Of a stretch of 64,000 nucleotides of DNA, positions 1-64,000 are shown piece by piece. This DNA comes from Fidelibacterota bacterium (GTDB taxonomy: Bacteria; Fidelibacterota; Marinisomatia; Marinisomatales; TCS56): positions 59,800-123,799 of the forward strand of contig JBDRBK010000115.1 in NCBI GenBank assembly GCA_043822705.1. The letters are read 5' to 3'. The translations under genes were made by a program, and so were the position numbers. Every line of letters begins with the position of its first letter. Within the stretch, counting starts at the first letter, position 1. The notes below the pieces were generated by a model. The model was not told the DNA's origin. It did no database searches and saw nothing but the letters and a program-made list of their open reading frames with translations.

Positions 1-1317
1 AGCACGATTCACGCCATGGGACCCTACGTGATTCCCAATATCCGGGTGCGCTCGACCGCCTGGTACACCAACCTGCCCACCACCGGCGCCTTCCGTGGTT
101 TCGGTTCGCCCCAGGCCACTTTCGGTCACGAGCGGATGCTGGACATCATCGCCGACAGCCTGGGTATCGATCCGGTGGAACTGCGGCTGAAAAACGTGCT
201 GCGAACCGGCGACCTGACCCAGACCGGCCAGAAATTATCCGTCAGTGTGGGTGCGGAAGAGACGATTACCCGCAGCCGGGACCGCTCGGATTGGAACGCC
301 GTTCGCTCGGCTCGGACGTCCGCCGGGCGCTACCTGAGCGGCATCGGGATCGCCGCCTCCCATTACGGCAATTGCCTGGGTGCCGCCGGCTGGGCGCTGG
401 ACGGGGCCGGCGCCAAAATCCAGATTCGCCGTGATGGTTCGGTGGCTGTTGCTTATGGACTGGCCGAGATGGGCCAGGGCGCCCTGACCGCCGTGACCCA
501 GATGACGGCCGAGGCGCTGGGGATCGATTCCGGCCGGATTACCGTGCCTGCGCCGAGTACTGACCTGGTACCGGACAGCGGTCCCGGCGTCGCCAGCCGC
601 AATGTGGTCATGACCGGCAACGCGATTCGTGATGCCGCCGCCAAACTGGCGCCGATCCTGAAAACCGCCGCCGCTGCCATGCTGGAAACCGATCCGGAAA
701 AAATTACGATTGCCGGCGACCGGATTCTGGTCGACGAGACCGAAAAATCCGACTTCGGCACCCTGGCCGATTACCTGTTCACCGGCAATTACCAGATGGA
801 TATGCTGGGCTGGTGGCACGTGCCGGCGCTGAATTACGATCCGGAAAAGGGGATCGGCGAGGCCTATTTTACCTATTCCTACGCCACCCATGTGGCTAAG
901 GTGCGGGTGGATCGCCTGACAGGGCTGGTCCACGTGGACAAAATCTGGGCTGCCCATGATATCGGTCAGGCCATCAATCCCGCCGGACTGGAGGGGCAGG
1001 TGGAAGGTGGTACGACCCAGGGCATCGGTTGGGCTTTGACCGAACAGTTCAAATTTGACCGCGGCCGGGTGCTGACCGGAAATCTTTCGACCTATTTATT
1101 GCCCACGGCCGCCGATGTAGGCGAGGTGGAAACGATCCTGGTGGAAGCCGCTGAACCGCTGGGTCCCTGGGGCGCCAAGGGTATCGGCGAACCGGCGGTG
1201 ATTCCCACGGCGGCGGCAATTGCCAACGCCGTCAGCCACGCCATCGGCGTGCAGTTGAATGAGATTCCGTTGACACCCGAAAAAGTGTTGGCCGCCATCG
1301 AAGGGAGAGACCGCTGA
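1..1317 (+). CDS. Xanthine dehydrogenase-family molybdopterin-binding subunit, 5'-truncated by the window edge
   Basis: Frame is open from base 1 (STIHAMGPY...). Motifs TGAFRGFGSPQ, EMGQG, GPGVASR, GQVEGG..QGIG, GAKGIGEP (catalytic Glu). Confidence 0.93.
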   Translation, partial: STIHAMGPYVIPNIRVRSTAWYTNLPTTGAFRGFGSPQATFGHERMLDIIADSLGIDPVELRLKNVLRTGDLTQTGQKLSVSVGAEETITRSRDRSDWNAVRSARTSAGRYLSGIGIAASHYGNCLGAAGWALDGAGAKIQIRRDGSVAVAYGLAEMGQGALTAVTQMTAEALGIDSGRITVPAPSTDLVPDSGPGVASRNVVMTGNAIRDAAAKLAPILKTAAAAMLETDPEKITIAGDRILVDETEKSDFGTLADYLFTGNYQMDMLGWWHVPALNYDPEKGIGEAYFTYSYATHVAKVRVDRLTGLVHVDKIWAAHDIGQAINPAGLEGQVEGGTTQGIGWALTEQFKFDRGRVLTGNLSTYLLPTAADVGEVETILVEAAEPLGPWGAKGIGEPAVIPTAAAIANAVSHAIGVQLNEIPLTPEKVLAAIEGRDR

Positions 1318-2642
1318 TGGATCTGATTCTGACCAACGGCCGGATCGCCAGTCCCGGTACCAATCCCGGGCTGATCGAGGAAGGTTTTATTGCTATCCAG
1401 GATGGCGTGATCGTCGCCGTCGGCGCCGCGTTGCCGGAAGGCCTGTCCGCCGGACAGGTCGTCGATCTGGCCGGTAAACTGGTGTTGCCGGGCATGATCA
1501 ACGCTCACACCCATTTATATTCGGCTCTGGCCTTGGGGATGCCCTGGCCGGCGGCGCCACCGCAGAATTTCGTCGAGAAACTGCAGAAAATCTGGTGGCG
1601 GCTGGACCGAGCCCTCGATACAGAATCCACCCGCGCCTCGTTTGCGGCGGGACTGTTGGATTGCCTCCACAGCGGGGTGACCACGGTGATCGACCACCAT
1701 TCCAGTCAGAATTTCATCGGCGGCTCGCTGGAGCTGCTGGCGGAAGTGGCCGAAACCATCGGAATCAATGTGGCGGCGGCCTTCGAAATCACCGATCGCA
1801 ACGGTCCCGCCGGATTCCAGGCCGGACTGCAAGAAAACCTCGATTTTTTTAATAATTATCGCAATCACCCCAACATCCGGCCGCTGATCGGTTTGCATGC
1901 ATCATTCACCCTGTTGGACGAGTCGTTGGCGACAATTCGCCGGACCCTGGGTGATGATTGTGATTGGGGTGTTCATATCCACGTTTCCGAAGATCAGGCC
2001 GACGAAACCGACGCCCGCAATCGTGGCTACCGCTCGGTGATCGACCGCCTGCAAGCCTTCGATCTGATCAATCAGTGCAGCCTGATTATTCACGGTCTTC
2101 ACATGCCGCCGGAGGATGTGGATATTCTGGCGCAGACCGGTGCCCTGCTGGTGCATAATCCCACCTCGAATGCCAACAACCGGGTCGGCATTTTGAGTGC
2201 CGCTACCGTCAACAGATTAAAAGCCGGACTAGGTACCGACGGCATGCAGGCCAATCTGCTGAACGAGGCCAAGGAAGGTACCCTGATCCGCAGCCACAGT
2301 CTGACGGGCGGGGCCGACAACCTGGATTACAGCCAACTCTTGTTCGATCACAATCCGGCGATCGCCTCGCGAATCTTCGGGCGGTCGATCGGCAAAATCC
2401 AGGTGGGGGCTTCCGCCGATCTGGCGATCTATGATTATTCCCCCCGGACGGAACTGTCCGCCGCCAATCTGAGCGGCCACCTGCTGTTCGGGCTGGATCG
2501 GCCCGAAGCGGTCATTATCAACGGAAAGTTTAAACTGCGTGACCGGCAATGCGTCACGCTCGACGAAGATGAACTACTGCACAAAGCGCGGTTCCAGTCA
2601 CGGAAATTATGGGCCGCCATGGAACAATTAACTGTGAGATGA
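1317..2642 (+). CDS. ssnA: SsnA-like amidohydrolase (metal-dependent, purine catabolism-linked)
   Basis: [52 protein letters not shown]; context with ygeY/ygfK/xdh. Confidence 0.85.
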
Positions 2643-3877
2643 AAATGGATTTTATGAAAATCAAACACCAGGCCGAATTTTACCGGTTCGACATGGTCCG
2701 CTTTCTGCGGGACATGATCGCGATTCCCGGTGAAAGCGGCCAGGAGGCAGCGGTGATTAAACGGGCCGCCGAGGAAATGGAAAAAGTCGGCTTCGACCGC
2801 ATCGAGATCGACGATTTCGGCAACCTGCGCGGCTGGCTGGGGCATGGCAAACACCTGATTGCCATGGACGGCCATATCGACACGGTAGGCGTCGGCAATC
2901 GTGCCAACTGGGAGTTCGATCCCTATTCCGGTAAAGAGGATGATGACTGTGTCTATGGTCGCGGCGCCTCCGATCAGGAAGGCGGGATTGCAGCGATGGT
3001 CTATGCCGGAAAAATTATCAAGGACCTGGGTCTGGAGGATGACTATACCCTGGTGGTAACGGCCACGATCCAGGAAGAGGACTGTGACGGTCTTTGCTGG
3101 CAGTATATCATCGATAAGACCGGACTGCGGCCGGAGTTCGTGGTGATCAGCGAACCGACCTCGTGCCGGGTCTACCGCGGCCAGCGCGGCCGGATGGAAA
3201 TCAAGGTCAGCACCAGCGGAATCAGCGCCCACGGTTCGGCGCCGGAACGGGGCGATAACGCTATTTACAAGATGGCGCCGATCCTGGCCGAACTGGAGCA
3301 GTTGAACGGTCGCCTGGCCGATCACGATTTTCTGGGCAAGGGATCGCTGACAGTGTCGGAAATTTTCTTTTCGTCACCCTCGCGCTGCGCCGTGGCCGAT
3401 GGCTGCTCGATCTCGATCGACCGACGCCTGACCTTCGGCGAAACCATGGAATCGGCCCTGGCCGAAATCCGGTCCCTGCCGGCGGTCCAAAAAGCCGGTG
3501 CCGAAGTGGCGCTCTACGATTACGACCGGCCGTCCTATCGCGGCGTCCGCTACCCGACCGCCTCCTATTTTCCGACCTGGTTGATCGACGCCGATCATCC
3601 CGCCACCCGGACCGTGGTGGATGCTTACCGCGGACTGTTCGGCAACGAACCGCTGGTCGACAAATGGACATTTTCCACCAACGGTGTAGCAATCATGGGC
3701 AAGTACGGGATTCCCTGCATCGGTTTCGGTCCCGGCCACGAAGACCAGGCCCACGCTCCCAACGAGCGCACCTGGAAAGAAGAGCTGGTCACCGCCGCCG
3801 CCGTCTACGCCACCATCCCCAAAATTTATGTGAACAATTATGCTGCTGGTGCCAAAACCGGAAGCGAGCTGGAGTAA
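2639..3877 (+). CDS. ygeY: YgeY-family M20 hydrolase (selenium metabolism-linked)
   Basis: [58 protein letters not shown] overlaps the ssnA stop (ATGA); start could be 2645. Confidence 0.92.
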
Positions 3878-3879
3878 CT

Positions 3880-4887
3880 ATGAAATTTGATAAGGAATTG
3901 ATCGATCGGCTGAAAGGCAAGCATTTCATCACCCTGCAGGACTGGTCCAAAGCGGACATCGATGCCCTGCTGGAACTTTCCGCCGACCTGAAACAGAAAT
4001 TCAAGACCGGTGAAATCACCGATTACCTGAAAAATCAGACCGTATTTCTGATGTTCTTCGAGCAGTCCACCCGCACCCGCAATTCCATGGAGGCGGGTAT
4101 CACCCAGTTAGGCGGGCATGCTCATTACCTGGACACCAGCACGATGCAGATATCCCACGGCGAATCGCCCAAGGACACGGCGGTGATTTTATCCCGCTAC
4201 GGGCATGCCATCGCCTGCCGCAACTGTTTCTGGGAGATCGGCAACAAGTATCTGAACGATATGGCGGAATGGTCGCCAGCACCGATCATTAACATGCAGT
4301 GCGATAAATACCATCCGCTGCAGGCCCTGGCCGACCTGCTGACGATGCAGGAAAAACTGGACAATCTGCAGGGTAAAAAAGTCTCGATCATCTGGGCCTA
4401 CGCCACCAGCCATAAAAAGCCGATATCGGTGCCGCTGTCACAGATTTTGTTGTTCCCGCGCTACGGCATGGATGTGACCCTGGCCCACCCCGAGGGCTAC
4501 GAGATGCCCGACTGGGCGCTGGCTCAGGCCCGGCGGAATGCGGCTGAAAACGGCGGCCGGTTCCGGATCACTCACGATCAGGATGCCGCCTATCAGGATG
4601 CCCAGATCGTGATCCCCAAGAACTGGGGCAGTTGGGTCAGCAACCAGAGCACCGCCGTTGTGGACGATCTGCTGGAAAAGAACCGTTACTGGAAATGCAC
4701 CGCCGAACGGATGAAATTGACCGCCGCCGCCCGGTACATGCACGCCTTACCGGCGGATCGCGGTAACGAAGTCGAGGATGCCGTCATCGACGGACCGCAG
4801 TCGATCGTTTACGACGAGGCGGAAAACCGCCTGCACACTTCCAAGGCCGTGATGGCCCTGACCATGGGAGGGATCGATCGTGGATAA
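3880..4887 (+). CDS. YgeW-like (knotted-type) carbamoyltransferase
   Basis: STRT carbamoyl-phosphate motif, HPLQ, MHALPADRG, EAENRLH; WAYATSHKKPISVP loop and PKNWG resemble YgeW/AOTCase rather than canonical ArgF. GGAG RBS before ATG 3880. Confidence 0.85.
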   Translation: MKFDKELIDRLKGKHFITLQDWSKADIDALLELSADLKQKFKTGEITDYLKNQTVFLMFFEQSTRTRNSMEAGITQLGGHAHYLDTSTMQISHGESPKDTAVILSRYGHAIACRNCFWEIGNKYLNDMAEWSPAPIINMQCDKYHPLQALADLLTMQEKLDNLQGKKVSIIWAYATSHKKPISVPLSQILLFPRYGMDVTLAHPEGYEMPDWALAQARRNAAENGGRFRITHDQDAAYQDAQIVIPKNWGSWVSNQSTAVVDDLLEKNRYWKCTAERMKLTAAARYMHALPADRGNEVEDAVIDGPQSIVYDEAENRLHTSKAVMALTMGGIDRG

Positions 4888-6349
4888 ATCGCCCGCCCGG
4901 ATTCTGGAAAATACCGTTCGGCGCTGCCGGGAAAACAATGTCATTATTCCCACCTATCGGCAGATGGCCAACCCCGACTTGATTCCGGCCGGGATCCGGC
5001 AGGAATTGCGTTCGATCGGGCTGTGGGACCTGAATCCCCGCAATCTGTTCCGAATCACCTGGAAGAATGAACCGGTGAAGCAGGGCGGGGGCTTTGGTCC
5101 GGTCAATTACCTGGAATTGCCCACAGCCCTGACCGGTGTACCGGCGCGGATTTTCGTCCTGCTGGGCAAATATTTTCCCACCGGTGCCCACAAGGTAGGC
5201 GCCACGTTCGGTCCGCTGGTCGAAAAGCTGGTGACCGGCAGGCTCGATCCCACCACCCAGAAAGCGTTGTGGCCCTCCACCGGTAATTACTGCCGCGGCG
5301 GCGCCTTTAATTCCTACCTGCTGGGGTGCCCGTCGATTGCGATCCTGCCGGAAGAAATGTCGGCGGAACGTTTCGCCTGGCTGAAGGAGATCGGTTCCGA
5401 GGTGATCGCCACTCCCGGCGGCGAAAGCAACGTCAAGGAGATATACGACAAGGTCAAGGAACTGGTGGCCGAGCGCGGCGACGAGATCGTGGTCCTGAAT
5501 CAGTTCGCCGAGATCGGCAATCCTCTCTGGCATTACGCCGTTACCGGTCCCGCCATGGCCGAAGTGTTCGCCGCCAAATGCGGCGACCGGGCCCGGTTCA
5601 GCGGAGTGTTCCTGACCCAGGGGTCGGCCGGCACCTTGGGCAGCGGTGATTACCTGAAAGAGATTTTCCCGGCCGTCAAGATCGGGGCTGGCGAGGCGCT
5701 GCAGTGCCCGACCCTGCTTTACAATGGCTTCGGCGCTCACCGCATCGAGGGGATTGGTGACAAGCACGTACCCTGGATTCACAATTTGCGCAACACCGAT
5801 ATGGTGGTTGCCATCGATGACAATATCGTCATGTCGGCCCTGCGCCTGTTCAACGAGCCAGCCGGTCAGCGGGTGCTGGAAGACCGCGGGGTTCCGGCTG
5901 CGTTTATCGAACAATTGCATCATTTCGGCATCTCCGGCATCGGCAACATCATCGGGGCGATTAAAATGGCCCGCTATTACGAAATGAACGAGAATGACGT
6001 CATCTTCACGGTAGCCACCGATTCCATGGAAATGTACCAGTCCCGGCTGGCCGAAGCAACCGCGCAGCAAGGCGAGTACGGTGCCACCCGGGCGGCGATC
6101 GATTTCGACGGGCGCTGGTGCGAGCTGGGTGTCGATAATCTGCTGGAATTGTCGCATTATGACCGCAAACGGATGCATAACCTGAAATATTTCACCTGGG
6201 TCGAGCAGCAGGGCAAGACGGCGGAAGAATTGAACGCCCAGTGGTACGACGAAAATTACTGGAAACGGCAGTACGCCCAGGTCGAAGAATGGGACCGGGC
6301 CATCGATGAATTCAACGAACGCACGGGAGTGATCGGAAAATACCGGTAA
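4880..6349 (+). CDS. PLP-dependent enzyme, fold type II (cysteine synthase/Trp synthase beta superfamily), unknown substrate
   Basis: PTGAHKVGA (PLP lysine), STGNYCRGG, GSAGTLG phosphate loop, HRIEGIGDK. Confidence 0.85.
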   Translation: MDKSPARILENTVRRCRENNVIIPTYRQMANPDLIPAGIRQELRSIGLWDLNPRNLFRITWKNEPVKQGGGFGPVNYLELPTALTGVPARIFVLLGKYFPTGAHKVGATFGPLVEKLVTGRLDPTTQKALWPSTGNYCRGGAFNSYLLGCPSIAILPEEMSAERFAWLKEIGSEVIATPGGESNVKEIYDKVKELVAERGDEIVVLNQFAEIGNPLWHYAVTGPAMAEVFAAKCGDRARFSGVFLTQGSAGTLGSGDYLKEIFPAVKIGAGEALQCPTLLYNGFGAHRIEGIGDKHVPWIHNLRNTDMVVAIDDNIVMSALRLFNEPAGQRVLEDRGVPAAFIEQLHHFGISGIGNIIGAIKMARYYEMNENDVIFTVATDSMEMYQSRLAEATAQQGEYGATRAAIDFDGRWCELGVDNLLELSHYDRKRMHNLKYFTWVEQQGKTAEELNAQWYDENYWKRQYAQVEEWDRAIDEFNERTGVIGKYR

Positions 6350-6368
6350 TGACTGACAGAGCAGCGGA

Positions 6369-7616
6369 ATGATGGAACTGGAGCAACGTTTGCAAGGCTA
6401 TCGCTGTCTGGAGTGTGGCAAGCTCCAGCCGCCGGAGCCATTCCCCTATACCTGCGGCAGTTGCGGCGCCAATCTGGACGCCGTTTATAATTATGATGTG
6501 ATCGGCCGACACTGGGATCGGCCGAGACTGGCCGGCACTCGCGATCGATCGCTGTGGCGCTACGCTCCCTTGTTACCGGTTATCGAACCGCTGGCTGGTT
6601 GCTCAATTCAGGTGGGCGGCACACCGCTGGTGGCGGTTCCCCGCCTGGCCGATGAAATTGGTATAACAAACCTGTGGATCAAGGATGATACGCGCAATCC
6701 TTCGGGCAGCCTGAAGGACCGGGCCTCGGAGGTCGGTCTGTGTCATGCCGCCGAAGCGGGACTCGAGACACTGGTGACCGCCTCCACCGGCAATGCAGCA
6801 GCCTCCCTGGCAGCCCTGGCGGCTTATCACGGCCGGCAGGCGGTGATTCTGGCCCCGGCTGACGCACCACCGGCCAAGCTGACCCAGATTCTGCAATATG
6901 GCGCGACCCTGTGTCCGGTGGACGGCAGCTATGACGATGCCTTCGATCTGGCCACGGTAGTTGCCGGTCACTTCGGCTGGTACCTGCGCAGCACCGGGAT
7001 CAACCCGGTCATGTCGGAAGGGAAGAAAACCGTTGCCCTGGAAATCGCCGAACAACTGGACTGGCAGGTGCCCGATTTCATCTTCGTGCCGGTGGGCGAC
7101 GGCTGCATCATCGGCGGTGTTTTCAAGGGATTCTTTGACCTGCTGCAGCTGGGTTGGATCGACCGGCTGCCACGGATCGTGGCGGTGCAGGCCGAGGGAT
7201 CGGCGGCGATCGTGCGGGCTCTGGAGGCGAATTCTGAAATTGTGGCGGTAGCGGCCAACACGGTGGCGGACAGCATCGCCGTTGACCTGCCCCGTGACGG
7301 ATTGAAAGCGCTACGGGCGGTGCGGGAATCAGATGGATTCGGAATCGTCGTCAGCGATGAAGCGATTTTACAGGCTCAGAAGAAGTTAGCGGAGACGACC
7401 GGTATTTTCGTCGAACCGGCTGCCGCCGCCGCCTTCGCCGGATTATTGCGTGCCCGCGAAGGTGACTTGATTAAAAGCGGCGAATCGGCGGTTGTACTGG
7501 CCACCGGCAGTGGACTGAAGGATATTGCCGCGGCTCAAAGAATACTATCCATCCCGGCTGCCATCCGGCCGGATATCGAATCATTTGTACAATTTATTGA
7601 AACGACCAGTAGGTAG
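6369..7616 (+). CDS. Threonine synthase-like PLP enzyme with N-terminal Zn ribbon
   Basis: CLECG...CGSCG, GGTPL, NPSGSLKDRAS, ASTGNAAASLA, VPVGDG, EPAAAA, TGSGLKD. Confidence 0.88.
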   Translation: MMELEQRLQGYRCLECGKLQPPEPFPYTCGSCGANLDAVYNYDVIGRHWDRPRLAGTRDRSLWRYAPLLPVIEPLAGCSIQVGGTPLVAVPRLADEIGITNLWIKDDTRNPSGSLKDRASEVGLCHAAEAGLETLVTASTGNAAASLAALAAYHGRQAVILAPADAPPAKLTQILQYGATLCPVDGSYDDAFDLATVVAGHFGWYLRSTGINPVMSEGKKTVALEIAEQLDWQVPDFIFVPVGDGCIIGGVFKGFFDLLQLGWIDRLPRIVAVQAEGSAAIVRALEANSEIVAVAANTVADSIAVDLPRDGLKALRAVRESDGFGIVVSDEAILQAQKKLAETTGIFVEPAAAAAFAGLLRAREGDLIKSGESAVVLATGSGLKDIAAAQRILSIPAAIRPDIESFVQFIETTSR

Positions 7617-7623
7617 CGAACTG

Positions 7624-8106
7624 ATGCTGTTTTCCGATAAACCCGAGTATTTTGACCTCAGCGTCACCATCAATGGCAAGTTGATCCGGCGAACGGTCCT
7701 GACTCACCTGCGCCTGCTGGATTTCTTACGGGATGACCTGCGCCTCACCGGCGCCAAGGAAGTCTGCGGCGAAGGTGAATGCGGTGCGTGCACCGTGATC
7801 CTGGATGGAAAAACGGTCAATTCCTGCCTGATCCTGGCGGTTGAGACCCACGGTTCGACAATTCAGACGATTGAGGGAATGACACCGGCCAGTGGATTTA
7901 CGGAATTGCAGAAGTCTTTCGTTGACCAGCATTCGGTCCAGTGCGGCTACTGCATTCCCGGAATGGTGCTGTCGGCGGATCAATTGCAGCGTGATTGTAA
8001 CAATCCTGACCACGAAGCTGTGAAGGAGGGGTTGACCGGGAATATCTGCCGCTGTACCGGTTATAAGAAAATTATTGCTGCCGTAGAAAAGGGGTCGGAC
8101 GGATGA
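7624..8106 (+). CDS. Xanthine dehydrogenase-family (2Fe-2S)-binding subunit
   Basis: CGEGECGACTV, NSCL, QCGYCIPG, GNICRCTGY. Confidence 0.93.
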   Translation: MLFSDKPEYFDLSVTINGKLIRRTVLTHLRLLDFLRDDLRLTGAKEVCGEGECGACTVILDGKTVNSCLILAVETHGSTIQTIEGMTPASGFTELQKSFVDQHSVQCGYCIPGMVLSADQLQRDCNNPDHEAVKEGLTGNICRCTGYKKIIAAVEKGSDG

Positions 8107-8939
8107 AATATTACCGGCCCGAAACGACGGCACAGTTATTCACCCTGTTGACTGATATACCGGCTAATCGCCGGACCCTGCTGGCGGGAGGAACCGATCT
8201 GCTGCCGCGTTATGAAAATGGATCAGCGCTGCCGGATAATCTGATCGATTTGAAAAAAATACCTGACTTCTGTGGGATAACCGAGTTTAGCGACCGGATC
8301 GAAATCGGCGCGCTCACTACGATCGAAATACTGAAAAATAACGCGCTGGTCCGTGATCATTTTCATGGCCTCTGGCTGGCGACGACCCAATTCGCCGGTG
8401 TGCAGATTCGACACCGGGCCACCCTGGGCGGCAATATCGTTAATGCATCACCGGCCGGCGATACATTGCCGGCACTTTACGCACACCGGGCGAAGCTGCG
8501 TCTAATCGGTCCTACGGCAGAGCGGGAAGTAGCGATCGCTGATTTTATATCCGGTCCCGGCAAAACTATCACCAGGGAGGATGAAATTCTGCAGGCCGTA
8601 ATCCTGCCGAAAAGCGCCGGCTTTTCCACCTTTTATAAGCTGGGACTGCGCCAGACAATGGCCATTTCGGTGGTGAATTTTGCCCTAGTCGGAAAGATTA
8701 TGTCCGGCGGATTCACTAATCTGACGATCGCCGCCGGGGCGGTGGCGCCGACGGTGAAATACCTTTTCCGGTTCAGCACTACTGTAGTGCAAGAAGGCCG
8801 CTCACTCGGCGATAGTATCGACCTGGTCGATGCGGACATCGCTCCGATTGATGATATCCGGGCTTCGGCTGACTACCGCCGCCGGGCACTGAAAAATGTG
8901 CTGGTGTTTACACTGCAAGAATTGGTGAATAAAGGATGA
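8103..8939 (+). CDS. Xanthine dehydrogenase-family FAD-binding subunit
   Basis: LAGGTDL, IGALTT, QIRHRATLGGNIVNASPAGD, PIDDIRASADYRR. Confidence 0.93.
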   Translation: MKYYRPETTAQLFTLLTDIPANRRTLLAGGTDLLPRYENGSALPDNLIDLKKIPDFCGITEFSDRIEIGALTTIEILKNNALVRDHFHGLWLATTQFAGVQIRHRATLGGNIVNASPAGDTLPALYAHRAKLRLIGPTAEREVAIADFISGPGKTITREDEILQAVILPKSAGFSTFYKLGLRQTMAISVVNFALVGKIMSGGFTNLTIAAGAVAPTVKYLFRFSTTVVQEGRSLGDSIDLVDADIAPIDDIRASADYRRRALKNVLVFTLQELVNKG

Positions 8940-8961
8940 CAGAGCAATGCTGCAGTTCAAA

Positions 8962-9263
8962 TTCGACCCCTTCAGGGTCATGGCCTCTGTGCAGAGGTAC
9001 TATCGGTTGCGCCGATAGTTATTCATATTCAATCCCTGCAGGATTGTTCTCTGGTACAATGCAAAGTAGGTTTTGCTGGAGTTTGACCCCTTCCAGGTCA
9101 GAGCCTCTGTGCAGAGGCCCTATCGGCCACACCGATAGTTATTCATATTCAATCCCTCCGGGATTGCTCAAACGGTGTTATACCGATTTCGAAAACTCCG
9201 AAGGAGTTTAATGTGAATAGACGGTTAAATTTGAATAATACGACAACCCCGGAGGGGTTGAAT
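8962..9263. repeat. Palindromic REP/STIR-like repeat cluster left of the Y1 transposase
   Basis: Two ~85-bp units (8962-9046, 9082-9166, period 120) of the form TTyGACCCCTTCAGGGTC...CCTCTGTGCAGAGG..TATCGG.....CCGATAG TTATTCATATTCAATCCCT..GGATTG, then an oppositely oriented unit ending CAACCCCGGAGGGGTTGAA (~9193-9262). Confidence 0.9.
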
Positions 9264-9268
9264 AAATA

Positions 9269-9715
9269 GTGTCAACATATACGCAAATATATTATCATAT
9301 CATTTTTTCGACTAAAAACAGGGTGCCCTGCCTTAAAGAAGCGGGCCGTGATGAATTATTCAAATATATCTGGGGTATTGTTAAAAATAAGGATTGCCAC
9401 CTGTATCGAATTAATGGCGTTGAGGACCACGTTCATATATTGATTAGCCTGAAACCAGCGGTTGCCCTCGCTGATTTGGTTAAAGATATTAAGGTAGCAA
9501 CCTCAATTTGGATAAAAGAACGGAATATTTTTCCACGATTCGAAGGCTGGCAGGGGGGATATGCCGCCTTTACATATGCGGACAAAGATAAAAACACCGT
9601 AATCAATTATATAAAAAACCAGGTTGAACATCATCGGAAGAGAAGTTTCCGCGAAGAGGTCGAAGCTCTGTTAAAAGAACATGGTGTTGATGTTGATGAA
9701 AGGTTTTTGGTTTGA
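9269..9715 (+). CDS. tnpA: IS200/IS605-superfamily Y1 (HuH) transposase, REP-associated type
   Basis: YYHIIFSTKNR, HuH motif DHVHIL, WQGGYAAF, catalytic YIKNQ..HH; no tnpB; AT-richer than neighbours. Confidence 0.92.
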   Translation: MSTYTQIYYHIIFSTKNRVPCLKEAGRDELFKYIWGIVKNKDCHLYRINGVEDHVHILISLKPAVALADLVKDIKVATSIWIKERNIFPRFEGWQGGYAAFTYADKDKNTVINYIKNQVEHHRKRSFREEVEALLKEHGVDVDERFLV

Positions 9716-9892
9716 CCCATTCAGGGTCATGGTCTCTGTGCAGAGGCGATATCGGTTGTGCCGATAGTTATCCAGGTTCAATCCCTTCGGAATTGCTCAA
9801 ACGGTGTGATACCAATTTCGAAAACTCCGCAGGAGTTTTATGTGAATAGACGATCAGATTGGAAAGAAACGGCAATCCCGGAGGGGTTGAAT
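9711..9892. repeat. Direct, diverged copy of the 9082-9263 palindromic block, right of the transposase
   Basis: Same unit, linker CTCAAACGGTGT.ATACC.ATTTCGAAAACTCCG.AGGAGTTT, and inverted unit, at an offset of 629 bp. Confidence 0.9.
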
Positions 9893-9898
9893 TAAACC

Positions 9899-12800
9899 AT
9901 GTCCGATAAATTATTCACCTGCCCGATCGATCGACTGCTGAGCTGGATACTGGCCGAGGAGCGTCAGGGATCAATCTTTGGCATTGATAAGAACCTGTTT
10001 TTTATGCCTGCCGCCACCGATCCGTTCCGGATGCGGCGTTACGACCAGCTTCTGGAAACACCTGTCGGTGTGGCGGCGGGTCCCCACACCCAGCTTTCCC
10101 AGAATATTATATCCGCCTGGCTCACCGGCGCCCGCTACATCGAACTGAAAACCGTCCAGACATTGGATAAAATCGAGGTCGCCAAACCCTGCATCGATAT
10201 GCAGGACGAAGGCTACAACTGCGAATGGTCCCAGGAATTGAAACTGCGCCGGTCCTTCGACCAGTACCTGGATGCCTGGATTCTGATTCATGTTCTCCGC
10301 CGGCATTTCGGCTGGGAGTTCGGTATCGGTCCCGGTGTCATCTTCAACATGAGCGTGGGTTATGATCTGGCCGGTATTAAAAACGCCAATGTCCAGGAAT
10401 TCCTCGATTTAATGGAGAACTGCCAGCCATTGCTGGAAGCCAAACTGGAACAGATTGAAACAATCTATCCGGCCACTCATGACTTAGGAATAGCGTCCCG
10501 TCTGTCCGATAACGTGACCCTGTCCACCATGCATGGCTGTCCACCAGATGAGATCGAGCGAATCGCCCGCTATTTGATTGAAGAACGCCGCCTGCACACG
10601 GCGGTGAAACTGAATCCGACTCTGCTGGGACCCGACAATCTGCGGCAAATCCTCACCAGCAATCTGGGCTTCAGGAATATCACCGTTCCCGATCAGGCTT
10701 TCGAGCACGATCTGAAATATGATCAGGCTCTCACAATTATTCGCAATTTGCAAGCCAGCGCCGGAAAAGCGGGGGTGGAATTCGGACTGAAACTCACCAA
10801 CACACTGGAAGTACTGAATCAGAAGGAATTGTTTCCCGGTAGCGAGGAGCAGGCGTACCTGAGTGGTCGCGCGCTCCATCCCCTGAGTGTCAACTTGGCT
10901 GCTAAACTGCAGACTGAATTTGATGGCGCTTTGGATTTATCGTTTTGCGCCGGTGCCGACTGTTTTAATATCGCTGATCTCGTTGCCTGCGGACTGGCCC
11001 CGGTTACCACCTGCTCCGACCTGCTCAAGCCGGGAGGCTATGGCCGGTTGAAACAGTATATCGGCCAACTTGCGGATCGATTCTCCAAGCGGTCAGCGGT
11101 CAGCGTTGAAGATTTTATCAATATTACAGCCGGGCATCCCGGCTCAACCAGTCAGGCCGCGCTGAAGAATCTACAGGCTTACGCCAAAGTTGTGCTCACT
11201 AATGATAGCTACCAGCGGGAATCACCGTTCTACCCGTCGGTGAAAACCCTCAAGCCGCTTCCGGTATTCGATTGCATTTCCGCCCCCTGCACCGCGGCCT
11301 GCGCTACCGATCAGGGTATCCCGGAATACATGTACCACACCGCCAAAAGCGATTTCGATCGGGCTTATGCCACAATTTTAAAGACCAACCCGTTGCCAGG
11401 TATTACCGGTTATGTCTGCGATCACCTGTGCCAGACCAAATGCACCCGCATCAACTACGACCGGCCGCTGCTGATCCGGGAAATCAAACGTTTTGTCACC
11501 GAACACGGTCAGACCGGGAATACACCTATAAAGATCACCTCGAATGGCAAACAAGTAGCCGTTATCGGTGGAGGACCATCGGGATTGTCATGTGCCTATT
11601 TCCTGGCATTGCAGGGTTTTGCAGTGGAAATATTTGAAGCCAAGGCCAACCTGGGCGGCATGGTTTCCGGGGCGATTCCACGGTTTCGACTGGGCGATGA
11701 CAGCGTTCAAAATGATCTCAATCTAATCACCGGACTGGGCGTGCAAATCCATTACAGCCGTACTATTGATCAGGACGAATTCCAGCGCCTGCAGACCGAA
11801 TATGACTATGTCTATCTGGGTCTGGGGGCCCAGGCCAGCCGCAAACTGAATATCCCCGGTGAAGACCACAACCGGGTTTTGGATCCCCTGAAATTTTTGT
11901 CCGCCGTGAAGAATGGTATATCCCTGCCGATGGGGTCGGAAGTAATTATTATCGGCGGTGGTAACACCGCCATGGATGCCGCCCGCACCTCGTTACGATT
12001 GGTCGGTGAAGGGGGAACAGTGACCATCGTTTATCGGCGCACCATCGACCAGATGCCGGCGGACTGGGAAGAGGTGGCGGCCGCCCAAGCAGAGGGGATT
12101 GCCATCCACGAGTTGCTGGCGCCGGTTTTTATTGAAGAACAGGGCGGTAAGTTGGTACTGATCGTACGCCGCATACGACTGGGTGCCAAAGACAGCAGCG
12201 GACGTCCCCGGCCGGTGGATATTCCCGGCAGCGATTTCGCATTGGACTGTGATTACCTGATTCCCGCCGTGGGGCAGTCGGTGGCAGTGGATTTTCTGGA
12301 TGATGCCGATTTGCGGGTTGATCCGCGGACCAAGGCTACCAGCCGGCCAAAGGTATATGCCGGTGGTGACGCCGTCCGGGGGGCCTATACCATCATCGCC
12401 GCCGTGGGCGACGGCCAGCGCGCCGCTGCTGCAATTGGTGAACAGGTCACGGGGACTACGGTTAATTTTGATACGGGCCTGGCCGGAAAAGCGTCGGCGG
12501 AAGTACAAGCTCAGCGCTTTGCTACGCGCGATTATGGTTCGATAACCAGCGGATTTGAACCGCACCACGATCGTCCGGTCAAGACATTGCTGACGTCGGA
12601 ACAGGCCTGGACCGAGGCCGCCCGCTGTCTGTACTGTGACGAATTTTGCGATATCTGCGTTACCGTCTGCCCCAACCGCGCCAACCTGGCTTATCCGGTG
12701 GATAAGATCGCCATTGATATTCCGATTGTTACGCAATTAGGCGGCAAAACCGCAATCAAAGCAGGCAGCCGCTTGATAGTGGATCAGCCGACCCAGATCG

Positions 12801-13192
12801 CCAATATTGCCGATTTCTGTAACGAATGCGGCAACTGTACGACGTTTTGTCCCACCGCCGGTGCCCCCTGGCGGGACAAACCGCGCATCTGCCTGTCGGA
12901 GGCCGGTTTCGCCGACCTGGTCGAAGGTTATTACCTGCGGCTGGACCGGCTGGACTTCAAATCTCCCGCCGGCAGCACCAGTTTGCAAATCATAGACGAG
13001 CAACTGGTCTGGGAAACACCTCAATTGACGGTGACATTTGACAAAAAGACATTGGAATTGACCCGGGTGGACTGGAAAACAACACCCGACCAATCAATCT
13101 CACTGGAGCCGGCGCTGAGAATGGCGGTTATCTGGAAAGGGTTGCGTGAAATATCGATATCCGGTTTACCATTGATAAACCAGGAGCACTGA
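9899..13192 (+). CDS. ygfK: YgfK-family Fe-S flavoprotein oxidoreductase (putative selenate reductase subunit), long form
   Basis: GVAAGPHTQLSQNI, ELKTVQ, DEGYNCEWSQEL, STMHGCPPDEIE, KLNPTLLG, GLKLTNT; GltD-like GGGPSG and GGGNTAMD; CDICVTVCPNRAN and CNECGNCTTFCP ferredoxin motifs. Confidence 0.93.
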   Translation: MSDKLFTCPIDRLLSWILAEERQGSIFGIDKNLFFMPAATDPFRMRRYDQLLETPVGVAAGPHTQLSQNIISAWLTGARYIELKTVQTLDKIEVAKPCIDMQDEGYNCEWSQELKLRRSFDQYLDAWILIHVLRRHFGWEFGIGPGVIFNMSVGYDLAGIKNANVQEFLDLMENCQPLLEAKLEQIETIYPATHDLGIASRLSDNVTLSTMHGCPPDEIERIARYLIEERRLHTAVKLNPTLLGPDNLRQILTSNLGFRNITVPDQAFEHDLKYDQALTIIRNLQASAGKAGVEFGLKLTNTLEVLNQKELFPGSEEQAYLSGRALHPLSVNLAAKLQTEFDGALDLSFCAGADCFNIADLVACGLAPVTTCSDLLKPGGYGRLKQYIGQLADRFSKRSAVSVEDFINITAGHPGSTSQAALKNLQAYAKVVLTNDSYQRESPFYPSVKTLKPLPVFDCISAPCTAACATDQGIPEYMYHTAKSDFDRAYATILKTNPLPGITGYVCDHLCQTKCTRINYDRPLLIREIKRFVTEHGQTGNTPIKITSNGKQVAVIGGGPSGLSCAYFLALQGFAVEIFEAKANLGGMVSGAIPRFRLGDDSVQNDLNLITGLGVQIHYSRTIDQDEFQRLQTEYDYVYLGLGAQASRKLNIPGEDHNRVLDPLKFLSAVKNGISLPMGSEVIIIGGGNTAMDAARTSLRLVGEGGTVTIVYRRTIDQMPADWEEVAAAQAEGIAIHELLAPVFIEEQGGKLVLIVRRIRLGAKDSSGRPRPVDIPGSDFALDCDYLIPAVGQSVAVDFLDDADLRVDPRTKATSRPKVYAGGDAVRGAYTIIAAVGDGQRAAAAIGEQVTGTTVNFDTGLAGKASAEVQAQRFATRDYGSITSGFEPHHDRPVKTLLTSEQAWTEAARCLYCDEFCDICVTVCPNRANLAYPVDKIAIDIPIVTQLGGKTAIKAGSRLIVDQPTQIANIADFCNECGNCTTFCPTAGAPWRDKPRICLSEAGFADLVEGYYLRLDRLDFKSPAGSTSLQIIDEQLVWETPQLTVTFDKKTLELTRVDWKTTPDQSISLEPALRMAVIWKGLREISISGLPLINQEH

Positions 13193-13277
13193 GTGCCGCG
13201 AGGATTATCGTATGCATCCTTATCGCTGCAGTATCCGCTGTGCCGCCGTGGTAAAAATAGCTTAAATTAAACGAATT

Positions 13278-14684
13278 ATGTCGCGAATATTAATCAAGAA
13301 CCCGCTCCTGGTCGCCACTATGGATGACCGCCGCCGGGAATTTCACGGCGGCCATATACTAGCCGAGAACGGCATTATCACAGCGCTGGGACCGGAACCT
13401 GCGGACCTGTCCGCCGATGAAGTCATCGATGCCGTCGGGATGGTAGTTCTTCCGGGACTGGTTAACACACATCATCATTTTTACCAAACCCTGACCCGCA
13501 ATATCCCGCTGATGCAGAACCAGCCCCTGTTCGGCTGGCTCACCAACCATTACCAGGTCTGGCGCGAACTCACCGCCGAGGCGGTGAGCATCAGCACTAA
13601 AACGGCCCTGCTGGAATTGATGAAATCCGGTTGCAGCACCAGTTCCGACCACCTGTACCTGTTCCCGGCCCGGGAGACCGGTAAGTTGATCGATGCCCAG
13701 ATTGCCGCCGCCCGTGAAATCGGTACCCGTTTTCACGCCACCCGCGGTTCGATGTCGCTGGGAAAATCGCAAGGTGGTTTGCCACCGGATGACACGGTTC
13801 AGACCGAGGCGGAAATCCAGGCCGACACCGAACGGTTGCTGAAAACCTATCATGACGACGGGGAAGGAGCCATGATCCGCCTGGCCCTGGCGCCCTGCTC
13901 GCCGTTTTCAGTCACCCCGGAATTGATGCGTGCGGCTGCTGAATTCGCCCGTGCTAACAATTTGCAGATTCACACCCACCTGGCGGAAACCCTGGATGAG
14001 GAAAAATTCTGTCTCGAAACGTACGGAAAACGTCCCGCCGATTACGTGGATTCCCTGGGCTGGATCACCGATTTTGCCTGGTTTGCCCATTCAATATTCC
14101 TGAATGATGATGAAATCAAGCGGCTGGGCGCCACCGGTGCCGGCGTCAGTCACTGCCCTTCATCCAACATGCGGCTGGGCTCGGGCATCGCCCGTGTCCG
14201 GGAAATGCTGGATGCCGGCGTCAAGGTATCACTGGGGGTGGACGGTTCCGCCTCCAATGACGGCAGCAACCTGCTGGCTGAAGCGCGGCAGGCGCTGTTG
14301 ATTTCCCGCTTGCGTGAAGAGCAATACTGGCTCACCGCCCGCGATGTGCTGGCAATCGCCACCCGCGGCGGCGCCGCTGCTTTGGGTCGCAGTGATATCG
14401 GCGAGCTGGCGGTGGGCAAACGGGCCGACCTGGCCCTGTTTTCCGTGACCGGACTCGAGTATGCCGGCGCCCTGTCCGATCCCCTGGCGGCGCTGGTATT
14501 TACCGTGCGGCAGTCGCCGGTGGACTACCTGCTGGTCGAGGGCGTGATCCGGATTCGGAACGGGCGCAGTCAGGTCGACGAACGCCAACTGGCGCAAACC
14601 CATAACCGGCTGGCGGCCCGGATGCTGGAACAGGCCGGCGCCAGGACCGGTATCGATTTTCGGCAGCAGGAAGGTGATAGATAA
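13278..14684 (+). CDS. 8-oxoguanine deaminase-like amidohydrolase
   Basis: NTHHHFYQTLTR, SDHLYLFP, RFHATRGSMS, APCSPFSVT, HTHLAET, HCPSSNMRLGSG, GVDGSASND. Confidence 0.9.
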   Translation: MSRILIKNPLLVATMDDRRREFHGGHILAENGIITALGPEPADLSADEVIDAVGMVVLPGLVNTHHHFYQTLTRNIPLMQNQPLFGWLTNHYQVWRELTAEAVSISTKTALLELMKSGCSTSSDHLYLFPARETGKLIDAQIAAAREIGTRFHATRGSMSLGKSQGGLPPDDTVQTEAEIQADTERLLKTYHDDGEGAMIRLALAPCSPFSVTPELMRAAAEFARANNLQIHTHLAETLDEEKFCLETYGKRPADYVDSLGWITDFAWFAHSIFLNDDEIKRLGATGAGVSHCPSSNMRLGSGIARVREMLDAGVKVSLGVDGSASNDGSNLLAEARQALLISRLREEQYWLTARDVLAIATRGGAAALGRSDIGELAVGKRADLALFSVTGLEYAGALSDPLAALVFTVRQSPVDYLLVEGVIRIRNGRSQVDERQLAQTHNRLAARMLEQAGARTGIDFRQQEGDR

Positions 14685-14687
14685 CCT

Positions 14688-15410
14688 ATGTGGTCTTCGC
14701 TGAAAACCATTCACGTTCCGATTTCACTGGCTGCGGCCGCTGAGCTGGCGGTAAAACGCGGTCATGCCGTATTCGCCGGTGGCAGTTACCTGGCCGCGGA
14801 GCGCGATCCGGCCGTCACCACGCTGGTGGACATCAATCATCTGATCACGAGAAAAATCAAGGTCACCAAAGGACAAATCCGCTGTGGCGCCGGTGTCAGT
14901 TTACAGCAGTTGATCGACCAGCTGGAGACCGCAGACGACTTAAAACTGGCGACCGCCGCCCGCTGGTCCTGCGCCTCGAAAAATATCCGCAACCAACGCA
15001 CCATCGGCGGTGAAATCAGTCGCAGCCGGACCGATTCCGAGCTGGTGGTTCTGCTGCAGGCGTTGGCAGTCCGACTTGACCGGGCCGGTGACCGGATTAT
15101 TACCGAGTTAATCATTGAACATAACGATGTCGGCGCCGTTGCTCTTGAGCGTTTCGCGCTGTTGCCGTCGGCGCCGGCCTTTGTCATTGTCGCTGCCGTA
15201 CGGCGGAAGCATAATTATGATATTGCCGTTGGCGGCAGCGCAACCACGATCACTACTGCCGCAGTGGTGAAATCGGATTTCACCGACGACTGGATCGACA
15301 GCTTCGCCAGGGCGGTGGCCGGAAAATTCCGGGCCGATGAGGTCGGTTCCCGGAAATATAAACAATCCGTGGTCGCCACCGGCCTGCGGCGGGCGCGAGG
15401 GGTCTTATGA
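14688..15410 (+). CDS. YgfM-like FAD-binding subunit of a molybdenum hydroxylase (short, divergent)
   Basis: FAGGSYL, GAGVSLQQL, NIRNQRTIGG, DEVGSRKYK; precedes Fe-S and Mo subunits. Confidence 0.75.
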   Translation: MWSSLKTIHVPISLAAAAELAVKRGHAVFAGGSYLAAERDPAVTTLVDINHLITRKIKVTKGQIRCGAGVSLQQLIDQLETADDLKLATAARWSCASKNIRNQRTIGGEISRSRTDSELVVLLQALAVRLDRAGDRIITELIIEHNDVGAVALERFALLPSAPAFVIVAAVRRKHNYDIAVGGSATTITTAAVVKSDFTDDWIDSFARAVAGKFRADEVGSRKYKQSVVATGLRRARGVL

Positions 15411-15844
15411 CCATCGAATTTATCTTGAATGACCGGCGCGTTGCAGTTGAAGCGGAGCCGGGCGCCAACCTGTTGGAAATGCTGCGGGAGCGGGGTTTGT
15501 TCAGCGTCAAGCATGGCTGCGATCACGGCGAATGCGGCGCTTGCACCGTGCTGCTGGACGAACGGGCCGTTAATGCCTGCCTGGTGCTGGCTTTTTCAGT
15601 GGCCGGGAAGAGGGTGGAGACGGTGGAGAAATTCAGCAGTCACGACCACTTGCACCCGCTGCAGGAAAAATTCATCGCCAGCGGGGCGATCCAGTGCGGT
15701 TTCTGCACGCCGGGGATGATCCTGGCGCTGGAAGCGCTACGGCGGGAGAAAGCGAATCCCACCGAAAGCGACGTCCGCGATGCCCTGGCCGGCAATCTCT
15801 GCCGTTGTACCGGCTACGTTAAACCGGTGGAGGCGGCCCAATGA
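15407..15844 (+). CDS. (2Fe-2S)-binding subunit of a molybdenum hydroxylase
   Basis: GCDHGECGACTV, NACL, QCGFCTPG, GNLCRCTGY. Confidence 0.93.
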   Translation: MTIEFILNDRRVAVEAEPGANLLEMLRERGLFSVKHGCDHGECGACTVLLDERAVNACLVLAFSVAGKRVETVEKFSSHDHLHPLQEKFIASGAIQCGFCTPGMILALEALRREKANPTESDVRDALAGNLCRCTGYVKPVEAAQ

Positions 15845-18126
15845 AGGTGATCGGCCAACAGACCGCCCGCATCGACGGCCGTGCCCTGGCTACCGGTCAG
15901 CCGGTATTCGCCGACGATATTGAATTAAAAAACGTGCTGCACTGTAAGGTGTTGCACAGCACCGTGGCGCATGCCCGGATCAAAAAAATTGATGCCGGCC
16001 GCGCCCTGCGGCGGCTCGGGGTGGTGGCGGTCTATACGCATGCCGATTTTCCGCGGCATTATTACACCACCGCCGGTCAGGGGTATCCCGAACCGGGTCC
16101 CCGGGATTACCGCATCCTGGACGACACCGTCCGCTACGTGGGTGACCGGGTGGCGTTGGTGGTGGCCGAATCGCTGGCCGCTGCCGAAGCTGCCTTGACG
16201 GCAATTGCCGTGGAATATGAAGAATTACCGGCGGCATTCGACCCGCGCGAAGCGCTGAACGGTAAGGTGGTAATCCATCCCGAGGCAGGCAAGACCGGCA
16301 TTCACGAAGTCGGCCGCAACGTTGCCGCCCACATCAGCGCCGAAGTTGGCGATGTGGAGGCGGCATTCAAGTCGGCACCCCACGTATTTGCCGGGGAATA
16401 CAGTACGCCCTTCGTCCAGCAGGCCCATATCGAACCGCATATCTGCCTGAGCTGGCGCGACGAGCACAACCGGATCGTGATTCGGACCGCCACCCAGGTA
16501 CCCTTTCATGTGCGGCGGATCGTGGCCGAGGTTCTGAATATACCCGTGGGACAGGTGCGGGTGATCAAGCCCCGGATCGGCGGCGGCTTCGGCGGCAAAC
16601 AGGAAATATTGAACGAGGAACTGGTGGCGGCGGTGACGCTGAAAACCGGTCGTCCGGCCCGGCTGGAATACACCCGGGAAGAGGAATTTTACGCCGCCCG
16701 CTGCCGGCACCCGCAGATCACCAATTTCCGGATCGCCGTGGATGACGACCACTGCATCCAGGCCATCGACCTGAAAATACTGGAAAACACCGGCGCCTAT
16801 GGCGCCCATTCACTGACGGTGATGTCGGTGACGGCCCAGAAGACGCTGTCGCTGTATCGGGCACCCAATCTGCGGGTCCACGGCGATGCGGTCTACACCA
16901 ACCTGCCGATCGCCGGGGCCTACCGTGGCTATGGCGCGCCCCAGGGTTTTTTCGGCCTGGAATCGCTGCTGGATGAGATTGCCGATCAATTGGGCATCGA
17001 TCCGGTGGAATTTCGCCATAAGAATTATGTGCGGGTGGGCGACGACCTGCCGATTGCCGCCATTCTGGGCGAAGGCCGGGAGGGTTACCCGGCCCAGGTG
17101 CGCTCATCGGGATTGCGGGAGTGCCTGGAGGAAGGCAAAAAACTGATCGGCTGGGACAAACTGCGCAACGCCGCCAGGAGCGGTGCGATCCGGCGCGGCG
17201 TCGGCGTGGCGGCGGTGGGGCAGGGCAGCGGGATTCCCGGGATCGACATGGGTTCGGCCTTTATTAAAATGAACGAGGACGCCAGTTTCAACCTGCTGGT
17301 GGGCGCCACCGACCTGGGGACCGGCTCCGACACGGTGCTGGCCCAGATCGCCGCCGAGGAACTGGGCGTAGCGGTGAATAAAATCATTGTCTACTCGTCG
17401 GACACCGACCACACCCCCTTCGATACCGGCGCCTATGCTTCCAGCACGACTTACATCTCCGGGGCGGCCGTCAAAAAAGCGGCGGCGGCGGTGAAACGGC
17501 AGATTCTGGAACTGGGTAAAAAGTTATTGTCCGTGGATCAGGCGGAAATCCGGGACGGGCAGGTAGTGGCCCCGGGTGGCGAGAGCATATCCTTTGGAGA
17601 AATCTGCACCAAAACCTTTTATACTGATGAGCAGACCCAGATCATGGCCACCGCCAGCCACTTGAGTTTCGATTCGCCCTCGCCCTACAACGCCACATTT
17701 GCCGATGTGAGCGTCGATACCGAAACCGGGCTGGTAACCGTGAACAAGGTGGTATCGGTGACTGACATCGGCCAGGTGATCAACCCGCAGATGGCGGAGG
17801 GGCAGACCGAAGGGGGCATCCCCCAGGCGTTGGGGATGGCGTTGACCGAATTCATGGTTTTCGACGATAAAGGCCGGCCGCGGAATACCGACTTCAACCG
17901 TTACCATATTTACACAGCCATCGATATGCCTGAGATCGTGGCCCGATTCATCCCTACCCACGAGCCCACCGGACCCTACGGCGCCAAGGCGGCGGCGGAG
18001 ATACCGATCAATGGTCCCGCCCCGGCGGTGCTGAATGCGATTTACAATGCCTGCGGGGTGCGGATTCGGGAGCTGCCGGTCACGCCGGAGAAGGTGCTGG
18101 CGGGATTAGTGAGGAGTAATAAGTAA
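15841..18126 (+). CDS. xdhD: XdhD-like molybdopterin-binding subunit
   Basis: YTTAGQGYPEP, QQAHIEPH, RIGGGFGGKQ, GAYRGYGAPQG, GATDLGTGSDT, FDTGAYASSTTY, GAKAAAEI. Confidence 0.88.
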   Translation: MKVIGQQTARIDGRALATGQPVFADDIELKNVLHCKVLHSTVAHARIKKIDAGRALRRLGVVAVYTHADFPRHYYTTAGQGYPEPGPRDYRILDDTVRYVGDRVALVVAESLAAAEAALTAIAVEYEELPAAFDPREALNGKVVIHPEAGKTGIHEVGRNVAAHISAEVGDVEAAFKSAPHVFAGEYSTPFVQQAHIEPHICLSWRDEHNRIVIRTATQVPFHVRRIVAEVLNIPVGQVRVIKPRIGGGFGGKQEILNEELVAAVTLKTGRPARLEYTREEEFYAARCRHPQITNFRIAVDDDHCIQAIDLKILENTGAYGAHSLTVMSVTAQKTLSLYRAPNLRVHGDAVYTNLPIAGAYRGYGAPQGFFGLESLLDEIADQLGIDPVEFRHKNYVRVGDDLPIAAILGEGREGYPAQVRSSGLRECLEEGKKLIGWDKLRNAARSGAIRRGVGVAAVGQGSGIPGIDMGSAFIKMNEDASFNLLVGATDLGTGSDTVLAQIAAEELGVAVNKIIVYSSDTDHTPFDTGAYASSTTYISGAAVKKAAAAVKRQILELGKKLLSVDQAEIRDGQVVAPGGESISFGEICTKTFYTDEQTQIMATASHLSFDSPSPYNATFADVSVDTETGLVTVNKVVSVTDIGQVINPQMAEGQTEGGIPQALGMALTEFMVFDDKGRPRNTDFNRYHIYTAIDMPEIVARFIPTHEPTGPYGAKAAAEIPINGPAPAVLNAIYNACGVRIRELPVTPEKVLAGLVRSNK

Positions 18127-18371
18127 TAGGTAATTAGTGAGCCTGCCTGCGCCAAGGCTTCGGCAGGTGAGAGCAGCTTAGCTGCTAAGTGAGAATGTCA
18201 GCCTGTGGCGGACTGGAGAGAATGCTTCGCTTAGTGAGGAACAACAAACTTGCTGTCATACTGAGCCTGCCTGTCAGGCGTAACGCAGTATAGACTGATC
18301 GAAGTATGATTCAATAAAACACCCTTCCCCGCCTGCGTACCTCCGGCGGGCAGGGACCAGCTCAGGGTGAC
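18127..18371. repeat. Cluster of short palindromic (REP-like) elements, including a GTCA..CTGAGC / GCTCAG..TGAC hairpin element with nested inserts
   Basis: CCTGC...GCAGG at ~18145-18167; GCAGCTTAGCTGC; element 18255-18371 with inverted ends GTCATACTGAGC / GCTCAGGGTGAC. Confidence 0.7.
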
Positions 18372-18397
18372 ATTGTCTTAATGTATCTGGTTCGTCC

Positions 18398-18469
18398 AAT
18401 ACCTGCGGGGTGCGCATCCGCGAGCTGCCGGTGACACCGGAGAAGGTGCTGAATGTCTTAATAAAATGA
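18398..18469 (+). pseudogene. Diverged duplicate of the xdhD 3' end (NTCGVRIRELPVTPEKVLNVLIK*)
   Basis: 48/54 nt identical to 18046-18099; five of the six differences are synonymous; ends in its own stop TGA at 18467-18469. Confidence 0.9.
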
Positions 18470-18503
18470 AAAATACATTCATTTACTAAGGGGATATTTT
18501 ATT

Positions 18504-19031
18504 ATGAAATTAAGAATGACAGAGGATGAGTATTTTAGTGATTTAACTTGGATCGGTCTTATAGGAGCCATTGCTGGTGCAGTTGGTGGGGCCTACCTTT
18601 CTGGTAAAACACCATTAGAAGAAGAAATTGTTACAAATTATAATATTGAGCAGAAGGAATTGGAGAGAAAACAGAGGCTGCTTGAGCCAATATTAGAATT
18701 GGAAAAACTAAAATCACATTCAAATGCTTTCAAGATTTATGTTGAATCAGTTGAACTATTTCTAAATGGATATTATCGAGCTTCATGCATATTCGCGGCT
18801 GCATTATTAGAACATATCCTGAAAAATAAATTTGGTCACGAAAAAGGATTTTCTGATTTAATTAACATTGCATACAATACGAGCCTACTATCAAAAAGTG
18901 ATAGACATTTTCTAGATGGAATTAGAGAAGAAAGGAATTCATTAATTCACGATTTCTCTTATAATATAAATGAGGATGAGGCAAAGACACTATTGTACCT
19001 GTCAGTAGCATTGATTAATAGATTATTATAG
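18504..19031 (+). CDS. Hypothetical protein: N-terminal Gly-rich TM helix, coiled coil, C-terminal HEPN (DUF4145-like) domain
   Basis: WIGLIGAIAGAVGGAYLSG; GYYRASCIFAAALLEHILK helix; Rx4H motif RNSLIH; AT-rich. Confidence 0.7.
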   Translation: MKLRMTEDEYFSDLTWIGLIGAIAGAVGGAYLSGKTPLEEEIVTNYNIEQKELERKQRLLEPILELEKLKSHSNAFKIYVESVELFLNGYYRASCIFAAALLEHILKNKFGHEKGFSDLINIAYNTSLLSKSDRHFLDGIREERNSLIHDFSYNINEDEAKTLLYLSVALINRLL

Positions 19032-19045
19032 CTGTTAACTATATA

Positions 19046-19957
19046 ATGGTTAATAAACCAAAGAAACAGCACTATGTGGCCCGATCATACCTTAAAGGCT
19101 TTTCTAAAGAATATCTCAAACCAATGAGAAACCAAAATAATAATGAATTTTACTTATGGTACTATGATATTGAACGAAATGAATATAGAAAACAACATAT
19201 AAAGGAAGTTGCACAACAAAGATACTTCTATTCATGGATAACAGAAAATGGTACTCGTAATTATAGCTTAGAGGAACACCTTTCAGAAATTGAATGCGCA
19301 ATCTATCCACTAATTTGTGATATTAATACAGTATCAACGGGATTGCAAAGCAGGAAGCAAAAAACTGGTCAAGTTACAATATCTCAAAACGAACGTGACT
19401 GGTTAATCGAGTATATTAGAATAATGATGGTTAGAGTACCATCAACAATTAATACGATTAGAGATTCGTTGATTGATGAGTTATCAGCATTTACTCAAGA
19501 AAACGTTAACAGTTCAAGCGAACTCATAAAACATGATTCTCTAATGGTTGCATTTGAAATGGGAACAAAAGATAACAAATTTCTTGATATCCTTAGAGAA
19601 CGTGAATTATGGGTGTTTTACCCAGCAGATCAACAAACAAGTTTTATAACTACTGATAGACCAGTCACACGATTTAATAAACTTAACCCAGATGGAATAA
19701 TCTACGACAATACCGAAATATATATACCACTTACTCAAAACTGTTTATTAATGGTGACCGGTGTCGAAAAAAATAAAAATCTTCTTCGATTCACCTCAAT
19801 AAACGATAGGAGTTTAATAAGACGGATGAATCGTTATCTTGCGTCTTTTGCCACTAAAATTGTAATTGGAAGAGATAAAACTTTGTTAATATCAATTGTG
19901 AAAAACCTACAGTTTGATAAACAACCTAAGTATATAGAAGGTAAGTATAAATTTTAG
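19046..19957 (+). CDS. DUF4238-family protein
   Basis: N-terminal KKQHYVARSYLKGFS, LEEHLSEIE, FITTDRPV, EIYIPLT, MNRY; AT-rich. Confidence 0.8.
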   Translation: MVNKPKKQHYVARSYLKGFSKEYLKPMRNQNNNEFYLWYYDIERNEYRKQHIKEVAQQRYFYSWITENGTRNYSLEEHLSEIECAIYPLICDINTVSTGLQSRKQKTGQVTISQNERDWLIEYIRIMMVRVPSTINTIRDSLIDELSAFTQENVNSSSELIKHDSLMVAFEMGTKDNKFLDILRERELWVFYPADQQTSFITTDRPVTRFNKLNPDGIIYDNTEIYIPLTQNCLLMVTGVEKNKNLLRFTSINDRSLIRRMNRYLASFATKIVIGRDKTLLISIVKNLQFDKQPKYIEGKYKF

Positions 19958-20173
19958 ATTATCCATTTGTATGCAATAGTGACTACTATTCTTTGTATAG
20001 AGCAATTTCAAACCACTATAGAGAAACGGTTAAAACGGTTCTATCTGACTTGATGCATTTTTCTTCCAGATAAATCCATGTACTTGGAAATTCGGTGCCA
20101 AACTGATTGATAAAACGTGAATCGACCCACCCCGTGCCGATTACCGGGACACACCTACCAAGAGTGTTATATT

Positions 20174-20201
20174 GTAAGGGCACGATGCATCGTGCCCCTA
20201 C
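20174..20201. repeat. GTAG-type REP palindrome
   Basis: GTAAGGGCACGATGCATCGTGCCCCTAC; related copy at 63879-63906. Confidence 0.75.
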
Positions 20202-20232
20202 CTCCCAGGCCACATAGTGCTAACTGGAAAGG

Positions 20233-20444
20233 TGGGGAAATACGTGCATTGGCCTGCTAAAACCTGTGTATAGGCCTACTAAAATGCGTGCATGGGTCTG
20301 GTAAAGCACGCATATAGGCACGGTAAAGTGCGTGTATGGGTCTGGTAAAGCACGCATATGGGCATGGTAAAACGCGTGCACCGGCCAGGCAAAACCCGCA
20401 TATGGAACTGGTAAAGTGCGCGTATGATCACACTAAAACGCGCA
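20233..20444. repeat. Degenerate 22-bp tandem array A (~9.5 units; consensus ~TGGTAAARYRCGYRTATGGGYM)
   Basis: Units start at 20233, 20255, 20277, 20299, 20321, 20343, 20365, 20387, 20409, 20431; e.g. TGGTAAAGCACGCATATAGGCA, CGGTAAAGTGCGTGTATGGGTC. Confidence 0.88.
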
Positions 20445-20618
20445 GTCAGACCAATCGGAATGCACGGTCGGACCCCTCGGTACATGCGGTCGTACCCCTC
20501 GGAATGCACGGTCAGACCCCTCGGAACGGTCGGTCAGACCCCCCGGAACGTGCGGTCAGACCCCCCGGAACGTGCGGTCAGACCCCTCGGTACGGTCGGT
20601 CAGACCCACTGGAATACG
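20443..20618. repeat. 22-bp tandem array B (8 units; consensus CGGTCAGACCCCTCGGAACGTG)
   Basis: Units start at 20443, 20465, 20487, 20509, 20531, 20553, 20575, 20597; the units at 20531 and 20553 are identical. Confidence 0.93.
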
Positions 20619-20818
20619 TGGTTGGGGACAGGTGTTAGCCGTGGTGATGGATTTATTTTATGAGCACCAGCTTATTGGTCCGGGTGAAGCCGCTGCCGGT
20701 GCGCAGGCGGGGAAGCATGAGCCTGCCTGTGCGACGTAATCCGTCAGTGGGTGGCTGAAGGCGTATCGAAGCATGAGCCTGCTTGTCCGCCACTCCCGCC
20801 CCGCCGTAACTTCCATCC

Positions 20819-22621
20819 ATGTCCACCGACCATATACGCAATTTTTGCATCATCGCCCATATCGATCACGGTAAGTCGACCCTGGCCGACCGCCTGCTGG
20901 AAGAGACCCACACGCTGACCAAAAAGGAGATGAAGGCCCAGGTGCTGGACAGCATGGACCTGGAGCGCGAGCGTGGCATAACGATCAAGAGCCACCCGAT
21001 CCAGATGCATTACCGCGACCGCGATAAACGTGAGTACGTCCTGAACCTGATCGACACGCCCGGACATGTCGATTTCAGCTATGAGGTCTCGCGCTCGCTG
21101 GCGGCCTGCGAAGGCGCCCTGCTGCTGGTGGACGCCGCCCAGGGGGTGGAGGCCCAGACGGTCAGTAACGCCTACCTGGCGATCGACAACGACCTGGTGC
21201 TGATCCCGGTGATCAACAAGGTCGATCTGCCGGCGGCCCGGGTGTCCGAGGTGATCGAGCAGATCGTGGAACTGATCGGCTGTTCGGTCGCCGAAATTAT
21301 CCAGATCAGCGCCAAGACCGGGCAGGGCACCGCCGATATCTTCCGGGCCGTAATCGACCGCATCCCGCCGCCGCCGGATCATTCCGCGGATCGGCCGCGG
21401 GCCCTGATCTTCGATTCGATGTATGACAACTACCGCGGGGCGATTCCCTACGTGCGGATCGTCGACGGGATCTTGAAACCCGGCCTGACGGCGAAATTCT
21501 TCGGCCATGATTTCACCTATGAAATCACCGAAGTCGGGCATTTCGTCCTGCGGCAGATTCCCTGCGCGGAACTGCGATCGGGCGACGTGGGCTATCTGAT
21601 CGCCAATATCCGCGAAGTCGGACATATCCTGCCCGGCGATACGATCACCACCCGCCAGAACCCGGCGCCGGCAAGGCTGCCGGGGTATAAGAAAATCAAA
21701 CCGATGGTGTTTTCCGGGCTGTACCCTTCCGATGCCGACGACTACGACCAACTGCGCCAGGCCCTCGATAAGCTCAAACTCAACGATGCCTCGCTGGTCT
21801 ATGAACCGGAAACCAGCGAAGCGCTGGGGTTCGGTTTCCGGGCCGGCTTTTTGGGGCTGCTGCACCTGGAGATCGTTCAGGAACGGCTGGAGCGGGAGTT
21901 CGACATCGATCTGGTCACGACCTCGCCCAATGTGCGCTATCAGGTCCTGGGAAAAGACGGCGACCTGTTAGAGGTCGATACACCGGCGAAAATGCCGCCG
22001 GCCGGGCAGATCGAGGAAATTCGCGAACCGTTCGTAGATGCGGAAATCATCACCCCCAAGGAATTCATCGGCACGATCATGAAATTGTGCCAGAATCACC
22101 GCGGCACCTATAAGAACACCCATTATCTCTCGGCCGAGAAGGCCCAGGTGCACTACGATCTGCCGTTGGGCGAAATAATTTTCGACTTTTATGATAAACT
22201 CAAATCGTCCACCCGCGGTTACGCGTCGTTCGACTACAACCTGACCGGCTACCGGGCGGGCGATCTGAAAAAGCTTGATATCCTGATCAATAACGAACCG
22301 GTGGATGCGCTGTCGAGCATCTGCCATGCCGATGACGCCTACCACCGCGGCGTCGCCCTGACCTCGAAACTGAAGGAACTGATCCCGCGCCAGATGTTCG
22401 ATGTGCCGATCCAGGCCGGCATCGGCACCAGGATCATCTCGCGGGCCAACGTGCGTGCGCTCAAGAAGAATGTGACCGCCAAATGTTACGGTGGCGATAT
22501 TTCCCGCAAACGTAAACTGTGGGAAAAGCAGAAAGAGGGTAAGAAGCGCATGAAACAGATCGGCCGGGTCGAAATTCCCCAGGAAGCGCTGCTGGCGGTG
22601 CTGCGCATCGACCGCGAGTAA
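20819..22621 (+). CDS. lepA: Elongation factor 4
   Basis: IRNFCIIAHIDHGKSTLADR, DTPGHVDF, GFLGLLHLEI, KCYGGDISRKRKL. Confidence 0.99.
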   Translation: MSTDHIRNFCIIAHIDHGKSTLADRLLEETHTLTKKEMKAQVLDSMDLERERGITIKSHPIQMHYRDRDKREYVLNLIDTPGHVDFSYEVSRSLAACEGALLLVDAAQGVEAQTVSNAYLAIDNDLVLIPVINKVDLPAARVSEVIEQIVELIGCSVAEIIQISAKTGQGTADIFRAVIDRIPPPPDHSADRPRALIFDSMYDNYRGAIPYVRIVDGILKPGLTAKFFGHDFTYEITEVGHFVLRQIPCAELRSGDVGYLIANIREVGHILPGDTITTRQNPAPARLPGYKKIKPMVFSGLYPSDADDYDQLRQALDKLKLNDASLVYEPETSEALGFGFRAGFLGLLHLEIVQERLEREFDIDLVTTSPNVRYQVLGKDGDLLEVDTPAKMPPAGQIEEIREPFVDAEIITPKEFIGTIMKLCQNHRGTYKNTHYLSAEKAQVHYDLPLGEIIFDFYDKLKSSTRGYASFDYNLTGYRAGDLKKLDILINNEPVDALSSICHADDAYHRGVALTSKLKELIPRQMFDVPIQAGIGTRIISRANVRALKKNVTAKCYGGDISRKRKLWEKQKEGKKRMKQIGRVEIPQEALLAVLRIDRE

Positions 22622-22692
22622 ATTCGGCTGTGAATGGTCGATCCGCAACTACTGATCACCTGCTGACCGATTGACTGAATGACCACTGACTA

Positions 22693-23415
22693 ATGACCAC
22701 CGAGCGCACCTACTGGAACCAATCCCGTTCGCCTTTTTACAGTTTCATATTCATCCTGCCGCTGATCCTGATCTACGAGACCGGCATACTGCTGCTGTCG
22801 GCGGAGGATATGCCCGATCTGCGCAACGGCGCCGACGTCCTGATGCGCCAGATATTCGGCAATTTCGGTATGCTGGGCGCCTATGGCATCGGCCTGTTGT
22901 TCATGACCGGCTTCATCTTCACCTTCCTGCTGCAGAAAAGACGCTGGGCGATCACCAACATCCGCAGCGGTTACCTGCTGGCGATGCTGGCGGAAAGCCT
23001 GGCCTGGGGCGGTATCTTGTTTATTATTTTACGGGGCGCCCAGACCCTGTTGCTGTTTTCCAACGGTAAAACACTGATTCAACAACTGATCCTGGCAGTG
23101 GGGGCCGGTATCTACGAGGAATTTGTATTCCGGGTGCTGCTGATCAGCGGACTGGCGGCCCTGCTGAAATTAATCTTTCAATGGACCGGCCCGGTTCGCA
23201 ACACCGGGGCGGTGATCCTGGCAGCCCTGCTGTTTTCGGTTTTTCATTTCATAGGCAGCTTCGGCGACAGCTTCGCCCTGCGGCTGCTGCTGGTGCGTGC
23301 CCTGGCCGGGATCATTTTGGGTCTGATCTACGTTTTAAGAGGATTCGGCATTGCCGCTTACAGTCATGCCTTCTACGATCTGATCGTTCTGACGCTGATT
23401 ACAACGACTGATTGA
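22693..23415 (+). CDS. CPBP (Abi/CAAX) family intramembrane glutamic/metallo-protease
   Basis: Multiple TM helices; YEEFVFR, FSVFH, HAFYD. Confidence 0.85.
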   Translation: MTTERTYWNQSRSPFYSFIFILPLILIYETGILLLSAEDMPDLRNGADVLMRQIFGNFGMLGAYGIGLLFMTGFIFTFLLQKRRWAITNIRSGYLLAMLAESLAWGGILFIILRGAQTLLLFSNGKTLIQQLILAVGAGIYEEFVFRVLLISGLAALLKLIFQWTGPVRNTGAVILAALLFSVFHFIGSFGDSFALRLLLVRALAGIILGLIYVLRGFGIAAYSHAFYDLIVLTLITTTD

Positions 23416-23497
23416 ATCAGCCGGGCGACGGCCGGCGGGCGGCGCTTAAGTTGTGAATCAAAACCGATTTCTGGTTAACTTTCTGTATCAATAGAGG

Positions 23498-24379
23498 ATG
23501 AATATGCGACGATTACTGTTAGCGGGATTAACGGCCTTTGGTCTGGCGGCGGGGGCGCCACCGGTGTTCGAAGAACTGGTGTTTTCACTCTGGCCGGAAT
23601 ACGATCATCCCGGCGTCCTGGTGATTTACAGCGGCCGGCTGGCGGCGGAAAACCTGCCCCAGGTGATCGAATTCCGGGTTCCCGCGGCGACCGAGCAGGT
23701 CCTGGCGGCCGGTGTGCTGGATACCACCCGGGAATTGCGGACCGTGACAATCGAATCCCGCGGGGCGGAGAAATGGGTCAAACTGGAACTGCAACGACCC
23801 GCTTTTCATTTCGAATTCTACTACAATCCTTTCGGTGATACGCATCAACGGCAGGTCGACTATGAACTGGAATTCGGTCATCCCGTGCCGGCCTTTATGC
23901 TGGCGGTCCAGAAACCGATCATGGCCGAAAATTATACCCTGCCCGAAACCGACATGGAATCTTTTCAGGATCAGCACGGCATGACTTTTTTCCGGAAACA
24001 AATGCCGGCCCTGAAAGCAAATACCGTGAAAAAATTATCCTTCAGCTATGAGAACCATACCGCCGAGACCAGTATCCAGCAGTTACAGAAAATGCTGGCG
24101 AGTGAAAATGGCGCCCTGGGCGGCGGAATGCCCGGGGGGGCGGAACGTCCGCTGACCGACCGCCATCGTCTGCCGCTGCTGGAACCGTTGCTGGTGCTGG
24201 CGCTGGCAGCAATCGTTTTAGGCGGCCTGTTCTACCGGCAGCGTCGACGGGAAGGGACGGAAGCCGTAGCTTCCGAAAAGACCGGCCGCTTCTGTACCAA
24301 ATGCGGTCAGCCGGTGAAACAGCTGGATAAATTCTGCGCCAATTGCGGAGCCCGACAGCATGCTGCCGATCCTGTTTAA
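23498..24379 (+). CDS. Exported/membrane protein with a C-terminal TM helix and zinc ribbon
   Basis: Signal peptide, LWPEYDHPGVLVIY motif, TM helix, FCTKCG...FCANCG. Confidence 0.8.
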   Translation: MNMRRLLLAGLTAFGLAAGAPPVFEELVFSLWPEYDHPGVLVIYSGRLAAENLPQVIEFRVPAATEQVLAAGVLDTTRELRTVTIESRGAEKWVKLELQRPAFHFEFYYNPFGDTHQRQVDYELEFGHPVPAFMLAVQKPIMAENYTLPETDMESFQDQHGMTFFRKQMPALKANTVKKLSFSYENHTAETSIQQLQKMLASENGALGGGMPGGAERPLTDRHRLPLLEPLLVLALAAIVLGGLFYRQRRREGTEAVASEKTGRFCTKCGQPVKQLDKFCANCGARQHAADPV

Positions 24380-25112
24380 AATCGGACCGCTGAAAATCCA
24401 CAGTTACGGCCTGGCCCTGGTGCTGGCCTTCTATGCCTGCTATTATCTGCTGCACTACGATCTCAAGCGACTGAAATACGATCCGCAACTGGCGACCGAT
24501 ATTATCTTTTTCGGGGCGGTCTGCGGCATCCTGGGATCGAAAATCTGGTACCTGATCGAGAATATCGGCGCGGTGCTGGCCGATCCGGTGGGATTGATTA
24601 TTTCCGGTTACGGCCTGGTTTTCTTCGGCGGTCTGATCGGCGGCACGCTGGGTGTGACCTGGGTGCTGCTGCGGAATAAGCTGGACTGGCTGACTTTCGG
24701 CGACATCGTGGCGCCGCTGCTGATTTTGGGTTATGCCATCGGCCGGACCGGCTGCTTCATGAACGGTTGTTGTTACGGCGTCACCACTGCTCTGCCCTGG
24801 GGCATTCACTACCCGCACCTGGGACCGGGGATTCAGGTGCACCCGACCCAGTTGTACGAACTGACGCTGGGCCTGTTGATATTTCTGTTTTTATGGCGCC
24901 GCCGGCTGCGGCTGAAAACTACCGGCAGCCTGTTTTTTACCTACCTGGTGCTGGCCGGAGCGGAACGGTTTCTAATCGAGTTCATCCGGATTAATCCCAA
25001 ATACCTGTTCAACCTGTCCGGCGCGCAGTGGTTCGCCCTGATCATTATCGCGATCGGAGCCTATTTTCTGAAATACCCGCCGGGAAAGGCTTACGGATCA
25101 GCGGCGAATTGA
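24360..25112 (+). CDS. lgt: Prolipoprotein diacylglyceryl transferase
   Basis: GLVFFGGLIGG, IGRTGCFMNGCCYG, HPTQLYE, RFLIEFIR. Confidence 0.95.
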   Translation: MLPILFKIGPLKIHSYGLALVLAFYACYYLLHYDLKRLKYDPQLATDIIFFGAVCGILGSKIWYLIENIGAVLADPVGLIISGYGLVFFGGLIGGTLGVTWVLLRNKLDWLTFGDIVAPLLILGYAIGRTGCFMNGCCYGVTTALPWGIHYPHLGPGIQVHPTQLYELTLGLLIFLFLWRRRLRLKTTGSLFFTYLVLAGAERFLIEFIRINPKYLFNLSGAQWFALIIIAIGAYFLKYPPGKAYGSAAN

Positions 25113-25129
25113 TCCGGCGTACGGTCCAG

Positions 25130-25981
25130 ATGCGTATCCGGCTGTTACTGACACTTTTGGGATTGACGATCCTGTTGGGCCAACCGGCGGTAACCGTTCT
25201 GGAGCGGATCGACTATCCCAAACACTTGAAAAGCGGGTTCCGGCCGGCACTGCTGACCGTCGGCAATAATGGCGCCGTCTACCTGCTGGATCGGTCCGCG
25301 CGCCGACTGGCGCTGATCGGCACGGACGGGACAGTCGGTTACGGCGGCGGTTTCGGCCGCGACCTGGATGCCTTTTTCGATCCGGTGGCCTTGACCGCGA
25401 ATAATCTGGAAATCCTGGTCTGCGACCGCTCCGAAAACCGGCTGCTGCGCTTCGATTACCTGCTGAATTATATCGGGGCGGTAACGACGGGTACCGCCAC
25501 CGGCGACCTGCTGTACCCGGAACAACTGGCGGTCGATTCCTGGGGCGAACTGCTGCTGTATTCCGAAGTACTGGATAAAATCTACAAAATCGCCGCTGCG
25601 ACCCCGACGCCGCTGCCGCAGATTGATCTCGACCACCTGAAACTCACGGCCGGCTGCGTGGGAGCCCTTGCCAGCGGACCCGACGGCGATGCCGGCATTC
25701 TGCTGACCTGCCGGCGGGAATTGCGTCTGTACAACCGCTTCGGGCGGCCGGCGGCGGTCTGGCCGCTGCAAATCAGCGGGCCGGAATTGCTGGTCAATTA
25801 CCGTGGTAACTGGCTGGTCCTGAATCGGCAGGGACAGTGGCAGACGGTCGGTCGTCAGGCGGTAAGCGGCAGTCTGCCGGAAATAGCGGGAAACATTACT
25901 GCCTGCGCCGCCTATAAAGATCGACTATACCTGTTGACTGGGGAAACCATATTTGTCGTCCGGATCAGGATTCAACCTTAA
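25130..25981 (+). CDS. Exported NHL-repeat/beta-propeller-like protein
   Basis: Signal peptide; GGFGR...FFDPVAL...ILVCDRSENRLLRFD; PEQLAVDSWGELLL. Confidence 0.65.
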   Translation: MRIRLLLTLLGLTILLGQPAVTVLERIDYPKHLKSGFRPALLTVGNNGAVYLLDRSARRLALIGTDGTVGYGGGFGRDLDAFFDPVALTANNLEILVCDRSENRLLRFDYLLNYIGAVTTGTATGDLLYPEQLAVDSWGELLLYSEVLDKIYKIAAATPTPLPQIDLDHLKLTAGCVGALASGPDGDAGILLTCRRELRLYNRFGRPAAVWPLQISGPELLVNYRGNWLVLNRQGQWQTVGRQAVSGSLPEIAGNITACAAYKDRLYLLTGETIFVVRIRIQP

Positions 25982-28900
25982 ACTGATTTCACTGCTGCTG
26001 GCCGGTTGCTGGCAGTTGCCGGCCGCCCGGCCCTTTGAAATCGCCACGGCCCGCGACACCATTATCGTCGTTCCCGCCGATAGTCTGTTGCGGCTGTCCC
26101 ACCGACCGCTCATCGCCGGTGAGTTTCAACTGTTCCGGGAGGGCGTCCTGGTTCCCGAGCCGGACCTCTATCCGGTACAGGGGATCGTCCGCCTGCAGGG
26201 CGGGCGCAATGACAGCATCCGTTTTATCGCCTCCTACAACTACCTGTCGCCGTCGCCGCCGCTGACGGTGGGTCCCAGGGTTCTGGATCTGCCGACATTG
26301 ACTGCAACGCTGCGCCCGAGCGACCAACCCGACAGTGGAAGGGCAGTGCCATTACCGTCCCCGCTGCCCCCGCAGGATGAATTATTTGCGGCCGGCAGCA
26401 TCTACCGGGGTGTGGAACTGTCGCCTTTCGGCGGCACCGATTTCAGCGGCGGCCTGCGGCTGCAATTGCAGGGCCGGCTGGGGCCCGACCTGCAGGTCAA
26501 CGGCGTTTTGACCGACGAAAGCCTGCCGATCCAGCCCGAGGGCAACACCCAGACCATCGACGAAATCGACCAGGTCTATCTGCAGGTCAGCCACACGCTG
26601 GGCAGCGTAACCGCCGGCGACATCGATTTCAATCTGCAGCAGGGGAAATTCCTCAACCTGAACCGGCGGCTCACCGGACTTTCCGGCGTGCTGGCAACGC
26701 AAAAATTTAAGAGTCAGGCGGTTTATGCCGGCGCCAAGGGAAACTACCAGCAGTTGCTGCTCAAGGGCGTGGATGGTTTCCAGGGACCTTATTCGCTGAC
26801 CTCAGTCGCCGGCAGTCGTGATATTGTCGTTGTCGCCGGGTCGGAAAAGGTCTATATCGACGGGCAGCGCCTGACTCGTGGTGAGAATAACGATTATGTC
26901 ATCGACTATTCCGTCGGTGAAGTGACCTTCACCGCGCGACGGCTGATTCATGCCGACAGTGATATTCAGGTGGAGTACCAGTATTCCGATTTCAACTACA
27001 GCCGCAGTCTGGTGGGCGCCAACTGGGAATCGGTCGGCAGCGGCAAGGCCAAGTTCGCCATCGGTTGGCTGCGGGAGCAGGACGATACCGGCAGCGGGCA
27101 GCTCAATTTATCGACGGCCGAAACCGACAGTCTGCGCCGTGCCGGCGACCGGGAGATTCATATCGACGGCGCCCAGGCCGATTCCAGCGGCGATTATTAT
27201 TTGCTAGACGGCATATATGTCTATCGTGATTTTGTCGGCGCCGGACAGAGCGCTCCGCGCTTCAATGTCACTTTCCGCAATACCGCCGAACAGGGCGCAT
27301 ACCGGCGGGCGGTCACTGCCGGTGGTCAGCTGTATTATGAATTTGTACCCGAAACCGAGCGCCACTGGCAGCAGGATCTTTACAGCCCGGTCCGGGTGTT
27401 GACGGCTCCCGAACGGCGACAGTTGCTGCAGGTGACGGCCGATATGCGGCCACTGGACAATCTGGCGGTCACGACCCGGCTGGCGTTGTCGGACCAGGAT
27501 TTGAACCGTCTGTCGGACCGCGATGACGCCGATAATCTGGGCTGGGCCTACGAGTTGAATATCGTGGGGCAGGGAGCCCTGGCCGACCCGGACTGGCATT
27601 ATGACTACCGGGTCAACAACTGGGGGCGCACGGACCGCTTCCGGACTTTGCAGCGGGACCGGGAAGTGCGCTTCGAAAGGGACTGGAATCTGACGGATAA
27701 TAATATAGCCGCCGAGAATCTGCTGAGCGGGGGGATCGGTCTCAGCCGTCGGGAGCTATGGGACATCAACCTGGACTGGTCCCAGTATCGCCGGGACCGG
27801 CACTTGAAGACCAGCCAGGCCGCGACTGTCAGCGGTGGCAGCGGCTGGTTGCCGGAAGTAAATGGCTATTATCGGCGGATGGCGGCGACCGGCGAAATGC
27901 TGCTCCAGACCGGCGGCCGGATCGCCCTGCTGCCGGGCAATTTACACCCCTATTTGGATTATTCGACTGAACTGAACAAGGACCGGTCCCGCTTCGACCA
28001 GCGGATTGCCGGCCTCAACTATGCCACTGCCGGTAGTCAGGCACAACTGGGCATCGGTCGGCGCGCCGATTGGAGCGAAACCGATTCCACCGAAGCCGGC
28101 CTGGAAAGTCTGAGCCGCAATTATTTCGGCAATATCGATCTGGTCCATCGCAGCACCGGTGGCTGGAACCTGGATTTGACTTTCCGGAAAAGTCTGAAGT
28201 CCGAGTACCTGACCGGCCAGGACTATGATTTCGAGCTGCTGCGGACCGACGTCAGTTTCAATAACCGCCAACGGCCGTTGCAGTGGGACCTGAAAACCAA
28301 GCTGGAAGAAACCTTTACCGAGGGCCGGGCCGTGGTCTATGATTCGGTCGGCGTCGGGCTCGGTACGCATCGCTATGATTCCGGATTTAATGAGTATGTG
28401 CCGGACCTGAACGGTGCGTACATCGGTTATTCCGTACCAACCGGTGATCGCAGTCCCACCACCCGCTTCGACGGTATTCAACGGTTGCGCTTTGATTTCA
28501 GTCGCACGGGCTGGACGCGATTGCACGGACTAAGCGCCCGGCTGGAACTGCGCTCGGAATTCCGTGGTCGTCGTTTTGGAACCTCCCGTCTGGTACGGCC
28601 CGGCCTCGGTGACGATGGCATCAGTCGCGCCCAGTGGAATGCCTTGACCGAGATCGATCTGCAACTGCGCGGTTCCGGGCGACGTATCCGGGCCTGGAAC
28701 CGCCAGGGGCGGGACCTGAACGGTCTGGACCCCCGGGGCAGTGATCTGAAACGGGAGCGGGAAATCGGGATCGATCTCACCCGGACGGTCAGCAAAAATA
28801 TCCAGGCAGTGACGCGCCTGGAGCAGCGGGATGTCCTGGTCAATTCATCGCTGTCGGCCTTGCGCCGGCGGGCGGTGAACGGCTACTGGCTGGAAGGGGG

Positions 28901-29276
28901 TGCCAAATGGCAGGTGGAGCGGGACTGGCAGTTGGAATCGACCCTGCAGTGGGGGCACGACGACGGGAACCACCAGCAGAACGATTTTTCAGCGGTCGCC
29001 CGCGGCGTCAAACTGGAGGTCCTGCGCTTCCTGGGGCGGCAGGGGCGGCTACAGACGCAACTGGAATATTACCAGGTGGCCGCGGCGGAAGCGGTCGCGG
29101 CCCTGCCGCCTGAAGCGCTGCACGGTCTGGCTTTGGGACGCTCGCTGCGGGCCAACCTGGCGGGCCAGTTCCTGATCGGCGCCAACCTGACCGCCACCGT
29201 CACGGCCAATTATATCAGTGACCGCCGCTACACAAACCTGATCACGGTGACCGGAGAACTGCGTGCGTTTTTCTAG
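25953..29276 (+). CDS. Large predicted outer-membrane beta-barrel protein of unknown function
   Basis: 1107-aa ORF; GLRLQLQGRL, LPIQPEGNTQ, GSEKVYIDGQRLTRGENNDYVIDYSVGEVTF; C-terminal GELRAFF beta-signal. Start codon uncertain. Confidence 0.8.
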   Translation: MSSGSGFNLKLISLLLAGCWQLPAARPFEIATARDTIIVVPADSLLRLSHRPLIAGEFQLFREGVLVPEPDLYPVQGIVRLQGGRNDSIRFIASYNYLSPSPPLTVGPRVLDLPTLTATLRPSDQPDSGRAVPLPSPLPPQDELFAAGSIYRGVELSPFGGTDFSGGLRLQLQGRLGPDLQVNGVLTDESLPIQPEGNTQTIDEIDQVYLQVSHTLGSVTAGDIDFNLQQGKFLNLNRRLTGLSGVLATQKFKSQAVYAGAKGNYQQLLLKGVDGFQGPYSLTSVAGSRDIVVVAGSEKVYIDGQRLTRGENNDYVIDYSVGEVTFTARRLIHADSDIQVEYQYSDFNYSRSLVGANWESVGSGKAKFAIGWLREQDDTGSGQLNLSTAETDSLRRAGDREIHIDGAQADSSGDYYLLDGIYVYRDFVGAGQSAPRFNVTFRNTAEQGAYRRAVTAGGQLYYEFVPETERHWQQDLYSPVRVLTAPERRQLLQVTADMRPLDNLAVTTRLALSDQDLNRLSDRDDADNLGWAYELNIVGQGALADPDWHYDYRVNNWGRTDRFRTLQRDREVRFERDWNLTDNNIAAENLLSGGIGLSRRELWDINLDWSQYRRDRHLKTSQAATVSGGSGWLPEVNGYYRRMAATGEMLLQTGGRIALLPGNLHPYLDYSTELNKDRSRFDQRIAGLNYATAGSQAQLGIGRRADWSETDSTEAGLESLSRNYFGNIDLVHRSTGGWNLDLTFRKSLKSEYLTGQDYDFELLRTDVSFNNRQRPLQWDLKTKLEETFTEGRAVVYDSVGVGLGTHRYDSGFNEYVPDLNGAYIGYSVPTGDRSPTTRFDGIQRLRFDFSRTGWTRLHGLSARLELRSEFRGRRFGTSRLVRPGLGDDGISRAQWNALTEIDLQLRGSGRRIRAWNRQGRDLNGLDPRGSDLKREREIGIDLTRTVSKNIQAVTRLEQRDVLVNSSLSALRRRAVNGYWLEGGAKWQVERDWQLESTLQWGHDDGNHQQNDFSAVARGVKLEVLRFLGRQGRLQTQLEYYQVAAAEAVAALPPEALHGLALGRSLRANLAGQFLIGANLTATVTANYISDRRYTNLITVTGELRAFF

Positions 29277-30633
29277 AATATTGCTGCTGCTGGCGACCAC
29301 CATCGCCGTTCCGGCGCAAACGGTAGTTGTTTCGATATCGGCCACCGGACTGGAATTCTCTGCGGGCGATTCGCTGGCGATCGTGCAGCGGCTGGATTCG
29401 CTGTTGCTGGCGGCTGGTGACTGGGGCAGTCAGTTCAGCTTGTCCGGCGTCAATCGTGGTGACGATCTGCGACTCGATTATTCGCTGCAAACACATCGCC
29501 GGCAGGTCGATTCCCTGGTGTTCAGCGACGACGGTGAAATAGCGCTTGCCGTGAAACGAATGCTGTTCCGGCATATTCTGGCGGCGGAATCTCCGGGCGC
29601 GGCCGAATCGGTCCTGAGTCGAATCAGAGAGACCTATCCATTCCTGAATGAAAAGACGGAATTGGCCTGGGGCCGCTATGCTGACGACCGGATCGCCGCC
29701 GTTATCCGGGTCCGGCCCGATTTCGCCAGCAGTTTCAGCGGAATTGCCGGCTTGAGTCGTGAAGCCGACCGGGACTGGCAGTTGACCGGCCAATTGGACC
29801 TGCACCTGGAAAATGCCTGGCGCAGCGCCGGTACTGTCGATATCGAGTGGCGTCGCAAGGATGAATTGTCCCAGAATATCGCCCTGGCGATTGAGGAACC
29901 GCACCCGCTTTCACTGCCGATCGGCCTGACCGCCTCCTTCCGGCAGAATCTGGAGCAGGGCTGGTATGTGCAAAAGGAAATTTCGGCTGGCGTAGTAGCG
30001 GTTCTAGCGGATCGCGGCCAGTGGCGGCTCGGCTCGGAACGGATCACGGTTGTGCCGACGGAAAAAGGCGATTCGGCCGGCGTCACCGCCCTTACCAGCA
30101 ACCTGCTGTTCTGTTCCGGCAGCGGTGACAGCCGTGACGATCGCTGGCTGCCCCAAAAAGGCGGGACCTGGCAATTTTACGGCGCATTCGGCGAGCGGAA
30201 GACCGCTACCGCCAGCCGCAGCGGGCGATATCAGTTGCAGGCGGCCTACTATTTCCGGGTGCTTCCGTTACTGAGTTTTCATCCGGCGCTGCGATTCCAG
30301 GGCACCACGGTCAAACAGGCCGCGCTGCACCAGTCGGAAATGGTGAAATTCGGCGGCACCGGTTCGCTGCGCGGTTACCGGGAGGATTTTTTCCAGGCTC
30401 CCTGGGTCATGCTGACACAACTGGAACTGATCTACCGGGCCGGAAAAAACCTGCAACTACTGTTATTCGGCGATATCGGCGGCCAGGACGTGTACCGGCC
30501 GTTGCCGTTTGGATTAGGGCTGGCCCTGGTTCAGCGCTCGGCGGGAACGATTGTCGAGGTCGGCTATGGTATTGGCCGCAGCGATCGGTTAGCGGAGGGG
30601 AAATTGCATGTTCGACTTACCGGGCGGTTGTAA
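29263..30633 (+). CDS. Omp85 (BamA/TamA)-like outer-membrane protein
   Basis: Signal peptide; G+LDLHLEN..G barrel start; FGGTGSLRGYRED (RG(Y/F) loop-6 motif). Confidence 0.7.
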   Translation: MRFSRILLLLATTIAVPAQTVVVSISATGLEFSAGDSLAIVQRLDSLLLAAGDWGSQFSLSGVNRGDDLRLDYSLQTHRRQVDSLVFSDDGEIALAVKRMLFRHILAAESPGAAESVLSRIRETYPFLNEKTELAWGRYADDRIAAVIRVRPDFASSFSGIAGLSREADRDWQLTGQLDLHLENAWRSAGTVDIEWRRKDELSQNIALAIEEPHPLSLPIGLTASFRQNLEQGWYVQKEISAGVVAVLADRGQWRLGSERITVVPTEKGDSAGVTALTSNLLFCSGSGDSRDDRWLPQKGGTWQFYGAFGERKTATASRSGRYQLQAAYYFRVLPLLSFHPALRFQGTTVKQAALHQSEMVKFGGTGSLRGYREDFFQAPWVMLTQLELIYRAGKNLQLLLFGDIGGQDVYRPLPFGLGLALVQRSAGTIVEVGYGIGRSDRLAEGKLHVRLTGRL

Positions 30634-30653
30634 AACACACTAAATTCAAACCA

Positions 30654-32768
30654 ATGATAATGAAAAATAAAAGCAATTTAGAACAAAATTTACTGGAATA
30701 TATCAAATCCCACGCCGCCGGCAGCTTCCGCCAACGCGATCTGGTCCAGCAACTGAAAGTCGCCGAACAGGATATCAATCAACTGAGCTCCCTGCTCCAG
30801 CGCTTTACCGAGGAAGGACTGATCGGCCGCGTGAAACGGGGACTGTATAAAGTCAAGCTTGCTGAAAACGAATGGGAAGGTAAGCTGGTCGTCAACCAGA
30901 AAGGTTTCGGATTCGTAATATCCGACACCGACCGTCCCGATATTTTTGTCGGCCGACGACAGATGGGCAATGCCGTCCATGGTGACTGGGTCCGGGTGCG
31001 GGTTAAAGGCCGGTTGGCTGAATCTACCAGCGGAGCGATCGACCGGGTAATTTGGCGCGGTACCGACCGGTTCGTGGGTACCGTCTATCGGGAAAATTCC
31101 AGCGACTGGCTGGCTGTGCAGCCGCTGACACCGGCCCGGGGTATTAAAATTCTGGCCGGCGGATCGATCAAGTACACGCCCGGTTTGACGGTGGTGGCCG
31201 TGGTCAAGGACTGGGGCAGCCAGAACAGTCCCATCACGGTGGTTATTACCAAGATAATCGGCGCCGCCGGCGATCCGATGAACGACCTCGCCATAATTCT
31301 CAGCCGTTACGGATACGATACGGAATTCCCTGCCAAGGTTTTGACCCAGACCCAAGGATTCTCCGAAGCCGATGTCCGGAAGGAAAGTAAGCAACGCCAG
31401 GATTTTCGCGATCTGTTGACTGTCACCATCGATCCCGAGACGGCCCGCGATTTCGACGACGCGCTGTCGATCGAAGAATCCGCTGACGGTTACCAACTGA
31501 GTGTGCATATCGCCGACGTCAGCCATTTCATCCCGGTCGGTTCTCCTCTTGACCGGGAAGCATTGAACCGCGGAACATCGGTGTACTTCACCGAAGGTAC
31601 GGTCCCGATGTTGCCGGAAGCGCTGTCGGGCGATCTCTGTTCCCTGAAACCGGGAGTCGACCGCCTTACCCTGACGGCACGGATCAAGCTGAGCCGGAAG
31701 TTTGCGGTAACCGGTTTCGAGGTGGTTCCGGCGGTCATCAACAGCGATTACCGTTTTACCTATCGCCAGGTCCAGGAGATTCTTGATGGTCGCAGCGCTC
31801 ACCCGGTCCGCAGGCAGTTATTGCTGCTGCTGGAATTAAGCCGCTTCCTGCACCGCCAGCGCAGTGCTTGGGGCAGTATCGATTTTGATATTCCCGAGTC
31901 CATTTTCACGCTGTCACCCGAGGGTATTCCCCGTGAAATAACCACCGGCGAACGGCTGGACAGTCACCGGCTGGTGGAAGAATGCATGTTGCTGGCCAAC
32001 CGGCTGGTAGCGGAACGGATTCCCGGAAAAGCACCTAATCAGCGGCCGTTTTTATACCGCATCCACGATCAGCCGGAGAGCACCGATGTGGTGCGCCTGC
32101 TGGACCTGCTGCGCCGGCTGAAAATCTACCACGGCACCGCCACCGACGAACTGACATCGGCCCAATTGCGTGATATAATCGCCGGTGTCGAGCAGTCACC
32201 CTACAAGTATCTGGTGGAAAATATTGCTTTGCGGTCTATGACCAAGGCGGTCTATCTGCCGGTCAACCGGGGGCATTTCGGGCTGGCCTTCCGCGCCTAT
32301 ACTCATTTTACCAGCCCGATCCGGCGCTACCCGGACCTGGTCGTGCACCGGTTGATCAAGCAGTACTATTTTCAGACGGAATTTTATTTGAAAGAGACCC
32401 TCCCGCCGGTTCTGAGCAGCGTCTGCGAAGCGGCCGTTCAGGCCGAACTGAAGGCGTTGCAGGCCGAGCGGGAATACACCAAGATCAAACAGTTGCGCTG
32501 GCTGCAGGAACATCTCGGCGAGACCTTCGAAGGAATTATCTCCGGCGTCATCCAGTTTGGATTTTTCGTGGAACTGGCCGATACGCTGGTGGAAGGGCTG
32601 GTGCACGTCGAGACGCTGACTGCCGATGATTTCAGTTTTGACGAGGAACATTACTGCCTGACCGGGCGGCGCAGCGAGCAGAAGTACTGTCTGGGACTGG
32701 CTGTCAGGATCAAGGTTCAGGAAGTGCTGCTGGATAAAGTGCGGGCGAATTTCATCCTGGCTGACTGA
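30654..32768 (+). CDS. rnr: Ribonuclease R
   Basis: N-terminal HTH and cold-shock domains (KGFGFV), TIDPETARDFDDA, HIADVS, HFGLA..YTHFTSPIRRYPDL, S1 domain. Confidence 0.95.
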   Translation: MIMKNKSNLEQNLLEYIKSHAAGSFRQRDLVQQLKVAEQDINQLSSLLQRFTEEGLIGRVKRGLYKVKLAENEWEGKLVVNQKGFGFVISDTDRPDIFVGRRQMGNAVHGDWVRVRVKGRLAESTSGAIDRVIWRGTDRFVGTVYRENSSDWLAVQPLTPARGIKILAGGSIKYTPGLTVVAVVKDWGSQNSPITVVITKIIGAAGDPMNDLAIILSRYGYDTEFPAKVLTQTQGFSEADVRKESKQRQDFRDLLTVTIDPETARDFDDALSIEESADGYQLSVHIADVSHFIPVGSPLDREALNRGTSVYFTEGTVPMLPEALSGDLCSLKPGVDRLTLTARIKLSRKFAVTGFEVVPAVINSDYRFTYRQVQEILDGRSAHPVRRQLLLLLELSRFLHRQRSAWGSIDFDIPESIFTLSPEGIPREITTGERLDSHRLVEECMLLANRLVAERIPGKAPNQRPFLYRIHDQPESTDVVRLLDLLRRLKIYHGTATDELTSAQLRDIIAGVEQSPYKYLVENIALRSMTKAVYLPVNRGHFGLAFRAYTHFTSPIRRYPDLVVHRLIKQYYFQTEFYLKETLPPVLSSVCEAAVQAELKALQAEREYTKIKQLRWLQEHLGETFEGIISGVIQFGFFVELADTLVEGLVHVETLTADDFSFDEEHYCLTGRRSEQKYCLGLAVRIKVQEVLLDKVRANFILAD

Positions 32769-32876
32769 ACCGGACCAGACCTGTTCAATCTCAGACGGGC
32801 AACTAGTGCTGCTGTTTTGATTATGATAATAAATTCATTAGCCTGAAATTCCATCGTTATTAGCGGAATTAAATCT

Positions 32877-33884
32877 ATGAAAATGCCAGTTCGGATTATT
32901 TTGATTGCCAGCGTGGTAATTATTGTCGGCGCATGTGGTTCGCTGCGCGATGCCATCGGTGACGATAATAAAATTATTGTTATTACACCCGAACCGCAGG
33001 CGGCGGCGGTCCGCCGGGCCTTGAGCACTATTTTTTCCGATACCCTGTTTACGCCGCAGCCCGAACCGCTATATGTGATTCAGACGGCCAAAGTGGAGGA
33101 ATACAACCGGTATAACACCCACGTCAATTTCATCGTGACCGGATTAGGCACCGACCCGGTCAACCCCGGCAACCGGCTGGTCAAACAACTGTTGCCGGCC
33201 GCCAGTTATGCCGCATCCAAAAACGGCGGTGAGGCGATTTACCTGAGCCATGATCAACATGCCCAAAACCAGCTTTTTCTGGTGCTGAGTGCCCGGGATG
33301 AGGAACATCTGGTCACTGAATTAATCCGCAATCGGGATTGGTTGAAAGAGCAGTTCGATGGGCTGTTCGAAATGCGTCAGGGCGAGTATCTGTTCGATAA
33401 GGTCCGCCAGGAAGCGGTGGAGAAGCGAATTTATCAGAACTTCGGCTGGGGCATGAAAATTCCCTGGGGTTTCGAAATACTCGCCGAAGATTCAATCAGG
33501 AATTTCTTCTGGATGGGCCGCGATTTGCCGTATCGCTGGATATCGGTCCAATGGCAGGACGGGCAGCAGCTCGTCGACAGTGTCGTGGCCGGCCGCCTGG
33601 CGACCGAATACCCGGATCAGTATTATGGCAACGTGCGCTTCACCGATTACAAATTTACCGTCAAGGCTGTCGATTTCGCCGACTGGTCCGCCTGGCGTGT
33701 GACCGGGCTCTGGGAAGAAAAGGTCGAGCCGCAGGGCGGGCCGTTCGTACACTACATTTTTTATGACGGCATTACCGACCGTACTTATCAGGTTAATTTG
33801 CTGATCTTCTTTCCCGGCAAGGATAAGGCGATCCTGATGCGGCAGTTGGACATTATCGCCCGTTCATTTTTTGTGGAACAATAA
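32877..33884 (+). CDS. DUF4837-family lipoprotein
   Basis: Lipobox VGAC; TPQPEP; GLWE...GGPF; PGKDK...RQLDIIARSF. Confidence 0.75.
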   Translation: MKMPVRIILIASVVIIVGACGSLRDAIGDDNKIIVITPEPQAAAVRRALSTIFSDTLFTPQPEPLYVIQTAKVEEYNRYNTHVNFIVTGLGTDPVNPGNRLVKQLLPAASYAASKNGGEAIYLSHDQHAQNQLFLVLSARDEEHLVTELIRNRDWLKEQFDGLFEMRQGEYLFDKVRQEAVEKRIYQNFGWGMKIPWGFEILAEDSIRNFFWMGRDLPYRWISVQWQDGQQLVDSVVAGRLATEYPDQYYGNVRFTDYKFTVKAVDFADWSAWRVTGLWEEKVEPQGGPFVHYIFYDGITDRTYQVNLLIFFPGKDKAILMRQLDIIARSFFVEQ

Positions 33885-33893
33885 ACTGACCAG

Positions 33894-34799
33894 ATGGCGG
33901 CCGAAGGCAAATTACCCAAAGTTTTAGTAACCGGCGCCTGCGGACAGGTGGGGGCCGATTTAATTCCGTTGCTGACGCCGGATTTGCAGGTCCTGGCCGG
34001 CGACCTGGCGTTGGTCGACAGTCTCGGCTACGACTGCCCCTGCGTCCAGCTTGATATAACCGATCCCGGCACCGTCTGTCAAACAGTGACTGACTGGCGA
34101 CCGGATGTCATCGTAAACCTGGTCGCGCTGACCAACGTCGATCAGTGCGAGCGTGAACCGCAATTGGCCCGGCGGGTTAATGTCGATGGCGTGGAAAACC
34201 TGCTGATGGTGCTGCCGGCCGGCGGGCATTTCATCCAGATTTCGACCGATTATATTTTTGACGGTGCCGCCGGTCCCTACCGGGAAACCGATCCACCCAA
34301 TCCGATCAACCAGTACGGTCTGACCAAACTTGCTGCGGAGGAATTGTTAATCGGTGGGACGATGGACTGGACGGTAATCCGGACCAACGTTGTGTTCGGG
34401 GCGTCGATTCATACCGGGGCCAGTTTTCTGAAATGGGTGGTCGATTCACTGCGCTGCGGCCAGTCGATCAAAGTGGTAGACGATCAGTGGAATAACCCGA
34501 CCTGGACGGTCGGACTGGCGGAGATGATCCGGCAGGCAATCGAAACCCGCCTGACCGGCGTCTATAATTATGCCGGCAGCGACTATCTGAACCGGCTGGA
34601 TTTCGCCCGGCTGATCGCCCGTTCCTTCGGACTTGCGGAAGACCTGATCACGCCGATCAGCACTGCTTCGCTGCGCCAGATTGCCGCCCGGCCGTTACGC
34701 GGCGGACTGGTCACCGACCGGACTGTCGCAGCGACCGGAATCCGTGCTTATTCGCTGCCGACAGCGCTCGCAACCATTCGTGCACAAGGTATATTATGA
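33894..34799 (+). CDS. rfbD: dTDP-4-dehydrorhamnose reductase-like SDR
   Basis: VTGACGQVG, ISTDYIFDG, YGLTKLAAE, VVDDQWNNPT. Confidence 0.88.
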   Translation: MAAEGKLPKVLVTGACGQVGADLIPLLTPDLQVLAGDLALVDSLGYDCPCVQLDITDPGTVCQTVTDWRPDVIVNLVALTNVDQCEREPQLARRVNVDGVENLLMVLPAGGHFIQISTDYIFDGAAGPYRETDPPNPINQYGLTKLAAEELLIGGTMDWTVIRTNVVFGASIHTGASFLKWVVDSLRCGQSIKVVDDQWNNPTWTVGLAEMIRQAIETRLTGVYNYAGSDYLNRLDFARLIARSFGLAEDLITPISTASLRQIAARPLRGGLVTDRTVAATGIRAYSLPTALATIRAQGIL

Positions 34800-35512
34800 A
34801 GACCCTGATCATTTCACCGACCTATAACGAACACAAGAATATTCCCAACCTGCTGGCGAAAATTTTCGTCCTTGATCCCGATTATCATCTGTTGATCGTC
34901 GATGATAACTCTCCCGATGGTACCGGCGATCTGGTGGAGTCGCTCCGCCGGGATTATCCCAACCTCCACCTGGAACGGCGGGCGGAGAAGGGTGGACTGG
35001 GTACGGCCTATTGTCATGGGTTCCGATGGGCACTGGATCGTGATTTTGAGGTAATTGCCCAGATCGATGCCGATCTGTCCCACGATCCTAATGAAATTCC
35101 GGCGATGATCAAGAAACTTGACAATCATGATTTGGTGATCGGCAGCCGCTATTGCGATGGCATCAGTGTGGTGCGCTGGCCGCTGCGGCGGCTGGCACTC
35201 AGTTATGGCGCCAATATATATTCGCGGCTGGTCACCGGCATTCCGATTAAGGATAGTACCGCCGGTTTCAAAGTCTGGCGCCGCCTGGCGTTGGAGGCTA
35301 TCGACCTCGGTGCCGTCCAGTCGCAGGGCTATTCGTTTCAGATTGAGATGCATTTCAGGGCGGCTGTCAAGGGTTTTAGAATTGCCGAACACCCGATTAT
35401 TTTCATCGACCGGACTATCGGCGAATCGAAGATGAGCCATAAAATCATGTTTGAAGCCATGTGGATGGTCTGGCGGTTGCGTTTCTGGAAACTGATCGGA
35501 AAGATAAAATAA
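34796..35512 (+). CDS. Polyprenol monophosphomannose synthase (GT2)
   Basis: PTYNE, VDDNSPDGTG, DADLSHDP, GSRY, GYSFQIE, DRTIGESKM. Confidence 0.9.
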   Translation: MKTLIISPTYNEHKNIPNLLAKIFVLDPDYHLLIVDDNSPDGTGDLVESLRRDYPNLHLERRAEKGGLGTAYCHGFRWALDRDFEVIAQIDADLSHDPNEIPAMIKKLDNHDLVIGSRYCDGISVVRWPLRRLALSYGANIYSRLVTGIPIKDSTAGFKVWRRLALEAIDLGAVQSQGYSFQIEMHFRAAVKGFRIAEHPIIFIDRTIGESKMSHKIMFEAMWMVWRLRFWKLIGKIK

Positions 35513-35519
35513 AGCCGCC

Positions 35520-37577
35520 ATGCCGACACCTGCCGTATCGGTCCTGATAGTCAGTTTTAATGTGAGGCAGTATCTGGATCAAGCATTGCGTGCTGTCCAT
35601 AAATCCGATTTCGCCGGTTCCCTGGAAATCATCGTCACCGAAAATAATTCATTTGACGGGACGGCGGATTTTCTGAAAAAGAATTATCCCGACGTCAGTT
35701 TAATCACTAACGCGGTCAACGCCGGTTTTGGTCGGGCCGTCAATCAGGCCGCCCGGCGGGCAGCCGGGAATTATTTCCTGATACTCAATCCTGATACGAT
35801 CATTCAGGAAAGCACGATCGCGGTTCTGGTCGATTACCTTGAGACCAATCCCACGGTGGGAATGATCGGTCCCAAAATATTAACCGCCGACGGCAGCCTG
35901 CAACCAGCCTGCAAGCGTTCATTCCCGTCTTTGGGCGTGGCTCTGCCCAAGGCGCTGGGACTGAACCGGTTGTTCCCCCGCTCCCAATGGGCCAACCGCT
36001 ACAATCTCACCTATCTCGATCCCGACCAGGTACATCGGGTGGATGCGATCAGCGGCTCCTGCATGTTCATACGTGCCGACCTGTTCCGCACGCTGGATGG
36101 ATTCGACGAGCGTTTTTTCATGTTCGGGGAGGACCTCGATCTCTGTTACCGGGTCAACGAAGCTGGTTATGAAGTCCATTATGTGCCCGCCACCCAGATC
36201 ATTCACTACCAGGGTGAATCGGTCAAATCGGCGCCCTACGACAGTCTGAATGCCTTTTACAACGCCATGATATTATTCGCCGATAAACACTTTTCCCGGG
36301 GGCAGGGTATCTTGATGCGGTTGGGCATCCGACTGGGCATTTACCTGCGCAAATCCCTGGCCCAGGTTGCCAGCCGGCGCTCCCAGATTATTTCGATTAT
36401 TCTGGACGGTCTGGTGGTTACAGCCGCGTTCCTGATCGCCATTCCCTTGAAATTCGGTGATTATCAACCGATCACCGCCAGTCACGGGCTGGTGCCGGCC
36501 GTCTATATTGTTTTCTGGCTGATCGTCGGCAGTGTGTTTCAGTTGTATTCCCGCTTCAATTTATCCTATTCGCGGGCGATTCTGTCATCGTTCACGGGCT
36601 TCCTGATCGCGGTGACCTTTACCTATTTTTTCAAGCAGTACGCCTTTTCGCGCCTGATCATCCTGGTTGCCTCGTCGATCATCAGTCTGCTGCTGCCGGG
36701 CTGGCGCATCCTGATTCATTATCTGATATCAAGGGGGGTTTTCCGATCGGTTCACAATCACCGGGATTTGCTGTTTGCCCGCAAGACGTTAATCATCGGG
36801 TCCGATGCGGAAAGCGCACGCATCGCCGACCGGCTGATCAAACGTTTCGATACCGGTCTGGAACTGGTCGGTTTCTGCGATGACCGGGTCGATGATCCCG
36901 AACGTCTGCCGCTGCCGTTTCTGGGCACTTTGACCGACCTGCGTGATATCGTCCGGACGAAAGGGATCGGCGAAGTGATTTTTTCCACCGGGAAATTCAC
37001 CAACGAGGCGATTCTGCGGATAATGGTACAGACCAAGGATTTGCATCTGATTTACCGGATGGTTCCCCAGAAACAGGATATTCTATTAGGAAAGGCGCTG
37101 GTGGAGGAAATTGGCGATTTTTCCTTCATTAATATCAATTATCCCCTGTACAACCGTCTGAATAAAATATCAAAACGGCTCTTCGACCTGATCGGTTCGA
37201 CTATTCTGCTGGTGCCGGCAGCCCCGGTAATTTTCCTGAAGAAATTAGCCGGCGCCGGAAAAAAAATCGAGTTTTGGGGGCCGGACGGAACGAAATTCCA
37301 AGCGGGTATGCTGGTATCGGGTAACCGTTTTATTGCCAGATTACCACTGTTGTGGCAAATAATAGTCGGAAAGATGAGCTTCGTTGGGGCGACACTGGTT
37401 CAGACTTCCGCAACTGACCCGGGTATCATGTTCCGACCGGGACTTACCGGGTTGGACCGCATCAGGAAAATTCCTTATTCAACGGAAGATCGGCGTCTAC
37501 TGGACCATTATTATGTTCAGCACCAGAATTTCACGCTGGATTTGGAAATTATTTTAAAATCAGTTTTTGGCGGCTGA
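35520..37577 (+). CDS. GT2 glycosyltransferase fused to a membrane/CoA-binding/sugar-transferase-like domain
   Basis: NAGFGRAVN, LNPD, GFDERFFMFGEDLDLC; TM bundle; KRLFDL and GKMSFVG remnants of the bacterial sugar transferase domain. Confidence 0.85.
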   Translation: MPTPAVSVLIVSFNVRQYLDQALRAVHKSDFAGSLEIIVTENNSFDGTADFLKKNYPDVSLITNAVNAGFGRAVNQAARRAAGNYFLILNPDTIIQESTIAVLVDYLETNPTVGMIGPKILTADGSLQPACKRSFPSLGVALPKALGLNRLFPRSQWANRYNLTYLDPDQVHRVDAISGSCMFIRADLFRTLDGFDERFFMFGEDLDLCYRVNEAGYEVHYVPATQIIHYQGESVKSAPYDSLNAFYNAMILFADKHFSRGQGILMRLGIRLGIYLRKSLAQVASRRSQIISIILDGLVVTAAFLIAIPLKFGDYQPITASHGLVPAVYIVFWLIVGSVFQLYSRFNLSYSRAILSSFTGFLIAVTFTYFFKQYAFSRLIILVASSIISLLLPGWRILIHYLISRGVFRSVHNHRDLLFARKTLIIGSDAESARIADRLIKRFDTGLELVGFCDDRVDDPERLPLPFLGTLTDLRDIVRTKGIGEVIFSTGKFTNEAILRIMVQTKDLHLIYRMVPQKQDILLGKALVEEIGDFSFININYPLYNRLNKISKRLFDLIGSTILLVPAAPVIFLKKLAGAGKKIEFWGPDGTKFQAGMLVSGNRFIARLPLLWQIIVGKMSFVGATLVQTSATDPGIMFRPGLTGLDRIRKIPYSTEDRRLLDHYYVQHQNFTLDLEIILKSVFGG

Positions 37578-37578
37578 A

Positions 37579-38538
37579 ATGGCTAATAATTATATCCTTG
37601 AATTCGAAAAACCGATTCAGGAACTTGAAGATAAATTACTGGAATTACGCTCGTCCAGCATTTCCGGTAATGATTTGTCCAAGGATATCGCCGAGCTGGA
37701 ACAGAAACGTGAACGGCTGATCCGCCGGATTTACGGCAATCTGTCACGCTGGCAGCGGGTGCAGCTGGCCCGGCATCCCAAGCGACCCTACAGCAAGGAT
37801 TATATCGACTACCTGTCCCCCGATTTTCTGGAGCTGCATGGCGACCGGTTTTTCCGGGATGATCCAGCGGTGATCGGCGGAATTGGCACAATCGACGGTA
37901 AATCGGTACTCTACATCGGCCAGCAGAAAGGCCGCAATACGACCGAAAATTTGTACCGGAATTTCGGCATGATGGGTCCGGATGGTTACCGCAAGGCGTT
38001 GCGGTTGATGAAAATGGCGGAAAAATTCAAGTTGCCGATCATTTGTCTGATAGACACGATCGGGGCTTATCCCGGTATCGATGCCGAGGAACGGGGCCAG
38101 GGCGAAGCGATCGCCCGCAACCTGTTTGAAATGTCCCTGATTGCCGTACCGATTCTGATCATCGTGATCGGAGAAGGCGCCAGCGGCGGCGCCCTGGGTA
38201 TCGGCGTCGGCGATCGTTTTCTAATGCTTGAAAATACTTGGTTCTCGGTAATTAGTCCCGAAGGTTGTGCTTCGATTCTGTGGCACGATGCGGCCAAAGC
38301 GGCCGAGGCCGCCGATGCCATGCGCGTGACCGCCGCCGATATGCTCGAAATGAAAATCTGTGATCGGATCATCGAGGAACCGCTGGGCGGCGCCCATCGC
38401 GATGCACGGGCCATGGGCGCCATTTTGCGGGATATCATCCTGGAGGAACTGACCGGCCTGGAAGCGCTGGATCGGGCAACGCTGCTGCAGCAGCGTCTGG
38501 AGCGCTACGATAATATCGGCAGCTACAGCGAAGATTAA
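37579..38538 (+). CDS. accA: Acetyl-CoA carboxylase carboxyltransferase alpha subunit
   Basis: LEFEKPI, VQLARHPKRP, GYRKALR, AEERGQGEAIA, GEGASGGAL, SVISPEGCA. Confidence 0.98.
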   Translation: MANNYILEFEKPIQELEDKLLELRSSSISGNDLSKDIAELEQKRERLIRRIYGNLSRWQRVQLARHPKRPYSKDYIDYLSPDFLELHGDRFFRDDPAVIGGIGTIDGKSVLYIGQQKGRNTTENLYRNFGMMGPDGYRKALRLMKMAEKFKLPIICLIDTIGAYPGIDAEERGQGEAIARNLFEMSLIAVPILIIVIGEGASGGALGIGVGDRFLMLENTWFSVISPEGCASILWHDAAKAAEAADAMRVTAADMLEMKICDRIIEEPLGGAHRDARAMGAILRDIILEELTGLEALDRATLLQQRLERYDNIGSYSED

Positions 38539-38948
38539 TGATCGCCTACCAGTATCATACGCGGGTCTTCTACCGGGACGTGGACCAGATGGGAGTAGTC
38601 TATTACAGCCGCTACCTGGAGTATTTTGAGGCCGCCCGCACGGAATTACTGCGCAGCTATGGCCTGAACGTAACGGATATTGAGTCCCGGGGATTTTTCC
38701 TGCCGGTTTTAACCAGCCACTGCGAATATCATTCCCCGGCCCGGTTCGAAGAAGAACTAGTTGTACATACCGTTATCCCGGCCCTGCCGCGGGCCCGGCT
38801 GCGGATTGAATATCAAGTGCGCTCCCGGGATGGCGTCCGACTGCATGCCAGCGGTTATACCGAACACTGTTTCACCGATCGCGATGGTCGGGCGGTCCGG
38901 CCGCCACAGTTTTTCCTGGCCGCACTGAGAAAGATGCTGCCGGCATGA
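38538..38948 (+). CDS. YbgC/FadM-family acyl-CoA thioesterase
   Basis: RVFYRDVDQMGVVYYSRYLEYFEAARTE. Confidence 0.9.
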   Translation: MIAYQYHTRVFYRDVDQMGVVYYSRYLEYFEAARTELLRSYGLNVTDIESRGFFLPVLTSHCEYHSPARFEEELVVHTVIPALPRARLRIEYQVRSRDGVRLHASGYTEHCFTDRDGRAVRPPQFFLAALRKMLPA

Positions 38949-39685
38949 GCAACGAACTGTTATTTATCCTCCAGACCATCATCGGACTCAGTTTTACGCT
39001 GATCGCTTTCCGGCTCGGAAAAATCTGGCTGTACGGATATATCGCCATGGCGATTGTGCTGGCGAATATTTTCGTCACCAAGCAATTTGACCTGTTCGGA
39101 CTGTCCGCCACCGGCGGTAACGTGGTCTACGGATCGATTTTCCTCGTGACCGATCTGTTGTCGGAGCACTGGGGCCGGGCCGCTGCCCGCCAGGCCGTGG
39201 TGATCGGATTTTTCGCGGCCCTGTTTTACCTGGTCATGTCGCAATTTATCCTGCAGTTCACGCCCAATTCGGTCGATTGGGGCGCCAGTGCCGGCATGGA
39301 GGCGATTTTCTCCGCCGGACCGGCCATCGTGATCGCCAGTCTGGTAGCCTACCTGGTATCCCAGTTTCACGACGTCTGGGCCTTCCACCTGTGGAAGACC
39401 AAACTGGATGGTCGCCATCTCTGGTTGCGTAATAACCTGAGCACTATGGTCAGTCAGGCCCTGGACAGCCTTATTTTCGCCGGATTAGCGTTCGCGATTC
39501 TGCCGGCGCTGTTCGGTCGGACCGAGAATATTTTACCATCGGCGGCGCTGACGGAAGTGATTATCACCACCTATTTATTCAAACTGCTGGTGGCAGTGAT
39601 TGACACACCGTTTCTATATTTGAGCTATCGTCTGCAACCGGCCGAACTGCGTAATGGCGCGGTCCGGCCCCAGGAATCCGATTGA
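38945..39685 (+). CDS. yhhQ: Queuosine precursor transporter (YhhQ/Vut_1 family)
   Basis: ANIFVTK, GSIFLVTDLLSE, ASLVAYLVSQFHDV, LWLRNNLSTMVSQALDS, DTPFLY. Confidence 0.9.
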   Translation: MSNELLFILQTIIGLSFTLIAFRLGKIWLYGYIAMAIVLANIFVTKQFDLFGLSATGGNVVYGSIFLVTDLLSEHWGRAAARQAVVIGFFAALFYLVMSQFILQFTPNSVDWGASAGMEAIFSAGPAIVIASLVAYLVSQFHDVWAFHLWKTKLDGRHLWLRNNLSTMVSQALDSLIFAGLAFAILPALFGRTENILPSAALTEVIITTYLFKLLVAVIDTPFLYLSYRLQPAELRNGAVRPQESD

Positions 39686-39711
39686 ACGGAACCGAAAAAT
39701 CAGGAGAAATG

Positions 39712-40749
39712 ATGAAGAAATCCCTTCTTTGGACCGGAGTACTGCTGTTGATCGCCTGTACGACCAAGGCGCCCCAATATCCCTGGGCGAATCTGACGTT
39801 CCCGGAAGCCCAGGCCGCTGCCGGTGAAAAGCTGATCATGCTGGACTTTTACACCGAATGGTGAGGGTGGTGCAAACGGCTGGATGCCGATGTATTCCCC
39901 GATCAGAATGTGATCGATTTCGCCGCTGAAAATTTAATCAGCCTGAAAATTGATGCCGAAAAAGATGCCGGCCCGGAGCTGCGTGATCGTTTTCGTCTGC
40001 CAGGCTATCCCACAATTGTATTCACCAACGCCGCCGGCAACGAAGTGGACCGGATCGTCGGTTATCGTCCGGTCGATATTTTCCTGGCCGAGTTGACCAG
40101 AATCCGGGCTAACCGCGGCACCATTGCCGACCTGACTGCCCGCTTCGAGGCCAGTCCCGCGACCGACTCGCTGGCGGTGCGGATTGCGGAAAAATATGAG
40201 GAGCGCCAGGATCGGCTGGCGGCGCTGTCTTACTGGTTGAAGGCGCTGAATATCCCCGATGGCGATCAGGAAATGGCCCGTTACCGGGTCGCTTCCAATC
40301 AAACCCTGCTGACAGAATCGGACCGGTCCCTGAAGGAATATCTGGCCAGTAGTGCCGATGAGACTTATTTCGCCGATGCCTATAATGTACTGCAGCGGTT
40401 TTACCGTAGTCAGAAGGACACGTCAGCCGAAGTGGATATCTATGTCCGGTTGATGGAATTTCTGGAGCACGAGTCCGCCGCCACTTCCGCCGATCTGAAC
40501 GGCTATGCCTGGCGGATGTCGCAACTGGGAATCAACCTCGAAGACGCTCTGATTAAGATTCGTAAAGCGGTCGCTCTGGCTGCTGACAAATTGCCGGAAG
40601 ATCGGGCCGGCTTAATGGATACGGAAGCGGAGGTGCTCTGGAAACTGGGGCGTAGCGCTGAAGCGCTGGCGATCATCGAACAGTGCATCAAACTTCAGCC
40701 GGAAGACCAGTATTTCAAGGATCAGAAAGCCAAGTTTCAGAAACAGTAA
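39712..40749 (+). CDS. Selenocysteine-containing thioredoxin-fold lipoprotein with C-terminal TPR-like repeats (345 aa, Sec at residue 51; TGA 39862-39864 recoded)
   Basis: AGGAG RBS; lipobox LIAC; DFYTEW-TGA-GWCKRLD in frame with the 39910-40749 ORF; GYPTIVF cis-Pro loop; SECIS-like hairpin follows. Confidence 0.88.
39865..39900 (+). promoter_or_regulatory. Putative bacterial SECIS element
   Basis: GGGTGG-TGCA-aa-CGGC-[TGGAT]-GCCG-a-TGTA-TTCCCC. The apical loop starts 16 nt after UGA and has G at loop position 2. Confidence 0.75.
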
Positions 40750-40774
40750 TTCGCTATAATTTAATTATTGAAAT

Positions 40775-40809
40775 CGGATGCCATCAGCCGGTTGGGCTGA
40801 TGGCATCCG
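40775..40809. terminator. Perfect 15-bp hairpin between convergent genes (bidirectional terminator or REP)
   Basis: CGGATGCCATCAGCC-GGTTG-GGCTGATGGCATCCG. Confidence 0.65.
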
Positions 40810-40968
40810 CGCGTTTAGAAGATATTGATTCGAATCACTTCCAGGATCAATCCCAGCATGAACAGCGATCCCCAACGCCGGTTATGATAGAAGGTCTGGC
40901 CGACGAGCCAGATCGAATGGTAACCGAGAATAAAGTCATTGCCAGAACCGTTGCCCTGATACTGCCCG

Positions 40969-41388
40969 TTACCGATCATTCAAGTCCGGATCGACTTGGC
41001 GCGGTAAATCGTCATTGAATTCGAGCCAGTCCACGTGGGTGTCGAAATAGACGTGGATCGTCGGTTGCCGATCGATGGGGTCGTTCATATTGGACAGGGA
41101 AATGTGCATTTCACTGGGCCATTTGGTCGATCTGAACAGAATTTGACTGCCGCAGGTTGTGCAGAATCCGCGTTGCGATTCCGGTGCTGAAAAATACCAT
41201 TTAACCTGCTCTTCTCCGGCGATGAAGCGGAATTGTTCGGTGGCGACCCCGAACCAGGTCACGAAAGCGGCTCCGTGGCTGCGGCGGCAGAGGGTGCAGT
41301 GGCAGTGGGCGCACCATTTAGTGGGCAGGGTGATTTCAAATTTGACGGCGCCGCAGAGGCAGGCGCCGGCGGCGGTAGTTTCTGGCAT
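40969..41388 (-). CDS. GFA/CENP-V family (glutathione-dependent formaldehyde-activating enzyme-like) protein
   Basis: GACLCGAV, HCHCTLCRRSHG, RGFCTTCGS. Confidence 0.92.
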   Translation of the reverse strand: MPETTAAGACLCGAVKFEITLPTKWCAHCHCTLCRRSHGAAFVTWFGVATEQFRFIAGEEQVKWYFSAPESQRGFCTTCGSQILFRSTKWPSEMHISLSNMNDPIDRQPTIHVYFDTHVDWLEFNDDLPRQVDPDLNDR

Positions 41389-41392
41389 CGGT

Positions 41393-41960
41393 TTACTCCT
41401 TGACTATTTGAATCGCAAACCGGCAGACCGGATCGCCCTGCAGGACGCTTTGCAGCAGTTCAACCGTCACCGGCCGGCCGGTGATCGTTTCCCAGATATT
41501 CCATCAGATTACCGCTTTTGGGAATTTTAGTGGCGATGATCCGCTCCCCGTCGATGATACCGGCGGCGCCCCAGCCCTGAGCGACGATCCAGTCTACAGC
41601 GGTTGCATCTAATTCCAGCACATTGCGGAGATACGACTCGAACTGTGCCTGCAACAGCCGCTGGGCGCCGGCCAGGTCGGCGGTATTCCGGTAGTAGGCG
41701 GCAATTGGTTCCAAATTCTCGACCGGGTAATGACAGGCACAGCGGGTCATCACAGCACGGCAGGTGATTGCAGGTAGTGACCGGTCTAGTCGCGCCATGG
41801 CAGCACAGGACCATTCGATAATTTCGACGGTGGTCGATTCATCGGATAGATTTTCATTACCGGTGGCGATTTGCCGACGGATTTCCGGTCCGGCTACCGC
41901 ATCCAGGGCGCTGCCGAATTTCCGTTGCCAAGCCTGCTCGAAATCGGGTCGGTCAGTCAT
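41393..41960 (-). pseudogene. DUF6144-like protein with an internal deletion/frameshift near 41497
   Basis: N-part (CACHYP, GWGAAG, IIATKIPKSG) is in one frame. The family-like C-terminus IWETITGRPVTVELLQSVLQGDPVCRFAIQIVKE* is in another frame (41497-41393) and ends just before the GFA gene start. Confidence 0.7.
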
Positions 41961-43563
41961 TTTCGATCCAGATCGGGTTAGACAGGCAGCGCCTACCGCT
42001 GGTGGTAGTCAAGGCGGCCCGTAGGTACCCCGAACCTCGGGGAAAGTCCAGCGCCTGCTTTGTTTCGGTCCGGAACTGCCCGTCGGACCAGTGCCTGGTC
42101 AATACCAGTTTTTCGCTGGTATCACCAATATGACCGTGATAAACCAGCAATTCGCGCAAGGCGCCGAATTCCACTGACGATCGACACTCGGCCAGCAGGG
42201 TAAATTGCCCGCCGGGAATGACGTCGCCCAGCGAATACTCGCGGTCGGTGACGGCGGTCAGTAACAGGGCTGGTCCGTCGCTGACGATGCAGCGCCCCCG
42301 ACGGATTCCTGTCAGGATATTTCCCGCAGTCAATTCGCCCGAACGCAGGACGCCGGTGCGCCAGCGCCCCAGAATCTGGTCGCCGTGGTGGCGGGTGCTG
42401 ACCATGGGCAGGCCGATCTGGTGAAAATGATTGAAATTACCGTGGGCATCGTTACCGGCAACAATGGTGGTGCGCCGCCCGGACAACAGCAGCCGTATCC
42501 AGTGACGCAGACCGCGATGGGCGCCCCTGTCCCAGGCGCCGTTGACGATCTGGAATCCGGCCAGACCGGCCGTGCTCCGGTCCGCCTGCTCCCAGCGACC
42601 GCGGCGGATCAGCAGCCATTCCAGCGGCGGTGTTACCACGCCGGGATGGGCCGCGATCGCCAGTGCGTCCGGTCCCAGCAATTTGAGCACGCCGGCGATG
42701 TCGTGCTCGGACCGGTTTTGTCCCCAGACTTCGGCGCCGTCGCCGGAACCGGCGATGAAATCAGCATGGTTATATACCAGCAGGTGGACGTTGCGACCGC
42801 GGGCATTGCGCACCGTGACCTCTTCCGCCGGCAGCAGGAGCAGTCCGGCACTGGTGTTGAGTGCCGCGATTTCAGTCCGAGACCGTCGCCATTTTTGCAG
42901 CTCCGGGTCATTGATTTTCCAGGAGTCGTTGGTGTTGTCCAGGTCGTAGGAATGGTCGGAGACGGCCACAAAGTCGAGGCCCAGGGCGGCGGCGGCGGAC
43001 CGGGTTGCTGTCAGCGGTGCGCCGAATTCGACGAAATCTTCGGTGAATGAGCTGTGATAATGTAGGTCGCCCCAGAAATATTCCGTAGCTCCCGGCAATG
43101 GCTCGGCGGCAATGGTGGTCAGCAGCGGAAAGGCAGGCGAAGTCGGCACATTATGGTTGCGGACGCATTTGGGCCGGCCGTTGATTCGATAGGCGATGTC
43201 GGCGGCGATTGTCACCGGATCGGTCAACTCGCCGGTGGCGATGGTGATGATATCCTCGAACCAGGGATCGGTCAGCCGCCGGGAATATTTCTTTTCAGTG
43301 ACGATTTTACCACCGTTGTCGTCGGTCAGCACCAGGCGGACGTCCAGCAGGGTGATCGGGAAGCGGTGGGCATCCTTGATCAGGATCGTGACCGGCAGCG
43401 GCTGCCCCGGATTCAGGCGATGGGGGGCGTCGGCCAGGATTTCCGGCTCGCGACGGAAATAGCGGCTGAACGGGAAGAACCGGAAACGGTAGTGCATTTC
43501 CAGGTAACCGATAAAAATCAGCGACCAAAGCCAGTCCGGATTCATCTGATATTCGATTATCAT
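41953..43563 (-). CDS. PHP-domain (CehA/McbA-like) metallohydrolase
   Basis: WGDLHYHS, GLDFVAVSDH, AEEVT, AAHP, AGNDAH. Confidence 0.8.
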   Translation of the reverse strand: MIIEYQMNPDWLWSLIFIGYLEMHYRFRFFPFSRYFRREPEILADAPHRLNPGQPLPVTILIKDAHRFPITLLDVRLVLTDDNGGKIVTEKKYSRRLTDPWFEDIITIATGELTDPVTIAADIAYRINGRPKCVRNHNVPTSPAFPLLTTIAAEPLPGATEYFWGDLHYHSSFTEDFVEFGAPLTATRSAAAALGLDFVAVSDHSYDLDNTNDSWKINDPELQKWRRSRTEIAALNTSAGLLLLPAEEVTVRNARGRNVHLLVYNHADFIAGSGDGAEVWGQNRSEHDIAGVLKLLGPDALAIAAHPGVVTPPLEWLLIRRGRWEQADRSTAGLAGFQIVNGAWDRGAHRGLRHWIRLLLSGRRTTIVAGNDAHGNFNHFHQIGLPMVSTRHHGDQILGRWRTGVLRSGELTAGNILTGIRRGRCIVSDGPALLLTAVTDREYSLGDVIPGGQFTLLAECRSSVEFGALRELLVYHGHIGDTSEKLVLTRHWSDGQFRTETKQALDFPRGSGYLRAALTTTSGRRCLSNPIWIEND

Positions 43564-44024
43564 TGAATTAATAGCACCTGATTAGGCGCCTGAGAGTGCT
43601 GGAAAGATATTTGAGAAATATGAGAAATGGAATTGGTTTTACGATTAATAAGCTGGATATCTTTCCTTTACTCGTTCAATGCAGTCAACGCCGAAATCCA
43701 ATTTATACCGCGGTGGATTCCAGTCGATTCCCAGTTCTGCGTTGAAATGCGGTACATGTTCTATTTATTGGTTAGAAATGGAAAGAAATGCCCAATAAAA
43801 CATTCTTTGGTTCAATATGGTATGATTGCCATTTCTGCGTGGTTTTTCGGTCAAGGGTATAGCCTTGGTCCAAGTCGTTGGATTTCCAGTAACCAAGAAT
43901 ATTTTCTTCAAATGAATAAAAGAATAGGGTGCCGTATTCAGCATTAATGCTCAGCGAGGATGAAATAAAATATTCTATTCCAATAATGGTTGATATACCA
44001 ACTGCAAAATAGTTATTTGTTTTT

Positions 44025-44832
44025 GGTGATTATGCATTTTTCGGACCAAGTGTTGAATTCATTTGGTTATGCTGGAAATCATTAGAAAAATAATAGCTGG
44101 GAAACAGTGTCCGAAATGTGGTCATAAAACGTTGTACGTACTTAAAGACAAGCGCTTCAAATGTAGTGGGTGCAGCCACAAATACAGTCCCAGTCCGATT
44201 GCGAAGGACCTCCAACTTCTTCATTACTTCAGCTTGGAAATTCCGGCCAATAAAGCATCCAAAGACCTTGGTTGGAGTTACCACAAGGTTAAAAACCACT
44301 ATATGAATTACCGCCTGGATATTTTTGATTATCTGGTAGAGGAATATCGTAAACTGTCTGGTGAAATTGAATGTGATGAATCTTATTTTGGTGGACGAAG
44401 AAAGGGACCACGGGGACGTGGTTCTCGAGAGAAAGTAAAGGTATTCGGGATGTTGGAACGTCAGGGTAGAATACTCACCGCAATTGTTGATAACGTCTCT
44501 GCCGAAACTCTTATGAATGAGATCAGACAACATGCTGAAAAAGGAAGTGTGTTTTACACTGATAAGTTTAAATCCTATAAATCTTTGAGATTTTACGGCA
44601 AACATCTCACAGTTGATCATGGGAAAGAATTTGGGAATGGAAGACGGCATATTAATGGACTTGAAGGCTTTTGGTCCTTTGCCAAAGAAAGACTTTTGAA
44701 GTACCATGGAGTTAGTAAATCCTACTTCCATTTATACCTCAAAGAAATGGAATTCAGGTATAACTACAGAAAGGAAAATCTCTATCAAAAACTGGTCAAT
44801 ATTCACTTTGGTCCGAATTTTAACTAATTACC
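44025..44832 (+). mobile_element. IS1595-family insertion sequence (808 bp) with imperfect terminal inverted repeats and 8-bp TSD TTGTTTTT
   Basis: Left end GGTGATTATGCATTTTTCGGACCAAGTG; right end reverse-complemented GGTAATTAGTTAAAATTCGGACCAAAGTG; TSD at 44017-44024 and 44833-44840. Confidence 0.93.
44063..44827 (+). CDS. IS1595-family transposase
   Basis: Zn finger CPKC..CSGC, ECDESYFGG, GPRGRG, YTDKFKSY, HINGLEGFWS, YLKEMEFRYN. Confidence 0.95.
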   Translation: MVMLEIIRKIIAGKQCPKCGHKTLYVLKDKRFKCSGCSHKYSPSPIAKDLQLLHYFSLEIPANKASKDLGWSYHKVKNHYMNYRLDIFDYLVEEYRKLSGEIECDESYFGGRRKGPRGRGSREKVKVFGMLERQGRILTAIVDNVSAETLMNEIRQHAEKGSVFYTDKFKSYKSLRFYGKHLTVDHGKEFGNGRRHINGLEGFWSFAKERLLKYHGVSKSYFHLYLKEMEFRYNYRKENLYQKLVNIHFGPNFN

Positions 44833-45361
44833 TTGTTTTTTTATCTAAATAATAGCCGCCAGCTTTTGAATACTCAAATTCTTCTGTGGACTTACTGTAG
44901 CCAAAGTAAGGACCAATACCATATAATGGTTTTATATCACTAACGGTTTTTCCATAGCGGTTGAAATGGTTGGTGAGTACAATATCCAGCAGGTCTTTTT
45001 TCCGGTCGCAGCCGCCGGTTATATTATTACTTTCTTTACCGATTGATTTAGAGTAGGTAAAACTTAAGCCAATATCTCTGGATCGTTTTGGTCCATTGTA
45101 AACACGATATGTCAGGTTGAGTCCATTGTAGTCTGACAAGTTAATATCTTTTTCTACACCAAATTGGAGGGCGCGAGTCCTTGTGAAGACTGAATTATCA
45201 GTTGCTTTCCCAGTCGAAAAACCGATTGTGCAAAAGCAAAACAGCACTACCTTGGCAACCGTCAGACATGTAATATTCATAGCCTAATCCCCATTTAAAA
45301 AAGGTTGGTTTAAATCGTCATTTTACACGGTGATGCAGATTAAATATACTTAGTAATATTG

Positions 45362-45739
45362 TTACTGATCAGCATATTTGTTTCCGGATAAAGCCAGTCG
45401 GTAATACCAACTGATTAAAAACAATCCACCGATCAGGAACAGCGGTCCCGAGATACCGAAATAAGCGCTGATATGAAACCGCCCCCAGGCCCAGACAATA
45501 TAGAAAATCCCCAATCCGATATAGGCCACGGCACCAATCCAGGGCCGGCGCCAGGCCAGGATCAGGACAATCACGACCAGGTAGGTCGGTATCAGGTGAA
45601 TCAGAAAAGCCGCAATCGATTTCCAGAATCCATTGCCTGCGCCGAAGGAATCCAGGGCAAATAAGCTGATAAACAGGGCAAAAATAATTGTGATGATGCG
45701 GGGGGTCCAGAGCAGAATTTTTGTGGTACGATTATTCAT
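45362..45739 (-). CDS. Small four-TM membrane protein of unknown function
   Basis: GGAG RBS; WTPRIITIIFALFISLFALD, FLIHLIP, GPLFLIGGLFL. Confidence 0.8.
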   Translation of the reverse strand: MNNRTTKILLWTPRIITIIFALFISLFALDSFGAGNGFWKSIAAFLIHLIPTYLVVIVLILAWRRPWIGAVAYIGLGIFYIVWAWGRFHISAYFGISGPLFLIGGLFLISWYYRLALSGNKYADQ

Positions 45740-45957
45740 ACTGTTTACTCCAGAATTTCTGGTTTTAAACCTGTCGCCACCAGACAAGATCGACTGGCAC
45801 TAATTAAATGTACCAATTAATCTCACTTATAACCAAAAGGATTGAAATTGACCGACTGTGATCTAATCGTGCTCAACCAGTGGTGTTCAGCAATCGTTGG
45901 AATTGTACAGGTTATAATCAGCGCAACCTGTACGGTCTGTGGTTTAATTTCCGGCCA

Positions 45958-47247
45958 ATGAAAATCATTGCTATCGAACCGGACAGCCTGGGGGCCGAAC
46001 TGGAACTGCAACCCGGAGATGAATTGGAAGCAATCAACGGTGAGAAGGTGCGCGATATTGTTGATTTTCGGTTTCGGATCGCCAGCGAAGAGGTCACCCT
46101 GCGGTTTCGCAGCGGTGAGACGGTGGCGGAATTCGATATCGAAAAGGATTATGACGACGATCTGGGCCTGACGTTTGAAGATTTGAAAATCCGCAAATGC
46201 GCCAACGACTGCATCTTCTGTTTCGTCGACCAGAATCCCTCCGGGATGCGCCCGGCGCTGTACTTTCGTGATGGCGACTACCGCCTGTCTTTTCTGCACG
46301 GTCATTATGTGACGCTGACCAACATGGGTCCGAAGGAACTGCAGCGGGTAGTGGACCAGCGCCTGTCGCCGCTGTACATCTCGGTGCATGTCACCGATTC
46401 CGATAAACGGCTGGCGATGTTTCTCTACGGCAAGGACGACAAACTGCTGGACAAGCTGGAATTTCTGACCGCCAACGGCATCGCCCTGCATACCCAGATC
46501 GTACTCTGTCCCGGCTGGAACGACGATGCTTTTCTGGAGCAGACCCTGGCCGATCTGGCGCGCTTCTCGCCACGGATACTGTCGATCGCGATCGTCCCGG
46601 TGGGCCTCACCAAACACCGCGAAGGACTGCCATTCATCCCGGCGGTGGATCAGGAATACGCCCGGAATTTCATTGCTACCGCCTGTCAGTTGGATCGGCA
46701 GTACCGCAGTCCCGCAGGCGAACGGCTGATTTTTCTCAGCGATGAATGGTTCATCCGGGCGGGCGTCAATCTACCCGATTCCGCTTACTATGGCGATTTC
46801 GCCCAGGTCGAGAACGGCGTGGGGCAGGTCCGGGATTTTCTGAACACCTGGAAGGCCGATTTCAAGCCGGCCAAAATCCGATTGAAGCAACCGACCAGGA
46901 TTACCATCGGTTCCGGGTACCTGATCGAGCCGGTGTTTCGTGATCAGTTTGTACCGCACCTGCAGGCGGTTGACAACCTGGCGGTGGATTACGTGCCGAT
47001 CCGCAATGATTTCTATGGTGAATCGGTAACGGTCACCGGCCTGCTGACCGGTGGTGATATCGTGGCCCAGTTGCGGGGACGGGAACTGGGGGATATGGTT
47101 ATATTCAGTGAACGAATTTTAAGCGAAACCGGGGTCGTGACCCTGGATGATATGAGTCTGGAAACAATGACAACAGAATTAGGCGTGCCGGTGAAAGTGG
47201 TGGGCGACCATCCGCGGGAATTTTTCAGGGCGGTGAGCGGTGGCTAA
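45958..47247 (+). CDS. PDZ + radical SAM-like DUF512 protein
   Basis: N-terminal PDZ-like segment, CANDCIFCFVDQ, DGDYRLSFLHG, VPVGLT, QVENGVG, VTVTGLLTG; precedes der as usual. Confidence 0.92.
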   Translation: MKIIAIEPDSLGAELELQPGDELEAINGEKVRDIVDFRFRIASEEVTLRFRSGETVAEFDIEKDYDDDLGLTFEDLKIRKCANDCIFCFVDQNPSGMRPALYFRDGDYRLSFLHGHYVTLTNMGPKELQRVVDQRLSPLYISVHVTDSDKRLAMFLYGKDDKLLDKLEFLTANGIALHTQIVLCPGWNDDAFLEQTLADLARFSPRILSIAIVPVGLTKHREGLPFIPAVDQEYARNFIATACQLDRQYRSPAGERLIFLSDEWFIRAGVNLPDSAYYGDFAQVENGVGQVRDFLNTWKADFKPAKIRLKQPTRITIGSGYLIEPVFRDQFVPHLQAVDNLAVDYVPIRNDFYGESVTVTGLLTGGDIVAQLRGRELGDMVIFSERILSETGVVTLDDMSLETMTTELGVPVKVVGDHPREFFRAVSGG

Positions 47248-48559
47248 ACCGGTAATCGCCATCGTGGGTCGGCCCAATGTGGGCAAATCGACGCTCTTCA
47301 ACCGGTTGCTGAACGAACGGCGGGCGATCGTCGATGCCCAGGAAGGCATCACCCGGGATCGTTCCTACGGCGAGGTGGAGTGGAGTAATCATTACCTGAC
47401 TTTCATCGATACCGGCGGTTACATACCGGAAGATTTGGATATTTTCAATGCCGCCGTCCGGCGGCAGGCCCAGGTGGCGATCGGCGAGGCCGACCTGGTA
47501 GTGCTGATGGTCGACGGCCGGACGGCCCCGACATCCAGCGACCGGGCCCTGGCTCAGTTCGTTCGCGAAACCGGCAAGCCCAACCTGCTGGTCGTGAATA
47601 AATGCGACACGCTCGAGCAGGATGTTCAAATCGCCCAGTTTTATGAACTGGGGCTGGAAGAAATTCACCCGCTATCGGCACTCAGCGGGCGGCTTTCCGG
47701 CGACCTGCTGGATGCGATCCTGAAGAAACTTAACCTGCCGTTGAGCGGGACCGGCAAAAGTGACGACGACGAGCAGTTACGGCTGGCGATCGTCGGTATG
47801 CCCAACGTCGGCAAATCGTCCCTGGCCAACGCCCTGCTGCAGGAAGAAAAGACGATCGTGACGCCGATCGCCGGTACGACCCGCGACGCCATCGATTCCA
47901 CTCTGAAATGGTATGGTAAAACGATTATCCTGACCGACACGGCCGGCCTGCGCAAAAAGGCCCGTGTGAAGGACAGCATCGAATATTACAGCAGCGTGCG
48001 AACCGAACGGGCCATAGCCAATTCCCATGTGGCGCTGGTTCTGATCGATGCCACCAAAGGCTTCAGCACCCACGACCGGGCGATCGTCAGCCATGTGATC
48101 GAGCAGGGCCGGGGACTGATCCTGCTGGTCAATAAATGGGATCTGATGACCAAAGAAACCAACACAATGCGCGATTTTCAGGCCGAGATCGCCTACCAGT
48201 TCAAATCGCTGGAACATTATCCGCTGCTGTTCATTTCCGCCTTGACCCATCAGAGAATATCGAAAATTCTGACACTGGCGCAAAAAGTGCATGAAAGCTG
48301 GCGCCGGAAGGTGGGCACCCGCGAGCTGAATGAATTTCTGCAACAGGCCACCGATACCCTGCGGGTTCCGGCCGTCCATGGCAAGGTGATCACCTTGAAA
48401 TACATAACCCAGGTCACCATCGCACCACCACTTTTCGCCGTGTTCTGCAATTATCCCAAACTGGTCCCGGTGGCCTATCAGCGCTACCTGGAAAACCGCC
48501 TGCGGGAGAGTTTCGATCTGCAGGGCGTGCCGGTGAAATTGTCGTTCCGGAAGAAGTGA
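47240..48559 (+). CDS. der: Ribosome biogenesis GTPase Der
   Basis: Two G domains (GRPNVGKST/DTGG/NKCD and GMPNVGKSS/DTAG/NKWD), YQRYLENRLR. Confidence 0.98.
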   Translation: MAKPVIAIVGRPNVGKSTLFNRLLNERRAIVDAQEGITRDRSYGEVEWSNHYLTFIDTGGYIPEDLDIFNAAVRRQAQVAIGEADLVVLMVDGRTAPTSSDRALAQFVRETGKPNLLVVNKCDTLEQDVQIAQFYELGLEEIHPLSALSGRLSGDLLDAILKKLNLPLSGTGKSDDDEQLRLAIVGMPNVGKSSLANALLQEEKTIVTPIAGTTRDAIDSTLKWYGKTIILTDTAGLRKKARVKDSIEYYSSVRTERAIANSHVALVLIDATKGFSTHDRAIVSHVIEQGRGLILLVNKWDLMTKETNTMRDFQAEIAYQFKSLEHYPLLFISALTHQRISKILTLAQKVHESWRRKVGTRELNEFLQQATDTLRVPAVHGKVITLKYITQVTIAPPLFAVFCNYPKLVPVAYQRYLENRLRESFDLQGVPVKLSFRKK

Positions 48560-48626
48560 GCAAAGAGCAAAGAGATAGTGGATTGCCACAAAATTTTTTA
48601 CGCATAATACTTCTGATTTACACGGC

Positions 48627-49235
48627 ATGAGTAAAATACCGACCACCAGCGCCCGGATCACGTTCAAGGAAAAGCGTTCGGAATTCATCGGGATTATCGT
48701 GCCCTGTGAAAGCCAGCAGGAATTCAGCGATGACTTGAAGCGGCTGAAAAAGGAATTTCACGACGCCAGCCATATCTGCTGGGCTTACCGGCTGCGGCTG
48801 TCGACGGGGCCGGAAGAGCTTTCGTCCGATGCCGGCGAGCCGACGGGAACGGCCGGCTTGCCGCTGCTGAACGCCCTGCGGTCGGCGGAAATCGAGAACG
48901 GGGTGGTGTTCGTGATCCGCTATTTCGGCGGCACCAAGCTGGGTAAACGGGGATTGATGGAAGCCTACGGCGGCGCCGCCGAACAGGTCATTGCCTCCGT
49001 GAAAAAGGCCGTATACGAACATAAAGAAATCTACTGGATCGAGTGTCCGCTGGAATTCTACGGCGAGGCGCATCAGGCCCTGATTGGGGCCGGGGGACGG
49101 ATTCTGGTGGACCGGTCCACGGACCGGATTCTCTGGGATACGGAAATACCATCATCGGCGGTGAATGGATTGATAAGTGCTTTGCGGGACGGCACGCGGG
49201 GGGCGGCGATTTTGAAAAGAGAGGAGCGAACCTAA
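48627..49235 (+). CDS. yigZ: IMPACT/YigZ family protein
   Basis: EKRSEFI, ASHICWAY, SDAGEPTGTAG, RYFGGTKLG. Confidence 0.92.
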   Translation: MSKIPTTSARITFKEKRSEFIGIIVPCESQQEFSDDLKRLKKEFHDASHICWAYRLRLSTGPEELSSDAGEPTGTAGLPLLNALRSAEIENGVVFVIRYFGGTKLGKRGLMEAYGGAAEQVIASVKKAVYEHKEIYWIECPLEFYGEAHQALIGAGGRILVDRSTDRILWDTEIPSSAVNGLISALRDGTRGAAILKREERT

Positions 49236-49401
49236 CCAAACCAAGGAGGTTGTAGGATGAGTAGAGGGACGGTCCGCTCCTCTTCTGGTGCTTACGAGAG
49301 CTACCGGTGAAAGTTCCCGCGATAGGGACGGATTAGAGCTGCCACGGCCGGTATCTCGGAAAATTGGTTGTTACGCAAATAATCGACAAGGATTGAGTAG
49401 A

Positions 49402-50490
49402 ATGAAAAGCAGAATTATTATTATCGGTGTTTTCCTGACACTCCTGCTGCTGTCCGGCTGCGGGCGACCGGCGGAACCGTTGACGGTCGGGTTCTGGAAC
49501 GTGGAAAACCTGTTCGACCTGGAGGACGACCCGGCGACGAACGATGAAGAATTTGCCGCCGGTGGCCGAAAGCAGGTTACGGTGGCGATCCTCAAACAGA
49601 AACTGGAGCACCTGTCCGAAGTACTTAGCGATCTGGATGCGGACGTGGTCGGACTGGTAGAAGTGGAGAACCGGGCGGTGCTGGAAATGCTGAACCGGCA
49701 ATTCCCCGGCCGCGATTATTCGATTGTGCATTACGATTCACCGGACGAGCGCGGCATCGACTGCGCCCTGCTGTACGATGCCCAACGCTTCCGGGTGCTG
49801 TCATCGGAGCCGATACCGGTGGATTTGGGAAGTGCCGGTCCCACCCGCGATATTCTGTATATTATCGGCAAATACGCCGGTAAAAAGCTGCATCTGTTCG
49901 TCAACCACTGGCCGTCGCACTACGGCGGAACCGAAGCGACGATACCCCTGCGCGCCAAGGCCGCCCGCACCCTGCGGACCCGCGTGGACCAGATTCTGGC
50001 AAAGGATCATACGGCTGAAATCCTGATTATGGGGGACCTGAACGATGGACCCACCGATCCTTCGGTCCATGCCCATCTGGGGGCGGTCCTGAACAGACCT
50101 GATCCGACCGCCGGGACTACGCGCAAGGAACCCTGCAGCGAAGAACAAAGATTAGCCTGCGGCGGGTGCGACGGCGAAGGACACGGGTTGGAATCGGAAC
50201 GGGTTTTACTGTGGAACCTGATGGCACCATTCGAAGGCAAAGTCAACGGCACCACCTACAAGTACCGCGGCCGTGATGCCAACCTCGATCAGATGATTGT
50301 CAGTCCCGGTTTGGCTGATGACCGGGGATTGCGGATCGTCGAAAATTCACTGGCGATCATGGATAAACCGAAATACCGCCAGCAGGGGGGTGAGTACCGG
50401 GGGTATCCATACCGTTTCTGGGCCGGCGACCGGCTGCTGGGCGGTTACTCCGATCATCTGGCGCTGCGGGTGCTGATCGAACGTCAATAA
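49402..50490 (+). CDS. Endonuclease/exonuclease/phosphatase-family lipoprotein
   Basis: Lipobox LSGC; FWNVENLFD, EVEN, DSPDERGIDCALLY, NHWPS, GDLND, GYSDH. Confidence 0.9.
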   Translation: MKSRIIIIGVFLTLLLLSGCGRPAEPLTVGFWNVENLFDLEDDPATNDEEFAAGGRKQVTVAILKQKLEHLSEVLSDLDADVVGLVEVENRAVLEMLNRQFPGRDYSIVHYDSPDERGIDCALLYDAQRFRVLSSEPIPVDLGSAGPTRDILYIIGKYAGKKLHLFVNHWPSHYGGTEATIPLRAKAARTLRTRVDQILAKDHTAEILIMGDLNDGPTDPSVHAHLGAVLNRPDPTAGTTRKEPCSEEQRLACGGCDGEGHGLESERVLLWNLMAPFEGKVNGTTYKYRGRDANLDQMIVSPGLADDRGLRIVENSLAIMDKPKYRQQGGEYRGYPYRFWAGDRLLGGYSDHLALRVLIERQ

Positions 50491-50546
50491 TCTGTAACCT
50501 GCCGGTCAAATTTGCCTCGAACTGTTATCAGCAAGGGAATGAGACG

Positions 50547-51386
50547 ATGATGCGAACAAATATTTTACTGGCAACCATAATTATCCTGGCGGGGTTGACG
50601 GCCCAGCCGGCAGCGACCGCTTGGGATAAGCAACTGGCGGGTAATCTGAACCTGACCCAGAACAGCTTTGATAACTGGACCGGCGGCGGCGAAGATGCCT
50701 GGAGCTGGCAGGTGGATGTGAATGGTTCCGCCCGCTATGAGAACGAAAACCTGAAAATGAACAACAGCGGTAAATTTTCCTACGGCAAGACCCGCGTTGG
50801 CGACTATTCCGCCCGTAAATCCGCCGACGAAATCCGGTTGGAGAGTGTATTGTCGCTTAAAAAAGGTGTTGCCGTCAATCCCTATGTTGCCGTCACCGGA
50901 TTGACCCAGTATTCGGCGGGCTATTCCTATCCGGGCGATACGGCCAGGATTGAGGTGTCGAATTTTTTCGACCCGGCCTATTTCACCCAGAGCATCGGCA
51001 TCGGCTTCGCGCCGAATGAGATGTTGTCCACTCGTATGGGGGCCTCGCTGAAGGAAACGATCACCAGCGACCATCCTGTACCCTACGCCGATGACCCGGA
51101 GACGGCTGCACCGGAAAATTTCAAGTTCGAGTTCGGTGCCGAGGTGGTGACGGATTACCGGCGGAATTTTAGTGAAAATCTTCAACTGCTTTCCAAACTG
51201 GAGTTATTCTCTAATCTGCGGGCCGTGGATCAGGTTGACGTCAATTGGGATACGACGATTACAGCCAAAGTAGCAAAATCTGTGAGCACCAATTTCAATT
51301 TCCGCTTGTTTTACGACAGTGATGTATCCCCCCGCCGCCAACTGAAACAAACTCTGGCGCTGGGAATCTCCTACATTATCATCTGA
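50547..51386 (+). CDS. DUF3078-family outer-membrane protein
   Basis: NLTQNSFDNWTGGGE, RKSADEI, SNFFDPAY, DVNWD, QLKQTLALGISY. Confidence 0.85.
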   Translation: MMRTNILLATIIILAGLTAQPAATAWDKQLAGNLNLTQNSFDNWTGGGEDAWSWQVDVNGSARYENENLKMNNSGKFSYGKTRVGDYSARKSADEIRLESVLSLKKGVAVNPYVAVTGLTQYSAGYSYPGDTARIEVSNFFDPAYFTQSIGIGFAPNEMLSTRMGASLKETITSDHPVPYADDPETAAPENFKFEFGAEVVTDYRRNFSENLQLLSKLELFSNLRAVDQVDVNWDTTITAKVAKSVSTNFNFRLFYDSDVSPRRQLKQTLALGISYIII

Positions 51387-51504
51387 TTAGAACGTCCGCC
51401 ACCGGATTAGGCCCTGATTCATTTCGGGTCTTTTTTATTTACTGGCAGGGAATTTGTAACGGATCAGTCATGTCAGATCAACATCTACAGACAGCCCGTC
51501 CGGA

Positions 51505-52746
51505 ATGAAACGAAGAATCCGCTATCCGGAATATTTTGCCGATTTTGCCTGTGTCGGTGGTGCCTGTGAGGACTCCTGCTGCAATCAGTGGCGGATTTAC
51601 CTGGACCAGGACACCTTTGAAAACTATAGCCGGATCGAAGAGACGGAGCTGCGCCGGCTCCTGGATGAATATGTGGAGTCGAACCGCTCCAGCCAAAGTG
51701 AAGCCCGCTACGGCACGATCCGTTTGACGGCCGACCGCCGCTGCCCGTTCCTGACGCCCGATTGTTTGTGTATTCTGCAGCAGCGCCGGGGAGTAGCGGC
51801 CCTGTCCCAGACCTGCCTGACTTACCCGCGGGTGTTCAACAGCGTGAACAATATTTTGGAGGGCGCTGCGGAAATTTCCTGCCCCGAAGCGGCCCGGCAG
51901 GTGCTGCTGAATCCTGCCGGTATCCGGCTTATTGAAGGTGAACTGGACCTTGATCAGCGCTTTGCCCTGAACAATGCCGTCAATTCGGTCGGAAGCGCGG
52001 CGCAATTCGCGCTGGCCCGGTATTTTCAGGAGGTCCGGGATTTTGCCATCGACCTGGTGCAGGACCGGCGGATTTCCCTATCGGACCGGCTTACCCTGCT
52101 GGGTATGGTCAGCAGTAAAATACAGGCGTCGATTGACAGCGGGGAAGGGCCGGCGATTCCGGCCATACTGGAAGAATACGTGCAGTTGCGGCTCCAGCCG
52201 GGCTTATCCGATGAGCTGGCGCGGATACCGGTCAACGCTACCCGCCAGCTCACACTGCTGAAAGCGCTGCTTGATGAAAAAAATGCCCGCGGCACCAATA
52301 TCGCCGCCTTCCGGGAATGCCACGAGCAGTTCCTCGGCGGCTTGGGTTTCAATCGCGATCTGTCACCGGACCAAATCGTTGACTGCTACCATACCAATTA
52401 CGGCCGATATTTTGTTCCCTTTATGACGGAAAAAGAGTACATCCTGGAAAATTACTGCGTCAATTACCTGTTCCGTTACCAGTTCCCGATATTCGAGAAA
52501 AATGACTATCAGAATATCTTTAAGGCGGCTGTGCGGCTGCTGCTCAATTATGCCTTGTTGAAGCTGTACCTGATCGGTCTGGGCGGCTTTCACGGCGGAC
52601 TGACTGACGAACTGGCCGTCAAATGGACCTACAGTTTCGGCAAGGCGGTGGAGCATGACAGCGGTTTCATGACCGACATGATCGATTTTATGGAACACAA
52701 CGGCCTCATGACACTGGCACATTTAACGGTGCTGATCCGGAATTAG
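51505..52746 (+). CDS. FliB-family (flagellin lysine-N-methylase-like) Fe-S/Cys-cluster protein
   Basis: FACVGGACEDSCC..W.I.LD, CPFL...CLC.LQ, TCLTYPR, SCPEAAR, LENYCVN, KAVEHD. Confidence 0.85.
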   Translation: MKRRIRYPEYFADFACVGGACEDSCCNQWRIYLDQDTFENYSRIEETELRRLLDEYVESNRSSQSEARYGTIRLTADRRCPFLTPDCLCILQQRRGVAALSQTCLTYPRVFNSVNNILEGAAEISCPEAARQVLLNPAGIRLIEGELDLDQRFALNNAVNSVGSAAQFALARYFQEVRDFAIDLVQDRRISLSDRLTLLGMVSSKIQASIDSGEGPAIPAILEEYVQLRLQPGLSDELARIPVNATRQLTLLKALLDEKNARGTNIAAFRECHEQFLGGLGFNRDLSPDQIVDCYHTNYGRYFVPFMTEKEYILENYCVNYLFRYQFPIFEKNDYQNIFKAAVRLLLNYALLKLYLIGLGGFHGGLTDELAVKWTYSFGKAVEHDSGFMTDMIDFMEHNGLMTLAHLTVLIRN

Positions 52747-52898
52747 ATTGGGCCAGTAAGGAAAAAGTATCAATATGGCGCTGCAGTGGCAATACTGCGA
52801 CCAAATATCAGTTATACTTATTTAGTACGTTTACTACTTGAATCCGGCATTTTTACTAATCGGAATCCTGTCTGAAATTCGTAATTTTTCGAAGATTG

Positions 52899-53840
52899 AT
52901 GCAGGAAAAAATTCCCATTCTGGTCATTGCCGGCCCCACAGGGGTCGGGAAAACCGCTGTGACGATCGCTTTAGCTCAGCGGATCGACGGCGAAATTATC
53001 GGTCTGGACTCCCGCCAGATCTACGCCGGGATGGCAATCGGTACGGCGCAACCGACAATGGCCGATCAGGCCGCCGTGCCGCACCACCTGATTGGCTTTC
53101 GCTCACCAGATCAGAAAATAACCGCCGGCGAATACGCCGAGCTGGTCCGGGCGGTGATCGAGGATATCCGCTGGCGGCGGCGGCAACCGCTGATCTGCGG
53201 CGGGGCCGGGCTCTATTACCGGGCGATTAATCAGGGAATATTCAGTGCCAGCAATAGCGATCCGGTCGTACGTGAACGCCTGGAAGCTGAATACGCAGCC
53301 GATCCGGATTCGTTATTTAAGCGTCTGCGGGAAGTGGATGCGGAATACGCCCTGAAAGTCCACGTAAATAACCGTAAACGCCTGGTCCGGGCGCTGGAAA
53401 TCTATGAGTTCACCGGCCTGTCGCCCAGCGAACATTTCCGCCGGCAGCCCGAAAAGAAATATCCCTATGATTTATTCACCGTTTTATTGACCAGAACCAG
53501 CGAAGAACTGGAATCCCGCATCCGGTTGCGCACCGGACTGATGCTGAATAACGGTTGGATCAAAGAAACTAGGACGCTGCTGCGATACCGGGAAAAAGGG
53601 CATTTTCATGCCCTTGATTCAATCGGTTACCGGGAAATAATGGCGCACCTGGAGGGTAAGCTCAGCTATGATGAAATGGTGAGTCTGATCGTGCTGCGAA
53701 CCCGCCAGTACGCCAAGCGGCAACTGACCTGGTTTCGCAAGGAAAATCCTGATTTAACGATCAATCTGACGAACAGTTTGTCGTCAGTTTCGGTAACGGA
53801 GGAAATACTGGAACAGTGGCTGCTGTTCCGTAGCGGATAG
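52899..53840 (+). CDS. miaA: tRNA dimethylallyltransferase
   Basis: GPTGVGKT, DSRQIY, PHHLI, GGAGLY, RLVRALE, IGYRE, TRQYAKRQLTWF. Confidence 0.97.
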   Translation: MQEKIPILVIAGPTGVGKTAVTIALAQRIDGEIIGLDSRQIYAGMAIGTAQPTMADQAAVPHHLIGFRSPDQKITAGEYAELVRAVIEDIRWRRRQPLICGGAGLYYRAINQGIFSASNSDPVVRERLEAEYAADPDSLFKRLREVDAEYALKVHVNNRKRLVRALEIYEFTGLSPSEHFRRQPEKKYPYDLFTVLLTRTSEELESRIRLRTGLMLNNGWIKETRTLLRYREKGHFHALDSIGYREIMAHLEGKLSYDEMVSLIVLRTRQYAKRQLTWFRKENPDLTINLTNSLSSVSVTEEILEQWLLFRSG

Positions 53841-53930
53841 TTCAAATAGCTGGCCGACCGGGGAATGTTTCCGACCGGCTTTATTGTTCTGCATATTCAA
53901 GATAATTCCTTAAATTCGTCCGACAATTAA

Positions 53931-54024
53931 CCCTTTAATCCAATCCGGTGAGATGGAAAGGGCAGATACTGAGCCTCCGGTCAGTCCGACCTCTGCGGTC
54001 GGGATTCTGCCCGGAGGTTTTTTT
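53931..54024 (+). promoter_or_regulatory. PyrR-binding site with transcription attenuator
   Basis: Binding hairpin CCCTTTAA-TCCA-ATCCGGTGAGA-TGGA-AAGGG (53931-53962). Terminator AGCCTCCGG...CCGGAGGTTTTTTT (53972-54024). Antiterminator pairing GGGCAGA (53960-53966) with TCTGCCC (54006-54012). Confidence 0.88.
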
Positions 54025-54041
54025 ATGCGAAAGGACCGAAA

Positions 54042-54593
54042 ATGACTATAGATCAACGGGTGGTAATGACCACCGCCGATATCAAACGTTCCCTGACCCG
54101 TCTGGCATTTGAAATTGTGGAAAGGAATCCACAGATTGAAAAACTGGTAATGGTGGGAATCCAATCCCGCGGGGAACCGCTTTCCCGGCGCCTGCACGGA
54201 TTGCTGCTCAAGCAGAATGATTGGGACCTGCCGATCGGGTCGTTGGATATTACTTTTCATCGTGACGATTTCCGCACCCGGCTGGTGGTGCCGCAGGTCA
54301 AGGCCACCGATATTTCGTTTTCTATTGACGGTAAAACGGTGATCCTGGTGGATGACGTACTGTACACTGGGCGCACGGTCAGGGCGGCTCTGGATACCCT
54401 GGTATCATTCGGTCGTCCGGCGGCGGTGCAGTTGGCCGTTCTGGTGGATCGCGGCCACCGCGAGATGCCCATCAAGGCCGACTATGTGGGTAAGAATATT
54501 CCTACGCATGAGGGTGAGCATGTCGCCGTTCGTCTGAAGGAAATCGACGGTGAAGACGGTGTTTTGCTAACCAGCTACAAGGAAGCCCAATAA
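54042..54593 (+). CDS. pyrR: Pyrimidine attenuation regulator / uracil phosphoribosyltransferase
   Basis: RLAFEIVE, LDITFHRDD, LVDDVLYTGRT, DRGHREMPI.ADYVG. Confidence 0.97.
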   Translation: MTIDQRVVMTTADIKRSLTRLAFEIVERNPQIEKLVMVGIQSRGEPLSRRLHGLLLKQNDWDLPIGSLDITFHRDDFRTRLVVPQVKATDISFSIDGKTVILVDDVLYTGRTVRAALDTLVSFGRPAAVQLAVLVDRGHREMPIKADYVGKNIPTHEGEHVAVRLKEIDGEDGVLLTSYKEAQ

Positions 54594-55537
54594 TGCTGCA
54601 AAATCGCCATTTGCTGGGTCTGGAAGGATATCCCCGGCAGGATATCCAAACCATTCTGGATACTGCCTTCCGCTTCCGTGAAGTGCTGGATCGGCCGGTG
54701 AAGAAGGTCCCGGCCCTGCAAGGGCAGACCATTATCAATCTTTTTTTCGAGAATTCCACCCGTACGCGGATCAGCTTCGAGTTGGCCCAGAAACGTCTCA
54801 GCGCCGACACGGTGAATTTTTCGGCCTCCGGCTCGAGTCTGAAAAAAGGTGAGACGTTCAAAGATACGGCCCAGAACATCGAGGCGATGAAGATCGATGC
54901 CGTCGTCATGCGCCACCCGGCGCCGGGAGCCCCCTGGCACCTGACCAAATTCGTGGATGCCATCATTATCAACGCCGGTGACGGCACCCACGAACATCCG
55001 ACCCAGGCTATCCTGGATATGATGAGTATCCAGGAACGATTCGGCCGGATTGCCGGCCTGAAGATCGGAATTATCGGCGATATTCTGCACAGCCGGGTGG
55101 CATTGAGCAATATCTACGGACTGATTACCATGGGCGCCGAAGTCACGCTCTGCGGTCCGGCCAACCTGATTCCGCCGTTCGTTACGGACTTGGGTGTCAA
55201 GGTCAATTACCGGGTCGATGAAGTACTGGAATGGGCGGATGCTGTCAATATTCTGCGGATTCAACGGGAAAGGATGGGCATCGGCCTGATCCCTTCGGTG
55301 CGGGAATACCGCAGCCTGTTCGGTATCACTACCGAACGACTGGCCCGCCACCGTAAGGAAATCGTGATCATGCATCCCGGTCCGATGAACCGCGGCGTCG
55401 AAATCGACAGCGGTGTCGCCGATAGCGACCAGGCCATTATCCTCGATCAGGTACTCAATGGCGTCGCCTCGCGGATGGCGATTCTGTACCTGCTGCTAGG
55501 CGGCCAATTCGAAAAATCTGACAAACCGAAAATTTAA
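54593..55537 (+). CDS. pyrB: Aspartate carbamoyltransferase catalytic subunit
   Basis: FFENSTRTRISFE, NAGDGTHEHPTQ, GDILHSRV, HPGPMNRGVEI. Confidence 0.98.
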   Translation: MLQNRHLLGLEGYPRQDIQTILDTAFRFREVLDRPVKKVPALQGQTIINLFFENSTRTRISFELAQKRLSADTVNFSASGSSLKKGETFKDTAQNIEAMKIDAVVMRHPAPGAPWHLTKFVDAIIINAGDGTHEHPTQAILDMMSIQERFGRIAGLKIGIIGDILHSRVALSNIYGLITMGAEVTLCGPANLIPPFVTDLGVKVNYRVDEVLEWADAVNILRIQRERMGIGLIPSVREYRSLFGITTERLARHRKEIVIMHPGPMNRGVEIDSGVADSDQAIILDQVLNGVASRMAILYLLLGGQFEKSDKPKI

Positions 55538-55555
55538 TCAGGAAAGAAGCAAAGG

Positions 55556-56845
55556 ATGGAAATCAGACAATTACCGACCCGGCTGCTGTTGCAGCACGGC
55601 ACCATCATCGATCCCTGGGCGTCACGCTCTTATCCGGCGGACTTATTGATCGTCGACGGCAAGATTGAACGGATCGGCCGGATTGAAGTAGAACCGGATT
55701 TCAGCATGATCGATTGTACAAGGCTCATGATCACGGCCGGTTTCTGCGATCTGCATGTTCACTTCCGGGAGCCCGGCCGGGAAGACAAGGAAACGATCGC
55801 CAGCGGCAGTCGCGCCGCCCTGGCCGGCGGTTTCACCCGCGTCTGCACCATGCCGAATACCAATCCGCCGATCGATACACCGGAAGCGGTGCGCAATATT
55901 ATTGAGAAGGCCGCCGATCTGCCGGTGCATATTCACCCGATCGGGGCCATCACCCAGGGACAGCAGGGGACCGCATTGGCGGAAATGGGCGGCATGTTCG
56001 AGCAGGGAGCAGTAGCTTTCAGCGATGATGGCGTACCGCTGGCAAACGGCAGCGTCCTGCGAATGGCGCTCGAGTATGCCGGCATGTTCGATGTACCGGT
56101 GATTAATCACGCCGAAGATGTGGACTTGCGCGGCGACGGTCTGATGAATGAAGGTCATGTATCAACACGTTTGGGATTGGCCGGCAATCCGGCTTTGGCC
56201 GAGGAAGTCATGGTCCATCGTGATCTGGAACTGGCTGTTTTGACGGGAGCGCGGCTGCATGTGCCCCATGTTTCCACCAAAGGCGCCGCCCGCCTGATCC
56301 GGAATTTGAAAGCGAAATCCGACCGGATCACCGCCGAGGTCACTCCTCACCACCTGTTTTTCAATGACGAGGCGCTGCTGTCATTTGATACCAATCTGAA
56401 GGTAGCACCGCCGATCCGCAGTGAAGCGGACCGCCGGGAACTGATTCAGGCAGTCGGTGATGGCGTTTTCGATTGCATCGCCACCGATCATGCGCCGCAT
56501 ACGATCGAGGAGAAGGAAGGTACTTTCGATAACGCGCCTTTCGGGATGATCGGACTGGAAAGCTGTTTCGGGGCCGTCAACCGGATTCTGGTGAAAGAAG
56601 CCGGACTGGCGCTGGAAACACTGGTGGCATTGTTGACTACCGGTCCCCGGCGCGTCATGGGCTTCGAGCAGGACCTGCTGAAATCAGGCCGGGAAGCCGA
56701 GCTGGTGGTTTTTGACCCGGATCTGGAATATGTGTTTGCCAAAACGGATATCCAGTCCAAGTCCGCCAATTCACCTTATCTTGGTCAGAAACTGGTCGGC
56801 AAAGTACGGTACACGATCAGTCGCGGCCGGATCGCCGAAATCTGA
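55556..56845 (+). CDS. pyrC: Dihydroorotase
   Basis: DLHVHFREPG, MPNTNP, FSDDG, AEVTPHH, ATDHAPH. Confidence 0.96.
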   Translation: MEIRQLPTRLLLQHGTIIDPWASRSYPADLLIVDGKIERIGRIEVEPDFSMIDCTRLMITAGFCDLHVHFREPGREDKETIASGSRAALAGGFTRVCTMPNTNPPIDTPEAVRNIIEKAADLPVHIHPIGAITQGQQGTALAEMGGMFEQGAVAFSDDGVPLANGSVLRMALEYAGMFDVPVINHAEDVDLRGDGLMNEGHVSTRLGLAGNPALAEEVMVHRDLELAVLTGARLHVPHVSTKGAARLIRNLKAKSDRITAEVTPHHLFFNDEALLSFDTNLKVAPPIRSEADRRELIQAVGDGVFDCIATDHAPHTIEEKEGTFDNAPFGMIGLESCFGAVNRILVKEAGLALETLVALLTTGPRRVMGFEQDLLKSGREAELVVFDPDLEYVFAKTDIQSKSANSPYLGQKLVGKVRYTISRGRIAEI

Positions 56846-56975
56846 CGTGATGATATTCGGCTTAGCGGCAGTATCAGGCATAATATTCTGCTTTAGATAA
56901 AGTAATTCAAGAATATCAGTTGCCTCAATAATTAAATAAATTCTATTTTCAGCAGCTATTTTCGAAGTGAATAAA

Positions 56976-57404
56976 ATGAAAACAAAGACTATTTCAGCAT
57001 ACGATATTGACAAACAGTGGTTTGTGGCCGATGCCGACGGGAAAACTCTGGGGCGTTTCGCCAGTGCGATTGCGCAGATTCTGCGGGGCAAGCATAAACC
57101 TAATTTCAGTCCTAATATGGATATGGGCGACTTTGTCGTCGTGGTCAACGCCGAAAAGGTACGGGTCACGGGCAACAAGGAGAGCGAGAAAACCTATTTC
57201 CGGCATTCCGGTTATCCCGGTGGTGTCACGGTAATGGATTTGCAGCAGGTTCGTCGTTCACATCCGGAACGGATCATCATGAATGCCGTGAAGGGCATGC
57301 TGCCGCATAACCGCCTGGGACGTCAGATATTGCGTCACCTGAAGGTTTATGCCGGTGCGGAACATCCTCATACGGCGCAAACACCAAAAGTGTTGGAAAT
57401 CTAA
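56976..57404 (+). CDS. rplM: 50S ribosomal protein L13
   Basis: [39 protein letters not shown]. Confidence 0.99.
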
Positions 57405-57797
57405 ATGACAAAAGCAGTATATCTCGGGACCGGCCGGCGCAAGCGTGCGGTCGCACGGGTCTATCTGACCCCCGGTAAAGGGGAGATCATTGTAAACGGA
57501 CGTCCCTACCAGGAATATCTCCGTCGTGATACGGTCAGCACCTTAGTGATGGAGCCGCTGAAGGCGGTCGAGGAGACCGGGTCCTATGATGTGTCGGTAA
57601 ATGTGGCAGGTGGCGGTCTCACCGGTCAGGCTGGCGCGATCCGTTTAGGGATTGCCCGCGCTTTGGAGCAGGTCAACGGCGATTTTCGCCCGATCCTGAA
57701 AAAAGCCGGTTTATTAACTCGTGATTCGCGGCAGGTTGAGCGTAAAAAATACGGCCAGCCCGGTGCACGTAAACATTTCCAATTCTCAAAGCGATAA
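57405..57797 (+). CDS. rpsI: 30S ribosomal protein S9
   Basis: [28 protein letters not shown]. Confidence 0.99.
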
Positions 57798-57803
57798 GGT
57801 TTT

Positions 57804-58859
57804 ATGGCTGGATTAAATTTCGAAGACTTATTGAGCACCGGCGCTCATTTCGGGCATGTTACCCGGAAATGGCACCCGCGCTTCAAACCATATATTCTGA
57901 TGGAAAAAAACGGTATCCACATTATCAATCTTGAGGAGACCATTGAACAATTCGCGAAAGCGGCCAATTTCATCAAGACCGTCGTTGATCGTGGTGGCGA
58001 GGTGCTGTTCGTCGGTACCAAGAAACAGGCTCAGGAAATCGTCCAGCAGGAAGCGGACCGCTGCGGTATGTTTTACGTGGTGGAGCGCTGGCTGGGTGGC
58101 ACCCTGACTAATTTCATGACGATCAAGAAGAGCATCAAGCGGCTGCAGTTGCTGGAAAAAGAAGGTTCCGGCGTTTATGAGAGCCTCACCAAAAAAGAGA
58201 TCCAGATGCTTAACCGGGAGCGAATCAAGCTGGCTGATCAGCATCGCGGCATCAAGGATATGCGTCGCCTGCCCGACGCCCTGATCATCGTCGATACCGA
58301 TTATGAGTCGACCGCCGTGGCCGAAGCGCATCGGCTGGAGATTCCGGTCGTCGGGTTACTGGATTCAAATACCGATCCGACCCTGGTGGATTATCCGATC
58401 CCGGCCAACGATGATTCGATCCGTACGATCCAGTTGATCATTTCCAGTATCGCCGAAGTCATCATCGAATCCAAAAAAGCCAAGATTCAGTCCGAAGCCA
58501 GACCGGTGGAAAAGAAAACGGAAATCGGCAGTCCGGTACCGGAAGCGGTTACCGTTGCGATTGACATATCCGGCGAAAGCGAAACAGCGCCGGAAGTCGC
58601 CAAAGCCCTTGATTCAGCGGTAGAGAAGGTCGAACCGGTCATAGCCAAAGTGGAAGAAAAAAGTGAACCGGTCATAGCCAAAGCGGAAGAAAAAAGTGAA
58701 CCGGCCGCAGCCAAAGCGGAAGCAGTGGTTAAGAAAAAACCGGTCAAAACAATCTCTGCCAAAACCAAAAAAACTCCAGTAAAACCAAAGTTGATCGTGG
58801 ATGCCGACGGGGATGAAAAAGAGCCTGTTGAATTCGACACCGAGGATCCGAAAGAATAG
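57804..58859 (+). CDS. rpsB: 30S ribosomal protein S2 with a long charged C-terminal extension
   Basis: GAHFGH, LFVGTKKQA, RWLGGTLTN, IPANDD. Confidence 0.98.
   Translation: MAGLNFEDLLSTGAHFGHVTRKWHPRFKPYILMEKNGIHIINLEETIEQFAKAANFIKTVVDRGGEVLFVGTKKQAQEIVQQEADRCGMFYVVERWLGGTLTNFMTIKKSIKRLQLLEKEGSGVYESLTKKEIQMLNRERIKLADQHRGIKDMRRLPDALIIVDTDYESTAVAEAHRLEIPVVGLLDSNTDPTLVDYPIPANDDSIRTIQLIISSIAEVIIESKKAKIQSEARPVEKKTEIGSPVPEAVTVAIDISGESETAPEVAKALDSAVEKVEPVIAKVEEKSEPVIAKAEEKSEPAAAKAEAVVKKKPVKTISAKTKKTPVKPKLIVDADGDEKEPVEFDTEDPKE
58632..58722 (+). repeat. 33-bp coding tandem repeat (EPVIAKVEEKS, ~2.7 copies) in the rpsB tail
   Basis: GAACCGGTCATAGCCAAAG.GGAAGAAAAAAGT at 58632 and 58665, with a diverged partial copy at 58698. 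Confidence 0.9.
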
Positions 58860-58870
58860 AATACAGACCG

Positions 58871-59479
58871 ATGAATATTGATGCAAAACAAGTAAAAGAA
58901 TTACGCGAAAAAACCGGCGCCGGCATGATGGACTGCAAGCGTGCGCTGACTGAAGCTAATGGTGATATCGAAAAAGCGATCGAGAATCTGCGCAAATCTG
59001 GTATCGCCAAGGCCGAAAAGAAAGGTGTCCGAGTCGCCCAGGATGGTTTGGTATATGCCTACATTCATCCCGGCGGACGACTGGGTGTTTTGCTGGAAAT
59101 TAGTTGCGAGACCGATTTCGTCGCCAAGACCGATGATTTTATAGCATTGTCCAAGGATATAGCGATGCAGATCGCCGCCACCAATCCCACGTCGATTGAC
59201 CGGGATGGGATCAGCGCGGAAATGATCGCCCGTGAAAAAGATATTTTCATGGCACAGGCGGAGAATTCCGGTAAACCGGCCAACATACTGGAAAAAATTG
59301 TCATTGGTCGCATGGATAAATTCTATCAGGAAAATTGTCTGCTGGAACAAGTCTTTATCAAAGATCCGGAGAAAAAAGTATCCGATCTGGTGACTGCCAC
59401 GATTGCCAAACTGGGTGAAAAAATAGAAATCAATCGGTTTACGCGTTTCGAGATTGGTGAAGCCGGTAACGGCAAGTAA
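58871..59479 (+). CDS. tsf: Elongation factor Ts (short form)
   Basis: LREKTGAGMMDCKRAL, CETDFVA, LLEQVFIKD. Confidence 0.98.
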   Translation: MNIDAKQVKELREKTGAGMMDCKRALTEANGDIEKAIENLRKSGIAKAEKKGVRVAQDGLVYAYIHPGGRLGVLLEISCETDFVAKTDDFIALSKDIAMQIAATNPTSIDRDGISAEMIAREKDIFMAQAENSGKPANILEKIVIGRMDKFYQENCLLEQVFIKDPEKKVSDLVTATIAKLGEKIEINRFTRFEIGEAGNGK

Positions 59480-59494
59480 TATTAGTATCTAAAT

Positions 59495-60211
59495 ATGCCA
59501 AACCCTGCTTACAGGCGCGTCCTGCTTAAATTAAGTGGAGAAATGCTCGCCGGTAAGCAGGGTTTTGGCATTGAGAACAGCAGCTCGGAATACCTGGCCG
59601 GGGAAGTCAAATCGATCCATGAATTAGGTTTAGGTATTGGCATTATTATCGGTGCCGGTAATATTTTCCGGGGAGGCCAGGTCGCCGCCCAGGGTATGGA
59701 TCGCGTGACCGGCGATCAGTTAGGCATGTTGGGAACGGTCATGAACGCGATTGCGTTTCAGCAGACACTGGAAAAATTCGGCTGCAAGACCAAGGTTGTT
59801 TCCGCCGTACCCGTGGACCGTATCGTCGATCCGTACGTCAGTAAGAAGGCTCTCAGCTGGATAACTCAAGGGCAAATTGTAATTATTGCCGGTGGTACCG
59901 GAAATCCGTATTTTACGACTGACTCTGCCGCAGCTTTACGCGCCGCTGAGATTCGAGCGGAAGTAGTGCTTAAAGGCACTAAGGTGGACGGAGTATATGA
60001 TAAGGACCCGGTCCGGTACGCTGATGCAAAACGCTATTCGGAAATCAGTTACGGAGATGTTATCGCCCGCAGTTTACGGGTGATGGACCTGACGGCAATC
60101 ACTCTGTGCAAAGAAAATTCAATCCCGATTATTGTCTTTGACATTCATCAACCGGGTAATCTGAAGCGGATCGTACTAGGTGAGCGAATCGGTACCTTAG
60201 TGAGGGAGTAA
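59495..60211 (+). CDS. pyrH: UMP kinase
   Basis: RVLLKLSGE, GAGNIFRG, GTGNPYFTTD, VDGVYDKDP. Confidence 0.98.
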   Translation: MPNPAYRRVLLKLSGEMLAGKQGFGIENSSSEYLAGEVKSIHELGLGIGIIIGAGNIFRGGQVAAQGMDRVTGDQLGMLGTVMNAIAFQQTLEKFGCKTKVVSAVPVDRIVDPYVSKKALSWITQGQIVIIAGGTGNPYFTTDSAAALRAAEIRAEVVLKGTKVDGVYDKDPVRYADAKRYSEISYGDVIARSLRVMDLTAITLCKENSIPIIVFDIHQPGNLKRIVLGERIGTLVRE

Positions 60212-60215
60212 GAGT

Positions 60216-60773
60216 ATGATTAACGAAATTCAGCAGGATGCGTTGCATCGTATGGACCAGGCCGTAATACATACACAGACCGAAGCCAACAAGGTGCGCA
60301 CCGGGCGCGCTAATCCCGAATTACTGGATTCGATCATGGTTGAATACTACGGTGTGCGAACCCCGCTTAAGCAATTGGCCAGTGTATCGGTGCCGGAAGC
60401 GCGTTTGATAACTGTCCAACCATATGAAAAAAGTATCATCGGGGCGATTGAGAGAGCGATATTGGAGAGTAATCTGGGGTTGAACCCGGGAAATAACGGA
60501 GTCCATATTATGATCCCGGTTCCGCCGCTATCCGAAGATCGCCGCCGCGATCTGATCAAATATGTTCATAATCTGGTTGAGGACGGGAAAATTGCCGTAC
60601 GTAATGTCCGTCGGGATGCCATCCACCAGTTGAAGGAAGCCAAGGATGAGTTACATATATCCGAGGATGAAATCAAACGCGCCGAACAGGTGGTCCAGGA
60701 CTACACCGATGAGCACATCAAAAAGCTGGGCGACGTGCAGGAATTTAAGGAAAAGGAAATTCTGGAATTCTGA
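60216..60773 (+). CDS. frr: Ribosome recycling factor
   Basis: RTGRANP, YYG..TPL, PPLSEDRR, AVRNVRRD, KEKEILEF. Confidence 0.98.
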   Translation: MINEIQQDALHRMDQAVIHTQTEANKVRTGRANPELLDSIMVEYYGVRTPLKQLASVSVPEARLITVQPYEKSIIGAIERAILESNLGLNPGNNGVHIMIPVPPLSEDRRRDLIKYVHNLVEDGKIAVRNVRRDAIHQLKEAKDELHISEDEIKRAEQVVQDYTDEHIKKLGDVQEFKEKEILEF

Positions 60774-60792
60774 TCCGGATTTATTAGCGCTG

Positions 60793-60832
60793 AATAATTA
60801 AAAAGCCCGCGACAACGGGCTTTTTAATTATT
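60793..60832. terminator. Bidirectional intrinsic terminator between frr and nrdJ
   Basis: AATAATTAAAAAGCCCG-CGACAA-CGGGCTTTTTAATTATT, a perfect 17-bp stem. Confidence 0.9.
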
Positions 60833-60847
60833 TTGAAATACTCCGTA

Positions 60848-63283
60848 CTAATCGCATTTGGAGTAGCCGCAATCATGACAGACCAGACAACCGGCTTCGT
60901 ATTTCAGGCTGTTGCCGCTGCATTTCGGACAGACTTCAAATTTGAACGGCATTTCCGCCGGTTGACTTTCCTTTGGTTCCGGGGTCACCTTTTTTCGGGG
61001 ATTGTTGACGAAGGCGAAATGATGGGTGTTCAAATCTTCTTCCTGCTTAACCTTGCGGGCTTTGATATAATCATCCAGCGCTTTCCCAATGGCGTCGGGC
61101 GTTGACAGGATCAGTTGACCGTCCTCCCAGGTTGGATTGGGTCCACTGATACCTTTCAGTTGTTTGACGATTGCGATCGGCTCGATGCCGGAACGCAGGG
61201 ATAGCGAGATCAGGCGGCTGATGGCCTCCGATTGAGCAGCGGCATGACCGCCGGCTTTGCCAATGGTGGTGAATACTTCACAGAGGCCGTTGTCATCTTC
61301 ATTGATTGTGATGTACAGCGTCCCTTCACCGGTTTGGATCCGCCGCGTAATGCCGGAGGTGACGATCGGACGACGGCGCGGCATCGCCGAAACAGGTTTG
61401 GCGGCCGGCTTGGTTGCCTCGGCCGTTTTCTGCTGGTCAGTCGCCGATTTGTTTTCCTTGTCACTGACCAGAATGCCTTCCCGCGAACCTTCACGGTAGA
61501 CGGTAATACCTTTCAGGTTGGCCTTGTAGGCGGTCATGTAGATATCGGCCACTGTTTCAACTGCCACATCCTTGTCAAGATTGACGGTCGAAGAGATCGA
61601 GCTATCGATATATTTCTGAATCACACCCTGCATTTTGACCCGGAAATAGGGATCAATATTATGAGCGGTCACTATATAATCCGGCAGATTGCTGTCATCG
61701 CCAAATAATTTGGCAATGACCGGATGGAATACTTTGTACTCCTTGAAACTGTCTCCGGAACCGCTATTTTTTTTCACCCGACGCGTGTAGGAAGTGCTGA
61801 ATATGGGCTCGATGCCCGAGGTGACCCGGGCGACGATCGCCCCGCTGCCGGTCGGCGGCACCGTTAAAACGGTAGCATTTCTGATCCCATACTGTTCGAT
61901 ATCATTCCGGATCGCCTTGGGCAGATTTTTTACAAATTTACTTTTACCGTACTGTTCCCAGTCGAAATTCGGGAAGGATTTTTTGTCGCGCCCGATGACA
62001 ATCGATGCTTCGTAGGCCGAATCGCGGAAAATCTGGCAGACCTGATCCACCGTCTGCAGGGCATCTTCACTATCGTAGCGGATTCCCATCCTGACCAGCA
62101 TATCGCCAAGACCCAGCAGGCCCAGGCCGATCCGTCGATCCTGAATGGCATTTTCCTTTTGATTCGGCAGGGCGTGCCGCTCGATATTATAATCGATAAC
62201 ATTGTCCAGGAAGCGGACCGCCGTCGCCACCGTTTCCTTGAATTCGGGGATCATGAAGTTGCCATTCTGATCGACAAAGCGGTCCAGATTCACCGAACCG
62301 AGATTACAGCAGCCGCCGTCCGGCAAGGGTTGCTCGGCGCAGGGATTGGTGGATACCAGCGGGCTGCAGTATTCGGCATTGTGATATTCGCGCATCGTGT
62401 CCCAGAATATAATCCCCGGTTCGGCACTGCGATGAGCGGCGGTTATTATTTTGTTCCATAATTCCAAAGCTTCGACGGTTTTGTAAACCTGGTTGTTCCA
62501 GCGCAGATCAAATTGTTTTTTACCCTCGACAGCCTGCATGAATTCATGGGTTATCAGGACCGAAATATTGGAATATTTGACTTTATCGATATTATTATGC
62601 TTGATATTGATAAATTTTTCAATATCAGGATGGTCGACCCGCAGGGTCTGCATGTTGGCGCCGCGGCGGCCGTGCTGGGCGATCGTATTGGTGTTTTCGC
62701 TGAACAGGTTCATGAACCCGACCGGACCGCAGGATTCGCCACCGGTCCCGCCGATTACTTCGCCGGAAGGCCGCAGTACCGATAAATCATGACCGCAGCC
62801 GCCACCATATTTATAGGTCAGCGCTTCATCATGAATGGTTTTATAGATCGCCTCAATCGAATCGCTTTGTACGGCGACTACATAACAATTATTCAAAGTC
62901 GTATTAATATCGTCACGACCGGCGCCATGCATGATCCTGCCGCCCGGTACGAAGCGGAAATCCTCCAGGATCGAGAAAAATTTGTCGGTCCACTCCAGCC
63001 GTAGCTTTTCATTTTTTTCGACACCGGCGATTGCTGACGACAAACGTTTCCACAGGTCCCATGGATGGCGTTCCCAGGGTGCCAGATATTTCTTTGTTAA
63101 AACATCCAGACCGAGTTCATCGTTCTTGTAATAATTATGCAGCCGGTACTTATCGGGCACATCCCGGTCAAAAATATTTTCGGCAGCATTGGTGATTTCA
63201 CGCAATGCTTCACTAACCAATGGTTCAGCCGGTTTTGCCCCGGCATGCGAGACGGCGAAGTCTAGCTCAATCGCTTCAGCCAT
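60848..63283 (-). CDS. nrdJ: Adenosylcobalamin-dependent (class II) ribonucleotide reductase with C-terminal TSCPD-like domain and Zn ribbon
   Basis: FVPGGRI, NNCYV, RRGANM, TNPCAEQPL, CCNLGS, RRIGLG, VPPTG, SISSTVN, KGITVYR, CPKC...CHDCGYSKC. Confidence 0.93.
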   Translation of the reverse strand: MAEAIELDFAVSHAGAKPAEPLVSEALREITNAAENIFDRDVPDKYRLHNYYKNDELGLDVLTKKYLAPWERHPWDLWKRLSSAIAGVEKNEKLRLEWTDKFFSILEDFRFVPGGRIMHGAGRDDINTTLNNCYVVAVQSDSIEAIYKTIHDEALTYKYGGGCGHDLSVLRPSGEVIGGTGGESCGPVGFMNLFSENTNTIAQHGRRGANMQTLRVDHPDIEKFINIKHNNIDKVKYSNISVLITHEFMQAVEGKKQFDLRWNNQVYKTVEALELWNKIITAAHRSAEPGIIFWDTMREYHNAEYCSPLVSTNPCAEQPLPDGGCCNLGSVNLDRFVDQNGNFMIPEFKETVATAVRFLDNVIDYNIERHALPNQKENAIQDRRIGLGLLGLGDMLVRMGIRYDSEDALQTVDQVCQIFRDSAYEASIVIGRDKKSFPNFDWEQYGKSKFVKNLPKAIRNDIEQYGIRNATVLTVPPTGSGAIVARVTSGIEPIFSTSYTRRVKKNSGSGDSFKEYKVFHPVIAKLFGDDSNLPDYIVTAHNIDPYFRVKMQGVIQKYIDSSISSTVNLDKDVAVETVADIYMTAYKANLKGITVYREGSREGILVSDKENKSATDQQKTAEATKPAAKPVSAMPRRRPIVTSGITRRIQTGEGTLYITINEDDNGLCEVFTTIGKAGGHAAAQSEAISRLISLSLRSGIEPIAIVKQLKGISGPNPTWEDGQLILSTPDAIGKALDDYIKARKVKQEEDLNTHHFAFVNNPRKKVTPEPKESQPAEMPFKFEVCPKCSGNSLKYEAGCLVCHDCGYSKCD

Positions 63284-63649
63284 TAAAAATCCTTTAATAT
63301 AGCGTTATCCTTAAATCAGAAAAAAAGTTGGCAAGTGAATACGTTATAATATGCGTGAGTTGGCAGGGCGAATATATTGCCGGAAAAAAAATACAATCAA
63401 GGTCAATTCATAAAATTTCAACAGGCTCGACGACAAAATATTAATCACAATGATTTGTCAACAAATTATCCACACAACGATATTCCGGAATAGCAAGCAT
63501 GCTGACTGCCAATTACTCTGATAATACAGGCCTATCGGAGCTTCAACCGAATAGTCCTTTGGCCCTGATATCCACACCGGATCAGTTATTTTTCCATGTA
63601 ATCCGAACTGGTCGGATAATAAAAAAAGAATGTAAATTGAACAGTAATT

Positions 63650-63720
63650 GCGGGTGTAGTTCAATGGTAGAACGGAAGCTTCCCAAGCTTTAGACGAGGG
63701 TCCGATTCCCTTCACCCGCT
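63650..63720 (+). tRNA. tRNA-Gly (anticodon CCC), CCA not encoded
   Basis: Acceptor GCGGGTG/CACCCGC, D arm GTTCAATGGTAGAAC, anticodon loop TTCCCAA, T arm GAGGG-TCCGATT-CCCTT, discriminator T. Confidence 0.93.
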
Positions 63721-63721
63721 C

Positions 63722-63760
63722 AAAATCCCGCCGGGAATAGCCATTCCTGGCGGGATTTTT
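63722..63760 (+). terminator. Intrinsic terminator after tRNA-Gly
   Basis: AAAATCCCGCCGGGAAT-AGCC-ATTCCTGGCGGGATTTT followed by T. Confidence 0.85.
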
Positions 63761-63878
63761 CTATCTCTAAATGCACGAAATGGGCTACGTGATAAAATGT
63801 TTGGCATTTGGTTCGGTCAGGTCATAAGGCAAAGACCAGGCAAGTTTCCCATAGAACACTATTGATAGACTTGGACAT

Positions 63879-63906
63879 GTAGGGGCACGGCATGCCGTGC
63901 CACTAT
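63879..63906. repeat. GTAG-type REP palindrome
   Basis: GTAGGGGCACGGCATGCCGTGCCACTAT, same family as 20174-20201. Confidence 0.75.
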
Positions 63907-64000
63907 ACATCAGGTTAATTATAATAACTCGTCACGAGTGGTATTCTCCATAACGTTTGATATTTAATCTCCAATCTTGGTCGACCCGCAATTGATTGTG

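Follow-up and report, generated by a model that had tools for sequence, protein, structure and literature searches.

The nearest described relatives of the gene reported here lie among the 22 entries headed 'Trx-like 2' in Dataset S1 of the 2008 GOS paper (PMC2398784). Compared by eye, 14 of the 22 entries belong to the present family, with U in place and a shared motif (for example, DFETDWUTWCDRLD, which also occurs in our homologues G041 and G060), and some are nearly identical around the site to homologues analysed here. Most of these entries have a signal peptide and Cys, and three or four reach the conserved tetratricopeptide repeat (TPR) helices. The entries are reads without a taxon, and the heading also lumps unrelated proteins; the terms 'TPR', 'tetratricopeptide' and 'periplasm' are absent from the main text of that paper. 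This by-eye match indicates that marine members of the family were already predicted as selenoproteins in 2008.

A 2026 catalogue (PMC13188914, Table 1) lists a 'thiol:disulfide interchange protein' family (PF13098, UxxC), with Geobacter WP_011366075.1 as its representative. Our protein can be likened to it by domain and motif, sharing a PF13098-type domain with UxxC (U-G-W-C here); 'tetratricopeptide', 'lipoprotein' and 'Marinisomat' do not occur in the main text of this review. Precedent for exported selenocysteine (Sec) comes from SaoB, SaoC and SaoX, which have signal or lipoprotein signal peptides (bioRxiv 10.1101/2022.07.06.499078; also in the catalogue) but unrelated folds, in an ABC-transport system of anaerobes. 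Our literature searches returned no paper on the present family, which the supplements of the review and of the bioRxiv preprint could list. The chemistry and the recoding are themselves well known. What is new here is that the family is spread over the Marinimicrobia phylum, that it has switched between Sec and Cys at least 10 times in genomes with selA, and that a sister subfamily bears a different hairpin; of these additions, we consider the repeated switching and the second hairpin the most valuable.

The window analysed here is a 64,000-nucleotide stretch of one contig from a Fidelibacterota bacterium. The first-pass annotation had reported that the open reading frame (ORF) track breaks a gene at a TGA in a thioredoxin active site, and translation of 39712–40749 (+) confirmed both frame and motif: the 345-residue frame has a single internal stop, TGA 39862–39864 at codon 51, which on read-through is flanked by LDFYTEW and GWCKRLDADVF and gives the site motif W-U-GWC. 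The gene and its surroundings have the following features:

39702–39706, + strand: Shine–Dalgarno-like AGGAG, 5 nt ahead of the ATG at 39712, read directly from the sequence
39712–40749, + strand: whole gene with TGA read as Sec, 345 aa, ending at TAA; full-length homologues exist
39712–39759, + strand: lipoprotein signal peptide by sequence pattern, with lipobox LIAC at residues 13–16 (Cys16 at 39757–39759)
39775–40116, + strand: thioredoxin-fold domain, approximately residues 22–135, with Asp45, U51-G-W-C54 and Tyr-Pro100
39862–39864, + strand: in-frame TGA, predicted selenocysteine 51 (homologues: TGA in 90/113, TGC or TGT in 23/113)
39865–39900, + strand: bacterial SECIS hairpin, from fold, conservation, covariation and skewed codon use
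39871–39873, + strand: codon of the resolving Cys54, Cys in 113/113 homologues
40117–40746, + strand: TPR-like helical domain, approximately residues 136–345, from model, fold matches and invariant columns
40775–40809, no strand assigned: perfect 15-bp inverted repeat, 25 nt past the stop, probably a terminator between convergent genes

The only part of this gene in the ORF list is the 279-aa downstream frame (39910–40749). That annotation pipelines would miss the gene had been foreseen, and 82 of 120 database relatives do begin downstream of the codon, some of them possibly contig-edge fragments. The databases hold a truncated 'hypothetical' or 'TPR' protein that has lost its signal peptide and active site. 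The family is covered by no NCBIfam model; a model of its own would repair these records and correct the annotation of a gene that 110 of the 301 genomes sampled from a widespread, largely uncultured phylum carry. Calling of the downstream frame alone would fit a real stop at the TGA, the locus being a pseudogene, an assembly error, or two products, a 50-aa lipopeptide and a 279-aa TPR protein. Two public assembled contigs from related strains span the TGA codon; an RNA run gave two short matches away from the codon, uninformative on expression.

Among the 301 genomes drawn from the phylum, 110 match the N-terminal half of the protein at E 1e-22 or better, with one copy per genome at that threshold. 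Named relatives at 39–57% identity belong to Marinimicrobia/Neomarinimicrobiota, which we take to be the phylum now called Marinisomatota. We examined 114 loci, one per genome, of which 113 cover residue 51. Loci L034–L038 and L040 were left out of the codon tally, as were the distant loci L041–L068, all Cys, whose finding patterns themselves contained Cys. At codon 51 the 113 homologues have 90 TGA, 12 TGT and 11 TGC and nothing else, and the TGA homologues come from several classes. TGA or TGY at this codon, together with a conserved hairpin, is the pattern that the first-pass annotation had proposed looking for. A real stop is very improbable, since 90 genomes of several classes share this TGA at this codon, swapped only with Cys, in an otherwise intact frame followed by a covarying hairpin; in practice, conservation has already refuted it. 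Reading of the TGA as Trp or Gly under a variant genetic code is scarcely credible: we found no evidence supporting it, Cys is the sole alternative at the position, the UCA-anticodon tRNA is tRNA-Sec, and TGA is seen as a stop in the window, where the neighbouring gene (38945–39685) ends at one.

Three TGA homologues (L154, L169 and L170) end 82–90 residues past the codon and comprise the thioredoxin domain only, and one of them shares its active-site motif with a short GOS entry. The Cys form L029 (genome G036) keeps the hairpin intact, lacks the lipobox Cys and reaches a stop 25 residues past the site; it is either a recent pseudogene or an assembly error.

The published criteria for a bacterial SECIS (bSECIS) are a loop of 3–9 nt, an upper stem of 4–16 bp, G at loop position 1 or 2, a spacing of 16–37 nt and a minimum free energy of at most −7.5 (PMC13188914, section 5). 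A hairpin layout behind the UGA had been described in the first-pass annotation, and its coordinates, loop and spacing hold, in agreement with all of these criteria. The hairpin begins directly behind the UGA, and its conserved core is an apical stem of 4 bp (CGGC 39877–39880 with GCCG 39886–39889) that closes a 5-nt loop, UGGAU (39881–39885), starting 16 nt past the codon with G at position 2. The 40 nt behind the UGA fold at −17.1 kcal/mol (z −3.0, with 1 of 200 shuffles equally good; z −1.8 to −2.7 at other lengths). A hairpin by itself is weak evidence, because 1,850 of 46,413 genomic TGA codons pass a loose hairpin and length filter. A genome-wide selenoproteome scan by this filter proved too unspecific, only selD and the present gene being recognised among the passing hits listed.

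Comparison across homologues was more telling. The apical stem is fully paired in 77 of the 90 TGA genes versus 3 of the 23 Cys genes. Two-sided changes occur in all four stem pairs (18 cells versus 3.1 in shuffles, 0/500 as high, in a control not corrected for the relatedness of the sequences), and slid pairing partners pair worse than the true ones. The stem variants alter the protein, from RLDA to LLDA, QLDA, RLDV or RLDN, with pairing retained. Codon use in the stem is skewed, with CGG for the stem Arg in 63/80 versus 237/1,108 elsewhere in the same genes, and CTG in 76/90 versus 628/2,330. When stem and codon were compared on the tree, 9 of 11 independent TGA/Cys pairs had the stem with TGA, none went against and two showed no difference (sign test, p 0.004; the trait also counted the second hairpin described below, itself defined from the same sequences). 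Conservation of the lower stem is poor (69% pairing across all 13 pairs), so we claim only the apical stem as a conserved element. These comparisons show that the hairpin is under selection, and its natural compensatory variants suit tests of what SelB recognition needs. Of the 113 homologues, 90 have TGA at the codon and the remaining 23 have Cys; together with the covarying stem, this takes recoding beyond chance, and it is almost certain that the apparent stop codes for selenocysteine at the active site of a redox protein anchored in the membrane.

The genome (93% complete, 6% contamination) carries adjacent selA and selB, tRNA-Sec (selC) and two selD, so that all four genes named for checking in the first-pass annotation were found. 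The second selD, at G000:C46:15109–16035 (− strand; L005), carries a TGA in frame (UxxK), followed by a small hairpin 17 nt beyond it. A NifS-like cysteine desulfurase fused to SelD in Cys form, 732 aa in all, was seen at L004:1402–3600 (− strand; G000:C16); in the 2008 GOS paper a NifS–SelD fusion is given only for Geobacter sp. FRC-32, with CxxU (PMC2398784). Across the family, selA was found in 80 of the 83 TGA-bearing genomes tested (of 90), the three misses being genomes 71–85% complete, and in all 22 Cys-bearing genomes tested (of 23). Its presence discriminates little, because almost all genomes of the group have selA.

It had also been suggested that the organism uses selenium in two ways. 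This stands for the genome, which has both Sec and Se-cofactor traits: ygeY and ygfK (both above cut-off), ssnA-like and xanthine-dehydrogenase-like genes lie at window positions 1–18126, and yqeB and yqeC are on the same contig just before the window (L171, L172); selU was not found in the 93%-complete genome. A tie between this cluster and the present gene did not emerge. We rejected a functional link, as the selenium-linked Mo-hydroxylase cluster ends approximately 21 kb from the gene and does not figure among its recurring neighbours. The cluster (window 16–18126) also has a carbamoyltransferase gene.

In a 2006 study (PMC1794560), Sec-to-Cys changes are described as few and mostly in FdhA and SelD, and remnant hairpins are noted. 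The pattern in the present family thus has precedent, and the number of switches is high. In a quick tree of 107 rows, which left out 6 short rows, Cys rows are scattered among Sec rows, and 14 Sec/Cys changes are needed, 10 of them forced by well-supported branches; at least 10 switches fall in genomes that retain selA. Equal-cost parsimony on a set enlarged by 38 Cys database proteins needs 18 changes, and 3 gains with 15 losses ties with 13 gains and 5 losses. We infer that the changes were mostly losses, because an identical stem is common to 58 of the 90 TGA genes and three Cys genes keep the hairpin. If true, repeated loss is at odds with the rarity of Sec-to-Cys changes outside FdhA and SelD reported in 2006.

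A sister subfamily of 11 TGA genes from two distant families (L151, L156–L158, L160–L164, L167 and L168) has TGA at the same codon, lacks the main stem, and instead has a 5-bp hairpin with its loop starting 22 nt past the UGA, with a compensatory variant in two of the eleven genes. These genes group with Cys proteins, apart from the main clade. An AU test on 43 rows, with active-site and hairpin columns masked, rejects a single clade of both TGA groups (p 0.0002), the tested group having been chosen after inspection of the parsimony result. This fits an independent gain of Sec, although the subfamily may instead have kept an old Sec amid many losses. We give even chances to the fuller account, in which the family is a repeated natural experiment: Sec would have been fixed once in the main Marinimicrobia clade and lost some ten or more times in Sec-making genomes, the hairpin then decaying, and the sister subfamily would have gained Sec separately with a SECIS 6 nt further downstream, pairing dictating the amino acids after the site in both groups. 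The family also supplies naturally occurring Sec and Cys versions of a single envelope redox enzyme, which suit tests of the benefit of Sec in the periplasm.

The first-pass annotation had further predicted a lipobox with membrane anchoring and a thioredoxin domain with a TPR tail, and both predictions gained support. Cys stands at the distance matching that of the lipobox in 100 of 109 homologues with enough upstream sequence, and a few homologues have a signal without the Cys. The best Pfam match is PF13098 (48.4 bits versus a cut-off of 27), and Pfam TPR matches in the C-terminal domain fall below cut-off. The structure model (mean pLDDT 94, pTM 0.85) has a thioredoxin domain and TPR-like helices, an arrangement also backed by fold matches. 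The proline of the GYPT loop is Pro100, and the residue six before the site is acidic in 98 of the 113 homologues. The two central motif residues vary widely (SW, GS, TW, GG and others), and hence the motif leaves the direction of catalysis undecided. Cys325 is common in the family, but Ala or Ser frequently takes its place (58 C, 25 A, 4 S, 15 unmatched), and we therefore did not count it as redox-active.

Among the best matches of the thioredoxin domain are three proteins (Z 15.1–15.7, rmsd 2.0–2.2): chlamydial DsbH (PDB 2ju5; Z 15.7, rmsd 2.0, 112 aligned), DsbD gamma (1vrs; Z 15.1, rmsd 2.1, 110 aligned) and the Bacteroides putative disulfide isomerase 2kuc. Unlike the present protein, all three are Cys proteins and have no TPR domain. 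DsbH is described as a reducing oxidoreductase (PMC5193440); our protein scores 35 against a cut-off of 190 with the DsbH model NF043050, and is not a member. Nor does it belong with the selenoprotein TsoB (NF045694, a rhodanese/DsbD fusion), where it scores 62.8 versus 805 bits and matches the last domain alone.

These likenesses, with the export signal and the genome content, suggest a mechanism of three steps. SelB with Sec-tRNA would very likely bind the hairpin behind UGA51, inserting Sec. The protein would then likely be exported and lipidated at Cys16, so that the thioredoxin domain faces the cell envelope. There it probably acts as a disulfide reductase or isomerase: the TPR domain would hold a client protein, the Sec51 selenolate would attack a wrong or oxidised disulfide, Cys54 would resolve the mixed bond, and DsbD would re-reduce the Se–S bond with electrons from the cytoplasm. 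All three steps together, we consider a lipid-anchored envelope disulfide reductase or isomerase fed by DsbD a reasonably probable description of the protein. A three-domain DsbD is encoded in the genome, split over two contigs with overlapping ends and followed by a gene for a TlpA-type protein (L099 and L100; G000:C163 and C38), and is not a neighbour of the selenoprotein gene.

The genome also has a stand-alone VKOR-family ORF, so an oxidising route may exist, and a DsbA-like selenoprotein that introduces disulfides and is re-oxidised by VKOR deserves consideration; DsbB was not found in the 93%-complete genome. Sec lowers redox potential, which suits a reductase, and the model has a plain thioredoxin domain, with no DsbA among the listed fold matches. 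Introduction of disulfides is accordingly quite improbable.

YbbN is cytoplasmic and lacks a full CxxC. With this protein, CnoX/YbbN of E. coli (PDB 3qou), ours shares an architecture of a thioredoxin domain and then TPR helices, and YbbN and a Salmonella relative, likewise thioredoxin with TPR, stand at Foldseek ranks 1 and 3. The selenoprotein could then be mainly a redox-protective chaperone, its TPR domain holding unfolded envelope proteins while Sec shields their cysteines; the prolyl isomerases that neighbour the gene in one lineage would fit. We nevertheless find this unlikely, as the match to YbbN is architectural only (global superposition with TM 0.25, rmsd 23 Å and 15% identity), our protein has a signal peptide that sets it apart from the YbbN family, and the resolving Cys, invariant here, belongs to a motif that YbbN does not have in full.

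Many residues are invariant in the last helices (R268, M269, D303, T304, A306, E307 and L309), which, with the single copy per genome at the threshold used, could point to a reductase or assembly factor devoted to a single envelope complex (such as one in cytochrome c maturation or an outer-membrane machine), with a fixed partner on which the C-terminal TPR helices dock. Among the recurring neighbours, some clusters of which were scanned for families, we recognised no gene for such a partner, and a separate TlpA-type protein adjoins dsbD; we regard a dedicated factor as rather unlikely, and retain the DsbD-fed reductase or isomerase as the preferred reading.

Gene neighbourhoods vary by lineage. 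The neighbours met most often are accA and a probable thioesterase, in 33 genomes each, and they are uninformative on function; in 18 genomes a gene upstream falls in a cluster of which two members were scanned, both being peptidyl-prolyl isomerases. In the window, a queuosine precursor transporter lies directly upstream (38945–39685, + strand) and is not prominent among the recurring neighbours of the homologues. Further along, an ORF at 44063–44827 (+ strand) looks by eye like a transposase, presumably of the IS1595 family from its motif, and another at 60848–63283 (+ strand) resembles, again by eye, a class II (B12-dependent) ribonucleotide reductase.
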